NCBI GenBank assembly: GCA_015057325.1
Contig: SVEQ01000001.1
Coordinates: 318,837-382,836 of the forward strand
Reading direction: 5' to 3'
Source of the DNA: Lachnospiraceae bacterium
GTDB taxonomy: Bacteria > Bacillota > Clostridia > Lachnospirales > Lachnospiraceae
Length of the DNA: 64,000 nt
This document shows positions 1-64,000 of the stretch, in pieces (position 1 is the stretch's first letter; each line of letters begins with the position of its first letter). Both the position numbers and the translations under genes were made by a program. Below the pieces are notes generated by a model. The model was not told the DNA's origin and did not search any database. It saw only the letters and a list, made by a program, of their open reading frames with translations.

Positions 1-19
1 ATGGCTTGGTGAACTTAGT

Positions 20-1249
20 GTGGAATATTCATCATCCGGATATTTTACGCTTAAGGTTACTTCTAATGAAGGGGAATTATATTTCCACTCCAATGTTAAT
101 CCACGCATTGAAGGGAAAATATTGGCTGAAGAATATTATGATGTAGATATAGATGAGTATATAGTGTATGGACTATCGCTGGGGTATCATATTAATGCAT
201 TGTTAGATATAGATGATGGCATATCCATTGATATTATAGAGCCTAGATTAGATGTTATATGTGCAGCAATGCACTGTATGGATATGAGCCGATTATTGAC
301 TAATGAAAGGGTGACTATCACCTATGATCCCGGTTATTCTAAAATGAGCAAAATAATAAATGACCGAAAGAAAATGGTTATACATTATCCTACGATGAGA
401 TCAATCAGGGATGATAAAATACGATTATCTTTGCAAAAGTATTTTATACATGAGAGTGGAGTTAGAAAATACCTTGTTAAGTTTAAAAATAACTTTAGGG
501 AGAATATAAAAAATGTAAATGGTTATGTAGATGAATTGAGACCGTTGTTTGCCGGCAAAAATGCAGTACTAGTTGCGGCTGGGCCATCTCTTGACAAGAA
601 TGTACACTTGCTAAAAAAAGTTTCCGAAGGAGTATTGATAGTAGCGGTAGGAACGGTATATCACAAACTTATTAAATTGGGAATTGAGCCTGATTATGTT
701 GTGGTTCTTGATTCACAGGAGAGTACAGCAAAACAGTTTGAGGACTTATATGATATGAATGTTCCGGTACTGATTGCCTCTACAGCAGTAAAAGAAGTAG
801 GCATGAAATATAAAGGTATGAAATATCTTGTTTGCCAAAGAGGCTATAATAAGGCTGAACAGTATGCACTAGAACATAATTATACGCTTTATGATACAGG
901 CGGTTCTGTGAGTACAATTATGTTAGATATATGTCTTAGACTTGGTTGCAAGGAAATTGCGTATATAGGACTTGACCTTGCATATACGAACGATAGAACA
1001 CATTCTAAAGATACAAACGATGTTTGTGAAATTGATGACGAAGATAATATAATCAAAGTTGAAGCAATTGATGGGAGCATGGTCAATGCAAGTCGTGTAT
1101 TTGTTATCTATAGAGAATGGATGGAGAGACGTGCTAAACATGAGGATGCAAAGGGGAAATTAATAGATGCTACTGAAGGTGGGGCGTTGATAGATGGATT
1201 TCGGATTGAAAATCTTGCGTCTGTGCTCAACCGCTTTTCGATGGAATAA
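20..1249 (+). CDS. maf: Maf-type (DUF115 / MptE-like) motility accessory factor, putative flagellin nonulosonic-acid transferase. The frame stays open back to nt 2, so the N-terminus may lie outside the window.
   Basis: 409-aa ORF with GPSLDKN and GGSVSTIMLDICLRLGCKEIAYIGLDLAY segments typical of DUF115 Maf proteins. It lies in a pse island beside flagellin. Confidence 0.7.
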   Translation: MEYSSSGYFTLKVTSNEGELYFHSNVNPRIEGKILAEEYYDVDIDEYIVYGLSLGYHINALLDIDDGISIDIIEPRLDVICAAMHCMDMSRLLTNERVTITYDPGYSKMSKIINDRKKMVIHYPTMRSIRDDKIRLSLQKYFIHESGVRKYLVKFKNNFRENIKNVNGYVDELRPLFAGKNAVLVAAGPSLDKNVHLLKKVSEGVLIVAVGTVYHKLIKLGIEPDYVVVLDSQESTAKQFEDLYDMNVPVLIASTAVKEVGMKYKGMKYLVCQRGYNKAEQYALEHNYTLYDTGGSVSTIMLDICLRLGCKEIAYIGLDLAYTNDRTHSKDTNDVCEIDDEDNIIKVEAIDGSMVNASRVFVIYREWMERRAKHEDAKGKLIDATEGGALIDGFRIENLASVLNRFSME

Positions 1250-1308
1250 ATGGACGACAAATTTTGCTTGTAATGACTAAATGTAGTATAATTGGAGATG
1301 GTGTCGGA

Positions 1309-2487
1309 ATGAAAACTATATTGTTTTGTGAATTCGATGGTTTGGGTGAAAAACAGATTGAAAAGGTATTGAGTAACTTTGGCTATAACGTTGTTACGTA
1401 CAAAAGGAAATGTGAGAATTATGATACGGATAAGAGCTATTATGATTCGTTGCTTGCAATGATTGATTCTGAAAAGCCACAGTATGTGTTTTCGATAAAT
1501 TATCTTCCGATTGTAGCTAAGGTGTGTCGTGTTTACAGAATACTTTATATTTCATGGATATATGATAGCCCGGAGTTACATTTATATTCATCTTCGGTTA
1601 AGAGCCCTTATAATAGGATTTTTCTTTTTGATAAGCTTCAGTATGAAAGATTTCATCATGTTAATCCGGAATCATTCTTTTATATGCCTCTTGCAACAGA
1701 ACCAATGTCGTTGCAAGATATGGATAGCATAACTGCTAAAGAACGGGAACAATATAACGCGGATGTAGTTTTTATAGGCTCTTTGTATAATGAAACTAAT
1801 AAGAATTTTCATGATATTAAGAAGCTTAATCCGTATATAAAAGGCTGGATAGAAAGTGTTGCCAATTCCCAAAGCCTTGTGCAAGGATATAATTTTATTG
1901 AGGATGCCTTGACAGATGAATTGGTTGAAAGTATTAAGACTGGGTTACAATATGAACTGATTGATGACTATGAAGGTGCTGATAAAGAAATAATTGCCGA
2001 TATATATATTGGATCCTATGCAAGTTACAAAGATAGGGTTTGTACATTACAAAAGATAGCAAAGAAATATCCGCTTACAATATACACAGGTAGTGATACA
2101 AGTGAGTTGAACGGTGTGATTAATAAAGGCATAGCTTATACAGATTCTATGATGCCCAAAATATTCAATCAGGCCAAGATTAATATTAATATTACATCTA
2201 AGACGATTCGTAGTGGAATACCCCTTAGGGTGTTTGATGTGCTCGGAAGCAGAGGATTTCTGATTACTAACTATCAGCCGGAATTGTTGGATTATTTTGA
2301 ACCCGGTAAGGATTTGGTTATTTATAATAGTCATGATGAATTGGATGAGTTGATAGGATATTATTTGAAGCATGACAATGCCAGAGAGAACATTGCGGAG
2401 CACGGCTGGAATACTGTAAGAGAAAACTATACTTATGAGAAGATGATTTCTTTAATATTTGAGTTTGTAAAAAACAAAATCAGCTAA
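1309..2487 (+). CDS. CgeB-like glycosyltransferase-family protein (DUF3880 + Glyco_trans_1_2 type)
   Basis: C-terminal LRVFDVLGSRGFLITNYQPELLDYFEPGKDLVIYNSHDELDELIGYYLKHDNARENIAEHGWNTVRENYTYEKM matches the CgeB-family tail. Clear paralog of the C-terminal half of ORF 19186..21447. Start moved to ATG 1309 (GGAG 8 nt upstream). Confidence 0.6.
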   Translation: MKTILFCEFDGLGEKQIEKVLSNFGYNVVTYKRKCENYDTDKSYYDSLLAMIDSEKPQYVFSINYLPIVAKVCRVYRILYISWIYDSPELHLYSSSVKSPYNRIFLFDKLQYERFHHVNPESFFYMPLATEPMSLQDMDSITAKEREQYNADVVFIGSLYNETNKNFHDIKKLNPYIKGWIESVANSQSLVQGYNFIEDALTDELVESIKTGLQYELIDDYEGADKEIIADIYIGSYASYKDRVCTLQKIAKKYPLTIYTGSDTSELNGVINKGIAYTDSMMPKIFNQAKININITSKTIRSGIPLRVFDVLGSRGFLITNYQPELLDYFEPGKDLVIYNSHDELDELIGYYLKHDNARENIAEHGWNTVRENYTYEKMISLIFEFVKNKIS

Positions 2488-2510
2488 AAAAGATTTGGAG
2501 GTATTGGGTT

Positions 2511-3500
2511 ATGCTTAATGACAAGGTGATACTAGTTACAGGAGGAACGGGGTCTTTTGGAAAGAAATTTCTTGAAATGGTTTTCGAAAAATATACTCCG
2601 AAAAAGGTGATCATTTATTCACGTGATGAATTTAAGCAAAGCGTTATGCAGAGTGACTATAAGGATAAAGTTGATATGAGCAGAGTTCGCTTCTTTATCG
2701 GTGACGTGAGAGATAAAGAAAGGATGTTTCGCGCCTTTGATGGAGTTGATTATGTTATTCATGCGGCCGCAATGAAGCAGGTCCCTACATGTGAATATAA
2801 TCCAATGGAAGCAATAAAGACTAATATTCATGGTGCTCAGAATGTAATAGAGACTGCTTTAGACAGGGGGGTCAAGAAAGTAGTTGCGTTATCAACTGAT
2901 AAAGCAGTTAACCCGATTAATCTATATGGTGGTACTAAGCTGGTTTCTGACAAATTATTCATAGCTGCTAACGCATATAGTGGCCAGAATGGAACCGTTT
3001 TTTCAGTCGTAAGGTATGGTAATGTTGCAGGAAGCCGTGGGTCGGTTATTCCGATATGGAAGAAAATAATAGATGATGGTGGAACAACGCTAGGGGTTAC
3101 TGATATGCGTATGACACGTTTCTGGATAACACTTGAGCAGGGAGTTGAATTGGTGTTCAAGGCGTTGGAAGAGTCTAAAGGCGGTGAAACATACATATCA
3201 AAAATTCCATCATTCCATATTGGAGATCTTGCTAAGGCAATGCTTCCAGAGTGTACGATAGATGAGTTCGGAATCCGAGAGGGCGAGAAACTTCATGAGG
3301 TTATGATTACGAAGGATGATTCCAGATCAACATATGAATATGATAAACATTATATAATATATCCGAATTATACGTGGGCAAGTGATTCCAATATCTTACC
3401 GGGAGGAAAACCTGTGGGGGAAGGTTTTGAATACAATTCGGGTAATAATGTTGAATGGTTGTCGGAGGAACAGCTAAGAGAGGCGTTGAAGAGGATATAG
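2511..3500 (+). CDS. pseB: UDP-N-acetylglucosamine 4,6-dehydratase (inverting), PseB/FlaA1 type
   Basis: VTGGTGSFGKKF Rossmann motif, YSRDEFKQ, FFIGDVRD, HAAAMKQVPTCEYNP, STDKAVNPINLYGGTKL, VRYGNVAGSRGSVIP. Genomic context with pseC/G/I/F. Confidence 0.85.
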   Translation: MLNDKVILVTGGTGSFGKKFLEMVFEKYTPKKVIIYSRDEFKQSVMQSDYKDKVDMSRVRFFIGDVRDKERMFRAFDGVDYVIHAAAMKQVPTCEYNPMEAIKTNIHGAQNVIETALDRGVKKVVALSTDKAVNPINLYGGTKLVSDKLFIAANAYSGQNGTVFSVVRYGNVAGSRGSVIPIWKKIIDDGGTTLGVTDMRMTRFWITLEQGVELVFKALEESKGGETYISKIPSFHIGDLAKAMLPECTIDEFGIREGEKLHEVMITKDDSRSTYEYDKHYIIYPNYTWASDSNILPGGKPVGEGFEYNSGNNVEWLSEEQLREALKRI

Positions 3501-3560
3501 AATAGAGAGGATAATACATGATGTTTGTAATAGGATTTGTTGAATTAGGAGAGATATTAT

Positions 3561-4145
3561 ATGGAGAAAATGCAATTTAAGGCAGTTGAATTAAAATTTC
3601 TTTCTGACGATATAATAAAACAGATTAGAAATTGGAGAAACCAGGATTTTGTTAGATTACAAATGTTTACACAAGATATTATAGGGGAAAAAGAACATAT
3701 CAAGTGGGTAGAAACTATTAAAAAAGATGAAAATCGACATTTGTTTGTTTTTTTTCTTGATGACAAGCCGTTTGCGGTTGTTCAGAGTAGGTATTATCCT
3801 GAATATGATTATGTTGAGACAGGAGACTATCTAATTTCTACAGATTATCAGGCATTGGGTTATGGAACATTTTTGAAGTATTATACTAATGAGATTATGT
3901 ATTACGTTCTGAACTATAATACAATTCATGGAGAAATTTTAGATACTAATAAAAAGAATATTAATGTTGGGAAAAGACTTTTTAATAACGTTAAGAAAGT
4001 AGAAGAACCACGCATTGTTGCTGGTGAATTTCATGACGTTTATATAATTGATAGTTGTAAATCAGATTGGGAGAATAATCAAAAACGCCATCTTGAAAAA
4101 CTAGTGAATCGCTTTATTGACTCAGATATAGAGATAATGATTTAA
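3561..4145 (+). CDS. PseH-like GNAT N-acyltransferase
   Basis: IRNWRNQDFVRLQMF...EHIKWVETIKKDENRHLFVFFLDDKPFAVVQ follows the WRN...H..W...F.v pattern of PseH-type GNATs. It sits directly upstream of an ACP gene. Confidence 0.55.
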   Translation: MEKMQFKAVELKFLSDDIIKQIRNWRNQDFVRLQMFTQDIIGEKEHIKWVETIKKDENRHLFVFFLDDKPFAVVQSRYYPEYDYVETGDYLISTDYQALGYGTFLKYYTNEIMYYVLNYNTIHGEILDTNKKNINVGKRLFNNVKKVEEPRIVAGEFHDVYIIDSCKSDWENNQKRHLEKLVNRFIDSDIEIMI

Positions 4146-4161
4146 GAAATGGAGGACATAT

Positions 4162-4377
4162 ATGAATAATAAGGATAAGATTAAAATATTAAAGGAAATA
4201 TTGGACTGTGAAAGTGAAATAACACCGGAAACAGCTTTGTCGGATTTGGATGAGTGGGATTCTGTTGCTATTCTTTCGTTTATTGCAATGATGGATGATG
4301 AGTTTGGTAAGGAAGTAAAGGGCTCCGTAATAAGACAGTTTGTAACAGTTCAAGATGCCCTTGATTGCATGGAGTAG
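4162..4377 (+). CDS. Acyl carrier protein (stand-alone, island-specific)
   Basis: 71 aa, acidic. LDEWDSVAILSFIAMMDDEFG carries the DS phosphopantetheine-attachment motif at the start of helix 2. Confidence 0.75.
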   Translation: MNNKDKIKILKEILDCESEITPETALSDLDEWDSVAILSFIAMMDDEFGKEVKGSVIRQFVTVQDALDCME

Positions 4378-4385
4378 TTTGTCAA

Positions 4386-5429
4386 ATGAAGGGTAAGCAA
4401 TTTATAAAATCAGAAGTAACTGGAATTGCTTGTGCAATTCCTACTAAAACAGAAGAAGCAAATTTATACCTTGAACAGTTTGGGGAAAATGCTGTTAAGA
4501 GATTTGTTGATGCAACTGGAATAATTCAGCGTCGCGTATCTAATGGGAAGCAGACGGCATCAGATTTGTGTTATGTTGCAGCTAGGGAATTGATGGGTAG
4601 CAAGGGACTTACCGGAGATGATATTGATGCGTTGATTTTTATGACACAATTTCCTGACTACAAGATACCATCCACAGCATATGTTTTGCAATATCGTCTA
4701 GGAATAAAAAAAGAATGTATGGTTTTTGATGTTAACTTGGGATGCTCGGCATTTGTTAATGGTATATATTTTTTGAGTGGGATGATTGAAAGTGGTACAA
4801 TTGAAAGAGCGCTCTTACTAATAGGAGATGTTGATATTGAATCAGAAAAAAAAGCAAATATCTCGTTTTCTATGATGTTCGGAGATGCGGGGGCTGCATG
4901 CATTGTTGAACGTGGTGTTGGTAGAATAAATGGGATGATACGGTCTGACGGTTCCGGCTATAGAACAATAATAACGCCTAGACCGGGTGCGAGATTCCCT
5001 GAAAAAACAGATGAACCCATGACAAAAAAGATGAATGGAGAAGATACATTTTTATTTACTATTACAAAAGTTCCAAAGCTTTTTAAGGAGTTTTTCACAG
5101 AGTTTTCCTGTGATAAAGACGAGTTTGATTATTATATTCTTCATCAGGCCAATTCAATGATAATTCAACAAATAGCAAAAAAATTGAAAGTGCATGTTGA
5201 CAAATTTCCGATTTCACTTGATAAATATGGAAATACGGACGGTGCCTCTATACCGGTTACTATTGTTGATTTGTGTCAAAAAATAAAAAAATCTCAAAAG
5301 CTTAAGTTAATAGTATCTGGTTTTGGTGTTGGTTTGTCGTGGGGGATTGTTTCGTTCGAAATTGATTCAAATAGCGTGCTTCCGATTATTGAGACTGATG
5401 AGTATTATATTGAAGGGAGAACAATATGA
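4386..5429 (+). CDS. KAS III (FabH)-like 3-oxoacyl-ACP synthase / acyltransferase
   Basis: Cys-His-Asn triad contexts are present: NLGCSAF, ILHQANSMI, YGNTDGASIP. Thiolase-fold length. ATG 4386 preferred over TTG 4365. Confidence 0.75.
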   Translation: MKGKQFIKSEVTGIACAIPTKTEEANLYLEQFGENAVKRFVDATGIIQRRVSNGKQTASDLCYVAARELMGSKGLTGDDIDALIFMTQFPDYKIPSTAYVLQYRLGIKKECMVFDVNLGCSAFVNGIYFLSGMIESGTIERALLLIGDVDIESEKKANISFSMMFGDAGAACIVERGVGRINGMIRSDGSGYRTIITPRPGARFPEKTDEPMTKKMNGEDTFLFTITKVPKLFKEFFTEFSCDKDEFDYYILHQANSMIIQQIAKKLKVHVDKFPISLDKYGNTDGASIPVTIVDLCQKIKKSQKLKLIVSGFGVGLSWGIVSFEIDSNSVLPIIETDEYYIEGRTI

Positions 5430-6181
5430 CGAATCCATTCGATTTTACACATAAAAAAATAGTAATTACAGGTGCTACATCAGGAATTGGACTCACGACT
5501 GCAATTATGCTGGCAAAACAAGGGGCTATAATTCATGCGGTTGGAAGAAGAGAGGAAGCTTTGATAGATGTAATGAACCGACTTGATGGAGACTGTCATA
5601 GATATCATATTGAGGATTTATGCGGAGATGTTAATTATAGAAAGCTTTTTGATGAAATTGTTTCGGATGGGAAAAAGATAGATGGAATGGTCTATTGTGC
5701 TGGAATTGCAAAAGTATTACCGGTTAATATAGTAAATTATAAAAACATGGACGAAACAATGCGTGTTAATTTTTATTCATTTATTGAGATGGTTTCTGCG
5801 TTATCAAAAAAAAGGTATCATGAAAATACAAGTATAGTGGCGGTTTCATCAATAGCAGCTGAATATCCTGGAAAGTGTCAGGGAATATATGCAGCATCGA
5901 AGGCGGCTATGAATACAATGGTACAGTCTCTTGCGCTTGAGTTAACAGAAAAGGATATCAGAATTAATACAGTTATGCCTGCGTCAACAAATACTAGAAT
6001 GCTTAATGAAGCTAATGAAAACCGAGGGCAAAAGGAAGTTGAGAGAGAAATACATAAACAACTTCTTGGGTTGGAGGAACCTGAAGATATATCAAATGTA
6101 ATAATGTTTTTATTAAGCGACGCTTCTCGTGTGATAACAGGCAGAGCAATATATGCTGATGCTGGATACATTGATTTTTAA
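5426..6181 (+). CDS. Short-chain dehydrogenase/reductase, FabG-like (3-oxoacyl-carrier-protein reductase candidate)
   Basis: ITGATSGIG (TGxxxGxG), VSSIAA catalytic Ser region, YAASKAA (YxxxK). 4-nt overlap with the upstream KAS III gene. Confidence 0.8.
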   Translation: MTNPFDFTHKKIVITGATSGIGLTTAIMLAKQGAIIHAVGRREEALIDVMNRLDGDCHRYHIEDLCGDVNYRKLFDEIVSDGKKIDGMVYCAGIAKVLPVNIVNYKNMDETMRVNFYSFIEMVSALSKKRYHENTSIVAVSSIAAEYPGKCQGIYAASKAAMNTMVQSLALELTEKDIRINTVMPASTNTRMLNEANENRGQKEVEREIHKQLLGLEEPEDISNVIMFLLSDASRVITGRAIYADAGYIDF

Positions 6182-6198
6182 GATATTTAGAGGTTGGT

Positions 6199-7269
6199 AT
6201 GGAAGTTGTTTTTAAAAATAAAAAAATAAGCGGAATTTTATCGGTATTACCTGAAACAGAGAGTTATTTTGATGACGAAATTGGTAATTATAATTTTCCT
6301 GAAAAGCAAACAAAGAGACTTAAAAAGATAATGGGGTATAATAAGCATAGAATATCAAAAGACTCAAGTACGGCATCTGACTTCTGTGTAGAAGGTCTTA
6401 ATTATTTGTTGGATGAAAATTTAATTAAAAAGGAAGAAATTGGGGCGATAATAGTTGTTGGACTTTCGCCTGATTATTTTTTGCCACAAATAAGTAATAT
6501 AATACATGGTAAATGCGAGCTTGCGCAGGATGTACTGTGTATTGATATGCCACAGGGGTGTTGTGGCTATTTATTAGGATTGATGGAAGCATTTATGCTT
6601 CTTGAACATATGAATAAAAAAATAGTACTTTTCAACGCGGATGTATTAAGTCATAAGGTGTCAAAGTATGATCGCAGTGATTATCCATTAATTGGTGATG
6701 TGACTACCATTAGCGTCATTGAGAATGATGATGATGGAAAAGAGATTGAATTTAGATTATTTACTGATGGTAGTAGTCGCAATAATTTACAAATACCTGC
6801 AGGTGGATTTGCAATGCCTTCAACACCGGATACAGCAAAAATGGTGGTGATGGAAGATGGAAATAAAAGAAGTTTAGACAATCTGCATATGAACGGTGGA
6901 GAAGTATTCAATTTTGTACAGCGAGAAGTTCCACCTATGCTTGAAAAGATGCTTTCAGATTTAGGAAAAGACAAGGAATCTTTTGAATATTTCTTGTTTC
7001 ATCAGCCTAATCGTTTTATGCTAGAAAAACTTACAGATACATTGAATATTCCATACGAGAAGGTGTTTATGAATGTTGTTGAGAATTATGGCAATCCTAG
7101 TGGAGCATCAATTCCAACGGCTATTGTGCAGAATTTATCAGAGCAAATGGTAACTGAGAGGAAATACAAATGCTGTATGTCTGCTTTTGGAGCTGGTTTG
7201 ACTTGGGGAGCTATGTTTCTTGAATTAGGGAACATGTCTTTCTGTAGAATGATTGAGACAAATTTATAG
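6199..7269 (+). CDS. Second KAS III (FabH)-like enzyme
   Basis: Triad contexts PQGCCGY, LFHQPNRFM, YGNPSGASIP. Diverged paralog of 4386..5429. Confidence 0.7.
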   Translation: MEVVFKNKKISGILSVLPETESYFDDEIGNYNFPEKQTKRLKKIMGYNKHRISKDSSTASDFCVEGLNYLLDENLIKKEEIGAIIVVGLSPDYFLPQISNIIHGKCELAQDVLCIDMPQGCCGYLLGLMEAFMLLEHMNKKIVLFNADVLSHKVSKYDRSDYPLIGDVTTISVIENDDDGKEIEFRLFTDGSSRNNLQIPAGGFAMPSTPDTAKMVVMEDGNKRSLDNLHMNGGEVFNFVQREVPPMLEKMLSDLGKDKESFEYFLFHQPNRFMLEKLTDTLNIPYEKVFMNVVENYGNPSGASIPTAIVQNLSEQMVTERKYKCCMSAFGAGLTWGAMFLELGNMSFCRMIETNL

Positions 7270-7278
7270 GTATTAGAG

Positions 7279-8088
7279 ATGAGTAATCAAACTAAAGACT
7301 TAATTCAAATAAAAGTTCATAAAGAAATGATTGATATGTATTTAAAAACAATTGAGACTGAAAAACAATACTCTAATTGTTACTTTAAAAGGGCTGAGGC
7401 AAACCAGATAATAGAGAATAGTCTTGCGTTTTATACATATAAAAATGGTTTTTTATTGTTTGCTGAAGGAAGAGGGTACATAAAACTATATTTCTGTACG
7501 GACGATTTTGGTTGGGTGAGTGATTTATCACGAATAAAAGAAGACATAGACATATCTGAATTTGCAATAGAAGTTGTTTCAAAAGAAGAAAAGCCGTATA
7601 ACTTGAATGATGTAGTGCCATATACGCATATTAAACAATACATGAGATATAGAAGAGTAGGAAATCCGGCAGATGATAAAAGTGATAACGAATGTGTTAC
7701 ATATTGTCTTGAGAATGATACAGCGCGTATAAAAGAGATGTTAGATGCTTATTTCACACCTATTGGAGATGAATTGCCAACGGAACAAGAAATAAAAGAA
7801 TTCATTATTAAGGGTAATGTTATCTGCATAAAGGAAAAGGATAATTTATGTGGATATATCATCTTTGAAGATAAAGGAAAAACATCATATATTAGAAACA
7901 TATGTGTTGATGAACAATATAGAGGACTAGGAATAGGAAAGGAATTGTTAGATAAGTATAATGGACTTCATAAGGGATTTAAAGTGTTTACGTTGTGGTG
8001 TAATAGCAATAATGAAAATGCGTTAAAACTATATTCTTTAGCTGGATATTGCTTTGATAATCTTCTAAATACAATATACATTTGTTAA
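7279..8088 (+). CDS. Two-domain protein: unknown N-terminal domain plus C-terminal GNAT acyltransferase
   Basis: C-terminal IRNICVDEQYRGLGIGKELL (acetyl-CoA/pantetheine-binding Q/RxxGxG/A motif) and NENALKLYSLAGY. Confidence 0.6.
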   Translation: MSNQTKDLIQIKVHKEMIDMYLKTIETEKQYSNCYFKRAEANQIIENSLAFYTYKNGFLLFAEGRGYIKLYFCTDDFGWVSDLSRIKEDIDISEFAIEVVSKEEKPYNLNDVVPYTHIKQYMRYRRVGNPADDKSDNECVTYCLENDTARIKEMLDAYFTPIGDELPTEQEIKEFIIKGNVICIKEKDNLCGYIIFEDKGKTSYIRNICVDEQYRGLGIGKELLDKYNGLHKGFKVFTLWCNSNNENALKLYSLAGYCFDNLLNTIYIC

Positions 8089-8139
8089 TTGGTTATAGTA
8101 ATTAAAGAAAAAATATTTTATTTAAAAGGAGAAACTAAA

Positions 8140-8370
8140 ATGAATGAAATTTATGAGATTTTAAAAGAATTAAGACCGGAATTTGATTTTACTGACAGTG
8201 AGGATTTTGTTGAAGATGGATATCTTGATTCATTTGACATTATTTCACTTGTATCAACAATTGAAGATAAATATTCAATTAAAATTTCTGGCTTAGATGT
8301 ATTGCCGGAGAATTTTTGTTCTGTTGATGCAATTGTAGCTTTAATAAAGAAAAATCATGGAAATATCTAA
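8140..8370 (+). CDS. DltC-like (D-alanyl-type) peptidyl/aminoacyl carrier protein
   Basis: 76 aa. EDGYLDSFDIISLVSTIEDKY closely mirrors the DltC EEGLLDSFGTVELL serine-attachment region. AGGAG RBS before ATG 8140. Confidence 0.7.
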   Translation: MNEIYEILKELRPEFDFTDSEDFVEDGYLDSFDIISLVSTIEDKYSIKISGLDVLPENFCSVDAIVALIKKNHGNI

Positions 8371-8389
8371 TTAATTAGGAGGGAATACC

Positions 8390-9925
8390 ATGAGAACAAC
8401 GGTTTTGTCATATTTAGAAGATAGTGCGGTAAAATATTCTGATAAGGTAGCTTTTTTTGATAACGATAATAATATAACATTTTCTGAGTTGAGAAATGTA
8501 GCTACTCATCTTGGCTTTTTTATTAAAAGTCAACTTTTAGGAAAAAGAAATCCTGTTCTTGTGTATCTACCTAAAGATATTACCAGTATTATTGCCTTTA
8601 TGGGAATATTATATAGTGGGAATTTTTATACACCGACGGATATAAGATTTCCTGCTGAAAAGGTGATAAGTGTTATGAAAGCACTAAAACCTAAGGCTGT
8701 AGTTGTTAACAATAAAACAAAAGAAAAATTTTTGAAATTTGTAAACGAATGGGATGTTAAATTAATAAACATAGATGAAATAGAATTGAACAAGGATTTA
8801 TATGTTGATTCTAAGCCTTTAATTGACAACATATTAGATGTTGACCCGGTATATGTATTCTTTACATCAGGTTCTACAGGTGTTCCAAAAGGTGTTATTA
8901 TCAATAATCATAATGTGATAGATTATACTGATTGGGCAGTAGAACATCTTCCGATTAGTGAAAAAAGCATTATGGGAAGTCAGTCTCCGTTTTATTTTGA
9001 TATTTCAACACAGGACATTTATTCTACATTGAAGACAGGTGCAACACTTGGAATCATTCCGCCACAATATTTTGCGTTCCCGGCGAAAGTGCTTCAATTT
9101 ATAAAAGAGAGACATATTAATTTTCTATATTGGGTTCCATCTGCGTTTGTTAATATAGCTAATTTTGACTTGTTAAAATCAATTAGGTTGGATGAAGTAG
9201 AACTCATTATGTTTGGTGGAGAAGTGATGCCTGTCAAACAATTGAATTATTGGAAAAAATATCTACCCAATTTGAAAACAATTGCTAATGTTTATGGCCC
9301 TACTGAAGCAACGGTAAATTGTACATATTATATAGTGAATAGAGAGTTTTCTGATTCAGATACGTTACCGTTAGGAAAAGCGTGTGAAAATACAGGTCTT
9401 CTTGTGCTTGATGAAGATGGAATAGAAGTGCATAAATCAGACGTTGGTAAACAGGGAGAATTGTGTGTATATGGAAGCTCGTTATCAGCAGGTTATTGGA
9501 ATGATGAGGAAAAAACAAATGAAAAATATATAAATAATCCATTGAGTAAATATTATAAAGAGAAAATGTATCTTACTGGTGATATTGTTTGCTATAATGA
9601 TTTAGGAGAACTTGTTTTTGTCGGAAGAAAAGATTTTCAGATAAAGCATTCAGGATATCGGATAGAATTAGGTGAGATAGAGGCTGCTGCAATTGGTAAT
9701 GAAAAAATATCTAATGTTTGTTCGTCATATGATTCAAAAAATAAGAAGATTGTTCTTTTTTATCAAGGTGACATAGATGATAATGAGTTAAAGGATTATC
9801 TTTTGGAAATAATCCCTAAATATATGGTTCCAACAGTTTATTATAAGCTTGATAGATTTCCGTATAATGATAACGGAAAGATTGATAGAAAGAAATTGAA
9901 TGAGGAGTATATACAAAATAAATAG
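8390..9925 (+). CDS. DltA-like amino-acid adenylating enzyme (carrier-protein ligase, ANL superfamily)
   Basis: FTSGSTGVPKGV (A3), SPFYFDISTQD (A4 with the Asp that binds a substrate alpha-amino group), NVYGPTEATV (A5), YLTGD (A7), GRKDFQIKHSGYRIELGEIE (A8), NGKIDRKK (A10). About 510 aa like DltA. Confidence 0.8.
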   Translation: MRTTVLSYLEDSAVKYSDKVAFFDNDNNITFSELRNVATHLGFFIKSQLLGKRNPVLVYLPKDITSIIAFMGILYSGNFYTPTDIRFPAEKVISVMKALKPKAVVVNNKTKEKFLKFVNEWDVKLINIDEIELNKDLYVDSKPLIDNILDVDPVYVFFTSGSTGVPKGVIINNHNVIDYTDWAVEHLPISEKSIMGSQSPFYFDISTQDIYSTLKTGATLGIIPPQYFAFPAKVLQFIKERHINFLYWVPSAFVNIANFDLLKSIRLDEVELIMFGGEVMPVKQLNYWKKYLPNLKTIANVYGPTEATVNCTYYIVNREFSDSDTLPLGKACENTGLLVLDEDGIEVHKSDVGKQGELCVYGSSLSAGYWNDEEKTNEKYINNPLSKYYKEKMYLTGDIVCYNDLGELVFVGRKDFQIKHSGYRIELGEIEAAAIGNEKISNVCSSYDSKNKKIVLFYQGDIDDNELKDYLLEIIPKYMVPTVYYKLDRFPYNDNGKIDRKKLNEEYIQNK

Positions 9926-10204
9926 CTTGTTTTTTTAGTCCTCAGATTTTGTATTCGTTCCCAATAGGATTGTTAGAATATATTAGGGATCGTAGGAATA
10001 ATACCATTTTTGAGTTGTGACGGTGTTGTCGCAAGTGGCAGATTTGTGCTTGCAAGACAAGTGTGAAATAGATTATCTTCTTTCACTTGATAATTGCGTG
10101 AAAAAATCAAATTATAAACATGGGGAATCGTGAAATTATTCATTCGTATCTATTGAATAAAGAGGAACACTATTTCTTTGATATAAGTGAGTCAAATACG
10201 TTTA

Positions 10205-10660
10205 TTAAATAGTTTTGATATATTTAATCCATTTTCGCTGCTCGATTTCTTCATATTTTAATACTTCAAACACTCTTCTTGATATATGGTTATCTTTTTT
10301 TACATATGCAACATAAAACTCACCATCTTTACGAAGACATGGATCGTTAAGGAGTTTCTCTTCCATCAGTGAAACAATATTTTGCCCCATATGTCTTCCT
10401 CGAAAAGCTCGGTCAATGCTATATGAAATGACAAGTTCATCATACCAATAGGTAAGACGGATTTGCCCAACGGGTATACCGTCTTCTTCCATAATGAATA
10501 TTTCTATGTCATCACGATCTAGCGCGTTATTATACCAATGAACGTGAGTTTCGTAAGGTATTTCGTCGGAGTTAAAAGAAGCATTTCTTACATCAGGGTC
10601 ATTTCTCCAACGGTATATGATGTCAATATCATTTGTTGTTGCATGTCGTAATAATAACAT
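10205..10660 (-). CDS. pseH: GNAT N-acetyltransferase, PseH-like
   Basis: IIYRWRNDPDVRNASF...THVHWYNNAL...IFIMEEDGIPVGQIRL and RGRHMGQNIV motif. Small (151 aa) and inside the pse island. Confidence 0.55.
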   Translation of the reverse strand: MLLLRHATTNDIDIIYRWRNDPDVRNASFNSDEIPYETHVHWYNNALDRDDIEIFIMEEDGIPVGQIRLTYWYDELVISYSIDRAFRGRHMGQNIVSLMEEKLLNDPCLRKDGEFYVAYVKKDNHISRRVFEVLKYEEIEQRKWIKYIKTI

Positions 10661-10761
10661 TAGAAGATTCCTCCTTTTAAATAATGAAAAGATTGTAAAT
10701 GTATTTAATTCAACGATAAAATGCTTTTATCTGATTTTATAATAATTTTTTTGAAAAAGCT

Positions 10762-10788
10762 ATAAAGTTTTAAAATATTGCTCCGATA
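10762..10788 (+). promoter_or_regulatory. Sigma-28 (SigD/FliA)-type promoter of the flagellin gene
   Basis: TAAA (10762-10765), 15-nt spacer, TCCGATAT (10781-10788). Consensus is TAAA-N15-GCCGATAT. Confidence 0.65.
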
Positions 10789-10848
10789 TAAATAGTGTAA
10801 ATGATAATAGCCCTTGCGATACAGGATGTTGTTAAGAGATGCCTTAGC

Positions 10849-10899
10849 ATAATGTCGCAGGGACAGAAACAAAAAAAGCGACATTATAGTCAAGGAGGA
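10849..10899 (+). promoter_or_regulatory. Flagellin 5'-UTR hairpin presenting AGGGA in its loop, followed by the SD AAGGAGGA (CsrA-type two-site layout)
   Basis: Perfect 10-bp inverted repeat ATAATGTCGC (10849-10858) / GCGACATTAT (10878-10887). The 19-nt loop is agggacagaaacaaaaaaa. SD at 10892-10899, ATG at 10907. Confidence 0.45.
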
Positions 10900-10906
10900 T
10901 AAGATT

Positions 10907-11728
10907 ATGGTAGTACAACACAACATGCAAGCAGTAAATGCAAATAGAATGCTTGGAGGTAACGTTAAGGCGGTATCTAAGAACACAGAAAAACTTTCTT
11001 CAGGATATAAGGTTAATAGAGCAGCAGATGATGCAGCAGGACTTTCTATATCAGAGAAGATGAGAAATCAGATTAGAGGTATCAATCAGGCAGTATCCAA
11101 TTCAGAAGATGGTCAGTATCTTATTCAGACAGCAGAAGGTAATATGAATGAGATTCATTCAATTCTTCAACGTATGGGAGAACTTGCTACAAAGGCAGCT
11201 AATGATGTTAATGCAACAGAAGATCGTATATCTATTCATGACGAGTTAGCACAGTTATCATCTGAAATAGATTCGATTGCAAGAAAGGCACAGTTTAATG
11301 GAACATATTTATTGAATGGTGGAATGTCAGCTGGTAAATATTTACAGGTTGGCGCTAATGCAGGAGAGAATATGGTAATCTCAATCGAGACCATGACAGC
11401 AGCAAAGTTATCTGTTGATGGACCGAATCTCAGCGTTGGTTCTCATTCTGCAGCATCATCAGTAATGACAAGGATAACAGCGGCAGTTAAGAGAGTATCA
11501 GCAGCTCGTTCCAAACTTGGAGCTATTCAGAATCGTCTTGATTATACTATAAACAATTTGGAGAACTATTCTGAAAATCTCACAGCATCTGAATCAAATA
11601 TTCGTGATACAGATATGGCTACTGAGATGGTTGCATATTCTAAGAATCAGATTCTTCAGCAGGCAGCACAGTCAATGCTTTCGCAAGCTAATCAGTCAAC
11701 ACAGGGTGTTATGTCATTACTTCAGTAA
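10907..11728 (+). CDS. fliC: Flagellin (short, 273 aa)
   Basis: N-terminal MVVQHNMQAVNANRML...LSSGYKVNRAADDAAGLSISEKMR and C-terminal LGAIQNRLDYTINNL...AQSMLSQANQSTQGVMSLLQ are canonical D0/D1 segments. Confidence 0.95.
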   Translation: MVVQHNMQAVNANRMLGGNVKAVSKNTEKLSSGYKVNRAADDAAGLSISEKMRNQIRGINQAVSNSEDGQYLIQTAEGNMNEIHSILQRMGELATKAANDVNATEDRISIHDELAQLSSEIDSIARKAQFNGTYLLNGGMSAGKYLQVGANAGENMVISIETMTAAKLSVDGPNLSVGSHSAASSVMTRITAAVKRVSAARSKLGAIQNRLDYTINNLENYSENLTASESNIRDTDMATEMVAYSKNQILQQAAQSMLSQANQSTQGVMSLLQ

Positions 11729-11751
11729 TTTAGATAAAATGCATGTGAAAG

Positions 11752-11786
11752 GGTGGAACGTAAATTATTTACGTTCCACCTTTTTT
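11752..11786. terminator. Rho-independent terminator after flagellin, overlapping the 3' end of the convergent gene
   Basis: GGTGGAACGTAAAT / ATTTACGTTCCACC palindrome followed by TTTTTT. Confidence 0.7.
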
Positions 11787-13072
11787 ACATCAACAAGATA
11801 TTGAAATGTATCAAATTGTTCCCGCTCTGCTACTCCTTCAATTGAAAGAAGTTTATTAAAAAAATCTTCAAATTGACGAGTCGTGTTCAGTTGAAGGATT
11901 CGGCGTAGCATATTAACAATTTGAAAATCTAAACGTTCAAACATACGGATGATTTCGTTCGCTGTAAAGAATCTCATATGCGTGCGATCGAGGATTCCAG
12001 AATCTTGATAGGTGAAATTACCTCTGAGAAGCTCATATATTACGGCGGCATGCATCAAATTTGGAATACTGCATAATATATGTCCATCTGGTTTTAGATA
12101 TGGTTTGAGTTTTTTAAGGACTTCTTCCGGATATCTAAGGTGCTCGATAACATCACCACATATGATATAATCAAAAATTTCGGGTGAGTACTCAAAATCC
12201 ATATTTTCCACATCGCCACATACAATATTTAATGATGGATCGGCTGTTTCTGCCACCTCTTTAACATATTCAACGCCGTGTACTTCTGAATTTGGGAAGT
12301 TGTTCTTGATATATTCAAGTGTTGCACCTGAACCGCATCCAATTTCGAGAATGTTAATGGATGCCAGTTTGTCAGAAGTAATCAATTCTACGAGATCCTT
12401 GCGGATATTGGAATAGTATGAGTTAAGATTATAGGATTTGATGAATTTATCCCGTTCGTCGTAATAATAATCTAGATTCATGAAACCTGCATCATGAATA
12501 CACCAAGGTTGTTTCATGTTTGGTACCACTACCTTATGGCCGGCATTTATAAACTCGAAGCTTTGCGAGACATCATAAAAATCCCACTTGTCGAAAACGT
12601 CATCTCTCCATGGGATATCATATTGTGTTGCCATTAGGAAACCATCGATTGCTTGAACTTCTTGATATTCTCCGTGGACTTCTCCGAGAACCCAATCATC
12701 CATGTGCGAAACATTACAACAGTATAGTCGTCCTATACGTCCACCGTGCCACATGACATAATCATCAGGAAGTGTCGGAGCGCCAACCATACCAATCATA
12801 CCGACGGTCTTATCGTGAAATATGTTTAGTATTTTTGAGATGAAATATTTGTCAATAATCATTGTATCCTGGTGAAGATATACTTTGTATTTTGCATCTG
12901 ATGCGCTCATCCCTTCGTTATAACCTGCTGCCATACCTGTGGCACCCCAAACAGAGAGTGAGTCGATACTGTATCCTTCCGGGATGTGAAGACGATTGAT
13001 ATAATACAACGCCTCAGCTTCGTATTCCTTATTATTGACACACATTATAAAACATATTTTTTTTTCGTTCAC
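11765..13072 (-). CDS. Fusion protein: GT-A-like glycosyltransferase domain plus class I SAM-dependent methyltransferase
   Basis: N-terminal half is paralogous to the C-terminal half of 13717..14811 (YNEGMSASDAKYKVYLHQD, IPWRDDVFDKWDFYD, WCIHDAGF). C-terminal half has ILEIGCGSGATLEYI (SAM motif I) and IICGDVIEHL. GTG start with AGGAGG 7 nt upstream. Confidence 0.65.
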   Translation of the reverse strand: MNEKKICFIMCVNNKEYEAEALYYINRLHIPEGYSIDSLSVWGATGMAAGYNEGMSASDAKYKVYLHQDTMIIDKYFISKILNIFHDKTVGMIGMVGAPTLPDDYVMWHGGRIGRLYCCNVSHMDDWVLGEVHGEYQEVQAIDGFLMATQYDIPWRDDVFDKWDFYDVSQSFEFINAGHKVVVPNMKQPWCIHDAGFMNLDYYYDERDKFIKSYNLNSYYSNIRKDLVELITSDKLASINILEIGCGSGATLEYIKNNFPNSEVHGVEYVKEVAETADPSLNIVCGDVENMDFEYSPEIFDYIICGDVIEHLRYPEEVLKKLKPYLKPDGHILCSIPNLMHAAVIYELLRGNFTYQDSGILDRTHMRFFTANEIIRMFERLDFQIVNMLRRILQLNTTRQFEDFFNKLLSIEGVAEREQFDTFQYLVDVKKVERK

Positions 13073-13094
13073 TATAGTTCCTCCTGCGGTTTAA

Positions 13095-13505
13095 TTATGA
13101 AAAAAGGTTTGCTAAGTCGAGTAGTATTTTTTCTTTATTAACAGAGGATGTTAGTATAACTGTTTTTAAAAACTCTGTTGACAAATCATTATCGGTAATT
13201 GTGTTAATAAGCTGTGATGTGGATTCTTCATTTCTGTCAAATTCAAATTCCCATAACAAGAATTTGATCTTACGGAAAAATAGGATTAATTCTGCTGTGC
13301 TATCACCTAGACTTAAGGATGTTTTGTTTATATGATGGGTTTTCTCATTTCTGTAAGTCAAAATAAACAGACTTAAATAGGCCAATTCATCATAATCGGC
13401 ATTTTGAATCAACTCATCTGAGAATAAAGAATCTATTTCTTCGTAATTTTTTTGATAAAGTAATTGGTCAACATGAGAAACAAAACTTTCTTGATTATTG
13501 TCCAT
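13095..13505 (-). CDS. Hypothetical helical protein. It resembles the N-terminal domain of 13717..14811.
   Basis: 136-aa ORF 22 nt upstream of the GT-methyltransferase gene on the same strand. Weak similarity by eye (DELAYLSLFILTY vs NELSYFYYLCLLN; ELILFFRKIKFLLWEFEF vs DVIDTYLGFRRLIQRMAY). Confidence 0.4.
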   Translation of the reverse strand: MDNNQESFVSHVDQLLYQKNYEEIDSLFSDELIQNADYDELAYLSLFILTYRNEKTHHINKTSLSLGDSTAELILFFRKIKFLLWEFEFDRNEESTSQLINTITDNDLSTEFLKTVILTSSVNKEKILLDLANLFS

Positions 13506-13716
13506 TGCAAAACTCCCTTGGAAAGTAATATAGATAGTATAACAGAATTTGGTAAAAAAGTATATATAGCGTTGCGATGCACGAGACTAAATTAATTTTA
13601 AGATGGAGATTTAAATGTTAATTGACTTTTTTTACTGTCAAATTTAAAATAAAAAAGGGGAGATTATTTAAGATTGATGATGTGGTAATGAATGGTGGAA
13701 AAGGTATGGAGTGGTT

Positions 13717-14811
13717 ATGAATACAGATGAACTGATAAATATAATTAATAAAAATCTCGAAAAAAGATTATATTCTTGCGTCTTTGAACTTGTTTTAAAT
13801 AATGCGGAGATAATTAAGAAATCCAATGAATTAAGTTACTTTTATTATTTGTGTTTGTTGAATAAAGAAGATTATGAAAAGCAAGGGAAGCTTGGAATTA
13901 TACAAAATAGAGAGTCTGTCCAAGATGTTATTGATACCTATTTGGGCTTTAGACGTCTGATTCAGAGGATGGCTTACTGCTCTGAATATGATGGTTCGGA
14001 CTTGCTGGAAATTATGAATGAATTAGGTGTTAATGTCAAAGAATTAATCTGGACGATTAACTCAGCTACATTTAATTCTGCAGAGGCGATAGAGAAAGTT
14101 AAGGGTAACCCGGGTGCTATATCTGTAGGTTTATCGACCTATACACCCAAACATAAATATCAGGATGTGAGGCTTGACTTTATAATTTGTAGCAATGATG
14201 CGCAGGAATTAGATGAAGCACTTTATTATATTAGTAGATTATATATTCCGGAAGGTGTCGAGATAGATGTTCTTTCGATAGAAGATGCCCAATCTATGTG
14301 TGCCGGTTATAACGAAGGAATGAGGGCTTCATCTGCAAAGTATAAAGTATATATGCATCATGATGTAAGGATAATAGAAAGAAATTTCATTCCGATGTTG
14401 ATAGATACCTTTATGGAACATGAAGATGCGGGTATAATCGGTATGATTGGTACAAATGGTTTCCCGAAAGATGGAATTATGTGGAATATTGAACGATTTG
14501 GTTCTGTGTGGGATACACATATACATGAGACTACGGAAATACGTTTATATCCGAGTAAAAATGATGTTGAAGTGATGTTATGTGATGGACTTCTTTTAGC
14601 AACGCAGTACGACGTACCTTGGCGGGATGATATTTTTGACGGTTGGGATTTTTATGACGCATCTCAATGCATGGAGTTTAAACGCAAGGGTTATAAGGTT
14701 ATTGTACCGTATCAGGACAGTAGTTGGTGTATTCATGATTGTGGATTTTTGAATTTCAAACAATATGATCATTATAAAGATTTATTTCTTGCAGAATATA
14801 CCGGTGTATGA
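13717..14811 (+). CDS. Helical N-terminal domain fused to a GT-A-like glycosyltransferase domain (candidate flagellin O-glycosyltransferase)
   Basis: YNEGMRASSAKYKVYMHHD, VPWRDDIFDGWDFYD, WCIHDCGF. Paralog of the N-terminal half of 11765..13072. ATG 13717 has GGAG 6 nt upstream. Confidence 0.6.
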   Translation: MNTDELINIINKNLEKRLYSCVFELVLNNAEIIKKSNELSYFYYLCLLNKEDYEKQGKLGIIQNRESVQDVIDTYLGFRRLIQRMAYCSEYDGSDLLEIMNELGVNVKELIWTINSATFNSAEAIEKVKGNPGAISVGLSTYTPKHKYQDVRLDFIICSNDAQELDEALYYISRLYIPEGVEIDVLSIEDAQSMCAGYNEGMRASSAKYKVYMHHDVRIIERNFIPMLIDTFMEHEDAGIIGMIGTNGFPKDGIMWNIERFGSVWDTHIHETTEIRLYPSKNDVEVMLCDGLLLATQYDVPWRDDIFDGWDFYDASQCMEFKRKGYKVIVPYQDSSWCIHDCGFLNFKQYDHYKDLFLAEYTGV

Positions 14812-14879
14812 GGTAATGTTTCGGTTATGAAGGTCGATATATAATTATATAACAAAATGATAGGGAGATGAGGCGTGAT

Positions 14880-15572
14880 ATGGAGAAAAAAAGTATTGCA
14901 ATAATAACTGCAAGGGGTGGTAGTAAGAGAATACCAAAAAAGAATATTAAGGATTTTTGTGGAAAGCCTATAATTGCATATTCTATAGAGGCAGCACTAC
15001 AATCAAGACTTTTTGATGAAGTGATGGTTTCGACTGACAGTGAGGAGATAGCAGAAGTGGCAAGAAAATGTGGTGCGTCAGTACCATTTATGAGAAGCGA
15101 GAAGACATCAGACGATTTTGCTACAACCAACGACGTCTTGAAAGAAGTGATTTTGGAATATAAGAAAATCGGAAAGGAATACGATATAGTCGTTTGTTTG
15201 TACCCTACGGCGCCGTTTGTTACATCGGATAAATTGGTGGAAGCTATATCTTTGATGGATAAAGAATGTGTTGATAGTGTTACACCGGTGGTAAAATACT
15301 CCTTCCCACCGCAAAGAGCTTTTGTTATAAGAGATGGTTTTGTGCAGTATCAGTTCCCAGAGAACAAAACAAAACGTTCGCAGGATCTTGAAACTATATA
15401 TCATGATTGTGGACAGTTTTATGTTATGAAAACGGAAATAATATTTGGAGAAAAGAGTACTAATAAAACCGCACCAATGATTATATCGGAATTAGAGGTG
15501 CAAGACATTGACAACGAAACAGATTGGAAATTGGCGGAGCTCAAGTATAAATTAATGATGAATAAATATTGA
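14880..15572 (+). CDS. pseF: CMP-pseudaminic acid synthetase (acylneuraminate cytidylyltransferase family)
   Basis: IAIITARGGSKRIPKKNIKDFCGKPIIAYSIEAA...VSTDSEEIAEVA is the CMP-NeuAc-synthetase-family N-terminus. pse context. Confidence 0.8.
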   Translation: MEKKSIAIITARGGSKRIPKKNIKDFCGKPIIAYSIEAALQSRLFDEVMVSTDSEEIAEVARKCGASVPFMRSEKTSDDFATTNDVLKEVILEYKKIGKEYDIVVCLYPTAPFVTSDKLVEAISLMDKECVDSVTPVVKYSFPPQRAFVIRDGFVQYQFPENKTKRSQDLETIYHDCGQFYVMKTEIIFGEKSTNKTAPMIISELEVQDIDNETDWKLAELKYKLMMNKY

Positions 15573-15583
15573 TATGAGTATGA

Positions 15584-15808
15584 AAGAGGTGTATTGATGG
15601 TGATGGAGCTGCTCTTATGCACGTGTGAGCGATGCCGGTAATTGCCAATTACGAGAGTCTTGACCGGGAACTTGAGGCGGCAAAGAATAGAAATGAACTA
15701 TCATTTATCGAGGTTAAATGTGCCATAGGCGCAAGAGATGATTTGGGTCGCCCGACCACCACGGCGCTCGAAAATAAAGAGAACTTTATGAACTTTTTGA
15801 AATCATGA
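15584..15808 (+). pseudogene. Relic of a phosphonopyruvate decarboxylase-type thiamine-diphosphate enzyme (N-terminal ~2/3 deleted, in-frame stop, internal deletion)
   Basis: One frame reads KRCIDGDGAALMHV-stop(TGA 15626)-A-MPVIANYESLDRELEAAKNRNELSFIEVKCAIGARDDLGRPTTTALENKENFMNFLKS-stop. The GDGAALMH ThDP motif and the DLGRPTT...ENK..F tail match my recollection of Ppd/AepY enzymes. Too short to be functional. Confidence 0.5.
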
Positions 15809-15837
15809 ATGATATTATAAATTGTGGAGGGGTACAC

Positions 15838-16887
15838 ATGAACAAAGAAATTACAATCGATGGCAAAATAATAGGTGGTGACTCACCTACATATATAATA
15901 GCCGAGATGTCGGCTAATCATTTGATGAGTTTTGAGCGTGCCAAGGAGATAATCTATCGACTGAAGGATTCAGGAACGGATGCAGTCAAGCTTCAGACTT
16001 ATACTGCTGATACGATAACAATAGACAGTGACCGTCCGGAGTTTCAGATACATGGTGGCTTGTGGGACGGTTATAATCTTTACTCGCTTTATCAGGAGGC
16101 TTATACCCCTTGGGAATGGCAGAAGGAGCTTATGGAGTATGCCAATAGTTTGGGACTTACTTGTTTTTCGTCGCCCTTTGATTTTACAGCGGTTGATTTC
16201 ATGGAAGAGATTGGAATGCCGGCATACAAGGTTGCTTCCTATGAGATATTTGATATTCCGATGATTAGAAAGATTGCCAAGATTGGAAAACCGATTATTT
16301 TTTCAACGGGTATTGCACATAGGGATGATGTGGAGAGAGCGCTTTCCGTATGCAAGGAAGAAGGTAATGAGAATGTTGTATTGCTCAAATGCACATCTGC
16401 GTATCCTTGTCCATATGAAGCTATGAATATTAAGACTATTCCGCTTATGCAGGAAACATATGATTGTATAGTGGGATTGTCTGACCATACATTTGGAAGT
16501 GAAGTTGCATTAGGTGCGGTTGCGCTTGGCGCGAAGGTTGTTGAGAAACACGTAACAATCAAACGTGCGGACGGAGGTCCTGATGGTGGTTTCTCTATGG
16601 AGATGGAAGAGTTTATTGATATGGTTCGCCAGATTCGAAATCTTGAAAAAGCTCTAGGTAAAGGAACCTTTGAACTTACAGATAAGCAGGAAAAGGAAAG
16701 AGCCGGTGGACGCTCATTATATGTAGTTGCGGATATCAAAGCAGGTGAGTTGTTTACTCCTGATAATATTCGTTCGATTCGTCCGGGACGTGGTCTACAC
16801 CCTATGTATTATGATGAAGTAATTGGTAAGAAGGCAACATGTGATATCAAGAAGGGTGAGCCACTTGATAGAGACATGATAGAGTAG
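15838..16887 (+). CDS. pseI: Pseudaminic acid synthase (NeuB family)
   Basis: IIAEMSANH, KLQTY, NeuB-type TIM barrel, and a C-terminal SAF/AFP-like domain (IRSIRPGRGLHP...GKKATCDIKKGEPL). GGAGGGG RBS before ATG 15838. Confidence 0.85.
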   Translation: MNKEITIDGKIIGGDSPTYIIAEMSANHLMSFERAKEIIYRLKDSGTDAVKLQTYTADTITIDSDRPEFQIHGGLWDGYNLYSLYQEAYTPWEWQKELMEYANSLGLTCFSSPFDFTAVDFMEEIGMPAYKVASYEIFDIPMIRKIAKIGKPIIFSTGIAHRDDVERALSVCKEEGNENVVLLKCTSAYPCPYEAMNIKTIPLMQETYDCIVGLSDHTFGSEVALGAVALGAKVVEKHVTIKRADGGPDGGFSMEMEEFIDMVRQIRNLEKALGKGTFELTDKQEKERAGGRSLYVVADIKAGELFTPDNIRSIRPGRGLHPMYYDEVIGKKATCDIKKGEPLDRDMIE

Positions 16888-16946
16888 TATTTTGGATTAA
16901 TCAGTAGATGGCAAGACGGAAGTTTTGGAATGTAAGGGATAGGAGT

Positions 16947-18017
16947 ATGTCGGAAATAGAATCAAAAAGAATATATATCCGAGCGGATGCTAATGATATA
17001 ATTGCAACAGGGCATGTTATGAGATGCATGTCTATTGCTGCACAGATAAAAAAACAGGGTGTTAAGGTGACATTTATAACCGCAGATGATAATTCGAAAG
17101 CACTTATAGAGAGCAGAGGATATCAGGTGGATGTGCTTGGCACGCAGTGGGATAATCTTGATAGTGAAATCGACACATTATGCCAATACATAAAGGATAA
17201 TAATGTAGGCATCCTGCTGGTTGATACTTACTATGTTACTGATAAGTACTTTAAGGCATTATCAGAACTTACAAAGGTTATATATATAGATGATATGAGA
17301 AAGTTTGCCTATCCTGTATATACGCTTATTAACTATGCGGCATTTGCGGATGTTGTAACATATGAGAAGTTATATGCTGCAAGTACTAATGAGCCCGAAA
17401 TGCTTATCGGAGCACAATACATTCCGCTTCGTGATGAGTTTGTCGGTAAGAATTATGTTGTTCAAAAAGAGGCGACAAGAGTTCTTATAACAACAGGTGG
17501 TACGGATAGGTTAAATGTTGCCGGCAACTTGCTTGAATCATTTATGAATGACGGTATTCTTTGTAAACTTGAGTATCACGTCATAGTCGGTTGTTTTAAT
17601 TGTAACAAAGACATGCTATGCTATGTTTCAAATGATTCAAACGGACATGTTACGTTACATGAAAATGTCGATAACATGTCATATTGGATGACATATTGTG
17701 ATGTTGCATTATCGGCATCGGGTTCGACTTTATATGAACTTTCTGCGTGTGGTGTGCCTACCATATGTTTTGAGGTGGCAGACAATCAGGCGGGAGCAGA
17801 TATGTGGCAGCAAAAGGGATATATGAGATATGCCGGTAATGCTGCTTCTGATATAGATAGCTGTGTGACAAGCTGTAGCAAGCATTTAAAGGAGCTTGTA
17901 TCTGATTATAATGAACGCATCAGAATGTCGACAGAGATACGTCAACTTATAGATGGCAAAGGTGCCGGAAGAATAGCGGGATATCTAATTAATATGTTAA
18001 ATGATGGGGGAAATTGA
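16947..18017 (+). CDS. pseG: UDP-2,4-diacetamido-2,4,6-trideoxy-beta-L-altropyranose hydrolase
   Basis: IYIRADANDIIATGHVMRCMSIAAQIKKQG is the characteristic PseG N-terminus. GT-B-like length. Lies between pseI and pseC. Confidence 0.75.
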   Translation: MSEIESKRIYIRADANDIIATGHVMRCMSIAAQIKKQGVKVTFITADDNSKALIESRGYQVDVLGTQWDNLDSEIDTLCQYIKDNNVGILLVDTYYVTDKYFKALSELTKVIYIDDMRKFAYPVYTLINYAAFADVVTYEKLYAASTNEPEMLIGAQYIPLRDEFVGKNYVVQKEATRVLITTGGTDRLNVAGNLLESFMNDGILCKLEYHVIVGCFNCNKDMLCYVSNDSNGHVTLHENVDNMSYWMTYCDVALSASGSTLYELSACGVPTICFEVADNQAGADMWQQKGYMRYAGNAASDIDSCVTSCSKHLKELVSDYNERIRMSTEIRQLIDGKGAGRIAGYLINMLNDGGN

Positions 18018-18018
18018 T

Positions 18019-19155
18019 ATGTTTATACCATACGGAAGACAATCGATAGACGATGACGATATTAATGCAGTTGTAGAAGTGCTTAAGTCTGATTACCTTA
18101 CAACCGGACCGAAGGTTACCGAGTTTGAGAAGGTTGTGGCAGATTACGTTGGAGCCCAATATGCTGTGGCAGTATCTAACGGAACGGCGGCACTTCATAT
18201 TGCGTGTCTTGCAGCGGGAATTAGTGAGGGTGACGAAGTAATAACGAGCCCTATCACATTTGCTGCATCAGCTAATTGTGCGCTTTATTGTGGTGCAACT
18301 CCTGTATTTGCGGATATTAAGAAGGACACATATAACATAGATCCTGATGATATAGAAAGAAAAATTACCGAGAAAACCAAAGCGATTATTCCGGTTCATT
18401 ATACGGGCCAGCCGTGTGAGATGGACGCAATCCACGAGATTGCAAAGAAGCATAACCTCATAGTTATTGAGGACGGTGCGCAGGTTATAAGCGGTGAGTA
18501 TAAGGGTAAGAAGGTCGGAGCATTGTCTGATATGACAACCTTTAGCTTCCATCCGGTTAAACCGGCAACGACCGGCGAAGGTGGCATGGTGCTTACCAAT
18601 GACAAAGCACTCTATGAGAAGCTTAAACTCTATCATACACATGGTATTACAAGAGATGACAATCTTCTTGAGAATAAGTCCGACCCAGTAAATGACGGCG
18701 GTTGGTATTACGAACAATTGGAACTTGGCTATAATTACAGAATTACAGATATTCAATGTGCGCTTGGAATATCACAGATGAAAAAACTTGATAAGTTTGC
18801 CGCACACAGAAGAGAACTTGCGGCTTTGTATGATGAATTATTAGCAGGAGTTGACAATGTAGTTATCCCATACCAGCACCCGGATTGTCTGTCGAGCTAT
18901 CATTTATACATGATACAGGTGCCGGCCGAAAGAAGGAAAGAAATCTTTGAGAAGTTGCGTGAAAACGGAGTGGGCGTTAATGTTCATTATATTCCGGTTT
19001 ATAAGCTGCCGTATTATCAGAAGCATGGCTACAAGGATGTGTGCTGCCCTAACGCGGAGGAGTTTTACAGTAGGGCAATTACGCTTCCACTTTTTGCTGA
19101 TATGACTACGGAACAGGTTGAGTATGTCGTCAAAGTTTTAAAGGACATATTATAA
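18019..19155 (+). CDS. pseC: UDP-4-amino-4,6-dideoxy-N-acetyl-beta-L-altrosamine transaminase (DegT/DnrJ/EryC1 family)
   Basis: IPYGRQSIDDDDINAVVEVLKSDYLTTGPKV, NGTAALHIA, FSFHPVKPATTGEGG (PLP-lysine region). Confidence 0.85.
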   Translation: MFIPYGRQSIDDDDINAVVEVLKSDYLTTGPKVTEFEKVVADYVGAQYAVAVSNGTAALHIACLAAGISEGDEVITSPITFAASANCALYCGATPVFADIKKDTYNIDPDDIERKITEKTKAIIPVHYTGQPCEMDAIHEIAKKHNLIVIEDGAQVISGEYKGKKVGALSDMTTFSFHPVKPATTGEGGMVLTNDKALYEKLKLYHTHGITRDDNLLENKSDPVNDGGWYYEQLELGYNYRITDIQCALGISQMKKLDKFAAHRRELAALYDELLAGVDNVVIPYQHPDCLSSYHLYMIQVPAERRKEIFEKLRENGVGVNVHYIPVYKLPYYQKHGYKDVCCPNAEEFYSRAITLPLFADMTTEQVEYVVKVLKDIL

Positions 19156-19185
19156 GCGAATACTACCAGATGAAAGGAGCTTTGT

Positions 19186-21447
19186 ATGGAAAAACTAATA
19201 AGTATAATTCTTCCATGTTATAACGTGGAACAGTATATAGACCGATGCTTTAGCAGTTTGAAAAATCAGACGCTTGGTTTTGAGAATATGGAGCTCATAT
19301 TTGTAAATGATGCCTCGACGGATGGAACACTTAAAAAGCTTGAAGAGTTGGAGAAGCAATATCCGGATAATATTATTGTTATCAACTTTACTGAAAATCG
19401 TCGTCAGGGCACTGCAAGAAATACCGCACTTGAATATGCATCAGCACCTTATATTGGCTATGTCGATTCGGATGATTGGGTAGATGTGACAATGTTTGAG
19501 AAAATGGTCAATGCAATCCGAGAGTATGATTGCGATTTTGTGGAATGCCGTTGGTCGCTGTCAAGAGATGAGAGACACTCAACTTCGGTTAAAAAGCTTG
19601 GAGCAAACGGGTATCTTGATTTGACAGACCCCTCTACAAGGGCAAAGTTTATCGGAGATCAGATTGGAATAACTGCATTGTGGAGCAAGGTTTTTAAAAA
19701 ATCTTTCCTTGTTGAGAATGATATATTCTGTCCGGAACAGATAAGATATGAAGATATCTTTTTCTGTTATCTTGCATTTTTGTATGCGAAGTCTTATTAC
19801 CGAATAGATGAAGAGTTATACCATTACTTTGTTAATCCTGAAGGTACAGTGCAAAGAAAGAGCCAGGAGTACCAGTTTGACAAAATGACGATTGCACTTG
19901 GCTTTCTTGATGCGTGCAGACAGAGGGGATTGCTTGATGATGGCACAGACAACAATAACGACGTAAAGAAAGAGCTTTCGGATATAACAACAAAAGACTG
20001 CATTGAGTGGATGTTTCTTGAAAAGTATTACGTATATATGTTATGGGAAGTTTTCCAGGAGTTTTCCGACCGTTCCTATGACTGTTATCTTGAAATGAAA
20101 GAAACAATATTTGAACAAGTACCGAATTTCAAAACCAACCCGTTTAGGTCATGGGAAAGCAATGCATTTGATAACTTAATGCTTAATTTCCTTGACTATG
20201 ATATCGGGCGAGAGGATTTTGAATCGTTGCGTGATGACTTGCTTGCCAAGTTTGATAAAAAGCCCGTGGAAAAAAGAAAGTACAAGATATTATTCTGCAA
20301 GCGCGGCTCAATATGTGAGGACGGCATAAGCAATGCTTTCAAATATTTAAAGTATGATGTAGATTTCATGACCAAGAAGTTTGAAAGTTATGATTATGAC
20401 AGCGAGTATTTAACAGCACTTTCCGAAACAATGCAGAAGAAGCAATACGACTGTGTATTTACAGTTAACTTCATTCCAATTGTTGCAAGGTGCTGTAAAG
20501 TATTCAATATACCTTACGTGTCATGGACAGTGGATAATCCTGATTTTGAGCTTTTCTCTAATACAATAGAACTTCCTACCAACAGGATTTTTATGTTTGA
20601 CAGAAGTCAGTATGAGAAGTTTAAACCAAAGAATCCTGACCATATATACTACATGCCGCTTGCTTGCGACTATGAGGCTTGGAACTCGTTTGAACTTACT
20701 GCTGAGGATCATAGAAATTATGACTGTGATATATCATTTATTGGCTCTACGTACGAGGAAAAATGCAGATATAACGACATTGTAGGCGACTTGTCGGATT
20801 TCACAAGAGGCTATGTCGATGGATTAATTGCGGCGCAACTTAATGTGTATGGCTATAATTTCTTAGAGGATGCAATGACGGATGAGTTTGTTAAGCAATT
20901 TAAGAAAGAGGTTGGCTGGTATCCACTCGGAGAAGATTATACCGAGGATGACAGAGCGATAATTGCCGATACTTATGTAGGTTACAAGTGTACCGAGCAG
21001 GAGCGCTTCCTGACACTTAAGAACATTTCGGAAAACTTCAACCTTGATTTGTGGACCTTAAGTGATACATCGAGATTTCCTAAGGCGAATGTCCGAGGCG
21101 GTGCGGATTCAATAACGATGATGCCTAAGATTTTTAAATGCAGCAAGATTAACCTAAGCATGACAAATCGCCCGATACGTACAGGTATGCCACTTCGAAT
21201 GTTTGATACAATGGGTGCGGGAGGATTTCTTCTTACCAATTATCAGGCGGAGATACCGGAGTACTTTGAGATTGGAAGAGACCTTGAAGTATATGAAAGT
21301 CAGGAAGACCTTCTTAATAAGATTGCTTATTACCTTGAGCATGACGATGAAAGAATTCAGATTGCCAAGAACGGTCAGGAGAAAGTTAAAAACGAGCATA
21401 GCTACAAGATAAAACTTGAAAAGATGCTTAAAATAGCAGGAATTTAA
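19186..21447 (+). CDS. Bifunctional GT2 glycosyltransferase (N-terminal) fused to a CgeB-like domain (C-terminal)
   Basis: ISIILPCYNVEQYIDRCFSSLKNQT...VNDASTDGT...YVDSDDW (GT2 DxD). C-terminal ~380 aa is collinear with ORF 1309..2487 (FIPIVARCCKVFNIPYVSW / YLPIVAKVCRVYRILYISW; LRMFDTMGAGGFLLTNYQAEIPEYFE). Confidence 0.7.
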   Translation: MEKLISIILPCYNVEQYIDRCFSSLKNQTLGFENMELIFVNDASTDGTLKKLEELEKQYPDNIIVINFTENRRQGTARNTALEYASAPYIGYVDSDDWVDVTMFEKMVNAIREYDCDFVECRWSLSRDERHSTSVKKLGANGYLDLTDPSTRAKFIGDQIGITALWSKVFKKSFLVENDIFCPEQIRYEDIFFCYLAFLYAKSYYRIDEELYHYFVNPEGTVQRKSQEYQFDKMTIALGFLDACRQRGLLDDGTDNNNDVKKELSDITTKDCIEWMFLEKYYVYMLWEVFQEFSDRSYDCYLEMKETIFEQVPNFKTNPFRSWESNAFDNLMLNFLDYDIGREDFESLRDDLLAKFDKKPVEKRKYKILFCKRGSICEDGISNAFKYLKYDVDFMTKKFESYDYDSEYLTALSETMQKKQYDCVFTVNFIPIVARCCKVFNIPYVSWTVDNPDFELFSNTIELPTNRIFMFDRSQYEKFKPKNPDHIYYMPLACDYEAWNSFELTAEDHRNYDCDISFIGSTYEEKCRYNDIVGDLSDFTRGYVDGLIAAQLNVYGYNFLEDAMTDEFVKQFKKEVGWYPLGEDYTEDDRAIIADTYVGYKCTEQERFLTLKNISENFNLDLWTLSDTSRFPKANVRGGADSITMMPKIFKCSKINLSMTNRPIRTGMPLRMFDTMGAGGFLLTNYQAEIPEYFEIGRDLEVYESQEDLLNKIAYYLEHDDERIQIAKNGQEKVKNEHSYKIKLEKMLKIAGI

Positions 21448-21478
21448 TTCCGGTTAAAAAATAATATTATAATTTTAT

Positions 21479-21507
21479 GTATAGATTCCTTCATTTAACA
21501 AATACTA
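21479..21507 (+). promoter_or_regulatory. Possible forespore sigma-G/F-type promoter of spoVT
   Basis: GTATA (21479-21483), 17 nt, AATACTA (21501-21507). Consensus is GHATR-N17/18-CATNNTA, so there is one mismatch. Confidence 0.3.
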
Positions 21508-21550
21508 TCTAAAAGATTTTAGAATATGTTAAATGGAGGAATCATTTATT

Positions 21551-22099
21551 ATGAAAGCAACCGGAATAGTACGACGCATAGACGAACTCGGAAGAATTGT
21601 AGTGCCGAAGGAAATTAGAAAAAACTTAAGAATTCGCGAGGGCAGCCCTCTTGAGATTTATACAGATAATGACGGACAGATTATATTAAAGAAGTATTCG
21701 CCGATTGGCGAGTTGTCAAACTTTGCTCAGGAATACGTTGATGCTACGGCAAATATTTTGGGATGTCCTGTGTGTGTAACTGACAGAGACAGTATTATTG
21801 CCGTCGCAGGAATGCCGAAAAAGGCGCTTTTGGGCAAGCCGCTTCACAAGGAATTAGAGGATGCGATAAATGATCGCGAGGCCATTATGGCAAGGCGTGG
21901 CGAGAAGCGTTATATCAGGATTACAGGCGAAAATGATGACATTTATGACGGAGAGATTGTTCAGACGATAATATGCGAGGGAGACGCCATTGGATCTGTG
22001 ATTATTCTTAACAAAGATGGGAAAAATCCACTTACGGAAACCGAAAGAAAAGCTGCGGTTATTGCGGCAAACTTCCTGGGGCGTCAAATGGAGGGCTAA
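21551..22099 (+). CDS. spoVT: Stage V sporulation protein T (AbrB-family regulator with GAF-like C-domain)
   Basis: MKATGIVRRIDELGRIVVPKEIRKNLRIREGSPLEIY is the SpoVT/AbrB swapped-hairpin N-terminus. 182 aa. Confidence 0.85.
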   Translation: MKATGIVRRIDELGRIVVPKEIRKNLRIREGSPLEIYTDNDGQIILKKYSPIGELSNFAQEYVDATANILGCPVCVTDRDSIIAVAGMPKKALLGKPLHKELEDAINDREAIMARRGEKRYIRITGENDDIYDGEIVQTIICEGDAIGSVIILNKDGKNPLTETERKAAVIAANFLGRQMEG

Positions 22100-22230
22100 A
22101 ACAGATTTTTACGTCGATTTATATGTGAATAATTAACATAAAATTATAGCATTTTTAATAGTTTTTGAGCCAAATTAACAAGGAAATTTCTGCTAATTTG
22201 TACAAAAAACCTAAGAAATCACCTATTTGC

Positions 22231-22259
22231 TTGACAAACAACGCCTAAACGAGTATAAC
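22231..22259 (+). promoter_or_regulatory. Sigma-A promoter of hup
   Basis: TTGACA, 17 nt, TATAAC. Confidence 0.55.
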
Positions 22260-22331
22260 TACTGTTAGGACTTGTCCGGAAGGATGAGGAATGAAGCAAA
22301 TACTATATATTTAAGAGGAGGAACTATTCCT

Positions 22332-22613
22332 ATGAACAAAGCAGAGTTAGTAGCAGCTATGGCTGAGAAAACTGAATTATCAAAGAAGGACGCTGAGAAG
22401 GCACTTAAGGCTTTCACAGATGTTGTAGCAGCAGAGTTAACAAAGGGTGAGAAGATCCAGTTAGTTGGCTTCGGTACATTCGAGGTTGTTAAGAGACCTG
22501 CAAGAGAGGGAAGAAATCCTAAGACTGGTAAGTCTATGAAGATTCCTGCATCTAAGGCACCTAAGTTCAAAGCTGGTAAGGCTCTTAAGGATTCTGTTAA
22601 CAAGAAGAAATAA
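22332..22613 (+). CDS. hup: DNA-binding protein HU
   Basis: MNKAELVAAMAEK...VGFGTFEVVKRPAREGRNPKTGKSMKIPASKAPKFKAGKALKD. Confidence 0.95.
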   Translation: MNKAELVAAMAEKTELSKKDAEKALKAFTDVVAAELTKGEKIQLVGFGTFEVVKRPAREGRNPKTGKSMKIPASKAPKFKAGKALKDSVNKKK

Positions 22614-22636
22614 TTCGAATCTAAAAAGAACTTTTC

Positions 22637-22675
22637 AGAAGGCTGTTGTCCTAGACAATAGCCTTCTTTGTATTT
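22637..22675 (+). terminator. Rho-independent terminator after hup
   Basis: AGAAGGCTGTTGTC / GACAATAGCCTTCT stem (one G-U pair) followed by a T-rich tail. Confidence 0.6.
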
Positions 22676-22686
22676 AAGGAGAAATT

Positions 22687-22926
22687 ATGAGACTGGATAA
22701 ATATTTAAAGGTATCAAGATTGATAAAGAGAAGAACCGTTGCTAACGATGCCTGTGATGCAGGACGTGTTTTGGTCAACGGACGTGTTGCCAAAGCATCC
22801 TGTGATGTCAAGGTTGGCGACAGAATAGACATAGAGTTCGGTAACAAGAGTGTTGCGGTAGAAGTAACAATGATTGCTGACACCACAAAAAAAGAAGACG
22901 CAAAGGATATGTTCAAATACTTGTAG
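22687..22926 (+). CDS. yabO: S4-domain RNA-binding protein (YabO/Hsp15-like)
   Basis: MRLDKYLKVSRLIKRRTVANDACDAGRVLVNGRVAKASCDVKVGDRI. Conserved position before yabP. Confidence 0.8.
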   Translation: MRLDKYLKVSRLIKRRTVANDACDAGRVLVNGRVAKASCDVKVGDRIDIEFGNKSVAVEVTMIADTTKKEDAKDMFKYL

Positions 22927-22991
22927 CATTTTTTGGGGACTCTTATCATAGAGTGTTTATATAAACAGTCAAAATGATAGGAGGCACCAAA

Positions 22992-23276
22992 ATGGACGAG
23001 GTTAAAACAAACAAATCGCACAGAGTAACACTTAACAATCGTGGAAGCGGAGTTATAACGGGAGTTAATGCCGTTATATCATTTGACCCAAACGAAATAC
23101 TTCTTGAAACGGAGCAGGGGATGCTTCTCATAAAAGGCAACGAGTTAAATGTTACAAAGCTTACGCTTGAAAAGGGCGAGGTTGAAGTGGACGGCAGAGT
23201 TGATTCATTTACTTACTCGGATATGAAGTCGGGGATAAAAGACGATAACTCAATTTTCAACAGGTTGTTTAAGTAG
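22992..23276 (+). CDS. yabP: Sporulation protein YabP
   Basis: HRVTLNNRGSGVITGVNAVISFDPNEILLETEQGMLLIKGNELNVTKL. Synteny yabO-yabP-yabQ-divIC. Confidence 0.8.
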   Translation: MDEVKTNKSHRVTLNNRGSGVITGVNAVISFDPNEILLETEQGMLLIKGNELNVTKLTLEKGEVEVDGRVDSFTYSDMKSGIKDDNSIFNRLFK

Positions 23277-23283
23277 GTGAAGT

Positions 23284-23706
23284 ATGGCCGGACTTTTGTA
23301 TGAAGAATTAACGCTGTTTGGGATATGCTTTGCACTCGGGATAGCGCTTGCATTTGCTTATGACGTGATTAGAATATTCCGACTGCTTGTTCCGCACGCG
23401 GATATAGTTGTGGATTTAGAAGATTTATTATTTTGGCTGGTTACGGCATGGATGGTATTTGGAACATTGTTCAAATACAATCAGGGTGCACTTCGCGGAT
23501 ATGCGTTTATCGGGATGTTTGCGGGTGTAATAATATATGCATTAACGCTTAGCAGGCTTATAATGTATATTGTTAAGAAAATGGTCCCTTATTGGAAAAA
23601 ATGTTTTGCTTGGGTTTTTAAACCCTTCAAACGTATGGTGCGTTTTTTTAGAAAAGAATTGAAAAATGCACAAGATGAGGTTAAAATAGCCTTGAAAGGT
23701 CGATAA
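23284..23706 (+). CDS. yabQ: Spore cortex biosynthesis membrane protein YabQ
   Basis: 140 aa with three to four hydrophobic helices. Synteny. Confidence 0.65.
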   Translation: MAGLLYEELTLFGICFALGIALAFAYDVIRIFRLLVPHADIVVDLEDLLFWLVTAWMVFGTLFKYNQGALRGYAFIGMFAGVIIYALTLSRLIMYIVKKMVPYWKKCFAWVFKPFKRMVRFFRKELKNAQDEVKIALKGR

Positions 23707-23722
23707 GAAAGATGGTGAGCAT

Positions 23723-24019
23723 GTGAGCAAAAAACGAAAGAGAAAATCCAAAAAAAATCTGCGCTTGGTTTACTTCGTCGTTTTATTTTTTTGCATAATA
23801 GTTGGAATACGCTCATTTACGCTGTTCAAAGAAAGCAGGGAACTTAACAAGAAGCAGGAGATACTAACTGCAAAGATGGAGAGTGAGGAACAGCGCAAGA
23901 AGGATCTCGAGGAGTTGGAGAAATACATGAAGACCAAGAAGTTCATGGAAGAAACGGCCAAGGCGAAGCTTCACCTTGTATATCCTGACGAGATTCTTAT
24001 AGAACCTGAGAATAAATGA
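23723..24019 (+). CDS. divIC: Septum formation initiator (DivIC/FtsB family)
   Basis: Basic N-terminus, single TM (LVYFVVLFFCIIVGI), coiled coil (ELNKKQEILTAKMESEEQRKKDLEELEKY). GTG start. Synteny. Confidence 0.7.
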   Translation: MSKKRKRKSKKNLRLVYFVVLFFCIIVGIRSFTLFKESRELNKKQEILTAKMESEEQRKKDLEELEKYMKTKKFMEETAKAKLHLVYPDEILIEPENK

Positions 24020-24115
24020 TGTCGCAAGTTGCGGCTTTTATCTATATGATACGACATATTGTGCCATCCATCTTATGGTATACCCACAGTTAATTCTTAG
24101 TGGGAGGAATGGCTT

Positions 24116-25789
24116 ATGAAACATAGAACACGAATAATAGGGATACATATCCTGGCGTTTGCTGCAGCGCGATGTGGCATAGCGGGAATGTATCCTTTTG
24201 TTGTTCCTTTTTTTATGGCGGCGTATCTGGCAGAGAAAAGTTCTATAAGTCTTTTTGGGGTGTTGTTGCTTGGTGTTGCAAGTACGTTCGCACCTGTTGA
24301 GGCTGTAAGGTACGGGCTGGTTTTGCTGTTTTTAATGATTGTGTTAAAGAAGACGGACAGGGACATTGTTTTTTCGGGAAGTGTTCAAATTGCCCTTGCG
24401 TCGGGAATGATTTTATGGGGAATAAGCATGCCGTATGAGTACATAGTTACGGGCAATGAGTCGGTGCTTGTTTTGACGTTCCTCGAGGGCGTGGTTGCTT
24501 CTTCGATGACAATTGTATTTGAACAGGTTTTTTATGCATTTGAGGGAAGGGCTTTCATACCTTCTCTTGTAAGGGGCAATATAAATGATTCATCGGATGA
24601 TTCTTTAATTTTAGAGGCAACAGGCAAGAGACTTGGCGATTTCGGACAGGCATTTATAGCCATGGAAGAAATGCTTGCCATGCATGAAGAAGAGTTTGAT
24701 GTGAAAGTGCCAAGCGGTCTGTCTAATATGTATTTAAGCGGGGACGGCATTTCACTGTTAAATGCAGTTGAATCGGAAAGCAACCGTTTGTACGAACTTA
24801 GACGAAACTTCATAAGACAATTAAAACAGGTAGGTGAAATAATAAGCGACTTTCAGGGACAGTTGTTGGAGTGCCCGGTTGCTAATTTTGAAACGAGATT
24901 AAAAAGCAGGTTCTTGTCGTATGGGATAATTGTCTCAAAAGCGGTTTGTATAAAGGATAAGGACGAAAGGCTGCATGTATTTATAAGATGTCATTTGTGC
25001 AAAGATAATGTCATTACGGGCAAGATGCTCGCTACAGGCATAGGGCGAATTTTAAAAAAGCAGATGGTATGTATTGACAGGGCAGACGACATTGTCGGCA
25101 AAGAGGATGGCATGTTTTCGTTTATGGAAAAAGGAAAGTTTGTATTAACAACAGGACTTTGCCGTTGTAATCGCGAAGGCGAAAACGTATGCGGCGATAA
25201 CTACTCTGTAATAAAACTTAATAACGGCAAAGCGGTTTTTATGATATCTGATGGTATGGGAAGCGGAGAAAATGCCAATATTAAAAGCAGACAGATAATG
25301 GAACTTTTGGAGAAACTTCTGTCGGCAGGATTTGGAAGAGAACTTGCCATTGAACTTGTCAACTCGTTTGTAAGTTTTTTAACCGAAGGCAGTTGCTCTT
25401 CAACAATTGACCTTACAATGTTTGATTTATATAGCGGCATGGCGGATTTTATTAAGATGGGTGCATCGGCTACATTTATACGGCATAAAGACCAAGTGGA
25501 GTGCATTCGTTCAACCTCGCTTCCGGCAGGGGTACTTGAGGAGATTGAGTTTGACACGTGTGCGAGAAAGCTTTATCATGGAGATGTTGTAGTTATGGTT
25601 AGTGATGGCGTTTTGGACGGACTTTTTGCGGACAATAAGGAAGAGTATTTAAGCTGCCTTATTGCAGAGTCAAAGACCGATAATATGCAAAGACTTGCAC
25701 AGATAATAATGGATGAGGTGCGACGCACTCAAAATGACGGTCTTAAGGACGACAGTACGGTGCTTGCCATAGGTATTTGGGACAGTTAA
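24116..25789 (+). CDS. spoIIE: Stage II sporulation protein E (membrane PP2C phosphatase), short form
   Basis: About 6 N-terminal TM helices. C-terminal PP2C motifs GDNYSV, ISDGMGSGENA, VVMVSDGVLD, LKDDSTVLAI. Position before tilS-hpt-ftsH. Confidence 0.8.
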   Translation: MKHRTRIIGIHILAFAAARCGIAGMYPFVVPFFMAAYLAEKSSISLFGVLLLGVASTFAPVEAVRYGLVLLFLMIVLKKTDRDIVFSGSVQIALASGMILWGISMPYEYIVTGNESVLVLTFLEGVVASSMTIVFEQVFYAFEGRAFIPSLVRGNINDSSDDSLILEATGKRLGDFGQAFIAMEEMLAMHEEEFDVKVPSGLSNMYLSGDGISLLNAVESESNRLYELRRNFIRQLKQVGEIISDFQGQLLECPVANFETRLKSRFLSYGIIVSKAVCIKDKDERLHVFIRCHLCKDNVITGKMLATGIGRILKKQMVCIDRADDIVGKEDGMFSFMEKGKFVLTTGLCRCNREGENVCGDNYSVIKLNNGKAVFMISDGMGSGENANIKSRQIMELLEKLLSAGFGRELAIELVNSFVSFLTEGSCSSTIDLTMFDLYSGMADFIKMGASATFIRHKDQVECIRSTSLPAGVLEEIEFDTCARKLYHGDVVVMVSDGVLDGLFADNKEEYLSCLIAESKTDNMQRLAQIIMDEVRRTQNDGLKDDSTVLAIGIWDS

Positions 25790-25806
25790 AAAGCGCGGAG
25801 GCGTAC

Positions 25807-27234
25807 ATGAGAGATAAAGTTGTTAAGTACATTGAAGAATACAATATGATAAATGAAGGCGACCGTATCGTACTTGGGGTGTCAGGTGGTGCGGATTCGA
25901 TGGCACTTTTTGAGGTTCTGTTAAACATGCGGGAATCTTATAAGCTTTCTTTGTATGTTGTCCATATCAATCATGGAATCAGGAAAGAAGCGGGGGATGA
26001 CGCATTGTTTGTCCAAAAAATGTGTGAGCAGCGGGATGTTCCTTTTTATCTGTTTTCATGTGATATACCTGCGTATGCCAAGGAATGTAAATGTACGGAG
26101 GAAGAAGCTGGAAGAATATACAGATATGAATGCTTTGAGAAAATCATGAAGGAAAATGACGCGAAACTTTTGGCGGTAGCACATCACCTTGATGATCAGG
26201 CGGAGACGGTGCTTTTCAATCTCGTAAGAGGTTCTAATATTTCCGGAGTTTCAGGTATGGCACCTAAATCACTGACAAACAAAGGTTATGAGATTATACG
26301 TCCTCTTCTGTGCGTTAGGAAAAAAGAGATAACGGATTGGCTTACCGGTCTTGGCATTAAATGGTGCGAGGACTACACCAACGCTGATACGAAATATACG
26401 AGAAACAGAATAAGACACGAGGTTATACCGGTACTTGAAACCATTAACAGTCAGGCAGCCGCCCACATAGCGGATTTTGCCAAAGACGCCGGTGAAATCG
26501 ATGGGTATATTAAAGAGCAGGCATTTGATTTTATCAACAATGAATGCGTAATTGATGAGGAGAAAGCAATGCTTACACTTCCTAGAAACTTACTCTCGGC
26601 AAAACCTAAAGTGCTTAAGCGCCGCATTTTGTATGAGGCACTTATAAAGGTGTCGGGTGCAAGAAAGGATATAACGTCAGAACATGTTGGTGCGTTGTAT
26701 GAGTTGTTGGCACTTCAAAGCGGCAGGAAGATTAATCTGCCGTATGATGTGGTTGCGTCTACATCCTATGACAATCTTGTTATTTGCAAAGATAAAACCA
26801 AAGAGGAAGAAGATTATTCCGGTGAGGTATTGGTAAATGTTGCCGATTTGATGCAGGGTGACGTGATGGAAGTTAAACTGCCCGGGAGTGCGGGAACATT
26901 TATACTCGAAATAGTAAATGGTGACGTTTTACATGATAAAGAAAAATTGCAAAAAAACTATACGAAATACTTTGATTGTGATAAAATAAAGAATAGACTA
27001 TCTATAAGATATCCTTCTTCGGAGGATTACCTGGTAATAGATAATGGGGGGCATACAAAGAAGCTTTCAAAGTACTTTAAGGATGAGAAGCTTCCGGCAG
27101 ACGACAGGAAAAAAACTCCGGTTGTTGCTGTTGACAATGAGATACTCTGGATTGTTGGGGGAAGACGCAGTCATTCTCACATGATAGAACAGAGTACGGA
27201 GAAAATTATTAAAATCGTGTACAAAGGAGAATAG
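25807..27234 (+). CDS. tilS: tRNA(Ile)-lysidine synthetase
   Basis: PP-loop LGVSGGADSMAL, AHHLDDQAET. Synteny with hpt and ftsH. Confidence 0.9.
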   Translation: MRDKVVKYIEEYNMINEGDRIVLGVSGGADSMALFEVLLNMRESYKLSLYVVHINHGIRKEAGDDALFVQKMCEQRDVPFYLFSCDIPAYAKECKCTEEEAGRIYRYECFEKIMKENDAKLLAVAHHLDDQAETVLFNLVRGSNISGVSGMAPKSLTNKGYEIIRPLLCVRKKEITDWLTGLGIKWCEDYTNADTKYTRNRIRHEVIPVLETINSQAAAHIADFAKDAGEIDGYIKEQAFDFINNECVIDEEKAMLTLPRNLLSAKPKVLKRRILYEALIKVSGARKDITSEHVGALYELLALQSGRKINLPYDVVASTSYDNLVICKDKTKEEEDYSGEVLVNVADLMQGDVMEVKLPGSAGTFILEIVNGDVLHDKEKLQKNYTKYFDCDKIKNRLSIRYPSSEDYLVIDNGGHTKKLSKYFKDEKLPADDRKKTPVVAVDNEILWIVGGRRSHSHMIEQSTEKIIKIVYKGE

Positions 27235-27235
27235 T

Positions 27236-27760
27236 ATGGAATATCATATTGAAGAACTTATTTCACAGGAAACAGTTGAAAAGAAAATAGGCGAATTGGC
27301 CGAGCAGCTTAATCGTGATTATGAAGGTAAGGAACTTCACCTTATTGTTGTATTAAAGGGAAGTGTGTTCTTTGCGACTGAACTTGCCAAGAGACTTACT
27401 ATGCCTGTTACAATGGATTTTATGGCTGTATCATCTTACGGTTCGGGAATGGTATCGGCAGGAGAGATTACCGTTACAAAGGAACTTGATGAGGATATTG
27501 AGGGTAAGGATGTTCTTATTGTTGAGGATATTTTTGATTCGGGAATTACTTTGTTTAATTTAAGAATATTGCTTCTTGCAAGAAATCCAAAGTCGCTCAA
27601 GATTATAACTTTGCTTGACAAGAAGGATAATCATAATACTGAAGTGCCGATTGACTATGTCGGATTTGAGATTCCCAACAAGTTTGTTGTTGGTTATGGA
27701 TTGGATTATGCACAAAAGCACCGTAATCTTCCATACATCGGTGTGATTGTTGAAAATTAA
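27236..27760 (+). CDS. hpt: Hypoxanthine phosphoribosyltransferase
   Basis: VLIVEDIFDSGITL PRPP-binding motif, FVVGYGLDY. 174 aa. Confidence 0.9.
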   Translation: MEYHIEELISQETVEKKIGELAEQLNRDYEGKELHLIVVLKGSVFFATELAKRLTMPVTMDFMAVSSYGSGMVSAGEITVTKELDEDIEGKDVLIVEDIFDSGITLFNLRILLLARNPKSLKIITLLDKKDNHNTEVPIDYVGFEIPNKFVVGYGLDYAQKHRNLPYIGVIVEN

Positions 27761-27788
27761 TAGATAGACTTATAAAAGGAGACACAAT

Positions 27789-29621
27789 ATGAACAGAAAC
27801 TTAAGGAGGAGTTTAATCTCCTATCTGCTGCTTTTTGCAGTAATTTTCGGTATCCTTGCGCTTGTTCAGAACAATAACCAGGACGTGGATACCTCTTACA
27901 CGGAAACATCTTTTGCCGCGGATTTAAAGGATGGCAACATCAAATCTGTATACGTACAGCAGAATGCCGAGATTCCTACCGGTACGGTTGAGATAACCAA
28001 GAAGGGTGGAGCATCGGTTCGTTTTTATGTTACGGACGTCAAAGAGTTCCAGAAACTTTTCGACACAATCGTTGAAGAAGAAAGTTTGGATGTTGACTTT
28101 GATATGAGTGATGTTGTAAGACCAAGTCTTATAGAAAGACTTTTGCCGTATCTTATCGGTGTTGTCGGTATCATTGTCGTAATGATGATGCTTGCCGGAA
28201 CACAGGGTTCAGGTGGCGGCGGTTCGATGATGAACTTCGGACGAAGCAGAGCTCAAATGACGGATGAAGAGTCCAATAAGCTTACCTTTGATGATGTTGC
28301 AGGACTTAAGGAAGAGAAAGAGGATCTTGAGGAAGTAGTTGACTTCTTGAAGAATCCATCAAAATATCTCGAACTGGGTGCAAGAATTCCTAAGGGTATT
28401 CTTCTTGTGGGTCCTCCGGGAACAGGTAAAACATTGCTTGCCAAGGCAGTTGCAGGAGAGGCAAAAGTGCCGTTCTTCTCAATATCCGGTTCGGATTTTG
28501 TTGAGATGTTTGTCGGTGTCGGCGCATCACGTGTGCGCGATTTGTTTGCTGAGGCAAAGAAGAACTCGCCTTGTATAGTATTTATCGATGAGATCGATGC
28601 CGTTGCAAGACGAAGAGGTTCAGGTCTTGGCGGCGGACATGATGAGAGAGAGCAGACACTTAATCAGATGTTGGTTGAGATGGATGGTTTCAATGTTAAT
28701 GAGGGAATCATTGTAATGGCAGCTACAAACCGTGTGGACATTCTTGATCCTGCTATTCTTCGTCCGGGACGTTTTGACAGAAAGATTGCTGTAACAAGAC
28801 CGGATGTTAAGGGTAGAGAGGATATTCTTAAAGTACACACTAAGAATAAGAAGCTTGCTGAGGACATTGATCTTCACGAGATAGCAAGAACAACAGCAGG
28901 ATTTGCGGGTGCGGATCTTGAGAACCTTATGAACGAGTCTGCCATAAGCGCAGCAAAAGAAAGCAGAAAGTTTATTATCAAATCAGATGTAGATAAAGCA
29001 TTTATCAAGGTTGGAATCGGTACGGAGAGAAAATCCCGTCTTGTTCCTGAGAAAGAACGTAGAATTACTGCATATCATGAGGCAGGTCATGCGATTCTTT
29101 TCCATGTACTAGAGGGCGTGGGCCCTGTATATACGGTTTCAATCATTCCTACAGGTGAGGGGGCTGCAGGTTATACAATGCCGCTTCCTGAAAATGATAA
29201 CGTATTTAACACCAAGGGCAAGATATTGCAGGATATCAAGGTAAGTCTTGGTGGACGTATCGCCGAAGAAATGATTATGGACGATATCACAACAGGTGCT
29301 TCACAGGATATTAAGCAGGCAACAGCAGCTGCCAGAGCCATGGTTGTCAAATATGGTATGTCTGAAGAGCTTGGCCTTATCAATTATGAGACAGATAATG
29401 AGGAAGAAACATTTGTCGGTCGTGATATAGGACATCGCAGAATGCTTGGTGAGGCAACAGCAACTGCAATTGACAAAGAGGTTAAACGCATCGTAGACGA
29501 GTGTTATGCAGAGGCGAGAAAAATACTTGAAGAACACGTAGATGTGCTTCACAAGTGTGCTGAACGCTTGCTTGAAAAGGAAAGAATCGACCGTGAAGAG
29601 TTCGAATCTTTGTTCGTTTAA
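27789..29621 (+). CDS. ftsH: ATP-dependent zinc metalloprotease FtsH (copy 1, canonical tilS-hpt-ftsH position)
   Basis: [27 protein letters not shown], second region of homology [20 protein letters not shown], zinc site HEAGHA. Confidence 0.95.
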
Positions 29622-29793
29622 AGGGGTTATTGTGAAATATGTTTCACTCACCAAGCAAAAATATGCATATTGAACAAAAAGCGCAAAAAAAAGGTCGAAA
29701 AAGAGTCTTAAAAAAGTCTAAATGCACAAAAGTACACAAAAATAAAATAATTGTTTGGTCACACTTTTAGTTCAAAATGCGTATAATAATACT

Positions 29794-29903
29794 TGTAACC
29801 CCCCCAATACATTATATAGTTTTTTTGCTACACCCCATAAGTAACAAAAAAATACCTTCTCCAGAAAAGGACAGTCGATCGTTGGCTGTCCCTTTCGCTT
29901 TCT
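29794..29903 (+). ncRNA. Candidate small RNA or attenuated leader with two C-rich tracts and a terminator-like hairpin (hypothetical)
   Basis: TATAAT at 29782-29787, preceded by roughly phased A-tracts. The transcript would contain CCCCCCC (29799-29805) and CCCC (29833-29836). An 8-bp hairpin GGACAGTC/GGCTGTCC (29869-29891) is followed by CTTTCGCTTTCT. No ORF. Confidence 0.25.
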
Positions 29904-29917
29904 ATAGAGTTTTTCAC

Positions 29918-29946
29918 TTGATATATACGCACTTATAAGTTAAAAT
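29918..29946 (+). promoter_or_regulatory. Sigma-A promoter for the GH13 gene
   Basis: TTGATA, 17 nt, TAAAAT, located 35 nt before ATG 29981. Confidence 0.45.
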
Positions 29947-29980
29947 TATATATAGTATTTTAAGAGGAGCAGATTGCATA

Positions 29981-32098
29981 ATGGGATATTCATTTAGAAG
30001 CTTTACAAGAGCACAGAAGGTGCAGACATATGTTTTTTGCAGCAAGCCTGTACTTCGTTCGGATGCTTTGTTTGCGGACGGCACGGGAGATTATAGAATT
30101 CCTGCTGAACCGATGCCGGGCGATTCTATTACGCTTAAGTTCCGTACGGCAAAAGCAAATGTAGATAAGGTGTTTCTTATTTGCGATGGTAATCGTTTTG
30201 AAATGAAGGTTGGCGAGTCGGATCAGGCTTTTGATTATTATGAAACTGTACTTCCGCCTGTAAGAAAAGAATACATAGAGTATTATTATGAGATAATTTC
30301 CGGCAATTCAATGTGCTATTATAATAAGATAGGAGTACAGACAGAAATTAATCCCGCATACAACTTTTCTATTATGCCGGGATTTAAGACGCCTGACTGG
30401 GCCAAAGGTGCGGTTATGTATCAGATATACGTAGATCGTTTCTGTAACGGTGACCGTTCTAACGATGTGCTTGATAATGAGTATTTCTATATAGGTGATT
30501 TTGCAAAACATGTGGATGAATGGTCTAAATATCCGGATGCCATGGATGTAAGATGCTTCTATGGTGGAGATTTGCAGGGGGTTATGAACAAATTGGACTA
30601 TCTGCAGGATCTCGGAGTAGAAGTAATCTATCTTAATCCTATATTCGTTTCACCGTCCAACCACAAGTATGATATTCAGGACTATGACTACGTGGACCCA
30701 CATTTTGGTAAGATAGTTAGGGATGAAGGTTCTGTCCTTACCAACGGCGATAAAGTTAACAAGAACTCGACAAGATATATAAGTCGTGTTACCAACAAGG
30801 AGAATCTTGAAGCAAGTAACGAACTATTCAGACGATTGGTTGAAGAGATCCACAGAAGAGGCATGAAGGTAATCCTAGATGGAGTATTTAACCATTGTGG
30901 ATCATTTAACAAATGGCTTGACAGAGAACTTATATATGAAGGTCAGGAGGGCTATGAGCCGGGAGCTTATCCTTCTGCGGATAGTCCATACAGAAGTTTC
31001 TTTAAGTTCTATGATGAAAATGCATGGCCTTATAATGGAAGCTATGACGGCTGGTGGGGACATGACACGCTGCCGAAGCTTAATTATGAGGATTCACAGG
31101 AATTATACAATTATATACTTCATATAGGAAAGAAATGGGTATCTCCGCCATACAATGTTGACGGCTGGCGTCTTGACGTTGCTGCCGACCTTGGACATTC
31201 GGAGGAGTTCAATCACAAATTCTGGAGAGATTTCCGTAGGGTTGTCAAAGAGGCTAATCCTAATGCAATAATTTTAGCAGAGCATTACGGAGATCCAAGA
31301 AACTGGCTTTCGGGCGATCAGTGGGATACTGTAATGAACTATGATGCATTTATGGAGCCGATTACATGGTTCCTTACTGGTGTGGAGAAGCACTCGGATG
31401 AGTTTAGAGGAGATCTTCTCGGTAATCCTGATGTGCTTATCGGTTCACTTCGCCATCACATGAGCCGTTTCCATCAACAGTCGCTTGAAGTGTCTATGAA
31501 TGAACTTTCTAATCATGATCATTCAAGATTCCTTACACGAACCAACAAGCGAGTTGGAAGAACTCATACGTTAGGTCCTGATGCGGCTAATGAGAATATC
31601 AACAAAGGTGTATTTCGTGAGGCGGTTGTGTTCCAGATGACTTGGCCGGGTGCACCTACTATATATTATGGAGATGAGGCAGGACTTTGCGGCTGGACTG
31701 ACCCGGATAACCGAAGAACATATCCTTGGGGACACGAGGATAGAGACCTTATCTTATTCCATAGGGATATAATTAAGATACACAAGGAAAATGAAGTCTT
31801 AAAACGTGGCTCTTTGATATTCTTGCACGGAGGACATAAGTTATTTGCTTATGGTCGATTTAACAGAAAAGACAAGATGGTAGTTATTCTTAATAATAAT
31901 TATGAGGAAACAACTCTTTGTCTGGATGTTGATCGTATGGGAATATTAGACGGCACGATTATGAGACAGTTAATTCTTACAACAGAAGATTCATATATAC
32001 TTGAACCAAAGAGATATCAGGTTACGGGCAATCAGTTACGAATTTCCGTTCCTAAGATTTCGGCGATAGTACTTAAAGCAGAACCGACTACCATATAA
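29981..32098 (+). CDS. GH13 alpha-glycosidase with N-terminal E-set domain (neopullulanase/cyclomaltodextrinase-like), no signal peptide
   Basis: GH13 regions DGVFNHCG, DGWRLDVAADL, ILAEHYGD, SNHDHSRF. YLNPIFVSPSNHKYDIQDY. Confidence 0.85.
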   Translation: MGYSFRSFTRAQKVQTYVFCSKPVLRSDALFADGTGDYRIPAEPMPGDSITLKFRTAKANVDKVFLICDGNRFEMKVGESDQAFDYYETVLPPVRKEYIEYYYEIISGNSMCYYNKIGVQTEINPAYNFSIMPGFKTPDWAKGAVMYQIYVDRFCNGDRSNDVLDNEYFYIGDFAKHVDEWSKYPDAMDVRCFYGGDLQGVMNKLDYLQDLGVEVIYLNPIFVSPSNHKYDIQDYDYVDPHFGKIVRDEGSVLTNGDKVNKNSTRYISRVTNKENLEASNELFRRLVEEIHRRGMKVILDGVFNHCGSFNKWLDRELIYEGQEGYEPGAYPSADSPYRSFFKFYDENAWPYNGSYDGWWGHDTLPKLNYEDSQELYNYILHIGKKWVSPPYNVDGWRLDVAADLGHSEEFNHKFWRDFRRVVKEANPNAIILAEHYGDPRNWLSGDQWDTVMNYDAFMEPITWFLTGVEKHSDEFRGDLLGNPDVLIGSLRHHMSRFHQQSLEVSMNELSNHDHSRFLTRTNKRVGRTHTLGPDAANENINKGVFREAVVFQMTWPGAPTIYYGDEAGLCGWTDPDNRRTYPWGHEDRDLILFHRDIIKIHKENEVLKRGSLIFLHGGHKLFAYGRFNRKDKMVVILNNNYEETTLCLDVDRMGILDGTIMRQLILTTEDSYILEPKRYQVTGNQLRISVPKISAIVLKAEPTTI

Positions 32099-32113
32099 GG
32101 TGGTCGGTTTTTT
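32084..32113 (+). terminator. Rho-independent terminator of the GH13 gene
   Basis: CCGACTACC / GGTGGTCGG stem enclosing the stop codon, then TTTTTT. Confidence 0.65.
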
Positions 32114-32259
32114 AGGTGACATAAAATTAATTGACATTTTGCTAAAATCTGTTTGTGCAATCTATACAACAGGTACGAAAATATAATAAATACGGTTATT
32201 TTCACGTCCTAAAGTGATGAAAAATCCCCTTGCATTTTATCCGGAAAAAGATTACAATA

Positions 32260-32275
32260 ACACAAGATGTTGTGT
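32260..32275 (+). promoter_or_regulatory. NrdR box upstream of nrdD
   Basis: ACACAAGATGTTGTGT is a 16-bp palindrome with CAC-N8-GTG spacing, matching the NrdR operator consensus acaCwAtATaTwGtgt. A weaker CAC-N8-GTG site (TCACGTCCTAAAGTGA) lies at 32202-32217. Confidence 0.6.
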
Positions 32276-32343
32276 TTGGTAGACATAATGTACGGTAGAT
32301 AAAGGGGTTTTATGAATCACAAAAAGGAGGAAAGCTTGCAGAT

Positions 32344-34548
32344 ATGAAGATTATCAAGCGAAGTGGAACAGAGGTCGAGTTTGACATAAGTAAGATTGTT
32401 GCCGCTGTAGCTAAAGCCAACAAGGAGGTTGTTGAAAAAGACCGTCTTACTAATGAGCAGATTAAGGACATTGCCAAGAAAGTAACCCTTACATGCAGCA
32501 GCATGAGCAGAACGGCCGGTGTTGAGGAAATCCAGGATTTGGTCGAGAATGAAATTATGGAAGCGCAGGCGTTTGCAGTTGCAAGAAAGTATATCACATA
32601 TCGATATACAAGAGCGTTAGCACGTAAGGCCAATTCCACAGATGAACAAATTCTTAGTCTTATAGAGTGTAACAATGAGGAGGTTAAGCAGGAGAACTCC
32701 AACAAGAATCCTATTGTTAACAGTGTTCAGAGAGATTATATGGCGGGTGAGGTATCTAAGGATATCGCAAAGCGTATTCTTCTACCTGAAGACGTAGTCA
32801 AAGCTCATGAAGAAGGAATTATTCATTTTCACGATTCTGATTATTTTGCACAGCATATGCACAATTGCTGTCTCGTTAACCTTGAAGATATGCTTCAGAA
32901 CGGTACGGTTATAAGCGAGACAATGATAGACAGACCAAAGAGTTTTTCTACCGCTTGTAATATAGCAACACAGAGTATTGCACAGATAGCAAGTTCACAG
33001 TACGGTGGACAGAGTATTACTCTTTCGCATCTTGCGCCATTTGTAGATGTAAGCCGTAAGAAATATCTCAAAATGGTACAGGATGAGTTCGAAGCTGCAG
33101 GCGTTGCACTTGATCACAACCAGATTGCTAAGGTTGCTGAACTTAGAGTGCGTGAAGAGATTAAGCGTGGTGTACAGATGATACAGTATCAGGTAATCAC
33201 TCTTATGACTACCAACGGACAGGCACCATTTGTTACGGTATTTATGTATCTTGATGAGGTTCCGGAAGGTCGTACAAGAGATGACCTTGCGCTTGTTATA
33301 GAAGAGATGCTTCGTCAGAGAATATTGGGCGTTAAGAACGAGAAGGGTGTTTATATAACACCTGCATTCCCGAAGCTTATATATGTTCTTGAGGAGGATA
33401 ATGTAAGAGAGGGAACAAAGTATTGGAATCTTACCAAACTTGCAGCACAGTGTACAGCTAAGAGAATGGTTCCTGATTACATTTCAGAAAAGATAATGAA
33501 GAAGCTTAAGGGTGGCGATGTATATGCTTGTATGGGATGCCGTTCATTCCTTACTCCTGATAGATTTACAGATGCAGGTGTTGGTAATCTTGCTAATGCA
33601 GGTAATTATGATCCTTCAAAGCACAAATACTGGGGACGTTTCAATCAGGGAGTGGTAACTCTTAACCTTGTAGATGTTGCTTGCTCATCAGAAGGTGATA
33701 TGGACAAGTTCTGGAAGATTATGGACGAGAGATTGGAACTTTGCCACAAAGCTCTTATGTGCAGACATGAGCGTTTGAAAGGTACACTTTCCGACGTTGC
33801 ACCAATCCTTTGGCAGTATGGAGCACTTGCAAGACTTAAACGTGGTGAGAAGATTGACAAACTTCTTTTCGATGGATACTCAACAATCTCATTGGGATAT
33901 GCAGGACTTTGTGAGTGTACAAGATATATGACAGGTCTTTCACATACCAATCCTGAAGCAACACCATTTGCAATAGAGGTTATGCAGTATCTTAATGATG
34001 CATGTGCTAAATGGAAAGCAGAATCCAATATTGATTTTTCGATATACGGAACACCGCTTGAGTCTACAACTTATAAGTTTGCGAAATGTCTTCAGAAACG
34101 CTTTGGCAAGATTGAGGGCGTAACTGATAAGAATTACATTACTAATAGTTATCATGTTCATGTAACGGAGAAGATAGATGCGTTTAATAAGCTCTCCTTT
34201 GAGGCCAAGTTCCAAGAACTTTCACCGGGTGGTGCCGTAAGTTATGTTGAAGTTCCTAACATGCAGAACAATATCGATGCCGTTCTTGCTGTAATACAGC
34301 ATATATACGACAATATCATGTATGCTGAGCTTAACACAAAGAGTGATTACTGTCAGAAATGCGGATATGACGGAGAGATTCAGATATCTGAGGACAAAGA
34401 CGGTAAACTTGTATGGAAGTGTCCAAACTGTGGTAATACGGATGAGGAGACTATGAATGTTGCAAGACGTACATGCGGATACATTGGAACTCAATTCTGG
34501 AATCAGGGACGTACACAGGAGATTCAGGAGAGAGTTCTCCACCTGTAA
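32344..34548 (+). CDS. nrdD: Anaerobic ribonucleoside-triphosphate reductase (class III)
   Basis: N-terminal ATP-cone (MKIIKRSGTEVEFDISKI), C-terminal zinc ribbon CQKCGY...CPNCGN, and glycyl-radical motif RRTCGYIG. Confidence 0.95.
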   Translation: MKIIKRSGTEVEFDISKIVAAVAKANKEVVEKDRLTNEQIKDIAKKVTLTCSSMSRTAGVEEIQDLVENEIMEAQAFAVARKYITYRYTRALARKANSTDEQILSLIECNNEEVKQENSNKNPIVNSVQRDYMAGEVSKDIAKRILLPEDVVKAHEEGIIHFHDSDYFAQHMHNCCLVNLEDMLQNGTVISETMIDRPKSFSTACNIATQSIAQIASSQYGGQSITLSHLAPFVDVSRKKYLKMVQDEFEAAGVALDHNQIAKVAELRVREEIKRGVQMIQYQVITLMTTNGQAPFVTVFMYLDEVPEGRTRDDLALVIEEMLRQRILGVKNEKGVYITPAFPKLIYVLEEDNVREGTKYWNLTKLAAQCTAKRMVPDYISEKIMKKLKGGDVYACMGCRSFLTPDRFTDAGVGNLANAGNYDPSKHKYWGRFNQGVVTLNLVDVACSSEGDMDKFWKIMDERLELCHKALMCRHERLKGTLSDVAPILWQYGALARLKRGEKIDKLLFDGYSTISLGYAGLCECTRYMTGLSHTNPEATPFAIEVMQYLNDACAKWKAESNIDFSIYGTPLESTTYKFAKCLQKRFGKIEGVTDKNYITNSYHVHVTEKIDAFNKLSFEAKFQELSPGGAVSYVEVPNMQNNIDAVLAVIQHIYDNIMYAELNTKSDYCQKCGYDGEIQISEDKDGKLVWKCPNCGNTDEETMNVARRTCGYIGTQFWNQGRTQEIQERVLHL

Positions 34549-34573
34549 GAAAAAAGAATAGTAAGAAATGGAA

Positions 34574-34617
34574 AATGCCACACTACCGAGTTACTCGGTT
34601 GGTGTGGCATTAGTTTT
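34574..34617. terminator. Bidirectional rho-independent terminator between nrdD and csp
   Basis: AATGCCACACTACCGAG / CTCGGTTGGTGTGGCATT long stem, with T-rich runs on both strands. Confidence 0.7.
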
Positions 34618-34674
34618 CTGTCTTCGAACAAACTAATATAAAAACTTAAGTCTTATATATAAGTTGTTGGACGA

Positions 34675-34884
34675 TTACTCTGTAACTACAGTTACGTTAA
34701 CAGCCTGTGCACCCTTAGCGCCCTGCTCAACGTCAAATGTTACATTCTGTCCTTCATCCAATGTCTTGAAGCCGTCAGCTACAATACCAGAAAAATGAAC
34801 GAATACATCCTCGCCGGTCTCACTATTTGTGATGAAACCAAATCCTTTCGTAGAGTTGAACCATTTAACTGTACCTTTGTTCAT
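34675..34884 (-). CDS. Cold-shock protein (CspA family)
   Basis: [18 protein letters not shown] (RNP1 KGFGFI), VFVHF (RNP2). 69 aa. The annotated 96-aa ORF is over-extended at the 5' end. Confidence 0.95.
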
Positions 34885-34982
34885 GAAAAGTACCCCCTTT
34901 AAAAAATTGCGTATTAATAGAGGTAGTATGCATACCAAGCGAGAAGTGTTGGTATCGTAAAACACTTTATAAATACATGCCT

Positions 34983-35011
34983 AGTTTATCATCATTAAAA
35001 TTGGAAGTCAA
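34983..35011 (-). promoter_or_regulatory. Possible sigma-A promoter of csp, giving a ~100-nt 5' UTR
   Basis: On the minus strand: TTGACT, 17 nt, TAAACT. The UTR contains an ATACCAA/TTGGTAT hairpin. Confidence 0.35.
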
Positions 35012-35075
35012 TGAAAATATAAAATAGTAACAAAAAGGCGTCGAATTATTATGGAAAATGATTGCATAAAATTGA

Positions 35076-35104
35076 TTGTAGAAACATTGTTTATCAGTTA
35101 TAAT
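35076..35104 (+). promoter_or_regulatory. Sigma-A promoter of the GH25 gene
   Basis: TTGTAG, 17 nt, TATAAT. Confidence 0.4.
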
Positions 35105-35142
35105 ATAAGTGAGTAAAAATTCACTTCAAAGGAGATTGACGA

Positions 35143-36069
35143 ATGAGAAAGCGTCTGATTATGATTGCGGCTATGTGTTGCATCACCTTTGGACTGAGTG
35201 GTTGTCAGAAGAGTTACTATGGTAAAGGAACAGCATTTACCATGAGTACGGATAAATTACCGGGTTACAGTAATGCTGATATTGCAGCAATATCGGCAGA
35301 TAACTATGAAAGATTCATGCATGCCAGTTATATAATCGTTACGGACAAGTTTGGGGAAGTCCATAAGATTAAGATAAGTGCTAATATCAACAGGCATAAT
35401 TGGGATTTTTCAAACTTAGACAGCAGTGGGATGTTTAAGAATTACCGAGAAGAAGATGGCTCAGTCAAAAAGGTGGGAATTGATGTATCGGAACACCAGG
35501 GATCTATTAATTGGGAAAGTGTTGCACCTAATGTTGACTTTGCCTTTATAAGATTAGGTTATCGTGGATATGGTAGTGGCGGACTTGCGATGGATGCGTA
35601 TTATTCATCTAATATGAGCGGAGCTACGGAAGCGGGAATACCGGTGGGTGTATATTTCTACTCACAGGCAATCAGTTACGAAGAAGGTGTTGAGGAAGCT
35701 AATTACGTGCTTGCCAACCTCGGAGACTACAATTTATCATACCCTATAGTGTTAGATAGGGAGGATCCGATGGTTGATGATGCGAGAACTAACGACCTCA
35801 CAGCAGAACAACATACACAAGCGTGTCTTGGTTTCTTGGAAACAATAGCAAAGTCGGGTAGAAAGGTGATGATGTACACCAACAGAATGTATTATTCGCT
35901 CTACGTTGATATTGACCAGGTTTATAATTACCCAATTTGGTATGCTCAATATGCGGACGAGCCAGACTGGCCTTATGAGTTTGCGATATGGCAGTATACC
36001 GAGAGTGGAACCGTGCCGGGAATATACGGTTCGGTTGATATGAATCTTCAAATGATGGAGATTCAGTGA
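35143..36069 (+). CDS. GH25 lysozyme/muramidase lipoprotein
   Basis: Signal peptide with lipobox FGLSGC. GH25 motifs GIDVSEHQGSINW, DFAFIRLGYRGYG, VGVYFYSQA, WQYTESG. Confidence 0.85.
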   Translation: MRKRLIMIAAMCCITFGLSGCQKSYYGKGTAFTMSTDKLPGYSNADIAAISADNYERFMHASYIIVTDKFGEVHKIKISANINRHNWDFSNLDSSGMFKNYREEDGSVKKVGIDVSEHQGSINWESVAPNVDFAFIRLGYRGYGSGGLAMDAYYSSNMSGATEAGIPVGVYFYSQAISYEEGVEEANYVLANLGDYNLSYPIVLDREDPMVDDARTNDLTAEQHTQACLGFLETIAKSGRKVMMYTNRMYYSLYVDIDQVYNYPIWYAQYADEPDWPYEFAIWQYTESGTVPGIYGSVDMNLQMMEIQ

Positions 36070-36099
36070 AGATAACGGATTTTAACCGTCAAGGAGGAT

Positions 36100-38031
36100 A
36101 TGGATTTGAACATTGGTATTAATTCACATTATGATATTGCGGCTGCAAGTATTTTGGCAATAATATTGTTTATGGTAGCAGCCAAGAAAACTGTTCCGAT
36201 TAAGAGGAGTTTTATATATTTTTCTATGTGTGTTGTTCAAATCATAGTTATTGTTTGTAGCGTACTCATGGAAAGTGAGATGAGCATTGCGGTTCGTGCA
36301 GTAGGAATCAAAGCTTATTTCTTTGCTGACCTTTTCTTTGCCTTTGAGTATTTCTGTACAATGCTTTTTATGTACTATATGCTTTTGTGGTCAGGCAAGT
36401 CATTTAGATCGGACAAGTTTGCTAAGTTCATGTTTTTGGCTCCGGTAATAGCATATATATACATTATGAGTGACAATTTCCTTCATCATAATTTGTATAT
36501 ACTTGATGCCGAACAGGGAATTATAGGAACAAACAGACTTTTAATTCTTGGTGGAGTTGCAATATATGCAATGTTGTTTGGTCTTGCTTACGCTATCAAA
36601 CATGTTGAAATAATATCCTTTGGAAAACTTACTGTCATTACATTAATCACATTACTTGTACTTGCAGGTATGACGGTTCAGTATTTCTTCCCGAAAGATT
36701 TCTTTATTAATTACGTTGTGGCAATAGCAATGCTTATATTATATGAGATTGCACAGAATCCTTCCAATATTCTTGACGGTAATACGCAACTTATGAACAG
36801 ACAGATTATGGAAGAGATTTTAAATATTGACATTGCTAACAAAGAAAGCTTTGATCTTATCATAGTTGCACTTGATGATTTTAAGATTGTTAATAAGACT
36901 TATGGAATAGAGATGGGCGATGTTATGCTTCGTCAGGTTGCTAATTTCATGAATACAGTAACAAAACGTGGCAAAGTATTCAGATATGGTTCAGACCAGT
37001 TTGCACTTCAGCTTAGACGTGGACATGAAGATATTGACTATGTGCTTGATACAATAAAGGAGAGATTCAGACATCCTTGGATATATAATGAGTTGGCAAT
37101 ATCGTTATCTACTACGACAATATGTGTGAGCTATCCGGAGGATGGAGAGACATTAAATGGTCTTATAGAAGTACTTGATTACTCACTTCTTTATGCAAAG
37201 AGACAGGGCAAAGGTTCAATTGTATTTACAAGAGATATTGATCTTAATGCCATGCGCAAAGAGAAGGCTATCGAGAATGCATTGGCAGATGCACTTAAGT
37301 ATGAAACACTTGAGGTTTATTATCAGCCGATTTTTAACACCGAGAAGAAATGTTATACTTCTGCAGAGGCGCTTGTAAGACTTAAGGACAAGAATCTTGG
37401 TTATATTTCGCCTGAAATATTCATTCCGATTGCGGAAAGAACCGGAAGAATCCTTCAACTTGGTAACTTTGTTTTTGAAAAGGTATGTCAGTTTATATCA
37501 GAGAATAACTTGGCTGAGACTTCGATAGATTATATAGAGGTTAATGTTTCGGTTGTTCAATGTATGCAGGAAAACTTCGTTGAGCAGATGCTTGAGATAA
37601 TGAATAAGTATCATGTACGTCCTGATCAGATTAACCTTGAGATTACTGAAACTGCTGAGATTTCTGCAATGGCTATCCTTCAGCAGAATGTTGAAAAACT
37701 TTATTCAAGAGGAATATCATTCTCGCTTGATGACTATGGTTCAGGATATTCTACACTTGGATATATTCATCAGTTCCCATTCCGCATTATCAAACTTGAT
37801 AAGCTTATGGTATGGAATGCATTTGAGAATGAGAAAGCCGACATTACTTTGAAATACACAGTTGGAATGCTTAAGGAATTAAATGTTGATATAGTTGCGG
37901 AGGGTGTTGAAACCCAGCAGCAACAACAAAGACTTACCAATATCGGTTGTGACTATTTGCAGGGCTGGTATTATTCTAAAGCGGTTACTGCTGATGAGTT
38001 TGCGGAGTTGCTTGAGAGAAAAGCAAGTTGA
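36100..38031 (+). CDS. Membrane c-di-GMP phosphodiesterase: ~7-TM N-terminal domain, degenerate GGDEF domain, intact EAL domain
   Basis: The GGDEF position reads YGSDQF. EAL-domain motifs SAEALVRL, EITE, DDYGSGYS, KLDK, EGVET, QGWYY. Confidence 0.8.
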   Translation: MDLNIGINSHYDIAAASILAIILFMVAAKKTVPIKRSFIYFSMCVVQIIVIVCSVLMESEMSIAVRAVGIKAYFFADLFFAFEYFCTMLFMYYMLLWSGKSFRSDKFAKFMFLAPVIAYIYIMSDNFLHHNLYILDAEQGIIGTNRLLILGGVAIYAMLFGLAYAIKHVEIISFGKLTVITLITLLVLAGMTVQYFFPKDFFINYVVAIAMLILYEIAQNPSNILDGNTQLMNRQIMEEILNIDIANKESFDLIIVALDDFKIVNKTYGIEMGDVMLRQVANFMNTVTKRGKVFRYGSDQFALQLRRGHEDIDYVLDTIKERFRHPWIYNELAISLSTTTICVSYPEDGETLNGLIEVLDYSLLYAKRQGKGSIVFTRDIDLNAMRKEKAIENALADALKYETLEVYYQPIFNTEKKCYTSAEALVRLKDKNLGYISPEIFIPIAERTGRILQLGNFVFEKVCQFISENNLAETSIDYIEVNVSVVQCMQENFVEQMLEIMNKYHVRPDQINLEITETAEISAMAILQQNVEKLYSRGISFSLDDYGSGYSTLGYIHQFPFRIIKLDKLMVWNAFENEKADITLKYTVGMLKELNVDIVAEGVETQQQQQRLTNIGCDYLQGWYYSKAVTADEFAELLERKAS

Positions 38032-38040
38032 TAATAAGAA

Positions 38041-38070
38041 AGGAGAAGCGATAAGCTTCTCCTATTTTTT
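38041..38070. terminator. Rho-independent terminator between the GGDEF/EAL gene and convergent plsC
   Basis: AGGAGAAGC / GCTTCTCCT stem followed by ATTTTTT. Confidence 0.65.
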
Positions 38071-38848
38071 ATGCATTCTTTAATGCTTCATTTGAAAAGT
38101 TATTTTCGTTTTCTGCAATAACCTGCTCTATTCGTTCTTTGACTATATCGGCAATTTCTGCAGTTTTCATACCTTTATATTCCTCGTATGTAATTGGAGG
38201 AAGTATATGAAGTTGGACATCGACCGGTTTGGTTGAACTAATATCAAACGGAAGATAAGAGTCGATGATTGCAATCGGAACAATCGGACATTTCGCCTTG
38301 GTTGCGGCCTTAAAGCTTCCGCCTTTGAAATCGCCTAATTTATTGCCGTTCTTTGAACGTGTGCCTTCCGGAAAAATAAGGAAGTTTCTTCCGTTCTTAA
38401 CTTCATCTGCTACTGCATTAATAACGGTAAGACCTTGTTTTACATCGTTTCTATCCATGAACATACCGCCCATAAGATGTATCAGTTTGCGAAGAAGATA
38501 TATGTCTTCGGTTTCTTTCTTGATAATGACACCAAAAGGTGCTGGATCAAGATAAACAAGTCCCATGACATCAAACAGTCCCTGATGGTTAGGATACATT
38601 ATATATCCAGACTCTTTAGGGAAGTTTTCTATGCCGTAGCCGTGAATATTAACGTTACCGCTTTTGCAACCTCGTTCGCCGATTTCACGTATCAAATCGA
38701 ATTTCTTCTCTACAGAAACTTTGTCGTTTTCCGCAAAAAGAATCATTCTAAGAAGCATGTAAGGTACTCTCAAAATGTTTCTTCGAATCATTAATGAGAG
38801 ACGCTTCTTCATCGTTTGTCCTCTTTTTTCTTTTTTAAATTTCGACAT
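38069..38848 (-). CDS. plsC: 1-acyl-sn-glycerol-3-phosphate acyltransferase
   Basis: PNHQGLFD (HX4D) and IFPEGTRS motifs. An alternative start at 38812 (MKKRL) also has a good RBS. Confidence 0.8.
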   Translation of the reverse strand: MSKFKKEKRGQTMKKRLSLMIRRNILRVPYMLLRMILFAENDKVSVEKKFDLIREIGERGCKSGNVNIHGYGIENFPKESGYIMYPNHQGLFDVMGLVYLDPAPFGVIIKKETEDIYLLRKLIHLMGGMFMDRNDVKQGLTVINAVADEVKNGRNFLIFPEGTRSKNGNKLGDFKGGSFKAATKAKCPIVPIAIIDSYLPFDISSTKPVDVQLHILPPITYEEYKGMKTAEIADIVKERIEQVIAENENNFSNEALKNA

Positions 38849-40094
38849 CCCAGAACTCCTCTAATGTGGCAAAGTAATCATCGGGAGTTTCTGCACGACG
38901 AATCATAACTGTATCGCCGTTTTCTTTTAAAAGTATCTCGGATGATTTTAATTTGCCGTTGTAATTGTATCCCATAGCAAATCCATGAGCACCCGTGTCG
39001 TGTATTACTAAGATGTCGCCCATATCAATTTTGGGAAGCTTGCGGTCTATTGCAAACTTGTCGTTATTCTCGCACAATGAACCTGTAATATCATATGTGT
39101 AATCGGCAGGCTCATTTTCCTTGCCCATAACTGTAATATGATGATAAGCACCGTACATTGCCGGACGCATAAGATTAACCGCACATGCATCAACACCAAT
39201 ATACTCCTTGTGTGTGTGCTTCTCGTGAATTGCCTTTGTAACGAGGTGTCCGTAAGGTGCTAACATGAAACGTCCAAGCTCTGTGTATATAGCAACGTCG
39301 CCCATTCCTGCAGGAACAAGAATCTCTTCGTAAGCCTTTCTTACACCCTCGCCGATTGCAAGAATGTCATTAGGCTCTTTATCCGGAGTATACGGAATTC
39401 CTATACCACCTGACAAGTTAATAAATGATACAGCAACGCCGGTTTCTTCCTTAAGCTCGACAGCAGTCTTAAAAAGTATGCCCGCAAGTGTCGGATAATA
39501 ATCATTGGTTACTGTGTTACTTGCAAGGAAAGCATGCATACCAAACTCTTCGGCGCCAAGTTCCTTAAGGCGTGTAAATGCTTCTGCAATCTGAGGTCTT
39601 GTCATTCCGTACTTAGCATCTCCCGGATTATCCATAATTGTGTTGGATATCGAGAAAGTTCCGCCCGGATTGTAACGGCAGGATATACGTTTCGGAATGT
39701 TTCCAAGAACATCTTTGACATAGTCAATGTGTGTTATATCATCAAGGTTAATTGTGGCACCGAGTTTGTCGGCAAGAGCAAATTCCTCTGCAGGAGTATC
39801 GTTAGAAGAGAACATGATGTCTTGTCCTGCGAAACCGCATTTATCAGACATTATAAGTTCTGTTTCTGATGAACAGTCTGTTCCGCAACCCTCTTCCTTT
39901 AATATCTTTAAGATTGTTGGGTTGGGAGTTGCCTTGACTGCGAAGAACTCCTTGTATCCTTTGTTCCATGAAAATGCCTTTTTCAAAGCTCTTGCATTCT
40001 CACGAATACCCTTCTCATCATAGAGGTGAAAAGGTGTAGGATACTTGCTGCAGATTGTATCGAGTTGTGCCTTGGTTACAAATGGTGTCTTCAT
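38835..40094 (-). CDS. lysA: Diaminopimelate decarboxylase-family PLP enzyme (fold type III)
   Basis: TPFHLYDEKGIRENA, FFAVKATPNP (PLP lysine), NLSGGIGIPY, GSLCENNDKF. 419 aa from MKTPFV. The upstream 102 codons of the ORF are not coding. Confidence 0.7.
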   Translation of the reverse strand: MKTPFVTKAQLDTICSKYPTPFHLYDEKGIRENARALKKAFSWNKGYKEFFAVKATPNPTILKILKEEGCGTDCSSETELIMSDKCGFAGQDIMFSSNDTPAEEFALADKLGATINLDDITHIDYVKDVLGNIPKRISCRYNPGGTFSISNTIMDNPGDAKYGMTRPQIAEAFTRLKELGAEEFGMHAFLASNTVTNDYYPTLAGILFKTAVELKEETGVAVSFINLSGGIGIPYTPDKEPNDILAIGEGVRKAYEEILVPAGMGDVAIYTELGRFMLAPYGHLVTKAIHEKHTHKEYIGVDACAVNLMRPAMYGAYHHITVMGKENEPADYTYDITGSLCENNDKFAIDRKLPKIDMGDILVIHDTGAHGFAMGYNYNGKLKSSEILLKENGDTVMIRRAETPDDYFATLEEFWDVEI

Positions 40095-40302
40095 AATTAC
40101 CTGTTTCCTTTCCGTTATTGTAAAATTACATATTAATATAGTATTGTTTTTTCGGCTTTTGTCAAGTAAAACCGACAATAAAAGGGGTTTTACAAGATGC
40201 TTCGATTTAATAAATTGTTGTGCAAAATGATGAGAACGATACCACATTTGCATGAAGTTTAATTCATATTTTGTGTAATAAGCCAAAAAGACGGCAAACG
40301 TG

Positions 40303-40331
40303 TTGACTTTGCCTAAACGCTTTGCTATAAT
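40303..40331 (+). promoter_or_regulatory. Sigma-A promoter of ptsH-ptsI
   Basis: TTGACT, 17 nt, TATAAT. Confidence 0.6.
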
Positions 40332-40431
40332 GGGGTTACATTGAAAGACGGAACAAAGAATTGTGTGAGTACGACAATATGAGTAATCGTTCCCACACAA
40401 CGATCAAATTGAGAAAGGAAGGGTGTTTATT

Positions 40432-40689
40432 ATGAAGGAATTTAAGTATGTAATTACAGATGAGGTTGGTATTCACGCAAGACCGGCAGGACTTCTTGTT
40501 AAGGAGGCCAAGGCACTTGCTTCTAAAATTACTATGGAAGCTAACGGTAAGAGCGCAGATATAACTAAGCTTATGGCAGTTATGCAGCTTGGAGTTAAGA
40601 AGGGTACAGAGGTTGTCATCAAGGCAGAGGGTGACGACGAGGATAGCGCTATTGCAAAGATAGAGGAGTTCATGAAGGCGAATCTTTAA
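40432..40689 (+). CDS. ptsH: Phosphocarrier protein HPr (His15 present; position 46 is Lys, not Ser)
   Basis: EVGIHARPAGLLVKEA. Aligning to B. subtilis HPr puts ...GKSADITKLMAVMQLG opposite ...GKTVNLKSIMGVMSLG. Confidence 0.9.
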   Translation: MKEFKYVITDEVGIHARPAGLLVKEAKALASKITMEANGKSADITKLMAVMQLGVKKGTEVVIKAEGDDEDSAIAKIEEFMKANL

Positions 40690-40704
40690 TTGGGAGATGG
40701 TGGC

Positions 40705-42324
40705 ATGGAACAATATAATGGAAAATCAATTTTTAAAGGGACGGCAATAGGAAGAATTCTTTTCTATTCTAAGGGACAGCAACAGGTTAAGAGAGAGAAG
40801 ATAGAAGACGCAGAGGCTGAGATTAAGAGATATGAAGAAGCCAAGAGCAAAGCGATAGAACAATTAGGTGCTTTGTATGACAAGGCTCTTTCAGAGGTCG
40901 GTGAAGCAAATGCGGCAATCTTTGAAGTTCATCAGATGATGTTAGAAGATGATGACTACAATGATTCTATTTTCAATATTATTCGTAATGACGGTGTTAA
41001 TGCGGAGTTTGCGGTTGCAACTACCGGAGATAATTTTGCAAGAATGTTTGCCGATATGGATGATGAATATTTCAAGGCAAGGTCTGCAGATGTCAAGGAT
41101 ATCTCTGAGAGAGTTATCGGTGTATTGTCAGGAAGGAATATGGATGGAGATCTTGGCGATGAGCCGGTAATTATTGTTGCTGAGGATCTTGCACCTAGCG
41201 AGACTGTGCAGATGGATAAGACTAAGTTACTTGCGTTTGTTACAAGACTTGGTTCTTCTAATTCGCATACTGCAATTCTTGCAAGAACAATGAACATTCC
41301 CGCACTTATTGGTGTTGATATCAAAGAAGAGTGGGACGGCAAGATGGCAATCGTTGACGGCAAGCAGGGAGTATTCTTTGTGGATCCCGATGCAGATACG
41401 TTAGAGTCTTATTTTGCCAAGAGAAAAGAAGAGGAAGAAGCAAGAGAACTTCTTTTACAACTTAAAGGTCAGCCGGATGAGACTAAGGACGGCAAGCACA
41501 TTCATTTATACGCTAATATCGGAAGCGTTGCGGATGTTGCTAATGTTCTTGCCAATGATGCAGCAGGAATCGGACTTTTCAGAAGTGAGTTTTTGTATCT
41601 TGAAAAGGACGACTATCCAACAGAAGAAGAACAATTTCAGGTATATAAGACCGTGGCGCAGAATATGGCAGGTCGTAAGGTCGTAATTCGTACACTTGAT
41701 ATCGGTGCCGACAAGCAGGTCGATTATTTTAATATGGAGCATGAGGACAATCCTGCAATGGGATATCGTGCAATTCGTATATGTCTTGACAGAGTGGAGA
41801 TTTTCAAAACACAGTTGAGAGCACTTTATCGTGCGTCTGCATTTGGCGTTATATCAATAATGTTTCCTATGATTATCTCTGTTAAGGAAGTACAGGATAT
41901 CAAGCAAATATGTGCAGAGGTAAGAAAAGAACTTGATGATAACGGTGTGGCATACGGAGAAGTCGAGCTCGGTATTATGATCGAGACACCGGCAGCTGTC
42001 ATGATAAGTGATGTATTGGCGAAGGAGGTTGACTTCTTCAGCATCGGAACTAACGATTTGACACAGTACACACTTGCAATAGACAGACAGAACCCGAAAC
42101 TTGATAATATATATGATTCGCATCACCCTGCGGTACTTCGCATGATACAGATGGTTATTGAGAATGGCCACGCGGGCGGATGCTGGGTAGGCATTTGTGG
42201 CGAGCTTGGTGCAGACACCACACTCACACAAGAGTTTATTAGAATGGGAATAGATGAACTATCCGTTTCGCCTACATTTGTACTTCCTGTAAGAAAAGCA
42301 ATCAGGGAGTCGAGCAGTAATTAG
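40705..42324 (+). CDS. ptsI: Phosphoenolpyruvate-protein phosphotransferase (PTS enzyme I)
   Basis: GSSNSHTAILARTMNIPA (active His), LFRSEFLY, IGTNDLTQY, ICGELG. Confidence 0.95.
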   Translation: MEQYNGKSIFKGTAIGRILFYSKGQQQVKREKIEDAEAEIKRYEEAKSKAIEQLGALYDKALSEVGEANAAIFEVHQMMLEDDDYNDSIFNIIRNDGVNAEFAVATTGDNFARMFADMDDEYFKARSADVKDISERVIGVLSGRNMDGDLGDEPVIIVAEDLAPSETVQMDKTKLLAFVTRLGSSNSHTAILARTMNIPALIGVDIKEEWDGKMAIVDGKQGVFFVDPDADTLESYFAKRKEEEEARELLLQLKGQPDETKDGKHIHLYANIGSVADVANVLANDAAGIGLFRSEFLYLEKDDYPTEEEQFQVYKTVAQNMAGRKVVIRTLDIGADKQVDYFNMEHEDNPAMGYRAIRICLDRVEIFKTQLRALYRASAFGVISIMFPMIISVKEVQDIKQICAEVRKELDDNGVAYGEVELGIMIETPAAVMISDVLAKEVDFFSIGTNDLTQYTLAIDRQNPKLDNIYDSHHPAVLRMIQMVIENGHAGGCWVGICGELGADTTLTQEFIRMGIDELSVSPTFVLPVRKAIRESSSN

Positions 42325-42348
42325 TTGATTCATTTTACATTACCTTTA

Positions 42349-42387
42349 AGGAGCAGCCTATAACTTTGGGCTGCTTCTTTTATTTTT
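42349..42387 (+). terminator. Rho-independent terminator after ptsI
   Basis: GGAGCAGCC / GGCTGCTTC stem followed by TTTTATTTTT. Confidence 0.65.
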
Positions 42388-42528
42388 GGCAAAACTTTAC
42401 TTCACAGAAACTACACCAAAATTCCATTGATAATTGCTAGAATAACTGTTATCATTGAGCGTGGAATTGAAAATGATTCCGATGCAGTAATGAAGTTAAG
42501 TAACCAATACATATATAATAACAGGAGG

Positions 42529-44538
42529 ATGAAGGTTTTGGATAATAATAACATGAATAATAATGAGAACCAAAACGATAACAAAAAAAGCCCTAACAGA
42601 AGCTTTTTGTTTATGCTTGTGGTTTCTGTATGTCTGACATTGTTGTTCTTCTATGCGTATAGCAAATACCAGACAAGTCAGCAGATTGAGATTTCCTATA
42701 GTGATTTTCTTGACATGATAGAGGAGGGAACTGTTAAAGAAGTTAAGATTTACAGTTCGTCTATCGAGGTTATCCCTAAGAGCGATAAGCAGCTTGCCAA
42801 GGAAAAGAAAGAAAATGCTTCAAAGGATGACAAGGAGTCAACTGATGAAAAGGATACATCTGATGAAAAGAATACTACGGTGAAGAAAAACGGAAAGAAA
42901 ACATATCACTGTACACGCATCACAGACTTGTATCTTGTTGATCGTTTAGAGAAAGCCAAAGAAAAAGGCGAGCTGGACTACAAGGCTATTGATGAGAGCA
43001 GTTCGGCAATTATAGGTAACATTTTGTCGTATGTAGTAATGATTGGTGTGTTCTACATCATTATCTGGCTTTTCATGCGTTCAATGAGCAAGAGTGGCGG
43101 CGGCTTCATGGGAGTTGGCAAGAGTAATGCCAAGATGTACATGGAGAAGAAGACGGGTATTACATTTGAGGATGTTGCCGGGCAGGAAGAGTCGAAGGAA
43201 TCATTAAAGGAAATGGTGGATTTCCTGCACAATCCTAAGAAGTACTTAGAGATTGGTGCCAAGCTTCCAAAGGGTGCTCTTTTGGTAGGCCCTCCGGGTA
43301 CAGGTAAGACATTGCTTGCCAAGGCAGTAGCGGGTGAGGCTAATGTTCCTTTCTTCTCACTTTCGGGTTCTGACTTTGTAGAGCTTTATGTCGGTGTCGG
43401 TGCATCGCGAGTAAGAGATTTGTTCAAGCAGGCAACGGCGGTTGCCCCTTGTATCATTTTCATAGACGAGATTGATGCTATCGGAAGAAGTCGTGACAGT
43501 AAGCACGGCGGCGGAGATTCCGAGCGTGAGCAGACACTTAATCAGTTGCTTGCGGAGATGGATGGTTTTGACACCTCTAAGGGTATAGTTATACTTGCGG
43601 CAACCAACCGTCCTGAGATTCTTGATAAGGCGCTTCTTCGTCCGGGACGTTTTGACAGACGAGTTATCGTTGAAAAACCTGATCTTAAAGGTCGTATTGA
43701 GACACTTAAGGTTCATGCTAAGAACGTTAAAATGGACGAGACAGTTGATTTTAGAGAACTTGCACTTGCAACTTCGGGTGCAGTCGGTGCGGATCTTGCG
43801 AATATGATAAATGAAGCCGCTCTTGCTGCGGTTAAGGCAGGACGTGAATATGTAAGTCAGTCGGATCTTTTCGAGGCCGTTGAGGTTGTATTTGCAGGTA
43901 AAGAGAAGAAGGACCGTATCATGAGCAAGAAGGAAAAGCGTATTGTTGCTTATCATGAGACAGGTCATGCGTTGGTATCGGCACTTCAAAGTCACACAGA
44001 GCCGGTGCAAAAGATTACGATTGTTCCAAGAACAATGGGTGCTTTGGGATATGTATGGCAGGTCCCTGAAGAAGAGAAATATCTTAATAGCAAGGTTGAG
44101 ATGGAAGAGGATATAGTAACATTTCTTGCGGGTCGTGCAGCGGAGTCACTTAAGTTTGATTCCGTTACAACGGGAGCTTCTAATGATATCGAGCAGGCAA
44201 CTAACATGGCAAGAAAGATGGTTACAATCTACGGTATGTCGGATAAGTTCGGAATGGTGGCACTTGAGTCTGTTCAGAACCGTTACCTTGACGGAAGTCT
44301 TGCACTTAATTGCTCGGAAGAGACAGCAACCAAGATTGATAATGAAGTAAGAAAGATTATCAAGAAATCTTATGACAAGGCATATAAGCTTCTTAAGGAC
44401 AACATTCCTGTACTTGATGCATTGGCAGAGTTCCTTATTGAGAAGGAGACAATCACAGGCAAAGAGTTCATGAAAATCTATGAGGAAATCACCGGCGAAA
44501 GCTTAAAGGCTGCAGGTGAGGAAGAAGAGCGAAAGTAG
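42529..44538 (+). CDS. ftsH: ATP-dependent zinc metalloprotease FtsH (copy 2) with a K/D/E-rich insert in the extracytoplasmic loop. Start uncertain: ATG 42529, TTG 42538 or ATG 42553.
   Basis: [53 protein letters not shown]. Insert [34 protein letters not shown] lies between the two TM helices. Confidence 0.9.
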
Positions 44539-44544
44539 TCAAAA

Positions 44545-46416
44545 GTGAAAGACGGATTCGATTTAAAAGAAGAACTTAAAAAATTACCTGATCGTCCGGG
44601 TGTGTATATAATGCATGCGGCGGATGATGAGATAATATATGTGGGTAAGGCTATCAATCTGAAAAGAAGAGTTAGCTCTTATTTTCGTGCCAAGGTTAAC
44701 CGTGGACCTAAGATTGACAAAATGATATCGCTGATAGATTATTTTGAATATATAGTTACGGATTCAGAGCTGGAGGCACTTGTTCTTGAGAACACTCTTA
44801 TCAAGGAGCATAGTCCAAAGTACAATACGATGCTTAAGGATGATAAGAGTTATCCGTTCATGAAGGTGACGGTTGGAGAGGATTTCCCGCGCGTCTTGTT
44901 TGCGAGGCACATGAAGCGTGACGGAGCAAAATATTTTGGACCGTATACAAGCGGCGGAGCGGTTAAGGATACGATAGAGCTGCTTAAAAAGCTCTACGGA
45001 ATACGAACCTGCAACAAGTCTTTACCTAAGGATATCGGAGTTGGGAGACCTTGCCTTTATTATCAGATGGGACAATGTGCGGCTCCTTGTCAAGGGTATA
45101 TCAGCAAGGAAGAATATGCGAAAAAGATTGATAATCTTCTCGGTTTTTTAAATGGTGACTACAAGAAAGTAATACGTGACCTTGAGTCCAAAATGAAAGA
45201 GAAGGCTGCGGCTTACGAGTTTGAGGAAGCGGCAACCTATCGTGATCTAATTGAAAGTGTCCGTCATGTTACGGGCTCGCAGCGTGTGGTTAAGACCGAA
45301 GGAATAGACAGAGACATAATTGCTATGGCACGTAAGGGCGAAGAGATAGTTGTTTCCGTATTTTTTGTGCGTGATGGAAAACTATTAGGACGCGAACATT
45401 TCCACATGGAATATCGTGAAGATATAACGATAAATGACGAGAATAATACGCTTATAAAAGAGATGGAAGAAGAAACGATAGGCTCATGGATAATGGGAAC
45501 ATTTATCAAGCAGTACTATAACGGAACTCCTTTTGTTCCAAACGAACTGCTTGTGGAATATCCCGTCGAAGAGCAGGAGCTTCTTGAGGATTGGTTGTCA
45601 AAGCTTCGCGGTGGACGAGTTCATATAATAATTCCGCAAAAGGGTGAAAAGCACAAGATGATAGACTTGGCACGAGAAAACGCTGCGGTTGTACTGTCTC
45701 GTGATTTGGAAAAAATCAAACGTGAGGAAGCACGCACAGTTGGCGCTGCCAATGAATTAGCGAATATGCTTGGACTGCCTTCTGCTAATAGGCTGGAAGC
45801 ATTTGACATATCGAATACTGGTGGATATCAGTCGGTTGCTTCGATGGTTGTTTTTGAGAAGGGAAGAGCAAGAAAGAACGCTTACCGAAAGTTCAAACTT
45901 CGTACTGTAACCGGTCCTGATGACTACAAGAGCATGGAAGAGGTGCTAACGAGACGTTTCACTGATGAACGTTTTGATGTTATGCCGGACATTTTGATGA
46001 TGGACGGTGGACGAGGACAGGTAAATGTTGCCCTTAAGGTGCTTGATGGTCTGGGTCTTAATATTCCGGTTTGTGGTATGGTTAAGGATGATAATCATAG
46101 AACGAGAGGATTGTATTTTAACAATCAAGAGATTAACTTTCCAAAGAACAGTGAGGTCTTTGGAATGATTACAAGACTTCAGGATGAGGCACACAGATTT
46201 GCAATCACCTATCACAAGAGTCTGCGTGGCAAAGAGCAGGTTCACAGTATTTTAGATGATATTAAGGGTGTGGGACCTGCAAAACGAAAGGCGCTCATGC
46301 AACATTTTAAAGAGATAGATAAGATAAGAAACGCATCTGTGGATGAACTTACCGAAGTAAAGGGAATTACAAAAACGCTTGCGAAAGAAATCTATGATTT
46401 CTTTCACGAAGCATAA
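44545..46416 (+). CDS. uvrC: Excinuclease ABC subunit C
   Basis: GIY-YIG (PGVYIMH...IIYVGKA), UVR domain ([11 protein letters not shown]), C-terminal (HhH)2 ([13 protein letters not shown]). GTG start. Confidence 0.95.
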
Positions 46417-46422
46417 ATGACG

Positions 46423-46467
46423 GATTACAGCAGGTCTTTGTTGACACCGCTGTAATCTGTTTTTTTA
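46423..46467 (+). terminator. Rho-independent terminator after uvrC
   Basis: GATTACAGC / GCTGTAATC stem with a 17-nt loop, then TGTTTTTTT. Confidence 0.55.
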
Positions 46468-46757
46468 TTGAGAAGTTCTTCGTATATATCGTAGGTTGAT
46501 TTGCTGTAATCGACAGGCTTTTCGTGTAAAATGATTTCTTCACGAACGCCTTGTCCGGAACCCTTGATGCTGGTCTTGTGGTCGGGAGTATATGTATCTT
46601 TGTTTTTCTTTGTTATCGACACGATGAAGATAAATAAAAGCACGAGAAACAAAGGTGGAAAGATGCATGCTGCAATAATAAGAATGATAAGCCCAACATT
46701 AGAACTTTGAGGGGTGCCTTTTGTCGTATTTGATACTTGACCGAATTTATTTTCCAT
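46425..46757 (-). CDS. Hypothetical small membrane protein (single TM)
   Basis: GGAGG RBS 9 nt before ATG 46757. TM segment GLIILIIAACIFPPLFLVLLFIFIV. No recognisable family. Confidence 0.45.
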   Translation of the reverse strand: MENKFGQVSNTTKGTPQSSNVGLIILIIAACIFPPLFLVLLFIFIVSITKKNKDTYTPDHKTSIKGSGQGVREEIILHEKPVDYSKSTYDIYEELLNKKTDYSGVNKDLL

Positions 46758-46912
46758 ACATTTATTCCTCCTACCCAATAATATCAGTTTTATTAAGTAT
46801 ACTTAATCCATACAGAAATATCAATCGTGATTGTCATTTTACCTGCACTATTATATAATTATGATAATGTGAGCAAAGCCTCATAATAATAAATGTTACG
46901 GGAGGGGACACT

Positions 46913-47848
46913 ATGAATCCGGTTAATGAAAATGCTACTAAGGAAGCAAGAAATCTGCTTGATTATTTGTATGAGGTTGCGGGAAAAGGAATAATAACCG
47001 GACAGCATACACAGACAAAGCCGTGTGAAGAGATTGAGTATATCAAAAATGTTACCGGCAAAGAACCGAAACTTCGCGGTTTCGAGTTGCTTGGTTATTC
47101 ACCTAATATCAATTACGACAATGCGTCAGAAGCTTGTCTTACGGAAGTATATGAGAATCAGGGTACGCTTGATACTGCATACGATTGGGCACTTTCATGT
47201 GACGGTATAGTTACCTTTTCTTTCCATTGGTATTCACCGCTTGGTGGAGAGGACAAGAGTTTCTATGCGGAACATACAGATTTTGATGCATCACAGGTAC
47301 TTATTGAGGGCAGCTATGAGAGGGAAGCATTTTATCATGATATGGATGTGATTGCACAAGAACTTGAAAGATTTAAAGAAGCAGGTATTCCTATTCTTTG
47401 GAGACCGTTCCATGAGTCTGACGGAACGTGGTTTTGGTGGGGAGCAAAAGGTCCGGAAGTTGCAAGAGACCTTTATAAATTGATGTTTGATTACTATGTG
47501 CATGAGAAGCATTTGGATAACCTTTTGTGGGTATGGAACTGCCGACTCAAAGAAGGATACCCGGGCGATGAATATGTGGATGTGATTTCTGTTGATATAT
47601 ATCTTGAGAAATATAAGGATACGGATTACAAGGAAGATTACGATAAGCTAATTGAGCAGACAACAGCCAACAAGGTTGCCGCACTTGCGGAAATCGGTTA
47701 TCTTCCTGATATCAAAACACTTGAAGATTCAAAAGTACCTTGGGCATATTATATGTGCTGGTCTAAGGAGTTTTGTATCGGAGAGCAGTATAACAAAGAG
47801 ACCAAGCTTAAAGAAATGTATGACAGCGACTACGCTATAACCCTGTAA
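46913..47848 (+). CDS. GH26 beta-mannanase-family glycoside hydrolase, no signal peptide
   Basis: ITGQHTQ, WRPFHESDGTWFWWG (acid/base Glu context), ALAEIGY (nucleophile Glu context). Confidence 0.75.
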   Translation: MNPVNENATKEARNLLDYLYEVAGKGIITGQHTQTKPCEEIEYIKNVTGKEPKLRGFELLGYSPNINYDNASEACLTEVYENQGTLDTAYDWALSCDGIVTFSFHWYSPLGGEDKSFYAEHTDFDASQVLIEGSYEREAFYHDMDVIAQELERFKEAGIPILWRPFHESDGTWFWWGAKGPEVARDLYKLMFDYYVHEKHLDNLLWVWNCRLKEGYPGDEYVDVISVDIYLEKYKDTDYKEDYDKLIEQTTANKVAALAEIGYLPDIKTLEDSKVPWAYYMCWSKEFCIGEQYNKETKLKEMYDSDYAITL

Positions 47849-47880
47849 AGTATATACACTGAAGAATACGGAGGAGCATC

Positions 47881-48906
47881 ATGAAAATGAAGAAACAACT
47901 AACAGCCTTATGTATGGCGGTTATGCTTATAATCGGACTTATGAGCTTTGGATTGGTTGTTCAGGCCAAGGTCAAACTCAATAAGAAAAGCGTTACGTTA
48001 ACGGTTGGAAAGACTGTAACCCTTAAGGTTACCGGAACCAAGAAGAAAGTTAAATGGTCCTCTGATAAGAAACGTGTAGCTACAGTATCTTCTAAGGGTA
48101 AAGTAAAAGCACATAATCCCGGTAAAGCTACAATCACTGCCAAAGTCGGCAAGAAGAAATATAAGTGCAAATTAACTGCGGTTAAAAATCAGGCAAGTGC
48201 GACTACAGAAAATGGTAATGAACAGCAGACCACACAGGAAAAAATCACCGAGACAAAAACGCCGGGAGATGAAACAGCAAAGGTTAACGCCGGCGAGTAT
48301 TCAATCAATAATATTCACAGTGGTGATGCAACATTTTATACACCGACCGCAGGTGGAGCAGCTAATCTTGATGATTTTGCAACGAATTATTACACCGCTG
48401 CAATGAACAACTATGATTATATGAATGGACTTGCAGGTGCATACATAGAGATAACCGACAAGGACGGGGATAAGATAAATGTTCTTATAACCGACAGACT
48501 TCCGGAGGGTGCCAAGGGTGATATCGATTTGAAACCGGACGCATTTGCTGCAATTGAACCGCAGGTTACGGGACGAATGAAGATAACCTGGAGGATAATT
48601 CCGCTTCCGACCAATGATCCGATTCAGTATGTATTTAAGCCTACAAGCACTCAATATTGGGCAGAGGTACAAGTGAGAAATCACAGATACCCGATTGCAA
48701 AACTTGAATATTTAAATGCTTCGGGACAGTATGTTGAACTTCCACGTCAGGAGTACAATTATTTTACCGCAGCAAGTGGATTGGGAAGCATAGGACCTTA
48801 TACATTCCGTGTCACTGACATTTACGGACACCAGTTGGTAGATAGCGGAATATCTATTAATACAACTTCAACACCGATTAACGGAGCTGCTAATTTTCCA
48901 TACTAA
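47881..48906 (+). CDS. Secreted Big_2-domain protein fused to a bacterial expansin (EXLX1/YoaJ-like D1 DPBB + D2 CBM63)
   Basis: Signal peptide. Ig-like KKSVTLTVGKTVTLKVTG...ATVSSKGKVKAHNPGKATITA. Expansin GDATFYTP, VLITDRLPEGAKGDIDLKPDAF, MKITWRIIP, WAEVQVRNHRYPIAKLEY (compare B. subtilis EXLX1 VTDLYPEGARGALDLSPNAF, IQVRNHKYPVMKMEY). Confidence 0.8.
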   Translation: MKMKKQLTALCMAVMLIIGLMSFGLVVQAKVKLNKKSVTLTVGKTVTLKVTGTKKKVKWSSDKKRVATVSSKGKVKAHNPGKATITAKVGKKKYKCKLTAVKNQASATTENGNEQQTTQEKITETKTPGDETAKVNAGEYSINNIHSGDATFYTPTAGGAANLDDFATNYYTAAMNNYDYMNGLAGAYIEITDKDGDKINVLITDRLPEGAKGDIDLKPDAFAAIEPQVTGRMKITWRIIPLPTNDPIQYVFKPTSTQYWAEVQVRNHRYPIAKLEYLNASGQYVELPRQEYNYFTAASGLGSIGPYTFRVTDIYGHQLVDSGISINTTSTPINGAANFPY

Positions 48907-48936
48907 ACTGGGGAAGAAACATAACGGGGGATTGTC

Positions 48937-49407
48937 ATGAACATCACATACAGTAAGGCTTCAATTGAAGATATTAAACAGTTAACACGTTTCCGTATCG
49001 ATTATCTTGAGGCGGATATTGGTGGAATTAAGGAAGAGGAACGCGATATCATAGAGGAGAGGCTTCCGATATATTACCGTGAGCACATGGGTAAGGACTT
49101 CTTTGTCTACATGGCCCACGACGGGGAAGAACCTGTCGGATGTTGCTTTTTACTTGTAACGGAAAAACCGTCTAATCCAAACTTTATTAACGGACGTACT
49201 GGCACCGTGTTAAATGTATATGTTAAGCCAAACTATCGAAGATGCGGCATTGCAAAGCAGCTTATGAATAATCTTTTAGAGGATGCAAAACTTAAGAATC
49301 TTGACTATGTGGAACTCAAGTCTACAGAGGATGGACATAAGCTATATCGTAATCTTGGCTTTAAGGACGAACAGTCGGAGTACTATAGAATGAAGATTGA
49401 ATTGTAG
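48937..49407 (+). CDS. GNAT family N-acetyltransferase
   Basis: VYVKPNYRRCGIAKQLM (R/QxxGxA motif). 156 aa. Confidence 0.75.
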   Translation: MNITYSKASIEDIKQLTRFRIDYLEADIGGIKEEERDIIEERLPIYYREHMGKDFFVYMAHDGEEPVGCCFLLVTEKPSNPNFINGRTGTVLNVYVKPNYRRCGIAKQLMNNLLEDAKLKNLDYVELKSTEDGHKLYRNLGFKDEQSEYYRMKIEL

Positions 49408-49418
49408 GAGGAATGCAA

Positions 49419-50612
49419 ATGATACTTGATTGTCCTGCCTGTGGGGCGGCACTTGTTTATGATCCTGTTACAGGCAAAATGATGTGTGAAAGCTGCGGTA
49501 ACCTGTATGAAACATATGAGCTTTCAGAGGATTATGAAAAGCGAGGTCAAAAAGAAACAGAATACGGCGGTGATGCAAAAAAGGTTCTGTCGGAAGACGG
49601 AGATACAATGGAGGTCAACATTTATTCTTGTACGGCGTGCGGCGCTGAGATAATGGTCAATGATGTTGAGGTGTCCACTTTCTGTTCATACTGCGGACAG
49701 CCAGCCCTTGTGTTTTCCAGATTAGAAAGTGCAAGGAGACCACGTTACATTCTGCCGTTTAAGGTGACAAAAGCGCAGGCTATCTCTATCATAAAAGACA
49801 ATTTTGCTGATGGCTTTTTTGTACCTGATGATATCAAGAATGTTGAGATGAAAAGAGTAAGGGGAATATACATACCGTATTTTCTGTATGACATTCATTA
49901 TGAGGATACGGCATATCTTCTTGGAACTGTCGGAACTGCCCAAAACTCAAAAGCAATTTGTTATTACAGAAAAGCGGAATGTGATTTTGATAAGCTTGCA
50001 TTTGATGCATCAGTAAGGCTTGATGATACGCTTTCAAGGAAATTAAATCCGTTCTACCCGGGGTATCTTAAAAAGTTTTCGCCGGAGTATCTTTCGGGTT
50101 TTTACGCTGATTTTCATGATGCCAATGAAGATAAAATAAGAGCGCGTGCTGTTGTCAGAGCAAAGAGTGTATTTGAAAATGAACTAAAAAGATGTGTTGT
50201 GGCTAATAATGTCAAAATCCTTAAAAACGATCCAAAGTTTGAGATAACAGGAATACATTATGCTCTTTATCCTGCGTGGTTTGCAACGTTTGTTAACGAT
50301 GGAAAACCATATACTTTAATAATAAACGGGCAGACGGAAAAACTTGTCGGAAGTGTTCCGTATAACAGGGAAAAAGTGAAAAAAACCATTCTTATTCTTT
50401 GGCTGCTTCTTACAATAATTCTATGGTGCATTTTATATCCGTGGTTTTTGTTTTTGAAGAATCCTATAAGTATTCATTATTTGACGGGTCTTATTATGAT
50501 GGCTCCGGGAATCAGGTTTGGATTTAAAAACTTCGATGATATTAAGAAGAATACCAAGCTTACGGCTCTTAAACAGACAGACCGATACGTTAAGGAAAGA
50601 CAGGAGGGGTAG
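49419..50612 (+). CDS. Hypothetical double zinc-ribbon protein with C-terminal TM helices
   Basis: CPACGA...CESCGN and CTACGA...CSYCGQ pairs. C-terminal ILILWLLLTIILWCILYPWFLFL. Confidence 0.5.
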   Translation: MILDCPACGAALVYDPVTGKMMCESCGNLYETYELSEDYEKRGQKETEYGGDAKKVLSEDGDTMEVNIYSCTACGAEIMVNDVEVSTFCSYCGQPALVFSRLESARRPRYILPFKVTKAQAISIIKDNFADGFFVPDDIKNVEMKRVRGIYIPYFLYDIHYEDTAYLLGTVGTAQNSKAICYYRKAECDFDKLAFDASVRLDDTLSRKLNPFYPGYLKKFSPEYLSGFYADFHDANEDKIRARAVVRAKSVFENELKRCVVANNVKILKNDPKFEITGIHYALYPAWFATFVNDGKPYTLIINGQTEKLVGSVPYNREKVKKTILILWLLLTIILWCILYPWFLFLKNPISIHYLTGLIMMAPGIRFGFKNFDDIKKNTKLTALKQTDRYVKERQEG

Positions 50613-50614
50613 CT

Positions 50615-50845
50615 ATGGAGCTTGTAATAGTAACTATTATATTGAGCGCGGGAATAGCGTTTTCATTAAGTATATGGATAGTGTCGTCATATCTTAAGAA
50701 GTCCAACGACTACGGTGATGATTTTGGAGAAATGTTTGATGTTGTTCTATCGTCCATGAAGATTACAGAACAGGATGAGGGACCTAATCTTTCGACGGTG
50801 GAGCGCAGGTGGAAAAAACGCTCTGATAAGAATAAGTTGCAATGA
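50615..50845 (+). CDS. Hypothetical small membrane protein
   Basis: 76-aa ORF starting 2 nt after the previous stop. N-terminal TM VIVTIILSAGIAFSLSIWIV. Confidence 0.35.
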   Translation: MELVIVTIILSAGIAFSLSIWIVSSYLKKSNDYGDDFGEMFDVVLSSMKITEQDEGPNLSTVERRWKKRSDKNKLQ

Positions 50846-50947
50846 CGATATGTTGTGCTTCTTGGATTTATGATGTATAATTGTCAAAGACGTTTTTTGA
50901 GGTGGCAACGCCCCAAAAACATAGTAACAATGTAGAAAGGAGACGAT

Positions 50948-51871
50948 ATGTACTCGATAACACTAACGCAGTTAATAGAGAAAATGAACCTCGTCAATCA
51001 TCTTCCCGAGATTAATACTGACGAGATTTTAATAACAGATCCTGACATCAACAGACCGGCGGTGCAGTTGTCCGGTTTCTTTGAACATTTTGATGAAAAC
51101 AGGATTCAGATATGCGGTAATGTTGAACATGCTTATATTGCAAGCATGGACGACAAAAAGAAGCGCGAGGAGATATTTGATAAGTTGTTTCAGCACAACT
51201 TCCCGTGCCTTGTGTTCTGCCGTGGATTAGAGCCTCAGGATTTTATTATTGAGGCGGGAAGGAAATACGGTATTCCTGTTCTTACGACGGAGGCAACGAC
51301 GTCTGCATTTGTTCACGAGACTGTTAGATGGCTTCATGTAGAACTTGCACCGAGAATCTCGATTCATGCGGTGCTTGTAGATGTGTATGGTGTCGGTGTT
51401 CTTATTACGGGTGAAAGCGGAATCGGTAAGTCGGAGGCTGCTCTTGAACTTATCAAGCGTGGACATCGTCTTGTTTCGGATGATGTGGTAGAGATTAAGA
51501 AAGTGTCTGATGATACGCTTGTCGGTACCTCGCCAGAGATAACAAGACATTTCATCGAACTTAGAGGTATAGGTATCATTGATGTTAAGGCGCTTTTCGG
51601 TTTTGAGTGTGTTAAAATGACTCAGAGTATAGACCTTGTAATCAATCTCGAAGAGTGGGACAAAGAAGCCAACTATGATAGAATGGGACTAGAGGACCAT
51701 TATACAGAGTACCTTGGTAATCAGGTGGTAACGTACAACATCCCGATTAGACCGGGTCGAAATCTTGCGATTATTGTTGAATCGGCAGCTGTCAACCATC
51801 GTCAGAAAGAGATGGGCTACAATGCAGCGCAGGAGATATACAACAGAGTGACGCAGAATATGAAGAAATAA
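50948..51871 (+). CDS. hprK: HPr kinase/phosphorylase
   Basis: P-loop GESGIGKSEAALELIKRGHRLVSDD, ELRGIGIIDV. 307 aa. Confidence 0.95.
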   Translation: MYSITLTQLIEKMNLVNHLPEINTDEILITDPDINRPAVQLSGFFEHFDENRIQICGNVEHAYIASMDDKKKREEIFDKLFQHNFPCLVFCRGLEPQDFIIEAGRKYGIPVLTTEATTSAFVHETVRWLHVELAPRISIHAVLVDVYGVGVLITGESGIGKSEAALELIKRGHRLVSDDVVEIKKVSDDTLVGTSPEITRHFIELRGIGIIDVKALFGFECVKMTQSIDLVINLEEWDKEANYDRMGLEDHYTEYLGNQVVTYNIPIRPGRNLAIIVESAAVNHRQKEMGYNAAQEIYNRVTQNMKK

Positions 51872-51893
51872 AATATAAGTAAGGAGAATCAAA

Positions 51894-52835
51894 ATGAGCA
51901 AATACGTATTTGGAGTAGATATCGGAGGAACTACAGTAAAACTTGGATTTTTCACAGAGGAAGGCGAACTTCTTGATAAGTGGGAAATCCCTACAAGAAA
52001 GGACGAAGGCGGCAAGTATATTCTTCCTGATGTAGCTTCTGCGATTAATGCCAAAATAGAAGAAAAAGGAATATCCAAAGAAGATGTAATCGGTGCCGGT
52101 ATCGGCGTTCCCGGTCCTGTAAGAGATGACGGAACAGTGCTTAGATGCGTTAATCTCGGTTGGGGCGTATTCAATGTTGAGACAGAGTTTGAGAACCTGA
52201 CAGGTTTTTCTTGCAAGGTTGGTAATGATGCAAACATGGCATCTCTCGGTGAGATGTGGATGGGAGGCGGTAAGGGCTTCTCTTCAATCGTTATGGTAAC
52301 GCTTGGAACCGGTGTTGGTGGAGGAATCATAATCAACGGAAAGATGCTTTACGGAATTAACGGTGCAGGCGGCGAGATAGGACACATTTGTGTAAATGAT
52401 TCTGAGACGGAAGTCTGCGGCTGCGGTAAGAAGGGATGCCTTGAGCAGTACACTTCAGCAACAGGTATAACAAGAATGGCAGAGCGTGCTCTCAACAATA
52501 CAGATCGAGCTTCTAAGCTTAGAAATGTTCAGTATATTTCTGCAAAGGAAATATTTGATGCAGCAAAAGAAGGTGACGACCTTGCGCTTGAACTTGTTGA
52601 AGATCACGGTAAAACTTTGGGTAAGGCACTTGCAACAGTTGCCTGTGTTTGTGACCCTGAAGCATTTGTTATCGGTGGTGGAGTTTCAAGAGCCGGAGAT
52701 ATTTTGCTTGATACAACTGCAAAGTACTATCAGCAGTATGTATTCCATGCATGTAAGAACACAAAGTTTGTTTTAGCTACTTTGGGCAACGACGCAGGTA
52801 TTTACGGTTGTGCCGAAGCTATTTTAACCAAATAG
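51894..52835 (+). CDS. glcK: ROK-family glucokinase
   Basis: FGVDIGGTTVKLG, GEIGH, zinc motif CGCGKKGCLE. Confidence 0.85.
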   Translation: MSKYVFGVDIGGTTVKLGFFTEEGELLDKWEIPTRKDEGGKYILPDVASAINAKIEEKGISKEDVIGAGIGVPGPVRDDGTVLRCVNLGWGVFNVETEFENLTGFSCKVGNDANMASLGEMWMGGGKGFSSIVMVTLGTGVGGGIIINGKMLYGINGAGGEIGHICVNDSETEVCGCGKKGCLEQYTSATGITRMAERALNNTDRASKLRNVQYISAKEIFDAAKEGDDLALELVEDHGKTLGKALATVACVCDPEAFVIGGGVSRAGDILLDTTAKYYQQYVFHACKNTKFVLATLGNDAGIYGCAEAILTK

Positions 52836-52863
52836 TATAATTACATTGTTCAAAAAGACGAAA

Positions 52864-52888
52864 GGGGAGAGTTTCTCCCCTTTTTTTT
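52864..52888 (+). terminator. Rho-independent terminator after glcK
   Basis: GGGGAGA-GTT-TCTCCCC followed by TTTTTTTT. Confidence 0.75.
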
Positions 52889-53010
52889 CGTGACTTCTTA
52901 TATTGATTTTACGGTAAACGATAGAATATAATTATCTATGCGTCCGACGACAGGCATAATTTGGACGTGTGGAATCATTTATTATAAAAAAGGATAATGG
53001 TTGGTCACGC

Positions 53011-53919
53011 ATGAATCAGAATTTATTGAATGAATTATATAGAATTGTCGGAGAAGACAATGTCAAACTTCAGGAACCGATGGCTATGCATACTACTTTT
53101 CGTATCGGTGGTCCGGCACAGTATTTTGTGATGCCGATGGATACGGAGGAATTGTCTCAGGTAGTTTTGCTTTGTAAAGCAGAGAAGGTTCCGTTTTTTG
53201 TGTTGGGACACGGAAGCAATATTCTTGTAAGTGACAAGGGTATGTCCGGTGTGGTTATCAGACTTTACACAAACTATGCAGGTTATTCCGTTAAGGGCAA
53301 TATGGTCAGTGCCAAGGCGGGAATTATGCTTAATAAGTTAGGTGCATCACTTCTTGAGGAGGGACTTACCGGATTTGAGTTTGCAGCGGGAATCCCGGGA
53401 ACTTTGGGTGGTGCTATCGTTATGAATGCAGGTGCTTACGGTGGCGAAATGAAAGATATCGTCAAGAGCGTTTCTTTAATGGATGAAAACGGCAACATTT
53501 TCAAGAAATCGTGTGAAGAGATGGAGTTTGCTTATCGTCACAGTATTGTGCAGGATAAGGGATACATCGTGCTTGGTGCCGATCTTATGTTAAAAGAGGG
53601 CAACAAGGAAGAGATAAAAGCGAAGATGGATGAATTGGCACTTGCCAGAAAGACAAAGCAGCCGCTTGAGTTTCCAAGTGCGGGTTCAACATTTAAGAGA
53701 CCGGAAGGATATTTTGCAGGCAAGCTTATAATGGATGCCGGCCTTGCGGGCTATACGGTTGGTGGAGCACAGGTTTCCGAGAAACACTGTGGTTTTGTGA
53801 TTAACAAAGGTGGTGCTACGGCGCAGGACGTCGTAACGCTTATGGATGACGTGAAACGAATTGTACAGGATAAGTTTTCGGTTGAACTTGAGCCTGAGGT
53901 TAAAGTTATCGGAGACTAA
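53011..53919 (+). CDS. murB: UDP-N-acetylenolpyruvoylglucosamine reductase
   Basis: MAMHTTFRIGGPAQYF, GHGSNILVSD, GIPGTLGGAIVMNAGAYGGE, PSAGSTFKRP. Confidence 0.95.
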   Translation: MNQNLLNELYRIVGEDNVKLQEPMAMHTTFRIGGPAQYFVMPMDTEELSQVVLLCKAEKVPFFVLGHGSNILVSDKGMSGVVIRLYTNYAGYSVKGNMVSAKAGIMLNKLGASLLEEGLTGFEFAAGIPGTLGGAIVMNAGAYGGEMKDIVKSVSLMDENGNIFKKSCEEMEFAYRHSIVQDKGYIVLGADLMLKEGNKEEIKAKMDELALARKTKQPLEFPSAGSTFKRPEGYFAGKLIMDAGLAGYTVGGAQVSEKHCGFVINKGGATAQDVVTLMDDVKRIVQDKFSVELEPEVKVIGD

Positions 53920-53932
53920 TGGGGAGCAGATT

Positions 53933-54808
53933 ATGAGGTTTGTTATCGTTACGGGCATGAGCGGTGCCGGAAAAAGTACAACGCTTAACACATTAGAAGA
54001 TATCGGTTATTTCTGCGTGGATAATCTTCCGATTCAGTTGATTAAGAATTTTGCAGAGATTGCCTATGCAAAGGACAACGACATAGATAACGTGGCTATA
54101 GGTGTGGATATCCGAAGCGGAGTATATCTTGAACAGTTATCGGAATGTCTTGCCGAACTCAAGAGCGAGAACTACGATTATGAGATACTCTTCCTGGATT
54201 CTAACGATGACGTACTTATCAAAAGATACAAAGAAACAAGACGTAACCATCCGCTTGCAAGAGACGGACGGATTGAGGAAGGAATCAAAAGTGAGAGAAG
54301 CAGAATCGCGTTCCTTAGAAAAGAAGCAGACTATATTATAGATACAACAAGCCTGCTTACAAGAGAGTTAAAGGCAGAGCTTGCAAAGATATTTGTAGAG
54401 AATACAGAGTATGCCAACTTCATAGTAAGCGTGGTATCGTTCGGATTCAAATATGGAATACCGCGTGATGCGGACCTTGTATTAGATGTCAGATTTTTGC
54501 CTAATCCATATTATGATTTGGATCTTCGCCCATTTACCGGCAACGACGAACCGATAAGAGATTTCGTTATGCAGTTTGATGTGGCAAAAGAGTTCCTTAA
54601 TAAGACCGTTGATTTGTTGGAGTTTTTGATTCCCAACTATATCAAAGAAGGGAAAAATGGTCTTGTTATAGCAGTGGGGTGTACCGGTGGTAAGCACAGA
54701 TCGGTAACACTTGCCAATGGAATATACAAGGAGTTGGAATCGACACCTTACAGCATAAGAGTTGAACACAGAGATATAGAAAAGGATGCAGTCAGAAAGG
54801 GAAAGTGA
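53933..54808 (+). CDS. rapZ: RNase adapter / nucleotide-binding protein RapZ (YvcJ)
   Basis: VTGMSGAGKST, DVRFLPNPYY, GCTGGKHRSV. Confidence 0.9.
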   Translation: MRFVIVTGMSGAGKSTTLNTLEDIGYFCVDNLPIQLIKNFAEIAYAKDNDIDNVAIGVDIRSGVYLEQLSECLAELKSENYDYEILFLDSNDDVLIKRYKETRRNHPLARDGRIEEGIKSERSRIAFLRKEADYIIDTTSLLTRELKAELAKIFVENTEYANFIVSVVSFGFKYGIPRDADLVLDVRFLPNPYYDLDLRPFTGNDEPIRDFVMQFDVAKEFLNKTVDLLEFLIPNYIKEGKNGLVIAVGCTGGKHRSVTLANGIYKELESTPYSIRVEHRDIEKDAVRKGK

Positions 54809-54810
54809 TT

Positions 54811-55809
54811 ATGTCGTTTTCTACCAAGGTGAAGGAAGAGATAGAAAAACATAGCACAGTTGCCAGGCATTGTCAGATCGCCGAGCTTTTGGCATTGACG
54901 CTTGCGTCCGGTGAAGTTATGTTTTCGTCAGGTAACATTTATCTTCGACTCTTTCCGGAGAATAAGCTTGCCTACAACAAGATCTGCAGGCTTACAGATA
55001 TATTATTTAACAAAGAAATTACATACGATACAGATGGCAAGAATATTGTTATTTCCGATCCTGATACGTGCAGACGATTTCTCACAACCGTGAAGCTTGC
55101 TGACGCGGTAGATGAAATGGCACAGGATTGGCTGGATGATGATGAACTTGAAGAGAATCTTGTTGATAACGAGATTTTGTATGTCTCTACGCATGGCATA
55201 TCATTAGAGAATTGCTGGTTTCCACGACAGGTGATTTTGAAGGACTGTTGCAAGAAGGCATTTTTAAGAGGATTATTCCTTAACAACGGTTCGGTAAATG
55301 ATCCCAATAAGGCTTATCATTTTGAAATAGTGTTGCGCAATAAGGATATGGCAGGGGTAGTCAAGGAGATTATTACCGGTTTTTCTTTGGAAGCCAAGAT
55401 TGTTAAGCGCAAAAAGTATTACGTTGTTTATTTGAAAGAAGGTTCTATGATAGTTGACATGCTCAACATCATGGAGGCATATGTAAGTCTTATGGATATG
55501 GAAAATATCCGAATACTTAAGGATATGCGTAATAATATCAATCGTCAGGTTAACTGCGAAACTGCCAATATCAAGAAAACAGTCGGAGCAGCAAGAAGAC
55601 AGATAGAAGATATTCAATATATAGAAAAGACAAAAGGACTTAAGTATCTTAACGACTCGCTTCGTGAGATTGCAGAACTTAGGTTGGAACAGCCGGATGC
55701 TGATCTGGCACTTTTAGGAACAATGTTGGAACCACCGATTTCCAAATCCGGTGTGAACCATAGATTAAGAAAGATAGGCAAGATTGCTGAAGAACTCAGA
55801 CAATCATAG
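54811..55809 (+). CDS. whiA: Sporulation/cell-division regulator WhiA
   Basis: MSFSTKVKEE start. C-terminal HTH PPISKSGVNHRLRKI. Follows rapZ with a 2-nt gap. Confidence 0.85.
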   Translation: MSFSTKVKEEIEKHSTVARHCQIAELLALTLASGEVMFSSGNIYLRLFPENKLAYNKICRLTDILFNKEITYDTDGKNIVISDPDTCRRFLTTVKLADAVDEMAQDWLDDDELEENLVDNEILYVSTHGISLENCWFPRQVILKDCCKKAFLRGLFLNNGSVNDPNKAYHFEIVLRNKDMAGVVKEIITGFSLEAKIVKRKKYYVVYLKEGSMIVDMLNIMEAYVSLMDMENIRILKDMRNNINRQVNCETANIKKTVGAARRQIEDIQYIEKTKGLKYLNDSLREIAELRLEQPDADLALLGTMLEPPISKSGVNHRLRKIGKIAEELRQS

Positions 55810-55841
55810 TCGAATCATTTATTTTCAAGGAGGTTTTTACC

Positions 55842-56099
55842 ATGGTTAGCGAAACTGTCAACGTTAATCTTTCGCAAGATGCAGAGGCAAGACCTGTGGC
55901 CGTATTGGTACAAAAGGCAAGCCAGTTTGAAAGTCGTGTTTTTATTGAGTCGGGTGACAAGAAGATTAATGCAAAGAGCATTATGGGTATGATGAGTCTT
56001 GGTCTCAATCAGGATGAAGAGATTACTGTAACAGCAGAAGGTGATGATGAGGCAGAGGCATTAAAGGATATTGTTGCATATATCAAAAATGCAGAATAA
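55842..56099 (+). CDS. crh: Crh-like HPr paralog (Ser46 present; position 15 is Glu instead of His)
   Basis: MVSETVNVNLSQDAEARPVAVLVQKASQFESRVFIESGDKKINAKSIMGMMSLG aligns with B. subtilis Crh [54 protein letters not shown]. Same position after whiA. Confidence 0.85.
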   Translation: MVSETVNVNLSQDAEARPVAVLVQKASQFESRVFIESGDKKINAKSIMGMMSLGLNQDEEITVTAEGDDEAEALKDIVAYIKNAE

Positions 56100-56201
56100 T
56101 AGGGTTCTTTACTTGCCCTATTTAGCACAATATGCTAAAATATATTCTATCCCGTGTTTGGGATAAATGTTTGTTATCTGTTAGAAAAGTAGGTGAAATG
56201 T

Positions 56202-58964
56202 ATGGGGTTTTCCGATTTTTTGAATAAGATCCCATTTGTCAGAACCGGTTCGGTGGCAACGCAACAAGCTGAACAGGCTGACAATGTGGATAGACAATAT
56301 AACAAAGCCAAAGAACTTATAGAGCATGGTATCTCCGAGGAGGCTATCAAGGCTCTTGATTCGATTGCGGATATAGGAAGCATGGAGACTCGCTATCAAC
56401 AGTATGGTTGTGAGGCACTTAAGATTTTGGGTGAGGTTTTTGAAACCGGTAAGTATTCCAATATCAAAGCAAGAGTGGATCATGAGAGAGCAGCTAAGTA
56501 CTACGAGAGATATATCAATATAGTTGATGATGGTAACATGCTTTACAAGCTCGGTCTTTTGATGCTTGATATTCAAAACTTTTCTAAAGCCATAACATAT
56601 TTGGAGAGGTCAGCAGACCATAACATAACACAGGCGTACATGCGTCTTGGCGACATTTATGAGAAGGGTCTTAACAGAGTTGATGAGAATGGTAATAAGA
56701 GTGATTTCATCATTCCTGTGGACTTGGAGAAAGCAAAGTCATGGTATCAGAAGCTTGCCGATAAGGGCGATGACAAAGCCAAGGCTGCTGTTGAGAGAAT
56801 GGAGTATAATGAGACTCATGCGGACAGTATAGAGTTCGAGGAGAAAGATAAGATTTATTCCGAGATTTCCGAGAGAAGAAAAGCCAAAGGAATAGAACTC
56901 CATTATAAGCCTAATGATGCTACAACACTTCAATATCAGTATTCATATATTCATGATCAGGTGGAAGGATATATTCACAAACTTCCCAAGGACTGGGTTA
57001 AGAGTATTGATGTTGACACTGATGAAGAATATTACGCTCCGAGCCATACGTACTCGGATTTTGCGATATATGTCACCTACACAACCGTTCCTAAAGATTC
57101 GGAGAGAAAGGTTGACGACTATCTTCTTTATATGAATGATGCATACGAGTGCGAGGTTAATATAACACCTTATATTACAGAGTATGCTAACGGTATTTCC
57201 GCAAGGTTCTACCACAAGGAGATGGATAAGGGAATTGTTTCCTTTGTATTTAAACAGAAGAATCGTTGGGCATGTTTGAGATTTATCTGTTCTACAATGG
57301 AGATAATGGAACAGTATAACGAGATTATTTTTGAGGTTGCCAACTCATTTGCATTTATAATCCCGACGCTGTTAAGTGATAAGAGTGCTAACAGAACCGA
57401 GATTCAGTATTATAACGAAGCACTTTATTACTATAATATGGGTAATTATGACAAAGCTATGGATAAGGCTGCAATCGCGCTTCAGTACGGAAGTACGCAG
57501 GCAAGTTACTTACTTATTGAGCTTTACTACGACGAGGATAGCCCATACAGAGATATTGATAAGACTTTAAGTTTTGCAAAGCAGTTGTTTGAGTCCAATA
57601 AGGATCCTGATTTGGCGTTCCTTATCGGAACAATATACGACCAGCAGCTTAAGGATTGTGCCGAAGCACTTGCATGGTATGAGACGGCTGATAGATTACA
57701 CCATAAGAGAGTTCCGTTCTATCTTGGACGTTTCTTCTATTACGGACTTGTTTCAAGCGGTAAACGTGATGGAGAGAAAGCACTTTCATATTTGAAGCGT
57801 GCGAGAGATAACGGTATATTTGAGGCAGAGCCGTATATTAGAGATATAGAGAGTCTTGGTGATCCGGAAAGTCTCCAGCCGACAGTCGAGGCTTGGGAGC
57901 GTGCAGTTGCCGAAGGTGTGGCTGAAACAGCACTTAAGGTTGCTATGAATAAGAAGGAACAGGTTTTCTATCTTGCAAGCGATGAAGAGATTGAAGCAGC
58001 ATTCCTTCGTGCGATAGAACTTGGTAGTGTTCAGGCGGCTTACGAGTATGGTGCATACTGTGAGACTAAGGAGAAGCAAGAGGGCTACAATGGTCCGATT
58101 AAGAGTCTGGATTACTTCTACAAAGCTTACGAGCAAGGATATCAGGAGTTCTCTAAAGAGTATTTGTATCAGGTTATTGAACACAAGATTTCTTCCGGAG
58201 TATCCGATGAGGATAAGAAGCGTCTTTACTATGACGTAGCAAGCAAAGGTTCTGTTCCTGCGGTTAAGGGAATCCTTGAAATGACAGATGCCATGAATCC
58301 TGAACTTGACAAACTCTATGAAGGACTTAAGGAAATTGTTAAGTCCGGTGATGCGGAAGCATTAAGTGCAATGCATCTTATTGAAGAGAAGTTCAAAGAA
58401 TTACTTAATCCTGTTGAAGATGATTCCAACAAGGTTATTCAGAATAAGTTCTTCAGATTGCAGGTTCCAAGAAGTTGTACGGCAGTCATCAACGACGAAG
58501 GCGGTACAATCAGATTTGCCGATTCGGCAGTTGAGTTTGCGGTTGCAGAGATGCCGGTAAGTGTAGATACTGATGAGGAATACAACAAAGTATTCAACCT
58601 CATTTACAATGAATATGCAGGTGAAGAGAATTCAGAGATTATTGTTGCTAACTCACGAATGGTTGGTTCGGGAATGCTTACAAGAAAAGCAGGCAACAAC
58701 AAGTACAGCATCTTGCTTATCAGTACAAGGAACCAGTATCTGTTCAAGTTAAGTTCAATCGACAGACGAGAACTTATGAGATTTAAGGATCAGGCACTTA
58801 GAATAGCACTTACACTTGTTGAGTCCGGTGAGATTTATGTGGCAACCGGAGAGAGAGCAAACAAGCAGATTGGTCTTACGCTTCTTATGTCAGGTAGCGG
58901 AGATGGCGGAATGCTTTCAATCAGCAAGGATGATGAGGACGATGAAGGTCTTGTATTTGTATAA
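56202..58964 (+). CDS. Large cytoplasmic Sel1/TPR-repeat protein with two non-repeat modules, function unknown
   Basis: Sel1-like repeats (e.g. AAKYYERY..., AYMRLGDIYEKGLN..., KAKSWYQKLADKGDDKA; later ALAWYETADRLHHKRVPFYLGRFFYYG). Two inserted modules each carry VDTDEEY. No signal peptide. Confidence 0.55.
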   Translation: MGFSDFLNKIPFVRTGSVATQQAEQADNVDRQYNKAKELIEHGISEEAIKALDSIADIGSMETRYQQYGCEALKILGEVFETGKYSNIKARVDHERAAKYYERYINIVDDGNMLYKLGLLMLDIQNFSKAITYLERSADHNITQAYMRLGDIYEKGLNRVDENGNKSDFIIPVDLEKAKSWYQKLADKGDDKAKAAVERMEYNETHADSIEFEEKDKIYSEISERRKAKGIELHYKPNDATTLQYQYSYIHDQVEGYIHKLPKDWVKSIDVDTDEEYYAPSHTYSDFAIYVTYTTVPKDSERKVDDYLLYMNDAYECEVNITPYITEYANGISARFYHKEMDKGIVSFVFKQKNRWACLRFICSTMEIMEQYNEIIFEVANSFAFIIPTLLSDKSANRTEIQYYNEALYYYNMGNYDKAMDKAAIALQYGSTQASYLLIELYYDEDSPYRDIDKTLSFAKQLFESNKDPDLAFLIGTIYDQQLKDCAEALAWYETADRLHHKRVPFYLGRFFYYGLVSSGKRDGEKALSYLKRARDNGIFEAEPYIRDIESLGDPESLQPTVEAWERAVAEGVAETALKVAMNKKEQVFYLASDEEIEAAFLRAIELGSVQAAYEYGAYCETKEKQEGYNGPIKSLDYFYKAYEQGYQEFSKEYLYQVIEHKISSGVSDEDKKRLYYDVASKGSVPAVKGILEMTDAMNPELDKLYEGLKEIVKSGDAEALSAMHLIEEKFKELLNPVEDDSNKVIQNKFFRLQVPRSCTAVINDEGGTIRFADSAVEFAVAEMPVSVDTDEEYNKVFNLIYNEYAGEENSEIIVANSRMVGSGMLTRKAGNNKYSILLISTRNQYLFKLSSIDRRELMRFKDQALRIALTLVESGEIYVATGERANKQIGLTLLMSGSGDGGMLSISKDDEDDEGLVFV

Positions 58965-58976
58965 ATGATTCATGTC

Positions 58977-59005
58977 AGGGAACACTTTATGTGTTCCCTT
59001 TTTTA
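58977..59005 (+). terminator. Rho-independent terminator after the Sel1-repeat gene
   Basis: AGGGAACAC-TTTAT-GTGTTCCCT followed by TTTTTT. Confidence 0.75.
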
Positions 59006-59117
59006 TTGGCACAATTAATGTTTGTAAATGCCTGCGGGCATGCGAAAATGCTTGACAAAATGTGACATATGTTGTACTACAATATATAGGTACACTATTA
59101 GAATGGAGGGCCACATT

Positions 59118-60410
59118 ATGTATAGAATTATTATGAATGACCTTATGGATTGGTACGAAAATGCACAGGATAAAGTACTGTTTTTAAAGGGAGCCAAAGG
59201 TGTCGGCAAGACATGGACCATGGTTGATTTTGGTCAGGGATTCTTTAAACAGTTGATATATATAGATTTGGAAAAGGACACAGAAAGTCATATTTTATTC
59301 AAGAAAGGTTCAAAGATTACCGCAGCAAAGTTCTTGGGTGCTCTAGCCGCATACACTGACCAGAGCATAGATGAAGGTAATACGATATTCGTATTTGACG
59401 AGCCACAGCATGCCAAGAATGCACTTAACGCAATAATGAGTCTTAAGGAACAGAGACCGGAATTACCTATATGCGTAATCTCTTCAACGGTAGGAACTAT
59501 AGGCAATGAGGTTCAATACACCGATATGTTCTACAATCTTACCCTCTACCCGATGACTTTCGAGGAGTTTTTAACTGCCAACAAAGCACAGAACTTATGT
59601 AAGTTTATTGAGAATCAGAAACTTGAGCCGGTTATGCCGGAAATAAAAGACTGTATTATAGAGTATCTTAAGGCATATTATGTTGTAGGAGGCATGCCGA
59701 TAGTTGTTCTTGATTACGTAAAGAATAAGGATCTTAACAGAGTAGATGCGATACTTAAGGCGCTTCTTGACAGAACTAATGAGTATATTGAGAAGGAAGT
59801 TCCTAAGAACCTTGCGCTTAAGGTAGGCAAGATATGGAAAAGCATTCCTTCGCAGATGCAGAAGGATAACAGGAAGTTTATGTACCAGTATGTGGATGAG
59901 AAGGCAAGAGCAAGAGAGTACGAGAAGTCGGTTGACTGGCTTGTTGATACGGGACTTGTCAGAAAGATTAACCGTATCAAGAACGGTGTAGCTCCGCTTG
60001 CCGAGCAGATAGATGACAAGTCGTTTGAGCTGTATCATTTAGATCATGGTCTTTTAAGAATTATGTGCGGTCTTCCTTATTCGCAGGTTAAGACTTCGGA
60101 GGATGGACTTGATGATATAAATGGTGCCCTCCTAGAGCAGCTTGTTCTTTCGGAACTTACGATGAACAATACCGTACAGAAACTTTATTTCTGGATATCT
60201 GGTGCGACGGCTAGAATCGACTTTGTATTTGAGGATGACGGAGAGGTTGTTCCTGTTGACGTTGTGCCGAGAATCAGAAGAAAAGCACAGAGCATGAAGG
60301 TCTTTAATGACAGATACAAGAATCACATGGCAATCAGAATATCCCTTGATGATTTGGGTTTTTCAAAGGGCGTTCTTAATATACCGTTATACGGATTATG
60401 GAATTTCTAA
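59118..60410 (+). CDS. AAA-family ATPase of the AAA_14 + DUF4143 type (function unknown)
   Basis: Walker A GAKGVGKTW, Walker B IFVFDEPQ. About 430 aa with the usual architecture of this family. GGAGGG RBS before ATG 59118. Confidence 0.6.
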   Translation: MYRIIMNDLMDWYENAQDKVLFLKGAKGVGKTWTMVDFGQGFFKQLIYIDLEKDTESHILFKKGSKITAAKFLGALAAYTDQSIDEGNTIFVFDEPQHAKNALNAIMSLKEQRPELPICVISSTVGTIGNEVQYTDMFYNLTLYPMTFEEFLTANKAQNLCKFIENQKLEPVMPEIKDCIIEYLKAYYVVGGMPIVVLDYVKNKDLNRVDAILKALLDRTNEYIEKEVPKNLALKVGKIWKSIPSQMQKDNRKFMYQYVDEKARAREYEKSVDWLVDTGLVRKINRIKNGVAPLAEQIDDKSFELYHLDHGLLRIMCGLPYSQVKTSEDGLDDINGALLEQLVLSELTMNNTVQKLYFWISGATARIDFVFEDDGEVVPVDVVPRIRRKAQSMKVFNDRYKNHMAIRISLDDLGFSKGVLNIPLYGLWNF

Positions 60411-60422
60411 TGGAGTTAATAT

Positions 60423-60971
60423 ATGAAGTGGTGGAATCATTTACGAACAATTAACCATCATAAATGGCTTGTTATGAAGTATTGTTTTAAGTTAGGACTT
60501 ATTAAGCAGGGGCTATTGCATGATATGTCCAAATACGGACCGACGGAGTTTTTGGTAGGAGTTAAGTATTATCAGGGTACACGAAGCCCTAACAATGCGG
60601 AGCGCGAGGATAAGGGATACACTTCTGCGTGGCTTCATCACAAGGGTCGTAACAAGCATCATTTGGAGTACTGGATTGATTATGATTTGGAGAACGGTGG
60701 CATGCAGGGTATGAAGATGCCGATTAAGTACGTTGTTGAGATGTTTTGCGACCGTATTGCTGCAAGTCGCAATTATAATAGAAACAACTATGATGACACG
60801 ATGCCCCTTAAGTATTATAATAAGGGTAAGGGTAAATATATGCTTCATCCGCAGACGCAGGAATTGCTTGAGAAACTGCTTACAATGCTTGCGGAGCGTG
60901 GCGAAGAGGAGACTTTTGCCTACATTAAGAAGGAAATACTTACAAAAGAAGTGCGCAGAGAAAAGATTTAG
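60423..60971 (+). CDS. Conserved hypothetical His-rich protein with an HD-like motif (DUF5662-like from memory)
   Basis: INHHKW, GLLHDMSKY, WLHHKGRNKHHLEYW. 182 aa. Confidence 0.4.
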   Translation: MKWWNHLRTINHHKWLVMKYCFKLGLIKQGLLHDMSKYGPTEFLVGVKYYQGTRSPNNAEREDKGYTSAWLHHKGRNKHHLEYWIDYDLENGGMQGMKMPIKYVVEMFCDRIAASRNYNRNNYDDTMPLKYYNKGKGKYMLHPQTQELLEKLLTMLAERGEEETFAYIKKEILTKEVRREKI

Positions 60972-61000
60972 CCCCGTATATCGGGTAGAAAGGTAATTCT

Positions 61001-64000
61001 ATGGGTTTTACACATTTACACGTACATACGCAATACAGTTTGTTGGATGGTGCATCTAAGATTCCTGAATTGATTGCACGTACTAAGGAACTTGGAATGG
61101 ACAGTATCGCCATAACAGACCACGGTGTCATGTATGGCGTGATTGATTTTTATAAAGAAGCAAAGAAACAGGGCATTAAGCCAATTATCGGATGCGAGGT
61201 GTATGTTGCTCCGGGTTCGCGTCATGACCGTGAGGTGGACAGGGGAGAGAACAGATATTATCACCTCGTTCTTTTGGCGGAAAATGATACCGGTTACCAC
61301 AACCTTATGAAGATTGTTTCACGAGGTTTCACGGAAGGTTTTTACTACAAACCAAGGGTAGACCGTGAGGTGCTTGCGGAGTTTCACGAGGGTATTATTG
61401 CACTTTCCGCATGTCTTGCAGGTGAGGTTGCGGTTAAGATTAATCAGGGCTTTTACGAGGAGGCAAAGAAAGCTGCGCTTGAGCATCAGGAAATATTTGG
61501 CAAGGGCAATTATTTCCTTGAACTTCAGGATCACGGAATGGCGGAGCAGGCCAATGTTAACCAGGGACTTATGCGAATGTCCAAGGAGACGGGAATAGAA
61601 CTTGTTGCAACCAACGACCTTCACTATGTCAACGCAGAGGATGCGGAGGCCCATGATATTCTTTTGTGTATCCAGACCGGAAAGAGAGTTAACGATACAG
61701 ACAGAATGAGATACGAGGGCGGACAGTACTATCTTAAGTCTCCACAGGAGATGGAGGAATTGTTCCCTTATGCTAAGGAAGCGTTGGAGAATACGTGTAA
61801 GATTGCAGAGCGTTGTAACGTTGACATCGTATTTGGCGAGCAGAAGCTTCCTAAATTTGAGGTGCCGGAAGGCTACACCTCGACTACTTATCTTAGAAGT
61901 CTTTGCCAGGCAGGACTTGCGAAAAGATATAATCCTGTAACAGATGAACTTAAGGAACGACTTGATTATGAACTTTCTACTATAGAGAAAATGGGCTACG
62001 TTGACTATTTCCTCATTGTGTGGGATTTCATCAAGTATGCCAAGGACCACGGAATTGCCGTTGGCCCCGGACGTGGTTCTGCGGCAGGTGCGATTGTAAG
62101 TTACTGTCTTGAAATCACTAATATCGAACCATTACATTCAAGTCTTCTGTTTGAGCGTTTCCTTAATCCCGAGCGTGTATCCATGCCCGATATCGACGTG
62201 GACATATGCTACGAGAGACGACAAGAGGTAATCGATTACGTTGTGGAGAAGTACGGCAAGGAGAAGGTTGTTCAGATTGTAACCTTTGGAACAATGGCGG
62301 CGCGCATGGTTATAAGAGATGTGGGACGTGTTCTTGACATGCCTTATGCTGCGGCAGACCGAATTGCCAAAATGATTCCGCAGGGTCAGAATGTTACAAT
62401 CGAATCTGCACTTCATGATGTTGCAGACCTTAAGAATGCGTATGAGAGTGAGCCTGACGTTAAGATTCTTATAGACACCTCCAGGAAGTTAGAGGGACTT
62501 CCGAGACACACGTCTGTTCATGCAGCGGGAGTCGTTATCGGTCAGCGTCCGATGGACGAGTTTGTTCCGTTATCAAGAAGTTCCGAGGGTGCGATAACTA
62601 CGCAGTTTACCAAGGATGCAGTTGAGGAACTTGGGCTTCTTAAGATGGACTTTCTTGGGCTTCGTACGCTTACGGTAATTCAGGACGCTGTTAAGAATAT
62701 TAAGCAAAGCAGCGGGATTGACATTGATATAGATAATATTCCTATAGATGACAAGAAGGTGTATGAACTTCTTTCAACCGGTCAGACGGACGGTATATTC
62801 CAGATTGAAAGCAAAGGAATGAAGAGCTTCATGAAGGAGTTGAAGCCTAAAACTATTGATGAGGTTATGGCCGGAATATCGCTTTATCGTCCCGGCCCGA
62901 TGGATTTCATACCCAATTATCTTGAGGGCAAAGAGAATGTTGATAAGATAACCTATGATTGTCCGCAGCTTGAGGGTATACTCTCGACAACTTATGGCTG
63001 TATAGTATACCAGGAGCAGGTTATGCAGATTGTTATGGAACTTGCAGGTTATACGCTTGGGCGAAGTGATCTTGTCAGACGTGCTATGTCCAAAAAGAAA
63101 GAAAGCGTAATGCTTAAGGAGCGTAGTAATTTCGTATACGGTAATCCTGAAGAGGGTGTTCCGGGTTGCATCAACCGGGGAATTGACGAAAAGACTGCTA
63201 ATAAGATATTTGATGATATGGTAGATTTTGCAAAGTATGCATTTAACAAGTCCCATGCGGCTGCGTATGCGGTAGTTACATACCAGACAGCATACTTAAA
63301 GTGTCATTATCCAAAAGAGTTTATGGCGGCACTGCTTACGTCTATATTAGACAGAACAGATAAGGTGTCTGCTTATGTTGCACACTGCAGAAAGATTGGC
63401 ATTGAGGTACTTCCGCCTGATATAAATGAAGGATTCAGTTATTTTTCTGTATCGTCAGGTGGAATCAGATACGGATTGTCCGCACTTAAGAGTGTGGGTC
63501 GTCCGGTTATCGACGCAATCGTTGCAGAAAGAACTGCCAATGGACCTTTCAAAGACCTCAAAGATTTTGTCAGCCGTCTTTCCAACAAAGAGGTTAACAA
63601 GAGAACGGTTGAAAGCTTCATCAAGGCGGGAGCTTTTGACAGCTTCCCTTCAAACCGCCGTCAAATGATGATGATATATAACGGCGTGATTGATCAGGTT
63701 AACCAGGAGAAGAAGAACAACATGTCAGGCCAGATGTCCCTTATGGATTTGCTTGGTGAGGAAGAGAAGAAAGATTTTGATATAAAGTATCCGGATGTTG
63801 TCGAGTACGACAAGGAAGAATTGCTCGCATACGAGAAGGAGATGCTTGGAGTATATGTAAGCGGACATCCGCTTGATGACTATGCAGACTTCATTGGCAA
63901 GAACACTGACGCAACAACGATAGACTTTATTCCTGATCCTGATAATGGAGCTACAGTTGCACAGGATGAGCATTTCTATACACTTGGTGGAATGATAGCT
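61001..64000 (+). CDS. dnaE: DNA polymerase III alpha subunit (DnaE type), 5' partial: first 1000 codons, continuing beyond the window
   Basis: The ATG 61001 frame is open to the window end. PHP domain MGFTHLHVHTQYSLLDGASKIPELIARTKELGMDSIAITDHGVMYG...IIGCEVYV...YHLVLLAENDTGYHNL. Confidence 0.9.
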   Translation, partial: MGFTHLHVHTQYSLLDGASKIPELIARTKELGMDSIAITDHGVMYGVIDFYKEAKKQGIKPIIGCEVYVAPGSRHDREVDRGENRYYHLVLLAENDTGYHNLMKIVSRGFTEGFYYKPRVDREVLAEFHEGIIALSACLAGEVAVKINQGFYEEAKKAALEHQEIFGKGNYFLELQDHGMAEQANVNQGLMRMSKETGIELVATNDLHYVNAEDAEAHDILLCIQTGKRVNDTDRMRYEGGQYYLKSPQEMEELFPYAKEALENTCKIAERCNVDIVFGEQKLPKFEVPEGYTSTTYLRSLCQAGLAKRYNPVTDELKERLDYELSTIEKMGYVDYFLIVWDFIKYAKDHGIAVGPGRGSAAGAIVSYCLEITNIEPLHSSLLFERFLNPERVSMPDIDVDICYERRQEVIDYVVEKYGKEKVVQIVTFGTMAARMVIRDVGRVLDMPYAAADRIAKMIPQGQNVTIESALHDVADLKNAYESEPDVKILIDTSRKLEGLPRHTSVHAAGVVIGQRPMDEFVPLSRSSEGAITTQFTKDAVEELGLLKMDFLGLRTLTVIQDAVKNIKQSSGIDIDIDNIPIDDKKVYELLSTGQTDGIFQIESKGMKSFMKELKPKTIDEVMAGISLYRPGPMDFIPNYLEGKENVDKITYDCPQLEGILSTTYGCIVYQEQVMQIVMELAGYTLGRSDLVRRAMSKKKESVMLKERSNFVYGNPEEGVPGCINRGIDEKTANKIFDDMVDFAKYAFNKSHAAAYAVVTYQTAYLKCHYPKEFMAALLTSILDRTDKVSAYVAHCRKIGIEVLPPDINEGFSYFSVSSGGIRYGLSALKSVGRPVIDAIVAERTANGPFKDLKDFVSRLSNKEVNKRTVESFIKAGAFDSFPSNRRQMMMIYNGVIDQVNQEKKNNMSGQMSLMDLLGEEEKKDFDIKYPDVVEYDKEELLAYEKEMLGVYVSGHPLDDYADFIGKNTDATTIDFIPDPDNGATVAQDEHFYTLGGMIA

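Follow-up and report, generated by a model that had tools for sequence, protein, structure and literature searches.

In Pseudomonas syringae, the viosamine island encodes a KAS III (vioS), an acyl carrier protein (acp), a reductase (vioR) and vioB, which make Qui4N(3-hydroxybutanoyl) on flagellin; upon deletion of vioR, N-(3-hydroxybutanoyl) viosamine is gone from the flagellin (PMC3927599). Sets of ACP, FabG and AMP-ligase genes are also present in flagellin islands of Aeromonas and enterobacteria (PMC7874193, PMC4875605). Substituents known on 4-amino sugars comprise N-[3-hydroxybutanoyl]-D/L-alanyl, N-acetylalanyl, N-acetylglycyl and 3,5-dihydroxyhexanoyl groups, and known nonulosonates include Leg5Ac7Ala and Pse5Ac7(3-hydroxybutanoyl) (PMC3210612, PMC7685785, PMC9676051). 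Sugar-acting KAS III-like acyltransferases have been described as well, namely CerJ and Pau29 (PMC4425429).

The locus analyzed here belongs to an uncultured gut Lachnospiraceae bacterium (MAG). Part of it (module 1), an ACP, a KAS III (KAS3a) and an SDR together with a small GNAT, resembles vioS/acp/vioR/vioB of P. syringae. The initial annotation had termed the whole cassette a new tailoring system, which is overstated, as it overlooked the viosamine island and the Aeromonas and enterobacterial sets. It appears reasonably probable that the eight genes form a carrier-protein-dependent side-chain factory of two modules, which feeds the pseudaminic acid (Pse) pathway of the flagellin.

Gene content of the cassette and the surrounding island

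The window, i.e., the entire 64-kb stretch of DNA that was analyzed, contains eight intact, co-directional ORFs between positions 3561 and 9925, as had been annotated, and the same gene calls were obtained on 23 independent contigs. They encode, in this order, a PseH-like GNAT, an ACP, a KAS III, an SDR, a further KAS III, a tandem GNAT, a carrier and a DltA-like adenylase. Intergenic gaps range from −4 to 60 nt, and the cassette is placed between pseB and the flagellin gene.

1..1249, +: Maf-type flagellin nonulosonate glycosyltransferase, 5′ end cut by the window edge (MptE-like and Maf_flag10_N domains)
1264..2487, +: glycosyltransferase (Glyco_trans_1_2 and DUF3880; gene call starts at 1309)
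2511..3500, +: PseB, UDP-GlcNAc 4,6-dehydratase (inverting) (TIGR03589, 526.8 bits, cut-off 407.75)
3561..4145, +: c1, small PseH-type GNAT, candidate N4-acyltransferase of the UDP-4-amino sugar (TIGR03585)
4162..4377, +: ACP1, carrier of module 1 (PF00550; serine motif DEWDSV)
4386..5429, +: KAS3a, predicted condensing enzyme of module 1 (ACP_syn_III and ACP_syn_III_C; PRK09352, 201 bits)
5426..6181, +: FabG-like SDR ketoreductase (adh_short_C2, 154.6 bits)
6199..7269, +: KAS3b, predicted condensing enzyme of module 2 (PRK12880, 209 bits, full length)
7279..8088, +: tandem (two-domain) GNAT of module 2 (AlphaFold2 and Foldseek)
8140..8370, +: CP2, DltC/ACP-like carrier of module 2 (PF00550; GYLDSF)
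8390..9925, +: DltA-like stand-alone amino-acid adenylase (TIGR01733, 307 bits; FYFDIS)
10205..10660, −: second small PseH/RimL-type GNAT (Acetyltransf_3, 47 bits; partial PseH match, 41 bits)
10763..10789, +: putative sigma-D/sigma-28-like promoter TAAA-N16-CCGATAT upstream of the flagellin gene (read by eye)
10907..11728, +: flagellin, 273 aa (Flagellin_N, 141 bits; Flagellin_C, 95 bits)
11765..13072, −: Glyco_tranf_2_5 glycosyltransferase fused to a SAM methyltransferase (domain matches)
13711..14811, +: Glyco_tranf_2_5 glycosyltransferase (domain match)
14868..15572, +: PseF, CMP-pseudaminic acid synthetase (TIGR03584, 284.7 bits, cut-off 205.7)
15805..16887, +: PseI, pseudaminic acid synthase (TIGR03586, 477.7 bits, cut-off 340.25)
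16908..18017, +: PseG, UDP-sugar hydrolase (TIGR03590, 187.8 bits, cut-off 153.55)
18001..19155, +: PseC, aminotransferase making the 4-amino sugar (TIGR03588, 519.8 bits, cut-off 423.5)
19186..21447, +: large GT2-family glycosyltransferase, last gene of the island (domain match; gene call)

According to the gene calls, KAS3a likely starts at ATG 4386 and CP2 at ATG 8140; for the ORFs, TTG 4365 and TTG 8089, respectively, are possible. The minus-strand GNAT sits between the adenylase and flagellin genes, and its closest PDB chains are MJ1062 and PseH of C. jejuni. The placement of the cassette inside a complete Pse/Maf/flagellin island is borne out by the Maf, glycosyltransferase and pseF, pseI, pseG and pseC genes on its flanks. 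PseB, PseC, PseF, PseG and PseI all score above their own equivalog cut-offs, and Maf, three glycosyltransferases and the flagellin share one low-GC island, after whose last gene a SpoVT gene is located at 21533. The complete Maf gene (544-554 aa) is found on L049 and L050, with a second Maf (566 aa) upstream.

No genes for MBOAT/DltB, DltD/AlgX, YfhO, a flippase, FabD, a phosphopantetheinyl transferase, a thioesterase or additional carriers were found in the whole 64 kb. The absence of DltB and DltD supports the earlier view that the cassette in this window is not a Dlt teichoic-acid system. As FabD, the phosphopantetheinyl transferase and the thioesterase have no gene in the window, they must be supplied from elsewhere in the genome.

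Composition and conservation of the two modules

The cassette and its relatives show directly which genes are present, that the catalytic motifs are intact, how far the modules are conserved and in which genomic surroundings they lie. In module 1, c1 aligns with the PseH model TIGR03585 along its entire length with 63.9 bits, below the cut-off of 93.1, and has QALGYG as pyrophosphate-binding motif. ACP-KAS III-SDR comes next after c1 homologues of 59% and 42% identity, and a 46% homologue fills the pseH slot in a plain pseH-I-G-F cluster without any ACP (L056). Based on the latter context c1 may be an ordinary, acetyl-CoA-using PseH, in which case the acceptor position would no longer be given by c1. 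The cofactor and catalytic motifs of the SDR (TGATSGIG and YAASK) are intact, its matches to FabG-type models (115-131 bits) being all below the cut-offs, and the serine motifs are intact in both carriers. At L057, ACP-KAS III-SDR is found alone beside pseC/pseH-like/pseG.

The two KAS III share only 25.6% identity. Residues which we take to be the CoA contacts of E. coli FabH appear to be lost in the KAS III. KAS3b has 4EFI as best PDB match and carries a family-specific HQPN motif. Both enzymes possess Cys-His-Asn, which is kept in 20/20 KAS3a and 25/26 KAS3b orthologues and thus in 45 of 46 overall. Characterized acyltransferase homologues of KAS III have Cys/Ser-His-Asp instead (PMC12308425, PMC4425429). 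The conserved triad indicates that both KAS III are condensing enzymes, KAS3b being a decarboxylating one, and not CerJ/DpsC-type acyltransferases, which disfavors the previously considered role of a KAS III as CerJ/ChlB6-like acyltransferase.

For the tandem GNAT of module 2, AlphaFold2 gave a model with a pLDDT of 91.8, which Foldseek matched to VipF, MshD, GlmA, a clavulanate tandem GNAT and WecD. The N-domain contains an invariant YSNCY and the C-domain RGxGxG, and the family comprises 83 clusters (50% identity) at E ≤ 1e-30. CP2 exhibits weak matches to DltC, ACP and AmcB. The adenylase scores 290-300 bits against DltA models, the score of 290 bits being below the cut-off of 560 of its model, and in the PDB it matches A domains of NRPS as well as DltA. 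All core motifs are present, with Asp at position 235 being invariant in 120/120 relatives. The specificity code DIQSIFVVNK, kept in 105 of these 120, differs between loci (DNL[ST][VI]FLVDK and DI[YF][ST]VFLLDK also occur), and no reference code equals this motif-derived code. Our guess for the substrate is a small alpha-amino acid of Ala/Gly size in D- or L-configuration. Identity of the adenylase drops to 37-50% where KAS3b and CP2 hold 57-63%. An MBOAT-linked, Dlt-like set of Christensenella constitutes the nearest outgroup of the adenylase.

KAS3b, CP2 and the adenylase form one block in nearly all related loci, mostly with the tandem GNAT, in at least five gene orders (L001-L023, L052-L055, L058-L060). 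Despite this shuffling, upwards of 25 loci of Lachnospiraceae have kept the unit, and so has Paenibacillus cellulosilyticus. KAS3b, tandem GNAT, CP2 and adenylase (module 2) are an uncharacterized unit. The replacement of the tandem GNAT by a formyltransferase in L055 fits with an amine-capping role. The minimal loci L052 and L060 each have a single KS, SDR, adenylase, tandem GNAT and AAC(3)-like N-acyltransferase, plus two carriers. The eight genes of the cassette are naturally read, as initially proposed, as one branch that condenses and then reduces to a 3-hydroxyacyl group and another that supplies an aminoacyl-carrier; as the four genes of module 2 travel as one unit, independence of the two branches is improbable.

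Genomic contexts of related cassettes

Genes within 10 kb were counted for 23 related species-level loci. Homologues are not confined to capsule or lipid loci, as about half of these loci lie near PseB/PseC/PseG/NeuB-like genes. No flagellin gene was found within this distance at any of the 23 loci and a Maf gene at only one, and some relatives reside in YfhO-type cell-envelope glycosylation loci. This suggests that the flagellar destination is specific to the locus and not a property of the family; the cassette is not flagellin-specific. At L058 and L059, cassettes with 59-63% identical KAS3b adjoin GT2, an EamA pair, DegT and YfhO, and L052 contains MBOAT and AlgX-like genes. L055 repeats the arrangement of Maf, pseB, c1 and cassette, and L018 has the order PseB, AAC(3)-like transferase, carrier, adenylase and DegT, which connects the cassette with sugar amines. 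Every locus encodes candidate N-acyltransferases of the small-GNAT or AAC(3)-like type, and many relatives have an MBL-fold hydrolase. KAS3b, CP2 and adenylase occur without any SDR in the flanks at L014, L021 and L053. No pse genes were found within 14 kb of the Paenibacillus copy.

Proposed pathway and alternative readings

The cassette probably builds a short hydroxy-acyl plus amino-acid side chain on its carriers and attaches it to the flagellar sugar. The product is most likely an N-acyl pseudaminic acid with a 3-hydroxyacyl and a small amino-acid substituent; in the following scheme, we infer all substrates, the acceptor position and the sequence of steps. KAS3a would condense a C2 primer with malonyl-ACP1 and the SDR would reduce the 3-oxo group, which would give a 3-hydroxyacyl thioester of short chain length, in the simplest case 3-hydroxybutanoyl. 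Either c1 or the minus-strand enzyme, both small GNATs of the PseH type, would place this acyl group instead of acetyl onto the C4 amine of UDP-4-amino-4,6-dideoxy-AltNAc, the presumed product of PseB and PseC. PseG, PseI and PseF would then form the CMP-Pse5Ac7(acyl) donor, to be used by a Maf enzyme on flagellin. In module 2, the adenylase would load a small alpha-amino acid onto CP2 and the tandem GNAT would acylate an amine of the growing side chain, for which two routes fit equally well. In route A, the tandem GNAT would attach the 3-hydroxyacyl group to aminoacyl-S-CP2 at its amine, giving an N-(3-hydroxyacyl)-aminoacyl substituent of the kind that E. coli O123 carries on Qui4N. In route B, aminoacyl-S-CP2 would be the starter of KAS3b, the SDR would reduce the product and the tandem GNAT would finally N-acetylate the 4-amino-3-hydroxyacyl chain. 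With two KS sharing one SDR and one ACP-type carrier in the window, the assignment of steps is under-determined.

It appears unlikely that two independent branches decorate different Pse positions, with a KAS III homologue as CerJ/ChlB6-like O-/N-acyltransferase moving the group from carrier to sugar. Two carriers and two KAS III would suit such an arrangement, as would the constant company of KAS3b with CP2 and adenylase, also at the three loci lacking an SDR, and CerJ and Pau29 are sugar-acting precedents. However, the full decarboxylation triad in nearly all KAS3b orthologues, which the characterized acyltransferases have lost, and the dedicated N-acyltransferase candidates at every locus speak against it. 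Somewhat less likely still is a merely co-located cassette serving another glycoconjugate, for example an S-layer glycan or an envelope polymer of teichoic-acid-like or other type, with the flagellin bearing plain Pse5Ac7Ac and c1 being an ordinary PseH. The settings of L058, L059 and L052 and the c1 homologue in the ACP-free pse cluster are in line with this idea; yet the cassette is tightly enclosed by pseB and the remaining pse genes, 16-60 nt from its neighbours, its arrangement recurs in L055 and the window lacks YfhO, flippase and MBOAT genes.

It seems highly improbable that the genes are a small hybrid FAS/NRPS-like cluster that has nothing to do with glycan tailoring and makes a free metabolite, for instance a tetramate-like compound or an N-acyl amino acid. 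Adenylase, carriers, KS and KR do represent a generic natural-product toolkit, the MBL-fold hydrolase of many relatives could release a product and the Paenibacillus copy is remote from pse genes, but a condensation domain, a thioesterase and a transporter are all absent from the window, and the cassette recurs beside amino-sugar genes (DegT, PseB, NeuB) and sugar N-acyltransferase families. Regarding the favored side-chain factory for flagellar pseudaminic acid, half of the kit resembles a Pseudomonas system with prior genetics, while the other half is uncharacterized.

Gene content of the cassette and its surroundings

The cassette comprises eight intact open reading frames, which are all oriented in one direction and spaced by -4 to 60 nt (window 3561-9925). 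Identical gene calls were found on 23 metagenomic/MAG contigs annotated as Lachnospiraceae, and the feature is real and well delimited. Assignment with Pfam and NCBIfam models yielded the following genes, the first four of which are referred to as module 1 and the last four as module 2:

3561-4145, plus strand: c1, a small GNAT matching the PseH model over its full length (63.9 bits; cut-off 93.1)
4162-4377, plus strand: ACP1, a carrier protein with a DEWDSV motif
4386-5429, plus strand: KAS3a, a KAS III (Pfam/NCBIfam)
5426-6181, plus strand: SDR, a FabG-like reductase with TGATSGIG and YAASK motifs
6199-7269, plus strand: KAS3b, a second KAS III with 25.6% identity to KAS3a
7279-8088, plus strand: tandem GNAT of 269 aa (Pfam/NCBIfam, AlphaFold2, Foldseek)
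8140-8370, plus strand: CP2, a second carrier protein with a GYLDSF motif
8390-9925, plus strand: stand-alone adenylase (TIGR01733, 307 bits; DltA models score 290-300 bits without reaching the cut-offs)

All motifs cited in the initial annotation were found in the cassette proteins. The SDR passes generic SDR Pfam models and stays below the FabG equivalog cut-off (TIGR01830, 114.9 vs. 297.75 bits).

The cassette is part of a larger island, which includes a Maf transferase truncated by the window edge (a second Maf lies farther upstream), a glycosyltransferase, PseB, the cassette and a second small GNAT (10205-10660, minus strand). Further members are the flagellin gene (273 aa) with a sigma-D-like promoter, two Glyco_tranf_2_5 enzymes, one of which carries a methyltransferase fusion, PseF, PseI, PseG and PseC, and a large GT2 that closes the island. 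The enzymes of the pseudaminic acid (Pse) pathway exceeded their equivalog cut-offs (score/cut-off in bits: PseB 526.8/407.75, PseC 519.8/423.5, PseG 187.8/153.55, PseI 477.7/340.25, PseF 284.7/205.7), whereas the PseH cut-off (TIGR03585, 93.1) was reached neither by c1 (63.9 bits) nor by the minus-strand GNAT (41.1 bits). With a Maf-type transferase and a flagellin gene adjoining nonulosonate genes, the region has the composition of a flagellin O-glycosylation island. Its GC content (0.30-0.37 in 1-16000) is lower than that of the remaining window (0.39-0.44 in 16000-64000), which fits a hypervariable or horizontally exchanged island. The remaining window encodes housekeeping functions (SpoVT, SpoIIE, TilS, FtsH, NrdD, PtsI, UvrC, HprK, MurB). 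Homologues of MBOAT/DltB, DltD/AlgX, FabD, AAC(3)-like, MBL, LuxC and LuxE proteins could not be detected in the 64 kb.

A putative sigma-D/sigma-28-type promoter (TAAA-N16-CCGATAT, 10763-10789) precedes the flagellin start codon by about 120 nt. Beside the flagellin gene lies a 136-aa protein without Pfam match (13095-13505, minus strand); it adjoins an N-terminal extension of about 150 aa without domain match in the second Glyco_tranf_2_5 enzyme (13711-14200, plus strand). A GGDEF-EAL protein is encoded at 36100-38031, about 15 kb from the island, and two full-length FtsH paralogues (AAA plus Peptidase_M41; 27789-29621 and 42427-44538) are situated less than 15 kb apart. Rfam and tRNA scans of the window yielded nothing. 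As a promoter and terminator scan of 1-19500 gave counts not above those of shuffled sequence, it provides no evidence on operon structure.

Predicted functions of the cassette enzymes

Both KAS III enzymes stayed below the cut-offs for housekeeping FabH (score/cut-off in bits for TIGR00747 and PRK09352: KAS3a 183.8/292.1 and 201.1/249; KAS3b 136.6/292.1 and 156.8/249). The initial annotation had considered that one of them might act as an acyltransferase. CerJ, DpsC and Pau29 share the KAS III fold with the cassette enzymes, and some of these proteins acylate sugars from CoA or carrier thioesters. In the characterized KAS III-like acyltransferases DpsC, OxaC, CerJ and Pau29, however, the triad is Ser/Cys-His-Asp and the decarboxylation residue is gone (PMC12308425, PMC4425429). 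The Cys-His-Asn triad is retained in both cassette proteins and in 20 of 20 KAS3a and 25 of 26 KAS3b orthologues (45 of 46 in total), which speaks against the suggested acyltransferase role, and a CerJ-type function was rejected. As the triad that is lost in the acyltransferases is kept here, KAS3a and KAS3b are read as condensing enzymes. The CoA-adenine contacts Trp32 and Arg151 of E. coli FabH appear not to be conserved in the cassette enzymes, which hints at carrier-bound primers. Tabulation of residues invariant specifically in KAS3b gave no clear read-out of its substrate.

The adenylase scores slightly below the cut-off of the TIGR01733 domain (307.0 vs. 317.4 bits). Asp235, which contacts the alpha-amino group, is invariant in 120 of 120 relatives, and Phe301 occupies the pocket in every code class. 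We infer a small alpha-amino acid as the likely substrate, and we know of no code matching the adenylase specificity code DIQSIFVVNK. In teichoic-acid Dlt systems, too, a stand-alone adenylase is paired with a small carrier. The outgroup closest to the cassette adenylase (37-40% identity) is an MBOAT-linked, Dlt-like protein in Christensenella, whose code DVKSVFLCNK is related to that of the cassette enzyme; the Gly in FGGE of the cassette adenylase is Cys or Ser in this outgroup. The equivalog cut-offs for DltA were not reached (TIGR01734 290/559.85, PRK04813 299.8/476 bits), and neither were those for DltC by CP2 (TIGR01688 16.7/52.35, PRK05087 25.6/68 bits). Unlike in Dlt systems, the partners of adenylase and carrier are a cytoplasmic KAS III and the tandem GNAT. 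Tblastn with MBOAT and AlgX-like queries and Pfam analysis of large ORFs revealed neither DltB (MBOAT) nor DltD in the window, and a teichoic-acid Dlt system was therefore rejected.

The tandem GNAT was modeled as a single chain with two GNAT folds (AlphaFold2 pLDDT 91.8). Its best Foldseek matches were VipF, MshD, GlmA and the clavulanate tandem GNAT (E 3.5e-12 to 1e-8, TM-scores 0.5-0.66), and the substrates that these proteins N-acetylate are amino sugars or, in the case of MshD, a sugar-attached amino acid. The pyrophosphate-binding motif RGxGxG (here RGLGIG) is located in the C-terminal domain. The invariant Cys34 was considered as a nucleophile and rejected, since the related X274 subfamily has Phe at this position.

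As a homologue of c1 (46% identity) fills the pseH slot of a plain pse cluster (locus L056), c1 can be assigned to the local PseH family, and this context suggests that a divergent PseH function is probably present. The closest relatives of c1 (59% identity in L055, 42% in L057) precede ACP-KAS III-SDR genes. That c1 belongs to an ACP-specific enzyme family was rejected because of the homologue in the plain pse cluster. A pairwise search against the PDB with c1 retrieved C. jejuni PseH only with E = 0.22, and in pairwise BLAST the small GNATs were too divergent to be grouped.

Related loci and their context

The cassette family is abundant, and its adenylase forms at least 120 clusters (90% identity) at 54% identity or more. 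Orthologues with 62-79% identity occur in 23 species-level genomes, which include Eubacterium, Roseburia, Lachnoclostridium and the cultured Lachnospiraceae bacterium P6B14; the latter and Paenibacillus cellulosilyticus KACC 14175 are cultured carriers of the cassette family. Megablast of the cassette against plasmids found no match, and neither did a distant blastn search of 6199-9925 against E. coli genomes aimed at the O123 and O161 clusters.

Related loci were compared by mapping the window proteins onto them and by Pfam annotation of their neighborhoods, from which the two modules emerge as separable. The core of module 2 consists of KAS3b, CP2 and the adenylase, mostly together with a tandem GNAT that belongs to the window type or to the distantly related X274 type (hhalign probability 96.5%). 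This unit persists in at least five different gene arrangements (KAS3b-GNAT-CP2-Aden; CP2-KAS3b-GNAT-Aden; KAS3b-CP2-Aden; Aden-CP2-KAS3b; CP2-Aden-ACP-SDR-KAS3b-GNAT), and the subtypes of KAS3b and of the tandem GNAT vary together. Genes of the module 1 type (ACP, KAS3a, SDR) are present in one to three copies per locus, and in L057 they stand alone beside pseC, a pseH-like gene and pseG. Minimal complete systems, among them L052 and L060 (the latter from P. cellulosilyticus), contain two carriers and one each of ketosynthase (KAS3b), SDR, adenylase, tandem GNAT, AAC(3)-like N-acyltransferase and MBL-fold hydrolase. In L055, L058, L059 and L060, identities are 58-63% for KAS3b and 57-63% for CP2 but just 37-50% for the adenylase, whose code is DNL[ST][VI]FLVDK or DI[YF][ST]VFLLDK instead of DIQSIFVVNK. 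L055 encodes a formyltransferase instead of the tandem GNAT.

Several loci show further peculiarities. In L060 (9286-15723; NZ_CP054613.1 at about 1.72 Mb, Bacillales) the order is ACP-SDR-AAC(3)-like-adenylase-tandem GNAT-CP2-KAS3b-MBL, directly downstream of secA-prfB; KAS3b has 60% identity and the record is scarcely annotated. L052 (4196-5821, 12329-13204, 13881-16549) additionally encodes a carboxyltransferase and a FabD-like acyltransferase of its own for malonyl supply, and also an 81-aa protein with MBOAT and AlgX-like proteins, a trio resembling DltX/DltB/DltD. Among L053 (1-6864), L014, L021 and L054 (12602-18830), some join the module with TPP-dependent enzymes, NeuB and an HpcH-like aldolase. 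A LuxE-LuxC-ligase-ACP set, which is the one known from flagellin islands of Aeromonas and enterobacteria, adjoins KAS3b, CP2 and the adenylase in L014, L021 and L053.

In locus L018 (1633-9759), from a Roseburia MAG, the genes for PseB, a sulfotransferase, an AAC(3)-like protein, a carrier, an adenylase, a member of DUF4910/DUF2172, an AKR and a DegT follow one another closely. This arrangement links aminoacyl carriers directly with a pathway to 4-amino sugars. DUF4910/DUF2172 is the family of C. jejuni Cj1295, which has been connected with a change in the flagellin glycan, and the sulfotransferase is a hint that the sugar is sulfated.

The initial annotation had implied that the cassette is specific for flagellin. 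Within 10 kb, none of the 23 genome loci contained a flagellin gene and only one contained a Maf. PseB-like genes (at least 40% identity) were present in eight loci, NeuB-like genes in two further ones and weaker PseB/PseC/PseG matches in another three. Moreover, in L058 (12371-18417) and L059 (2801-4289, 12932-17992) an ACP-KAS-SDR-KAS-tandem GNAT-adenylase-carrier-MBL cassette adjoins a small GNAT, a GT2, an EamA pair, a DegT and a very large YfhO. The latter four we regard as an envelope-polymer glycosylation set; the arrangement suggests that N-acylated amino sugars decorate a cell-envelope polymer in these loci. The implied flagellin specificity does not agree with these counts and with the presence of relatives at YfhO loci. 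Taken together with L052, L058 and L059, the counts characterize the cassette as a portable kit for tailoring amino sugars. Its use for flagella belongs to the window locus and to L055, where Maf, pseB, c1 and the cassette are arranged together.

Known systems, candidate products and significance

The closest experimentally supported system to the acyl half is the viosamine island of P. syringae pv. tabaci, which contains vioA, the KAS III gene vioS, acp, the 3-oxoacyl-ACP reductase gene vioR, the acyltransferase gene vioB, vioM and vioT, and has counterparts OrfA-E in a-type P. aeruginosa PAK, OrfB-E being Vio homologues (PMC3927599). Deletion of vioR abolishes Qui4N(3-hydroxybutanoyl)2Me on flagellin (PMC3927599). 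Like module 1, the island combines a stand-alone ACP, a KAS III, a FabG-like reductase, an aminotransferase and an N-acyltransferase in a flagellin locus, and by gene content and context module 1 is an acyl module of this type. The product of the viosamine island is an N-(3-hydroxybutanoyl) 4-amino-4,6-dideoxy sugar on flagellin. However, the viosamine island acts on dTDP-viosamine, whereas a Pse precursor is proposed for the cassette; VioB is named a dTDP-viosamine acetyltransferase (213 aa), whereas the window locus has small PseH-type GNATs; and an adenylase, a second carrier, a second KAS III and a tandem GNAT are absent from the viosamine island.

Flagellin islands of Aeromonas group II and enterobacteria contain sets of ACP, 3-oxoacyl-ACP reductase, AMP-dependent synthetase, LuxE and LuxC, for which a 'liposugar' role is speculative (PMC7874193, PMC4875605). 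Like the cassette, these sets place carrier and fatty-acid-like genes amid pse genes, but they lack KAS III, a DltA-like adenylase and a tandem GNAT, while the window lacks LuxC and LuxE. The flagellar glycosylation locus of C. jejuni NCTC 11168 includes acpP2 (Cj1299) and fabH2 (Cj1303) (PMC6109747, PMC3229698). Its likeness to the cassette is one of gene descriptions. In the genome annotation this locus also encodes an N-acetyltransferase (Cj1298), two ACPs (Cj1304, Cj1308) and an 'amino acid activating enzyme' (Cj1307), and presumably the same parts list (GNAT, ACPs, FabH, DltA-like adenylase) stands between pseB/C and pseF/G/H as in the cassette; to our knowledge it has neither a tandem GNAT nor a second KAS III. 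The literature searched contained no biochemical characterization of Cj1298-Cj1308, and recent papers on flagellar glycosylation in C. jejuni and Clostridium mention no ACP, FabH or adenylase genes.

It appears reasonably probable that the cassette provides a carrier-dependent side chain which feeds the flagellin Pse pathway. Module 1 would form a short 3-hydroxyacyl thioester, from which a PseH-type GNAT would place the 3-hydroxyacyl group on the amine at C4 of the sugar made by PseB and PseC. PseG, PseI and PseF would then turn the acylated sugar into CMP-Pse5Ac7(acyl), and a Maf enzyme would move Pse to flagellin. This product class has precedents, as Pse5Ac7(3-hydroxybutanoyl), with the substituent at N7, occurs in A. 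baumannii (psaABCGHF; PMC9676051) and E. coli O165 (PMC7685785). There it results from exchanged PseH/PseG-equivalent steps, only psaG/psaH replacing psaD/psaE, and the psa module lists no ACP, KAS III or reductase genes (PMC9676051); we infer that its acyl donor comes from general metabolism.

Module 2 may contribute an amino-acid-derived part in one of two ways, each of which is possible but rather unlikely when taken singly. Route A would give an N-(3-hydroxyacyl)-aminoacyl chain, route B, via aminoacyl-primed condensation, a 4-acylamino-3-hydroxyacyl chain. With alanine both chains are C7H11NO3 and thus isobaric. Products of the kind predicted by route A exist: Qui4N carries N-[3-hydroxybutanoyl]-D-alanyl in E. 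coli O123 and S. enterica O58, E. coli O161 has Leg5Ac7Ala together with an 'alanyltransferase' Lea3, and N-acetylalanyl, N-acetylglycyl and 3,5-dihydroxyhexanoyl amino sugars are known chemically (PMC7685785, PMC3210612). These hybrid and aminoacyl substituents on 4-amino sugars and nonulosonates belong to Gram-negative O-antigens, and no link between such O-antigens and carrier-protein genes was found. Butirosin biosynthesis (BtrI/BtrJ/BtrK/BtrH) assembles an acyl chain from an amino acid on a stand-alone carrier protein and afterwards transfers it to the nitrogen of an amino sugar. That pathway uses an ATP-grasp ligase instead of an adenylase, has no KAS III, and serves an aminoglycoside antibiotic, not a protein glycan. 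For route B, KAS3b would take aminoacyl-CP2 as starter and malonyl-ACP as extender; after reduction, the tandem GNAT would N-acetylate the chain, or the formyltransferase N-formylate it in the L055 variant. That a statine-like 4-acylamino-3-hydroxyacyl chain arises in this way and is amide-linked to flagellin Pse is a tentative proposal with a lower chance of being correct than the general mechanism. The presence of two modules, two small GNATs and two Maf genes would also be compatible with the synthesis of two distinct Pse derivatives.

The combined acyl and aminoacyl reading of the initial annotation was right in outline, while the acyltransferase option, the flagellin specificity and the extent of the novelty were not: the proposed new tailoring system has an acyl half of already known type, and only module 2 appears to be undescribed. 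No literature was found that links nonulosonates to adenylation and carrier proteins, that combines perosamine, tetronate and acyl carrier protein, or that deals with Lachnospiraceae flagellin and Pse glycosylation. The unit of DltA-like and DltC-like proteins, KAS III and tandem GNAT thus appears undescribed, and the novelty rests on module 2 and on the modular, amino-acid-swappable architecture.

Among the antigens of the gut microbiota, the flagellins of Lachnospiraceae are major ones. If route B is true, the cassette would represent a free-standing, trans-acting NRPS-to-FAS hand-off that serves glycan tailoring, with a swappable amino-acid input, as the three adenylase codes suggest, and with reuse for cell-envelope amino sugars in other Clostridia and Paenibacillus. 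If the general model is true, it would supply the genes and enzymes, missing so far, by which hybrid hydroxyacyl-aminoacyl N-substituents are made. The chemistry of such substituents on bacterial amino sugars has been known for decades, and the searched literature ties them to no carrier-protein route. KAS III, tandem GNAT and DltA/DltC-like parts may then form a modular, swappable platform for sugar tailoring, which would be a new use of these proteins.
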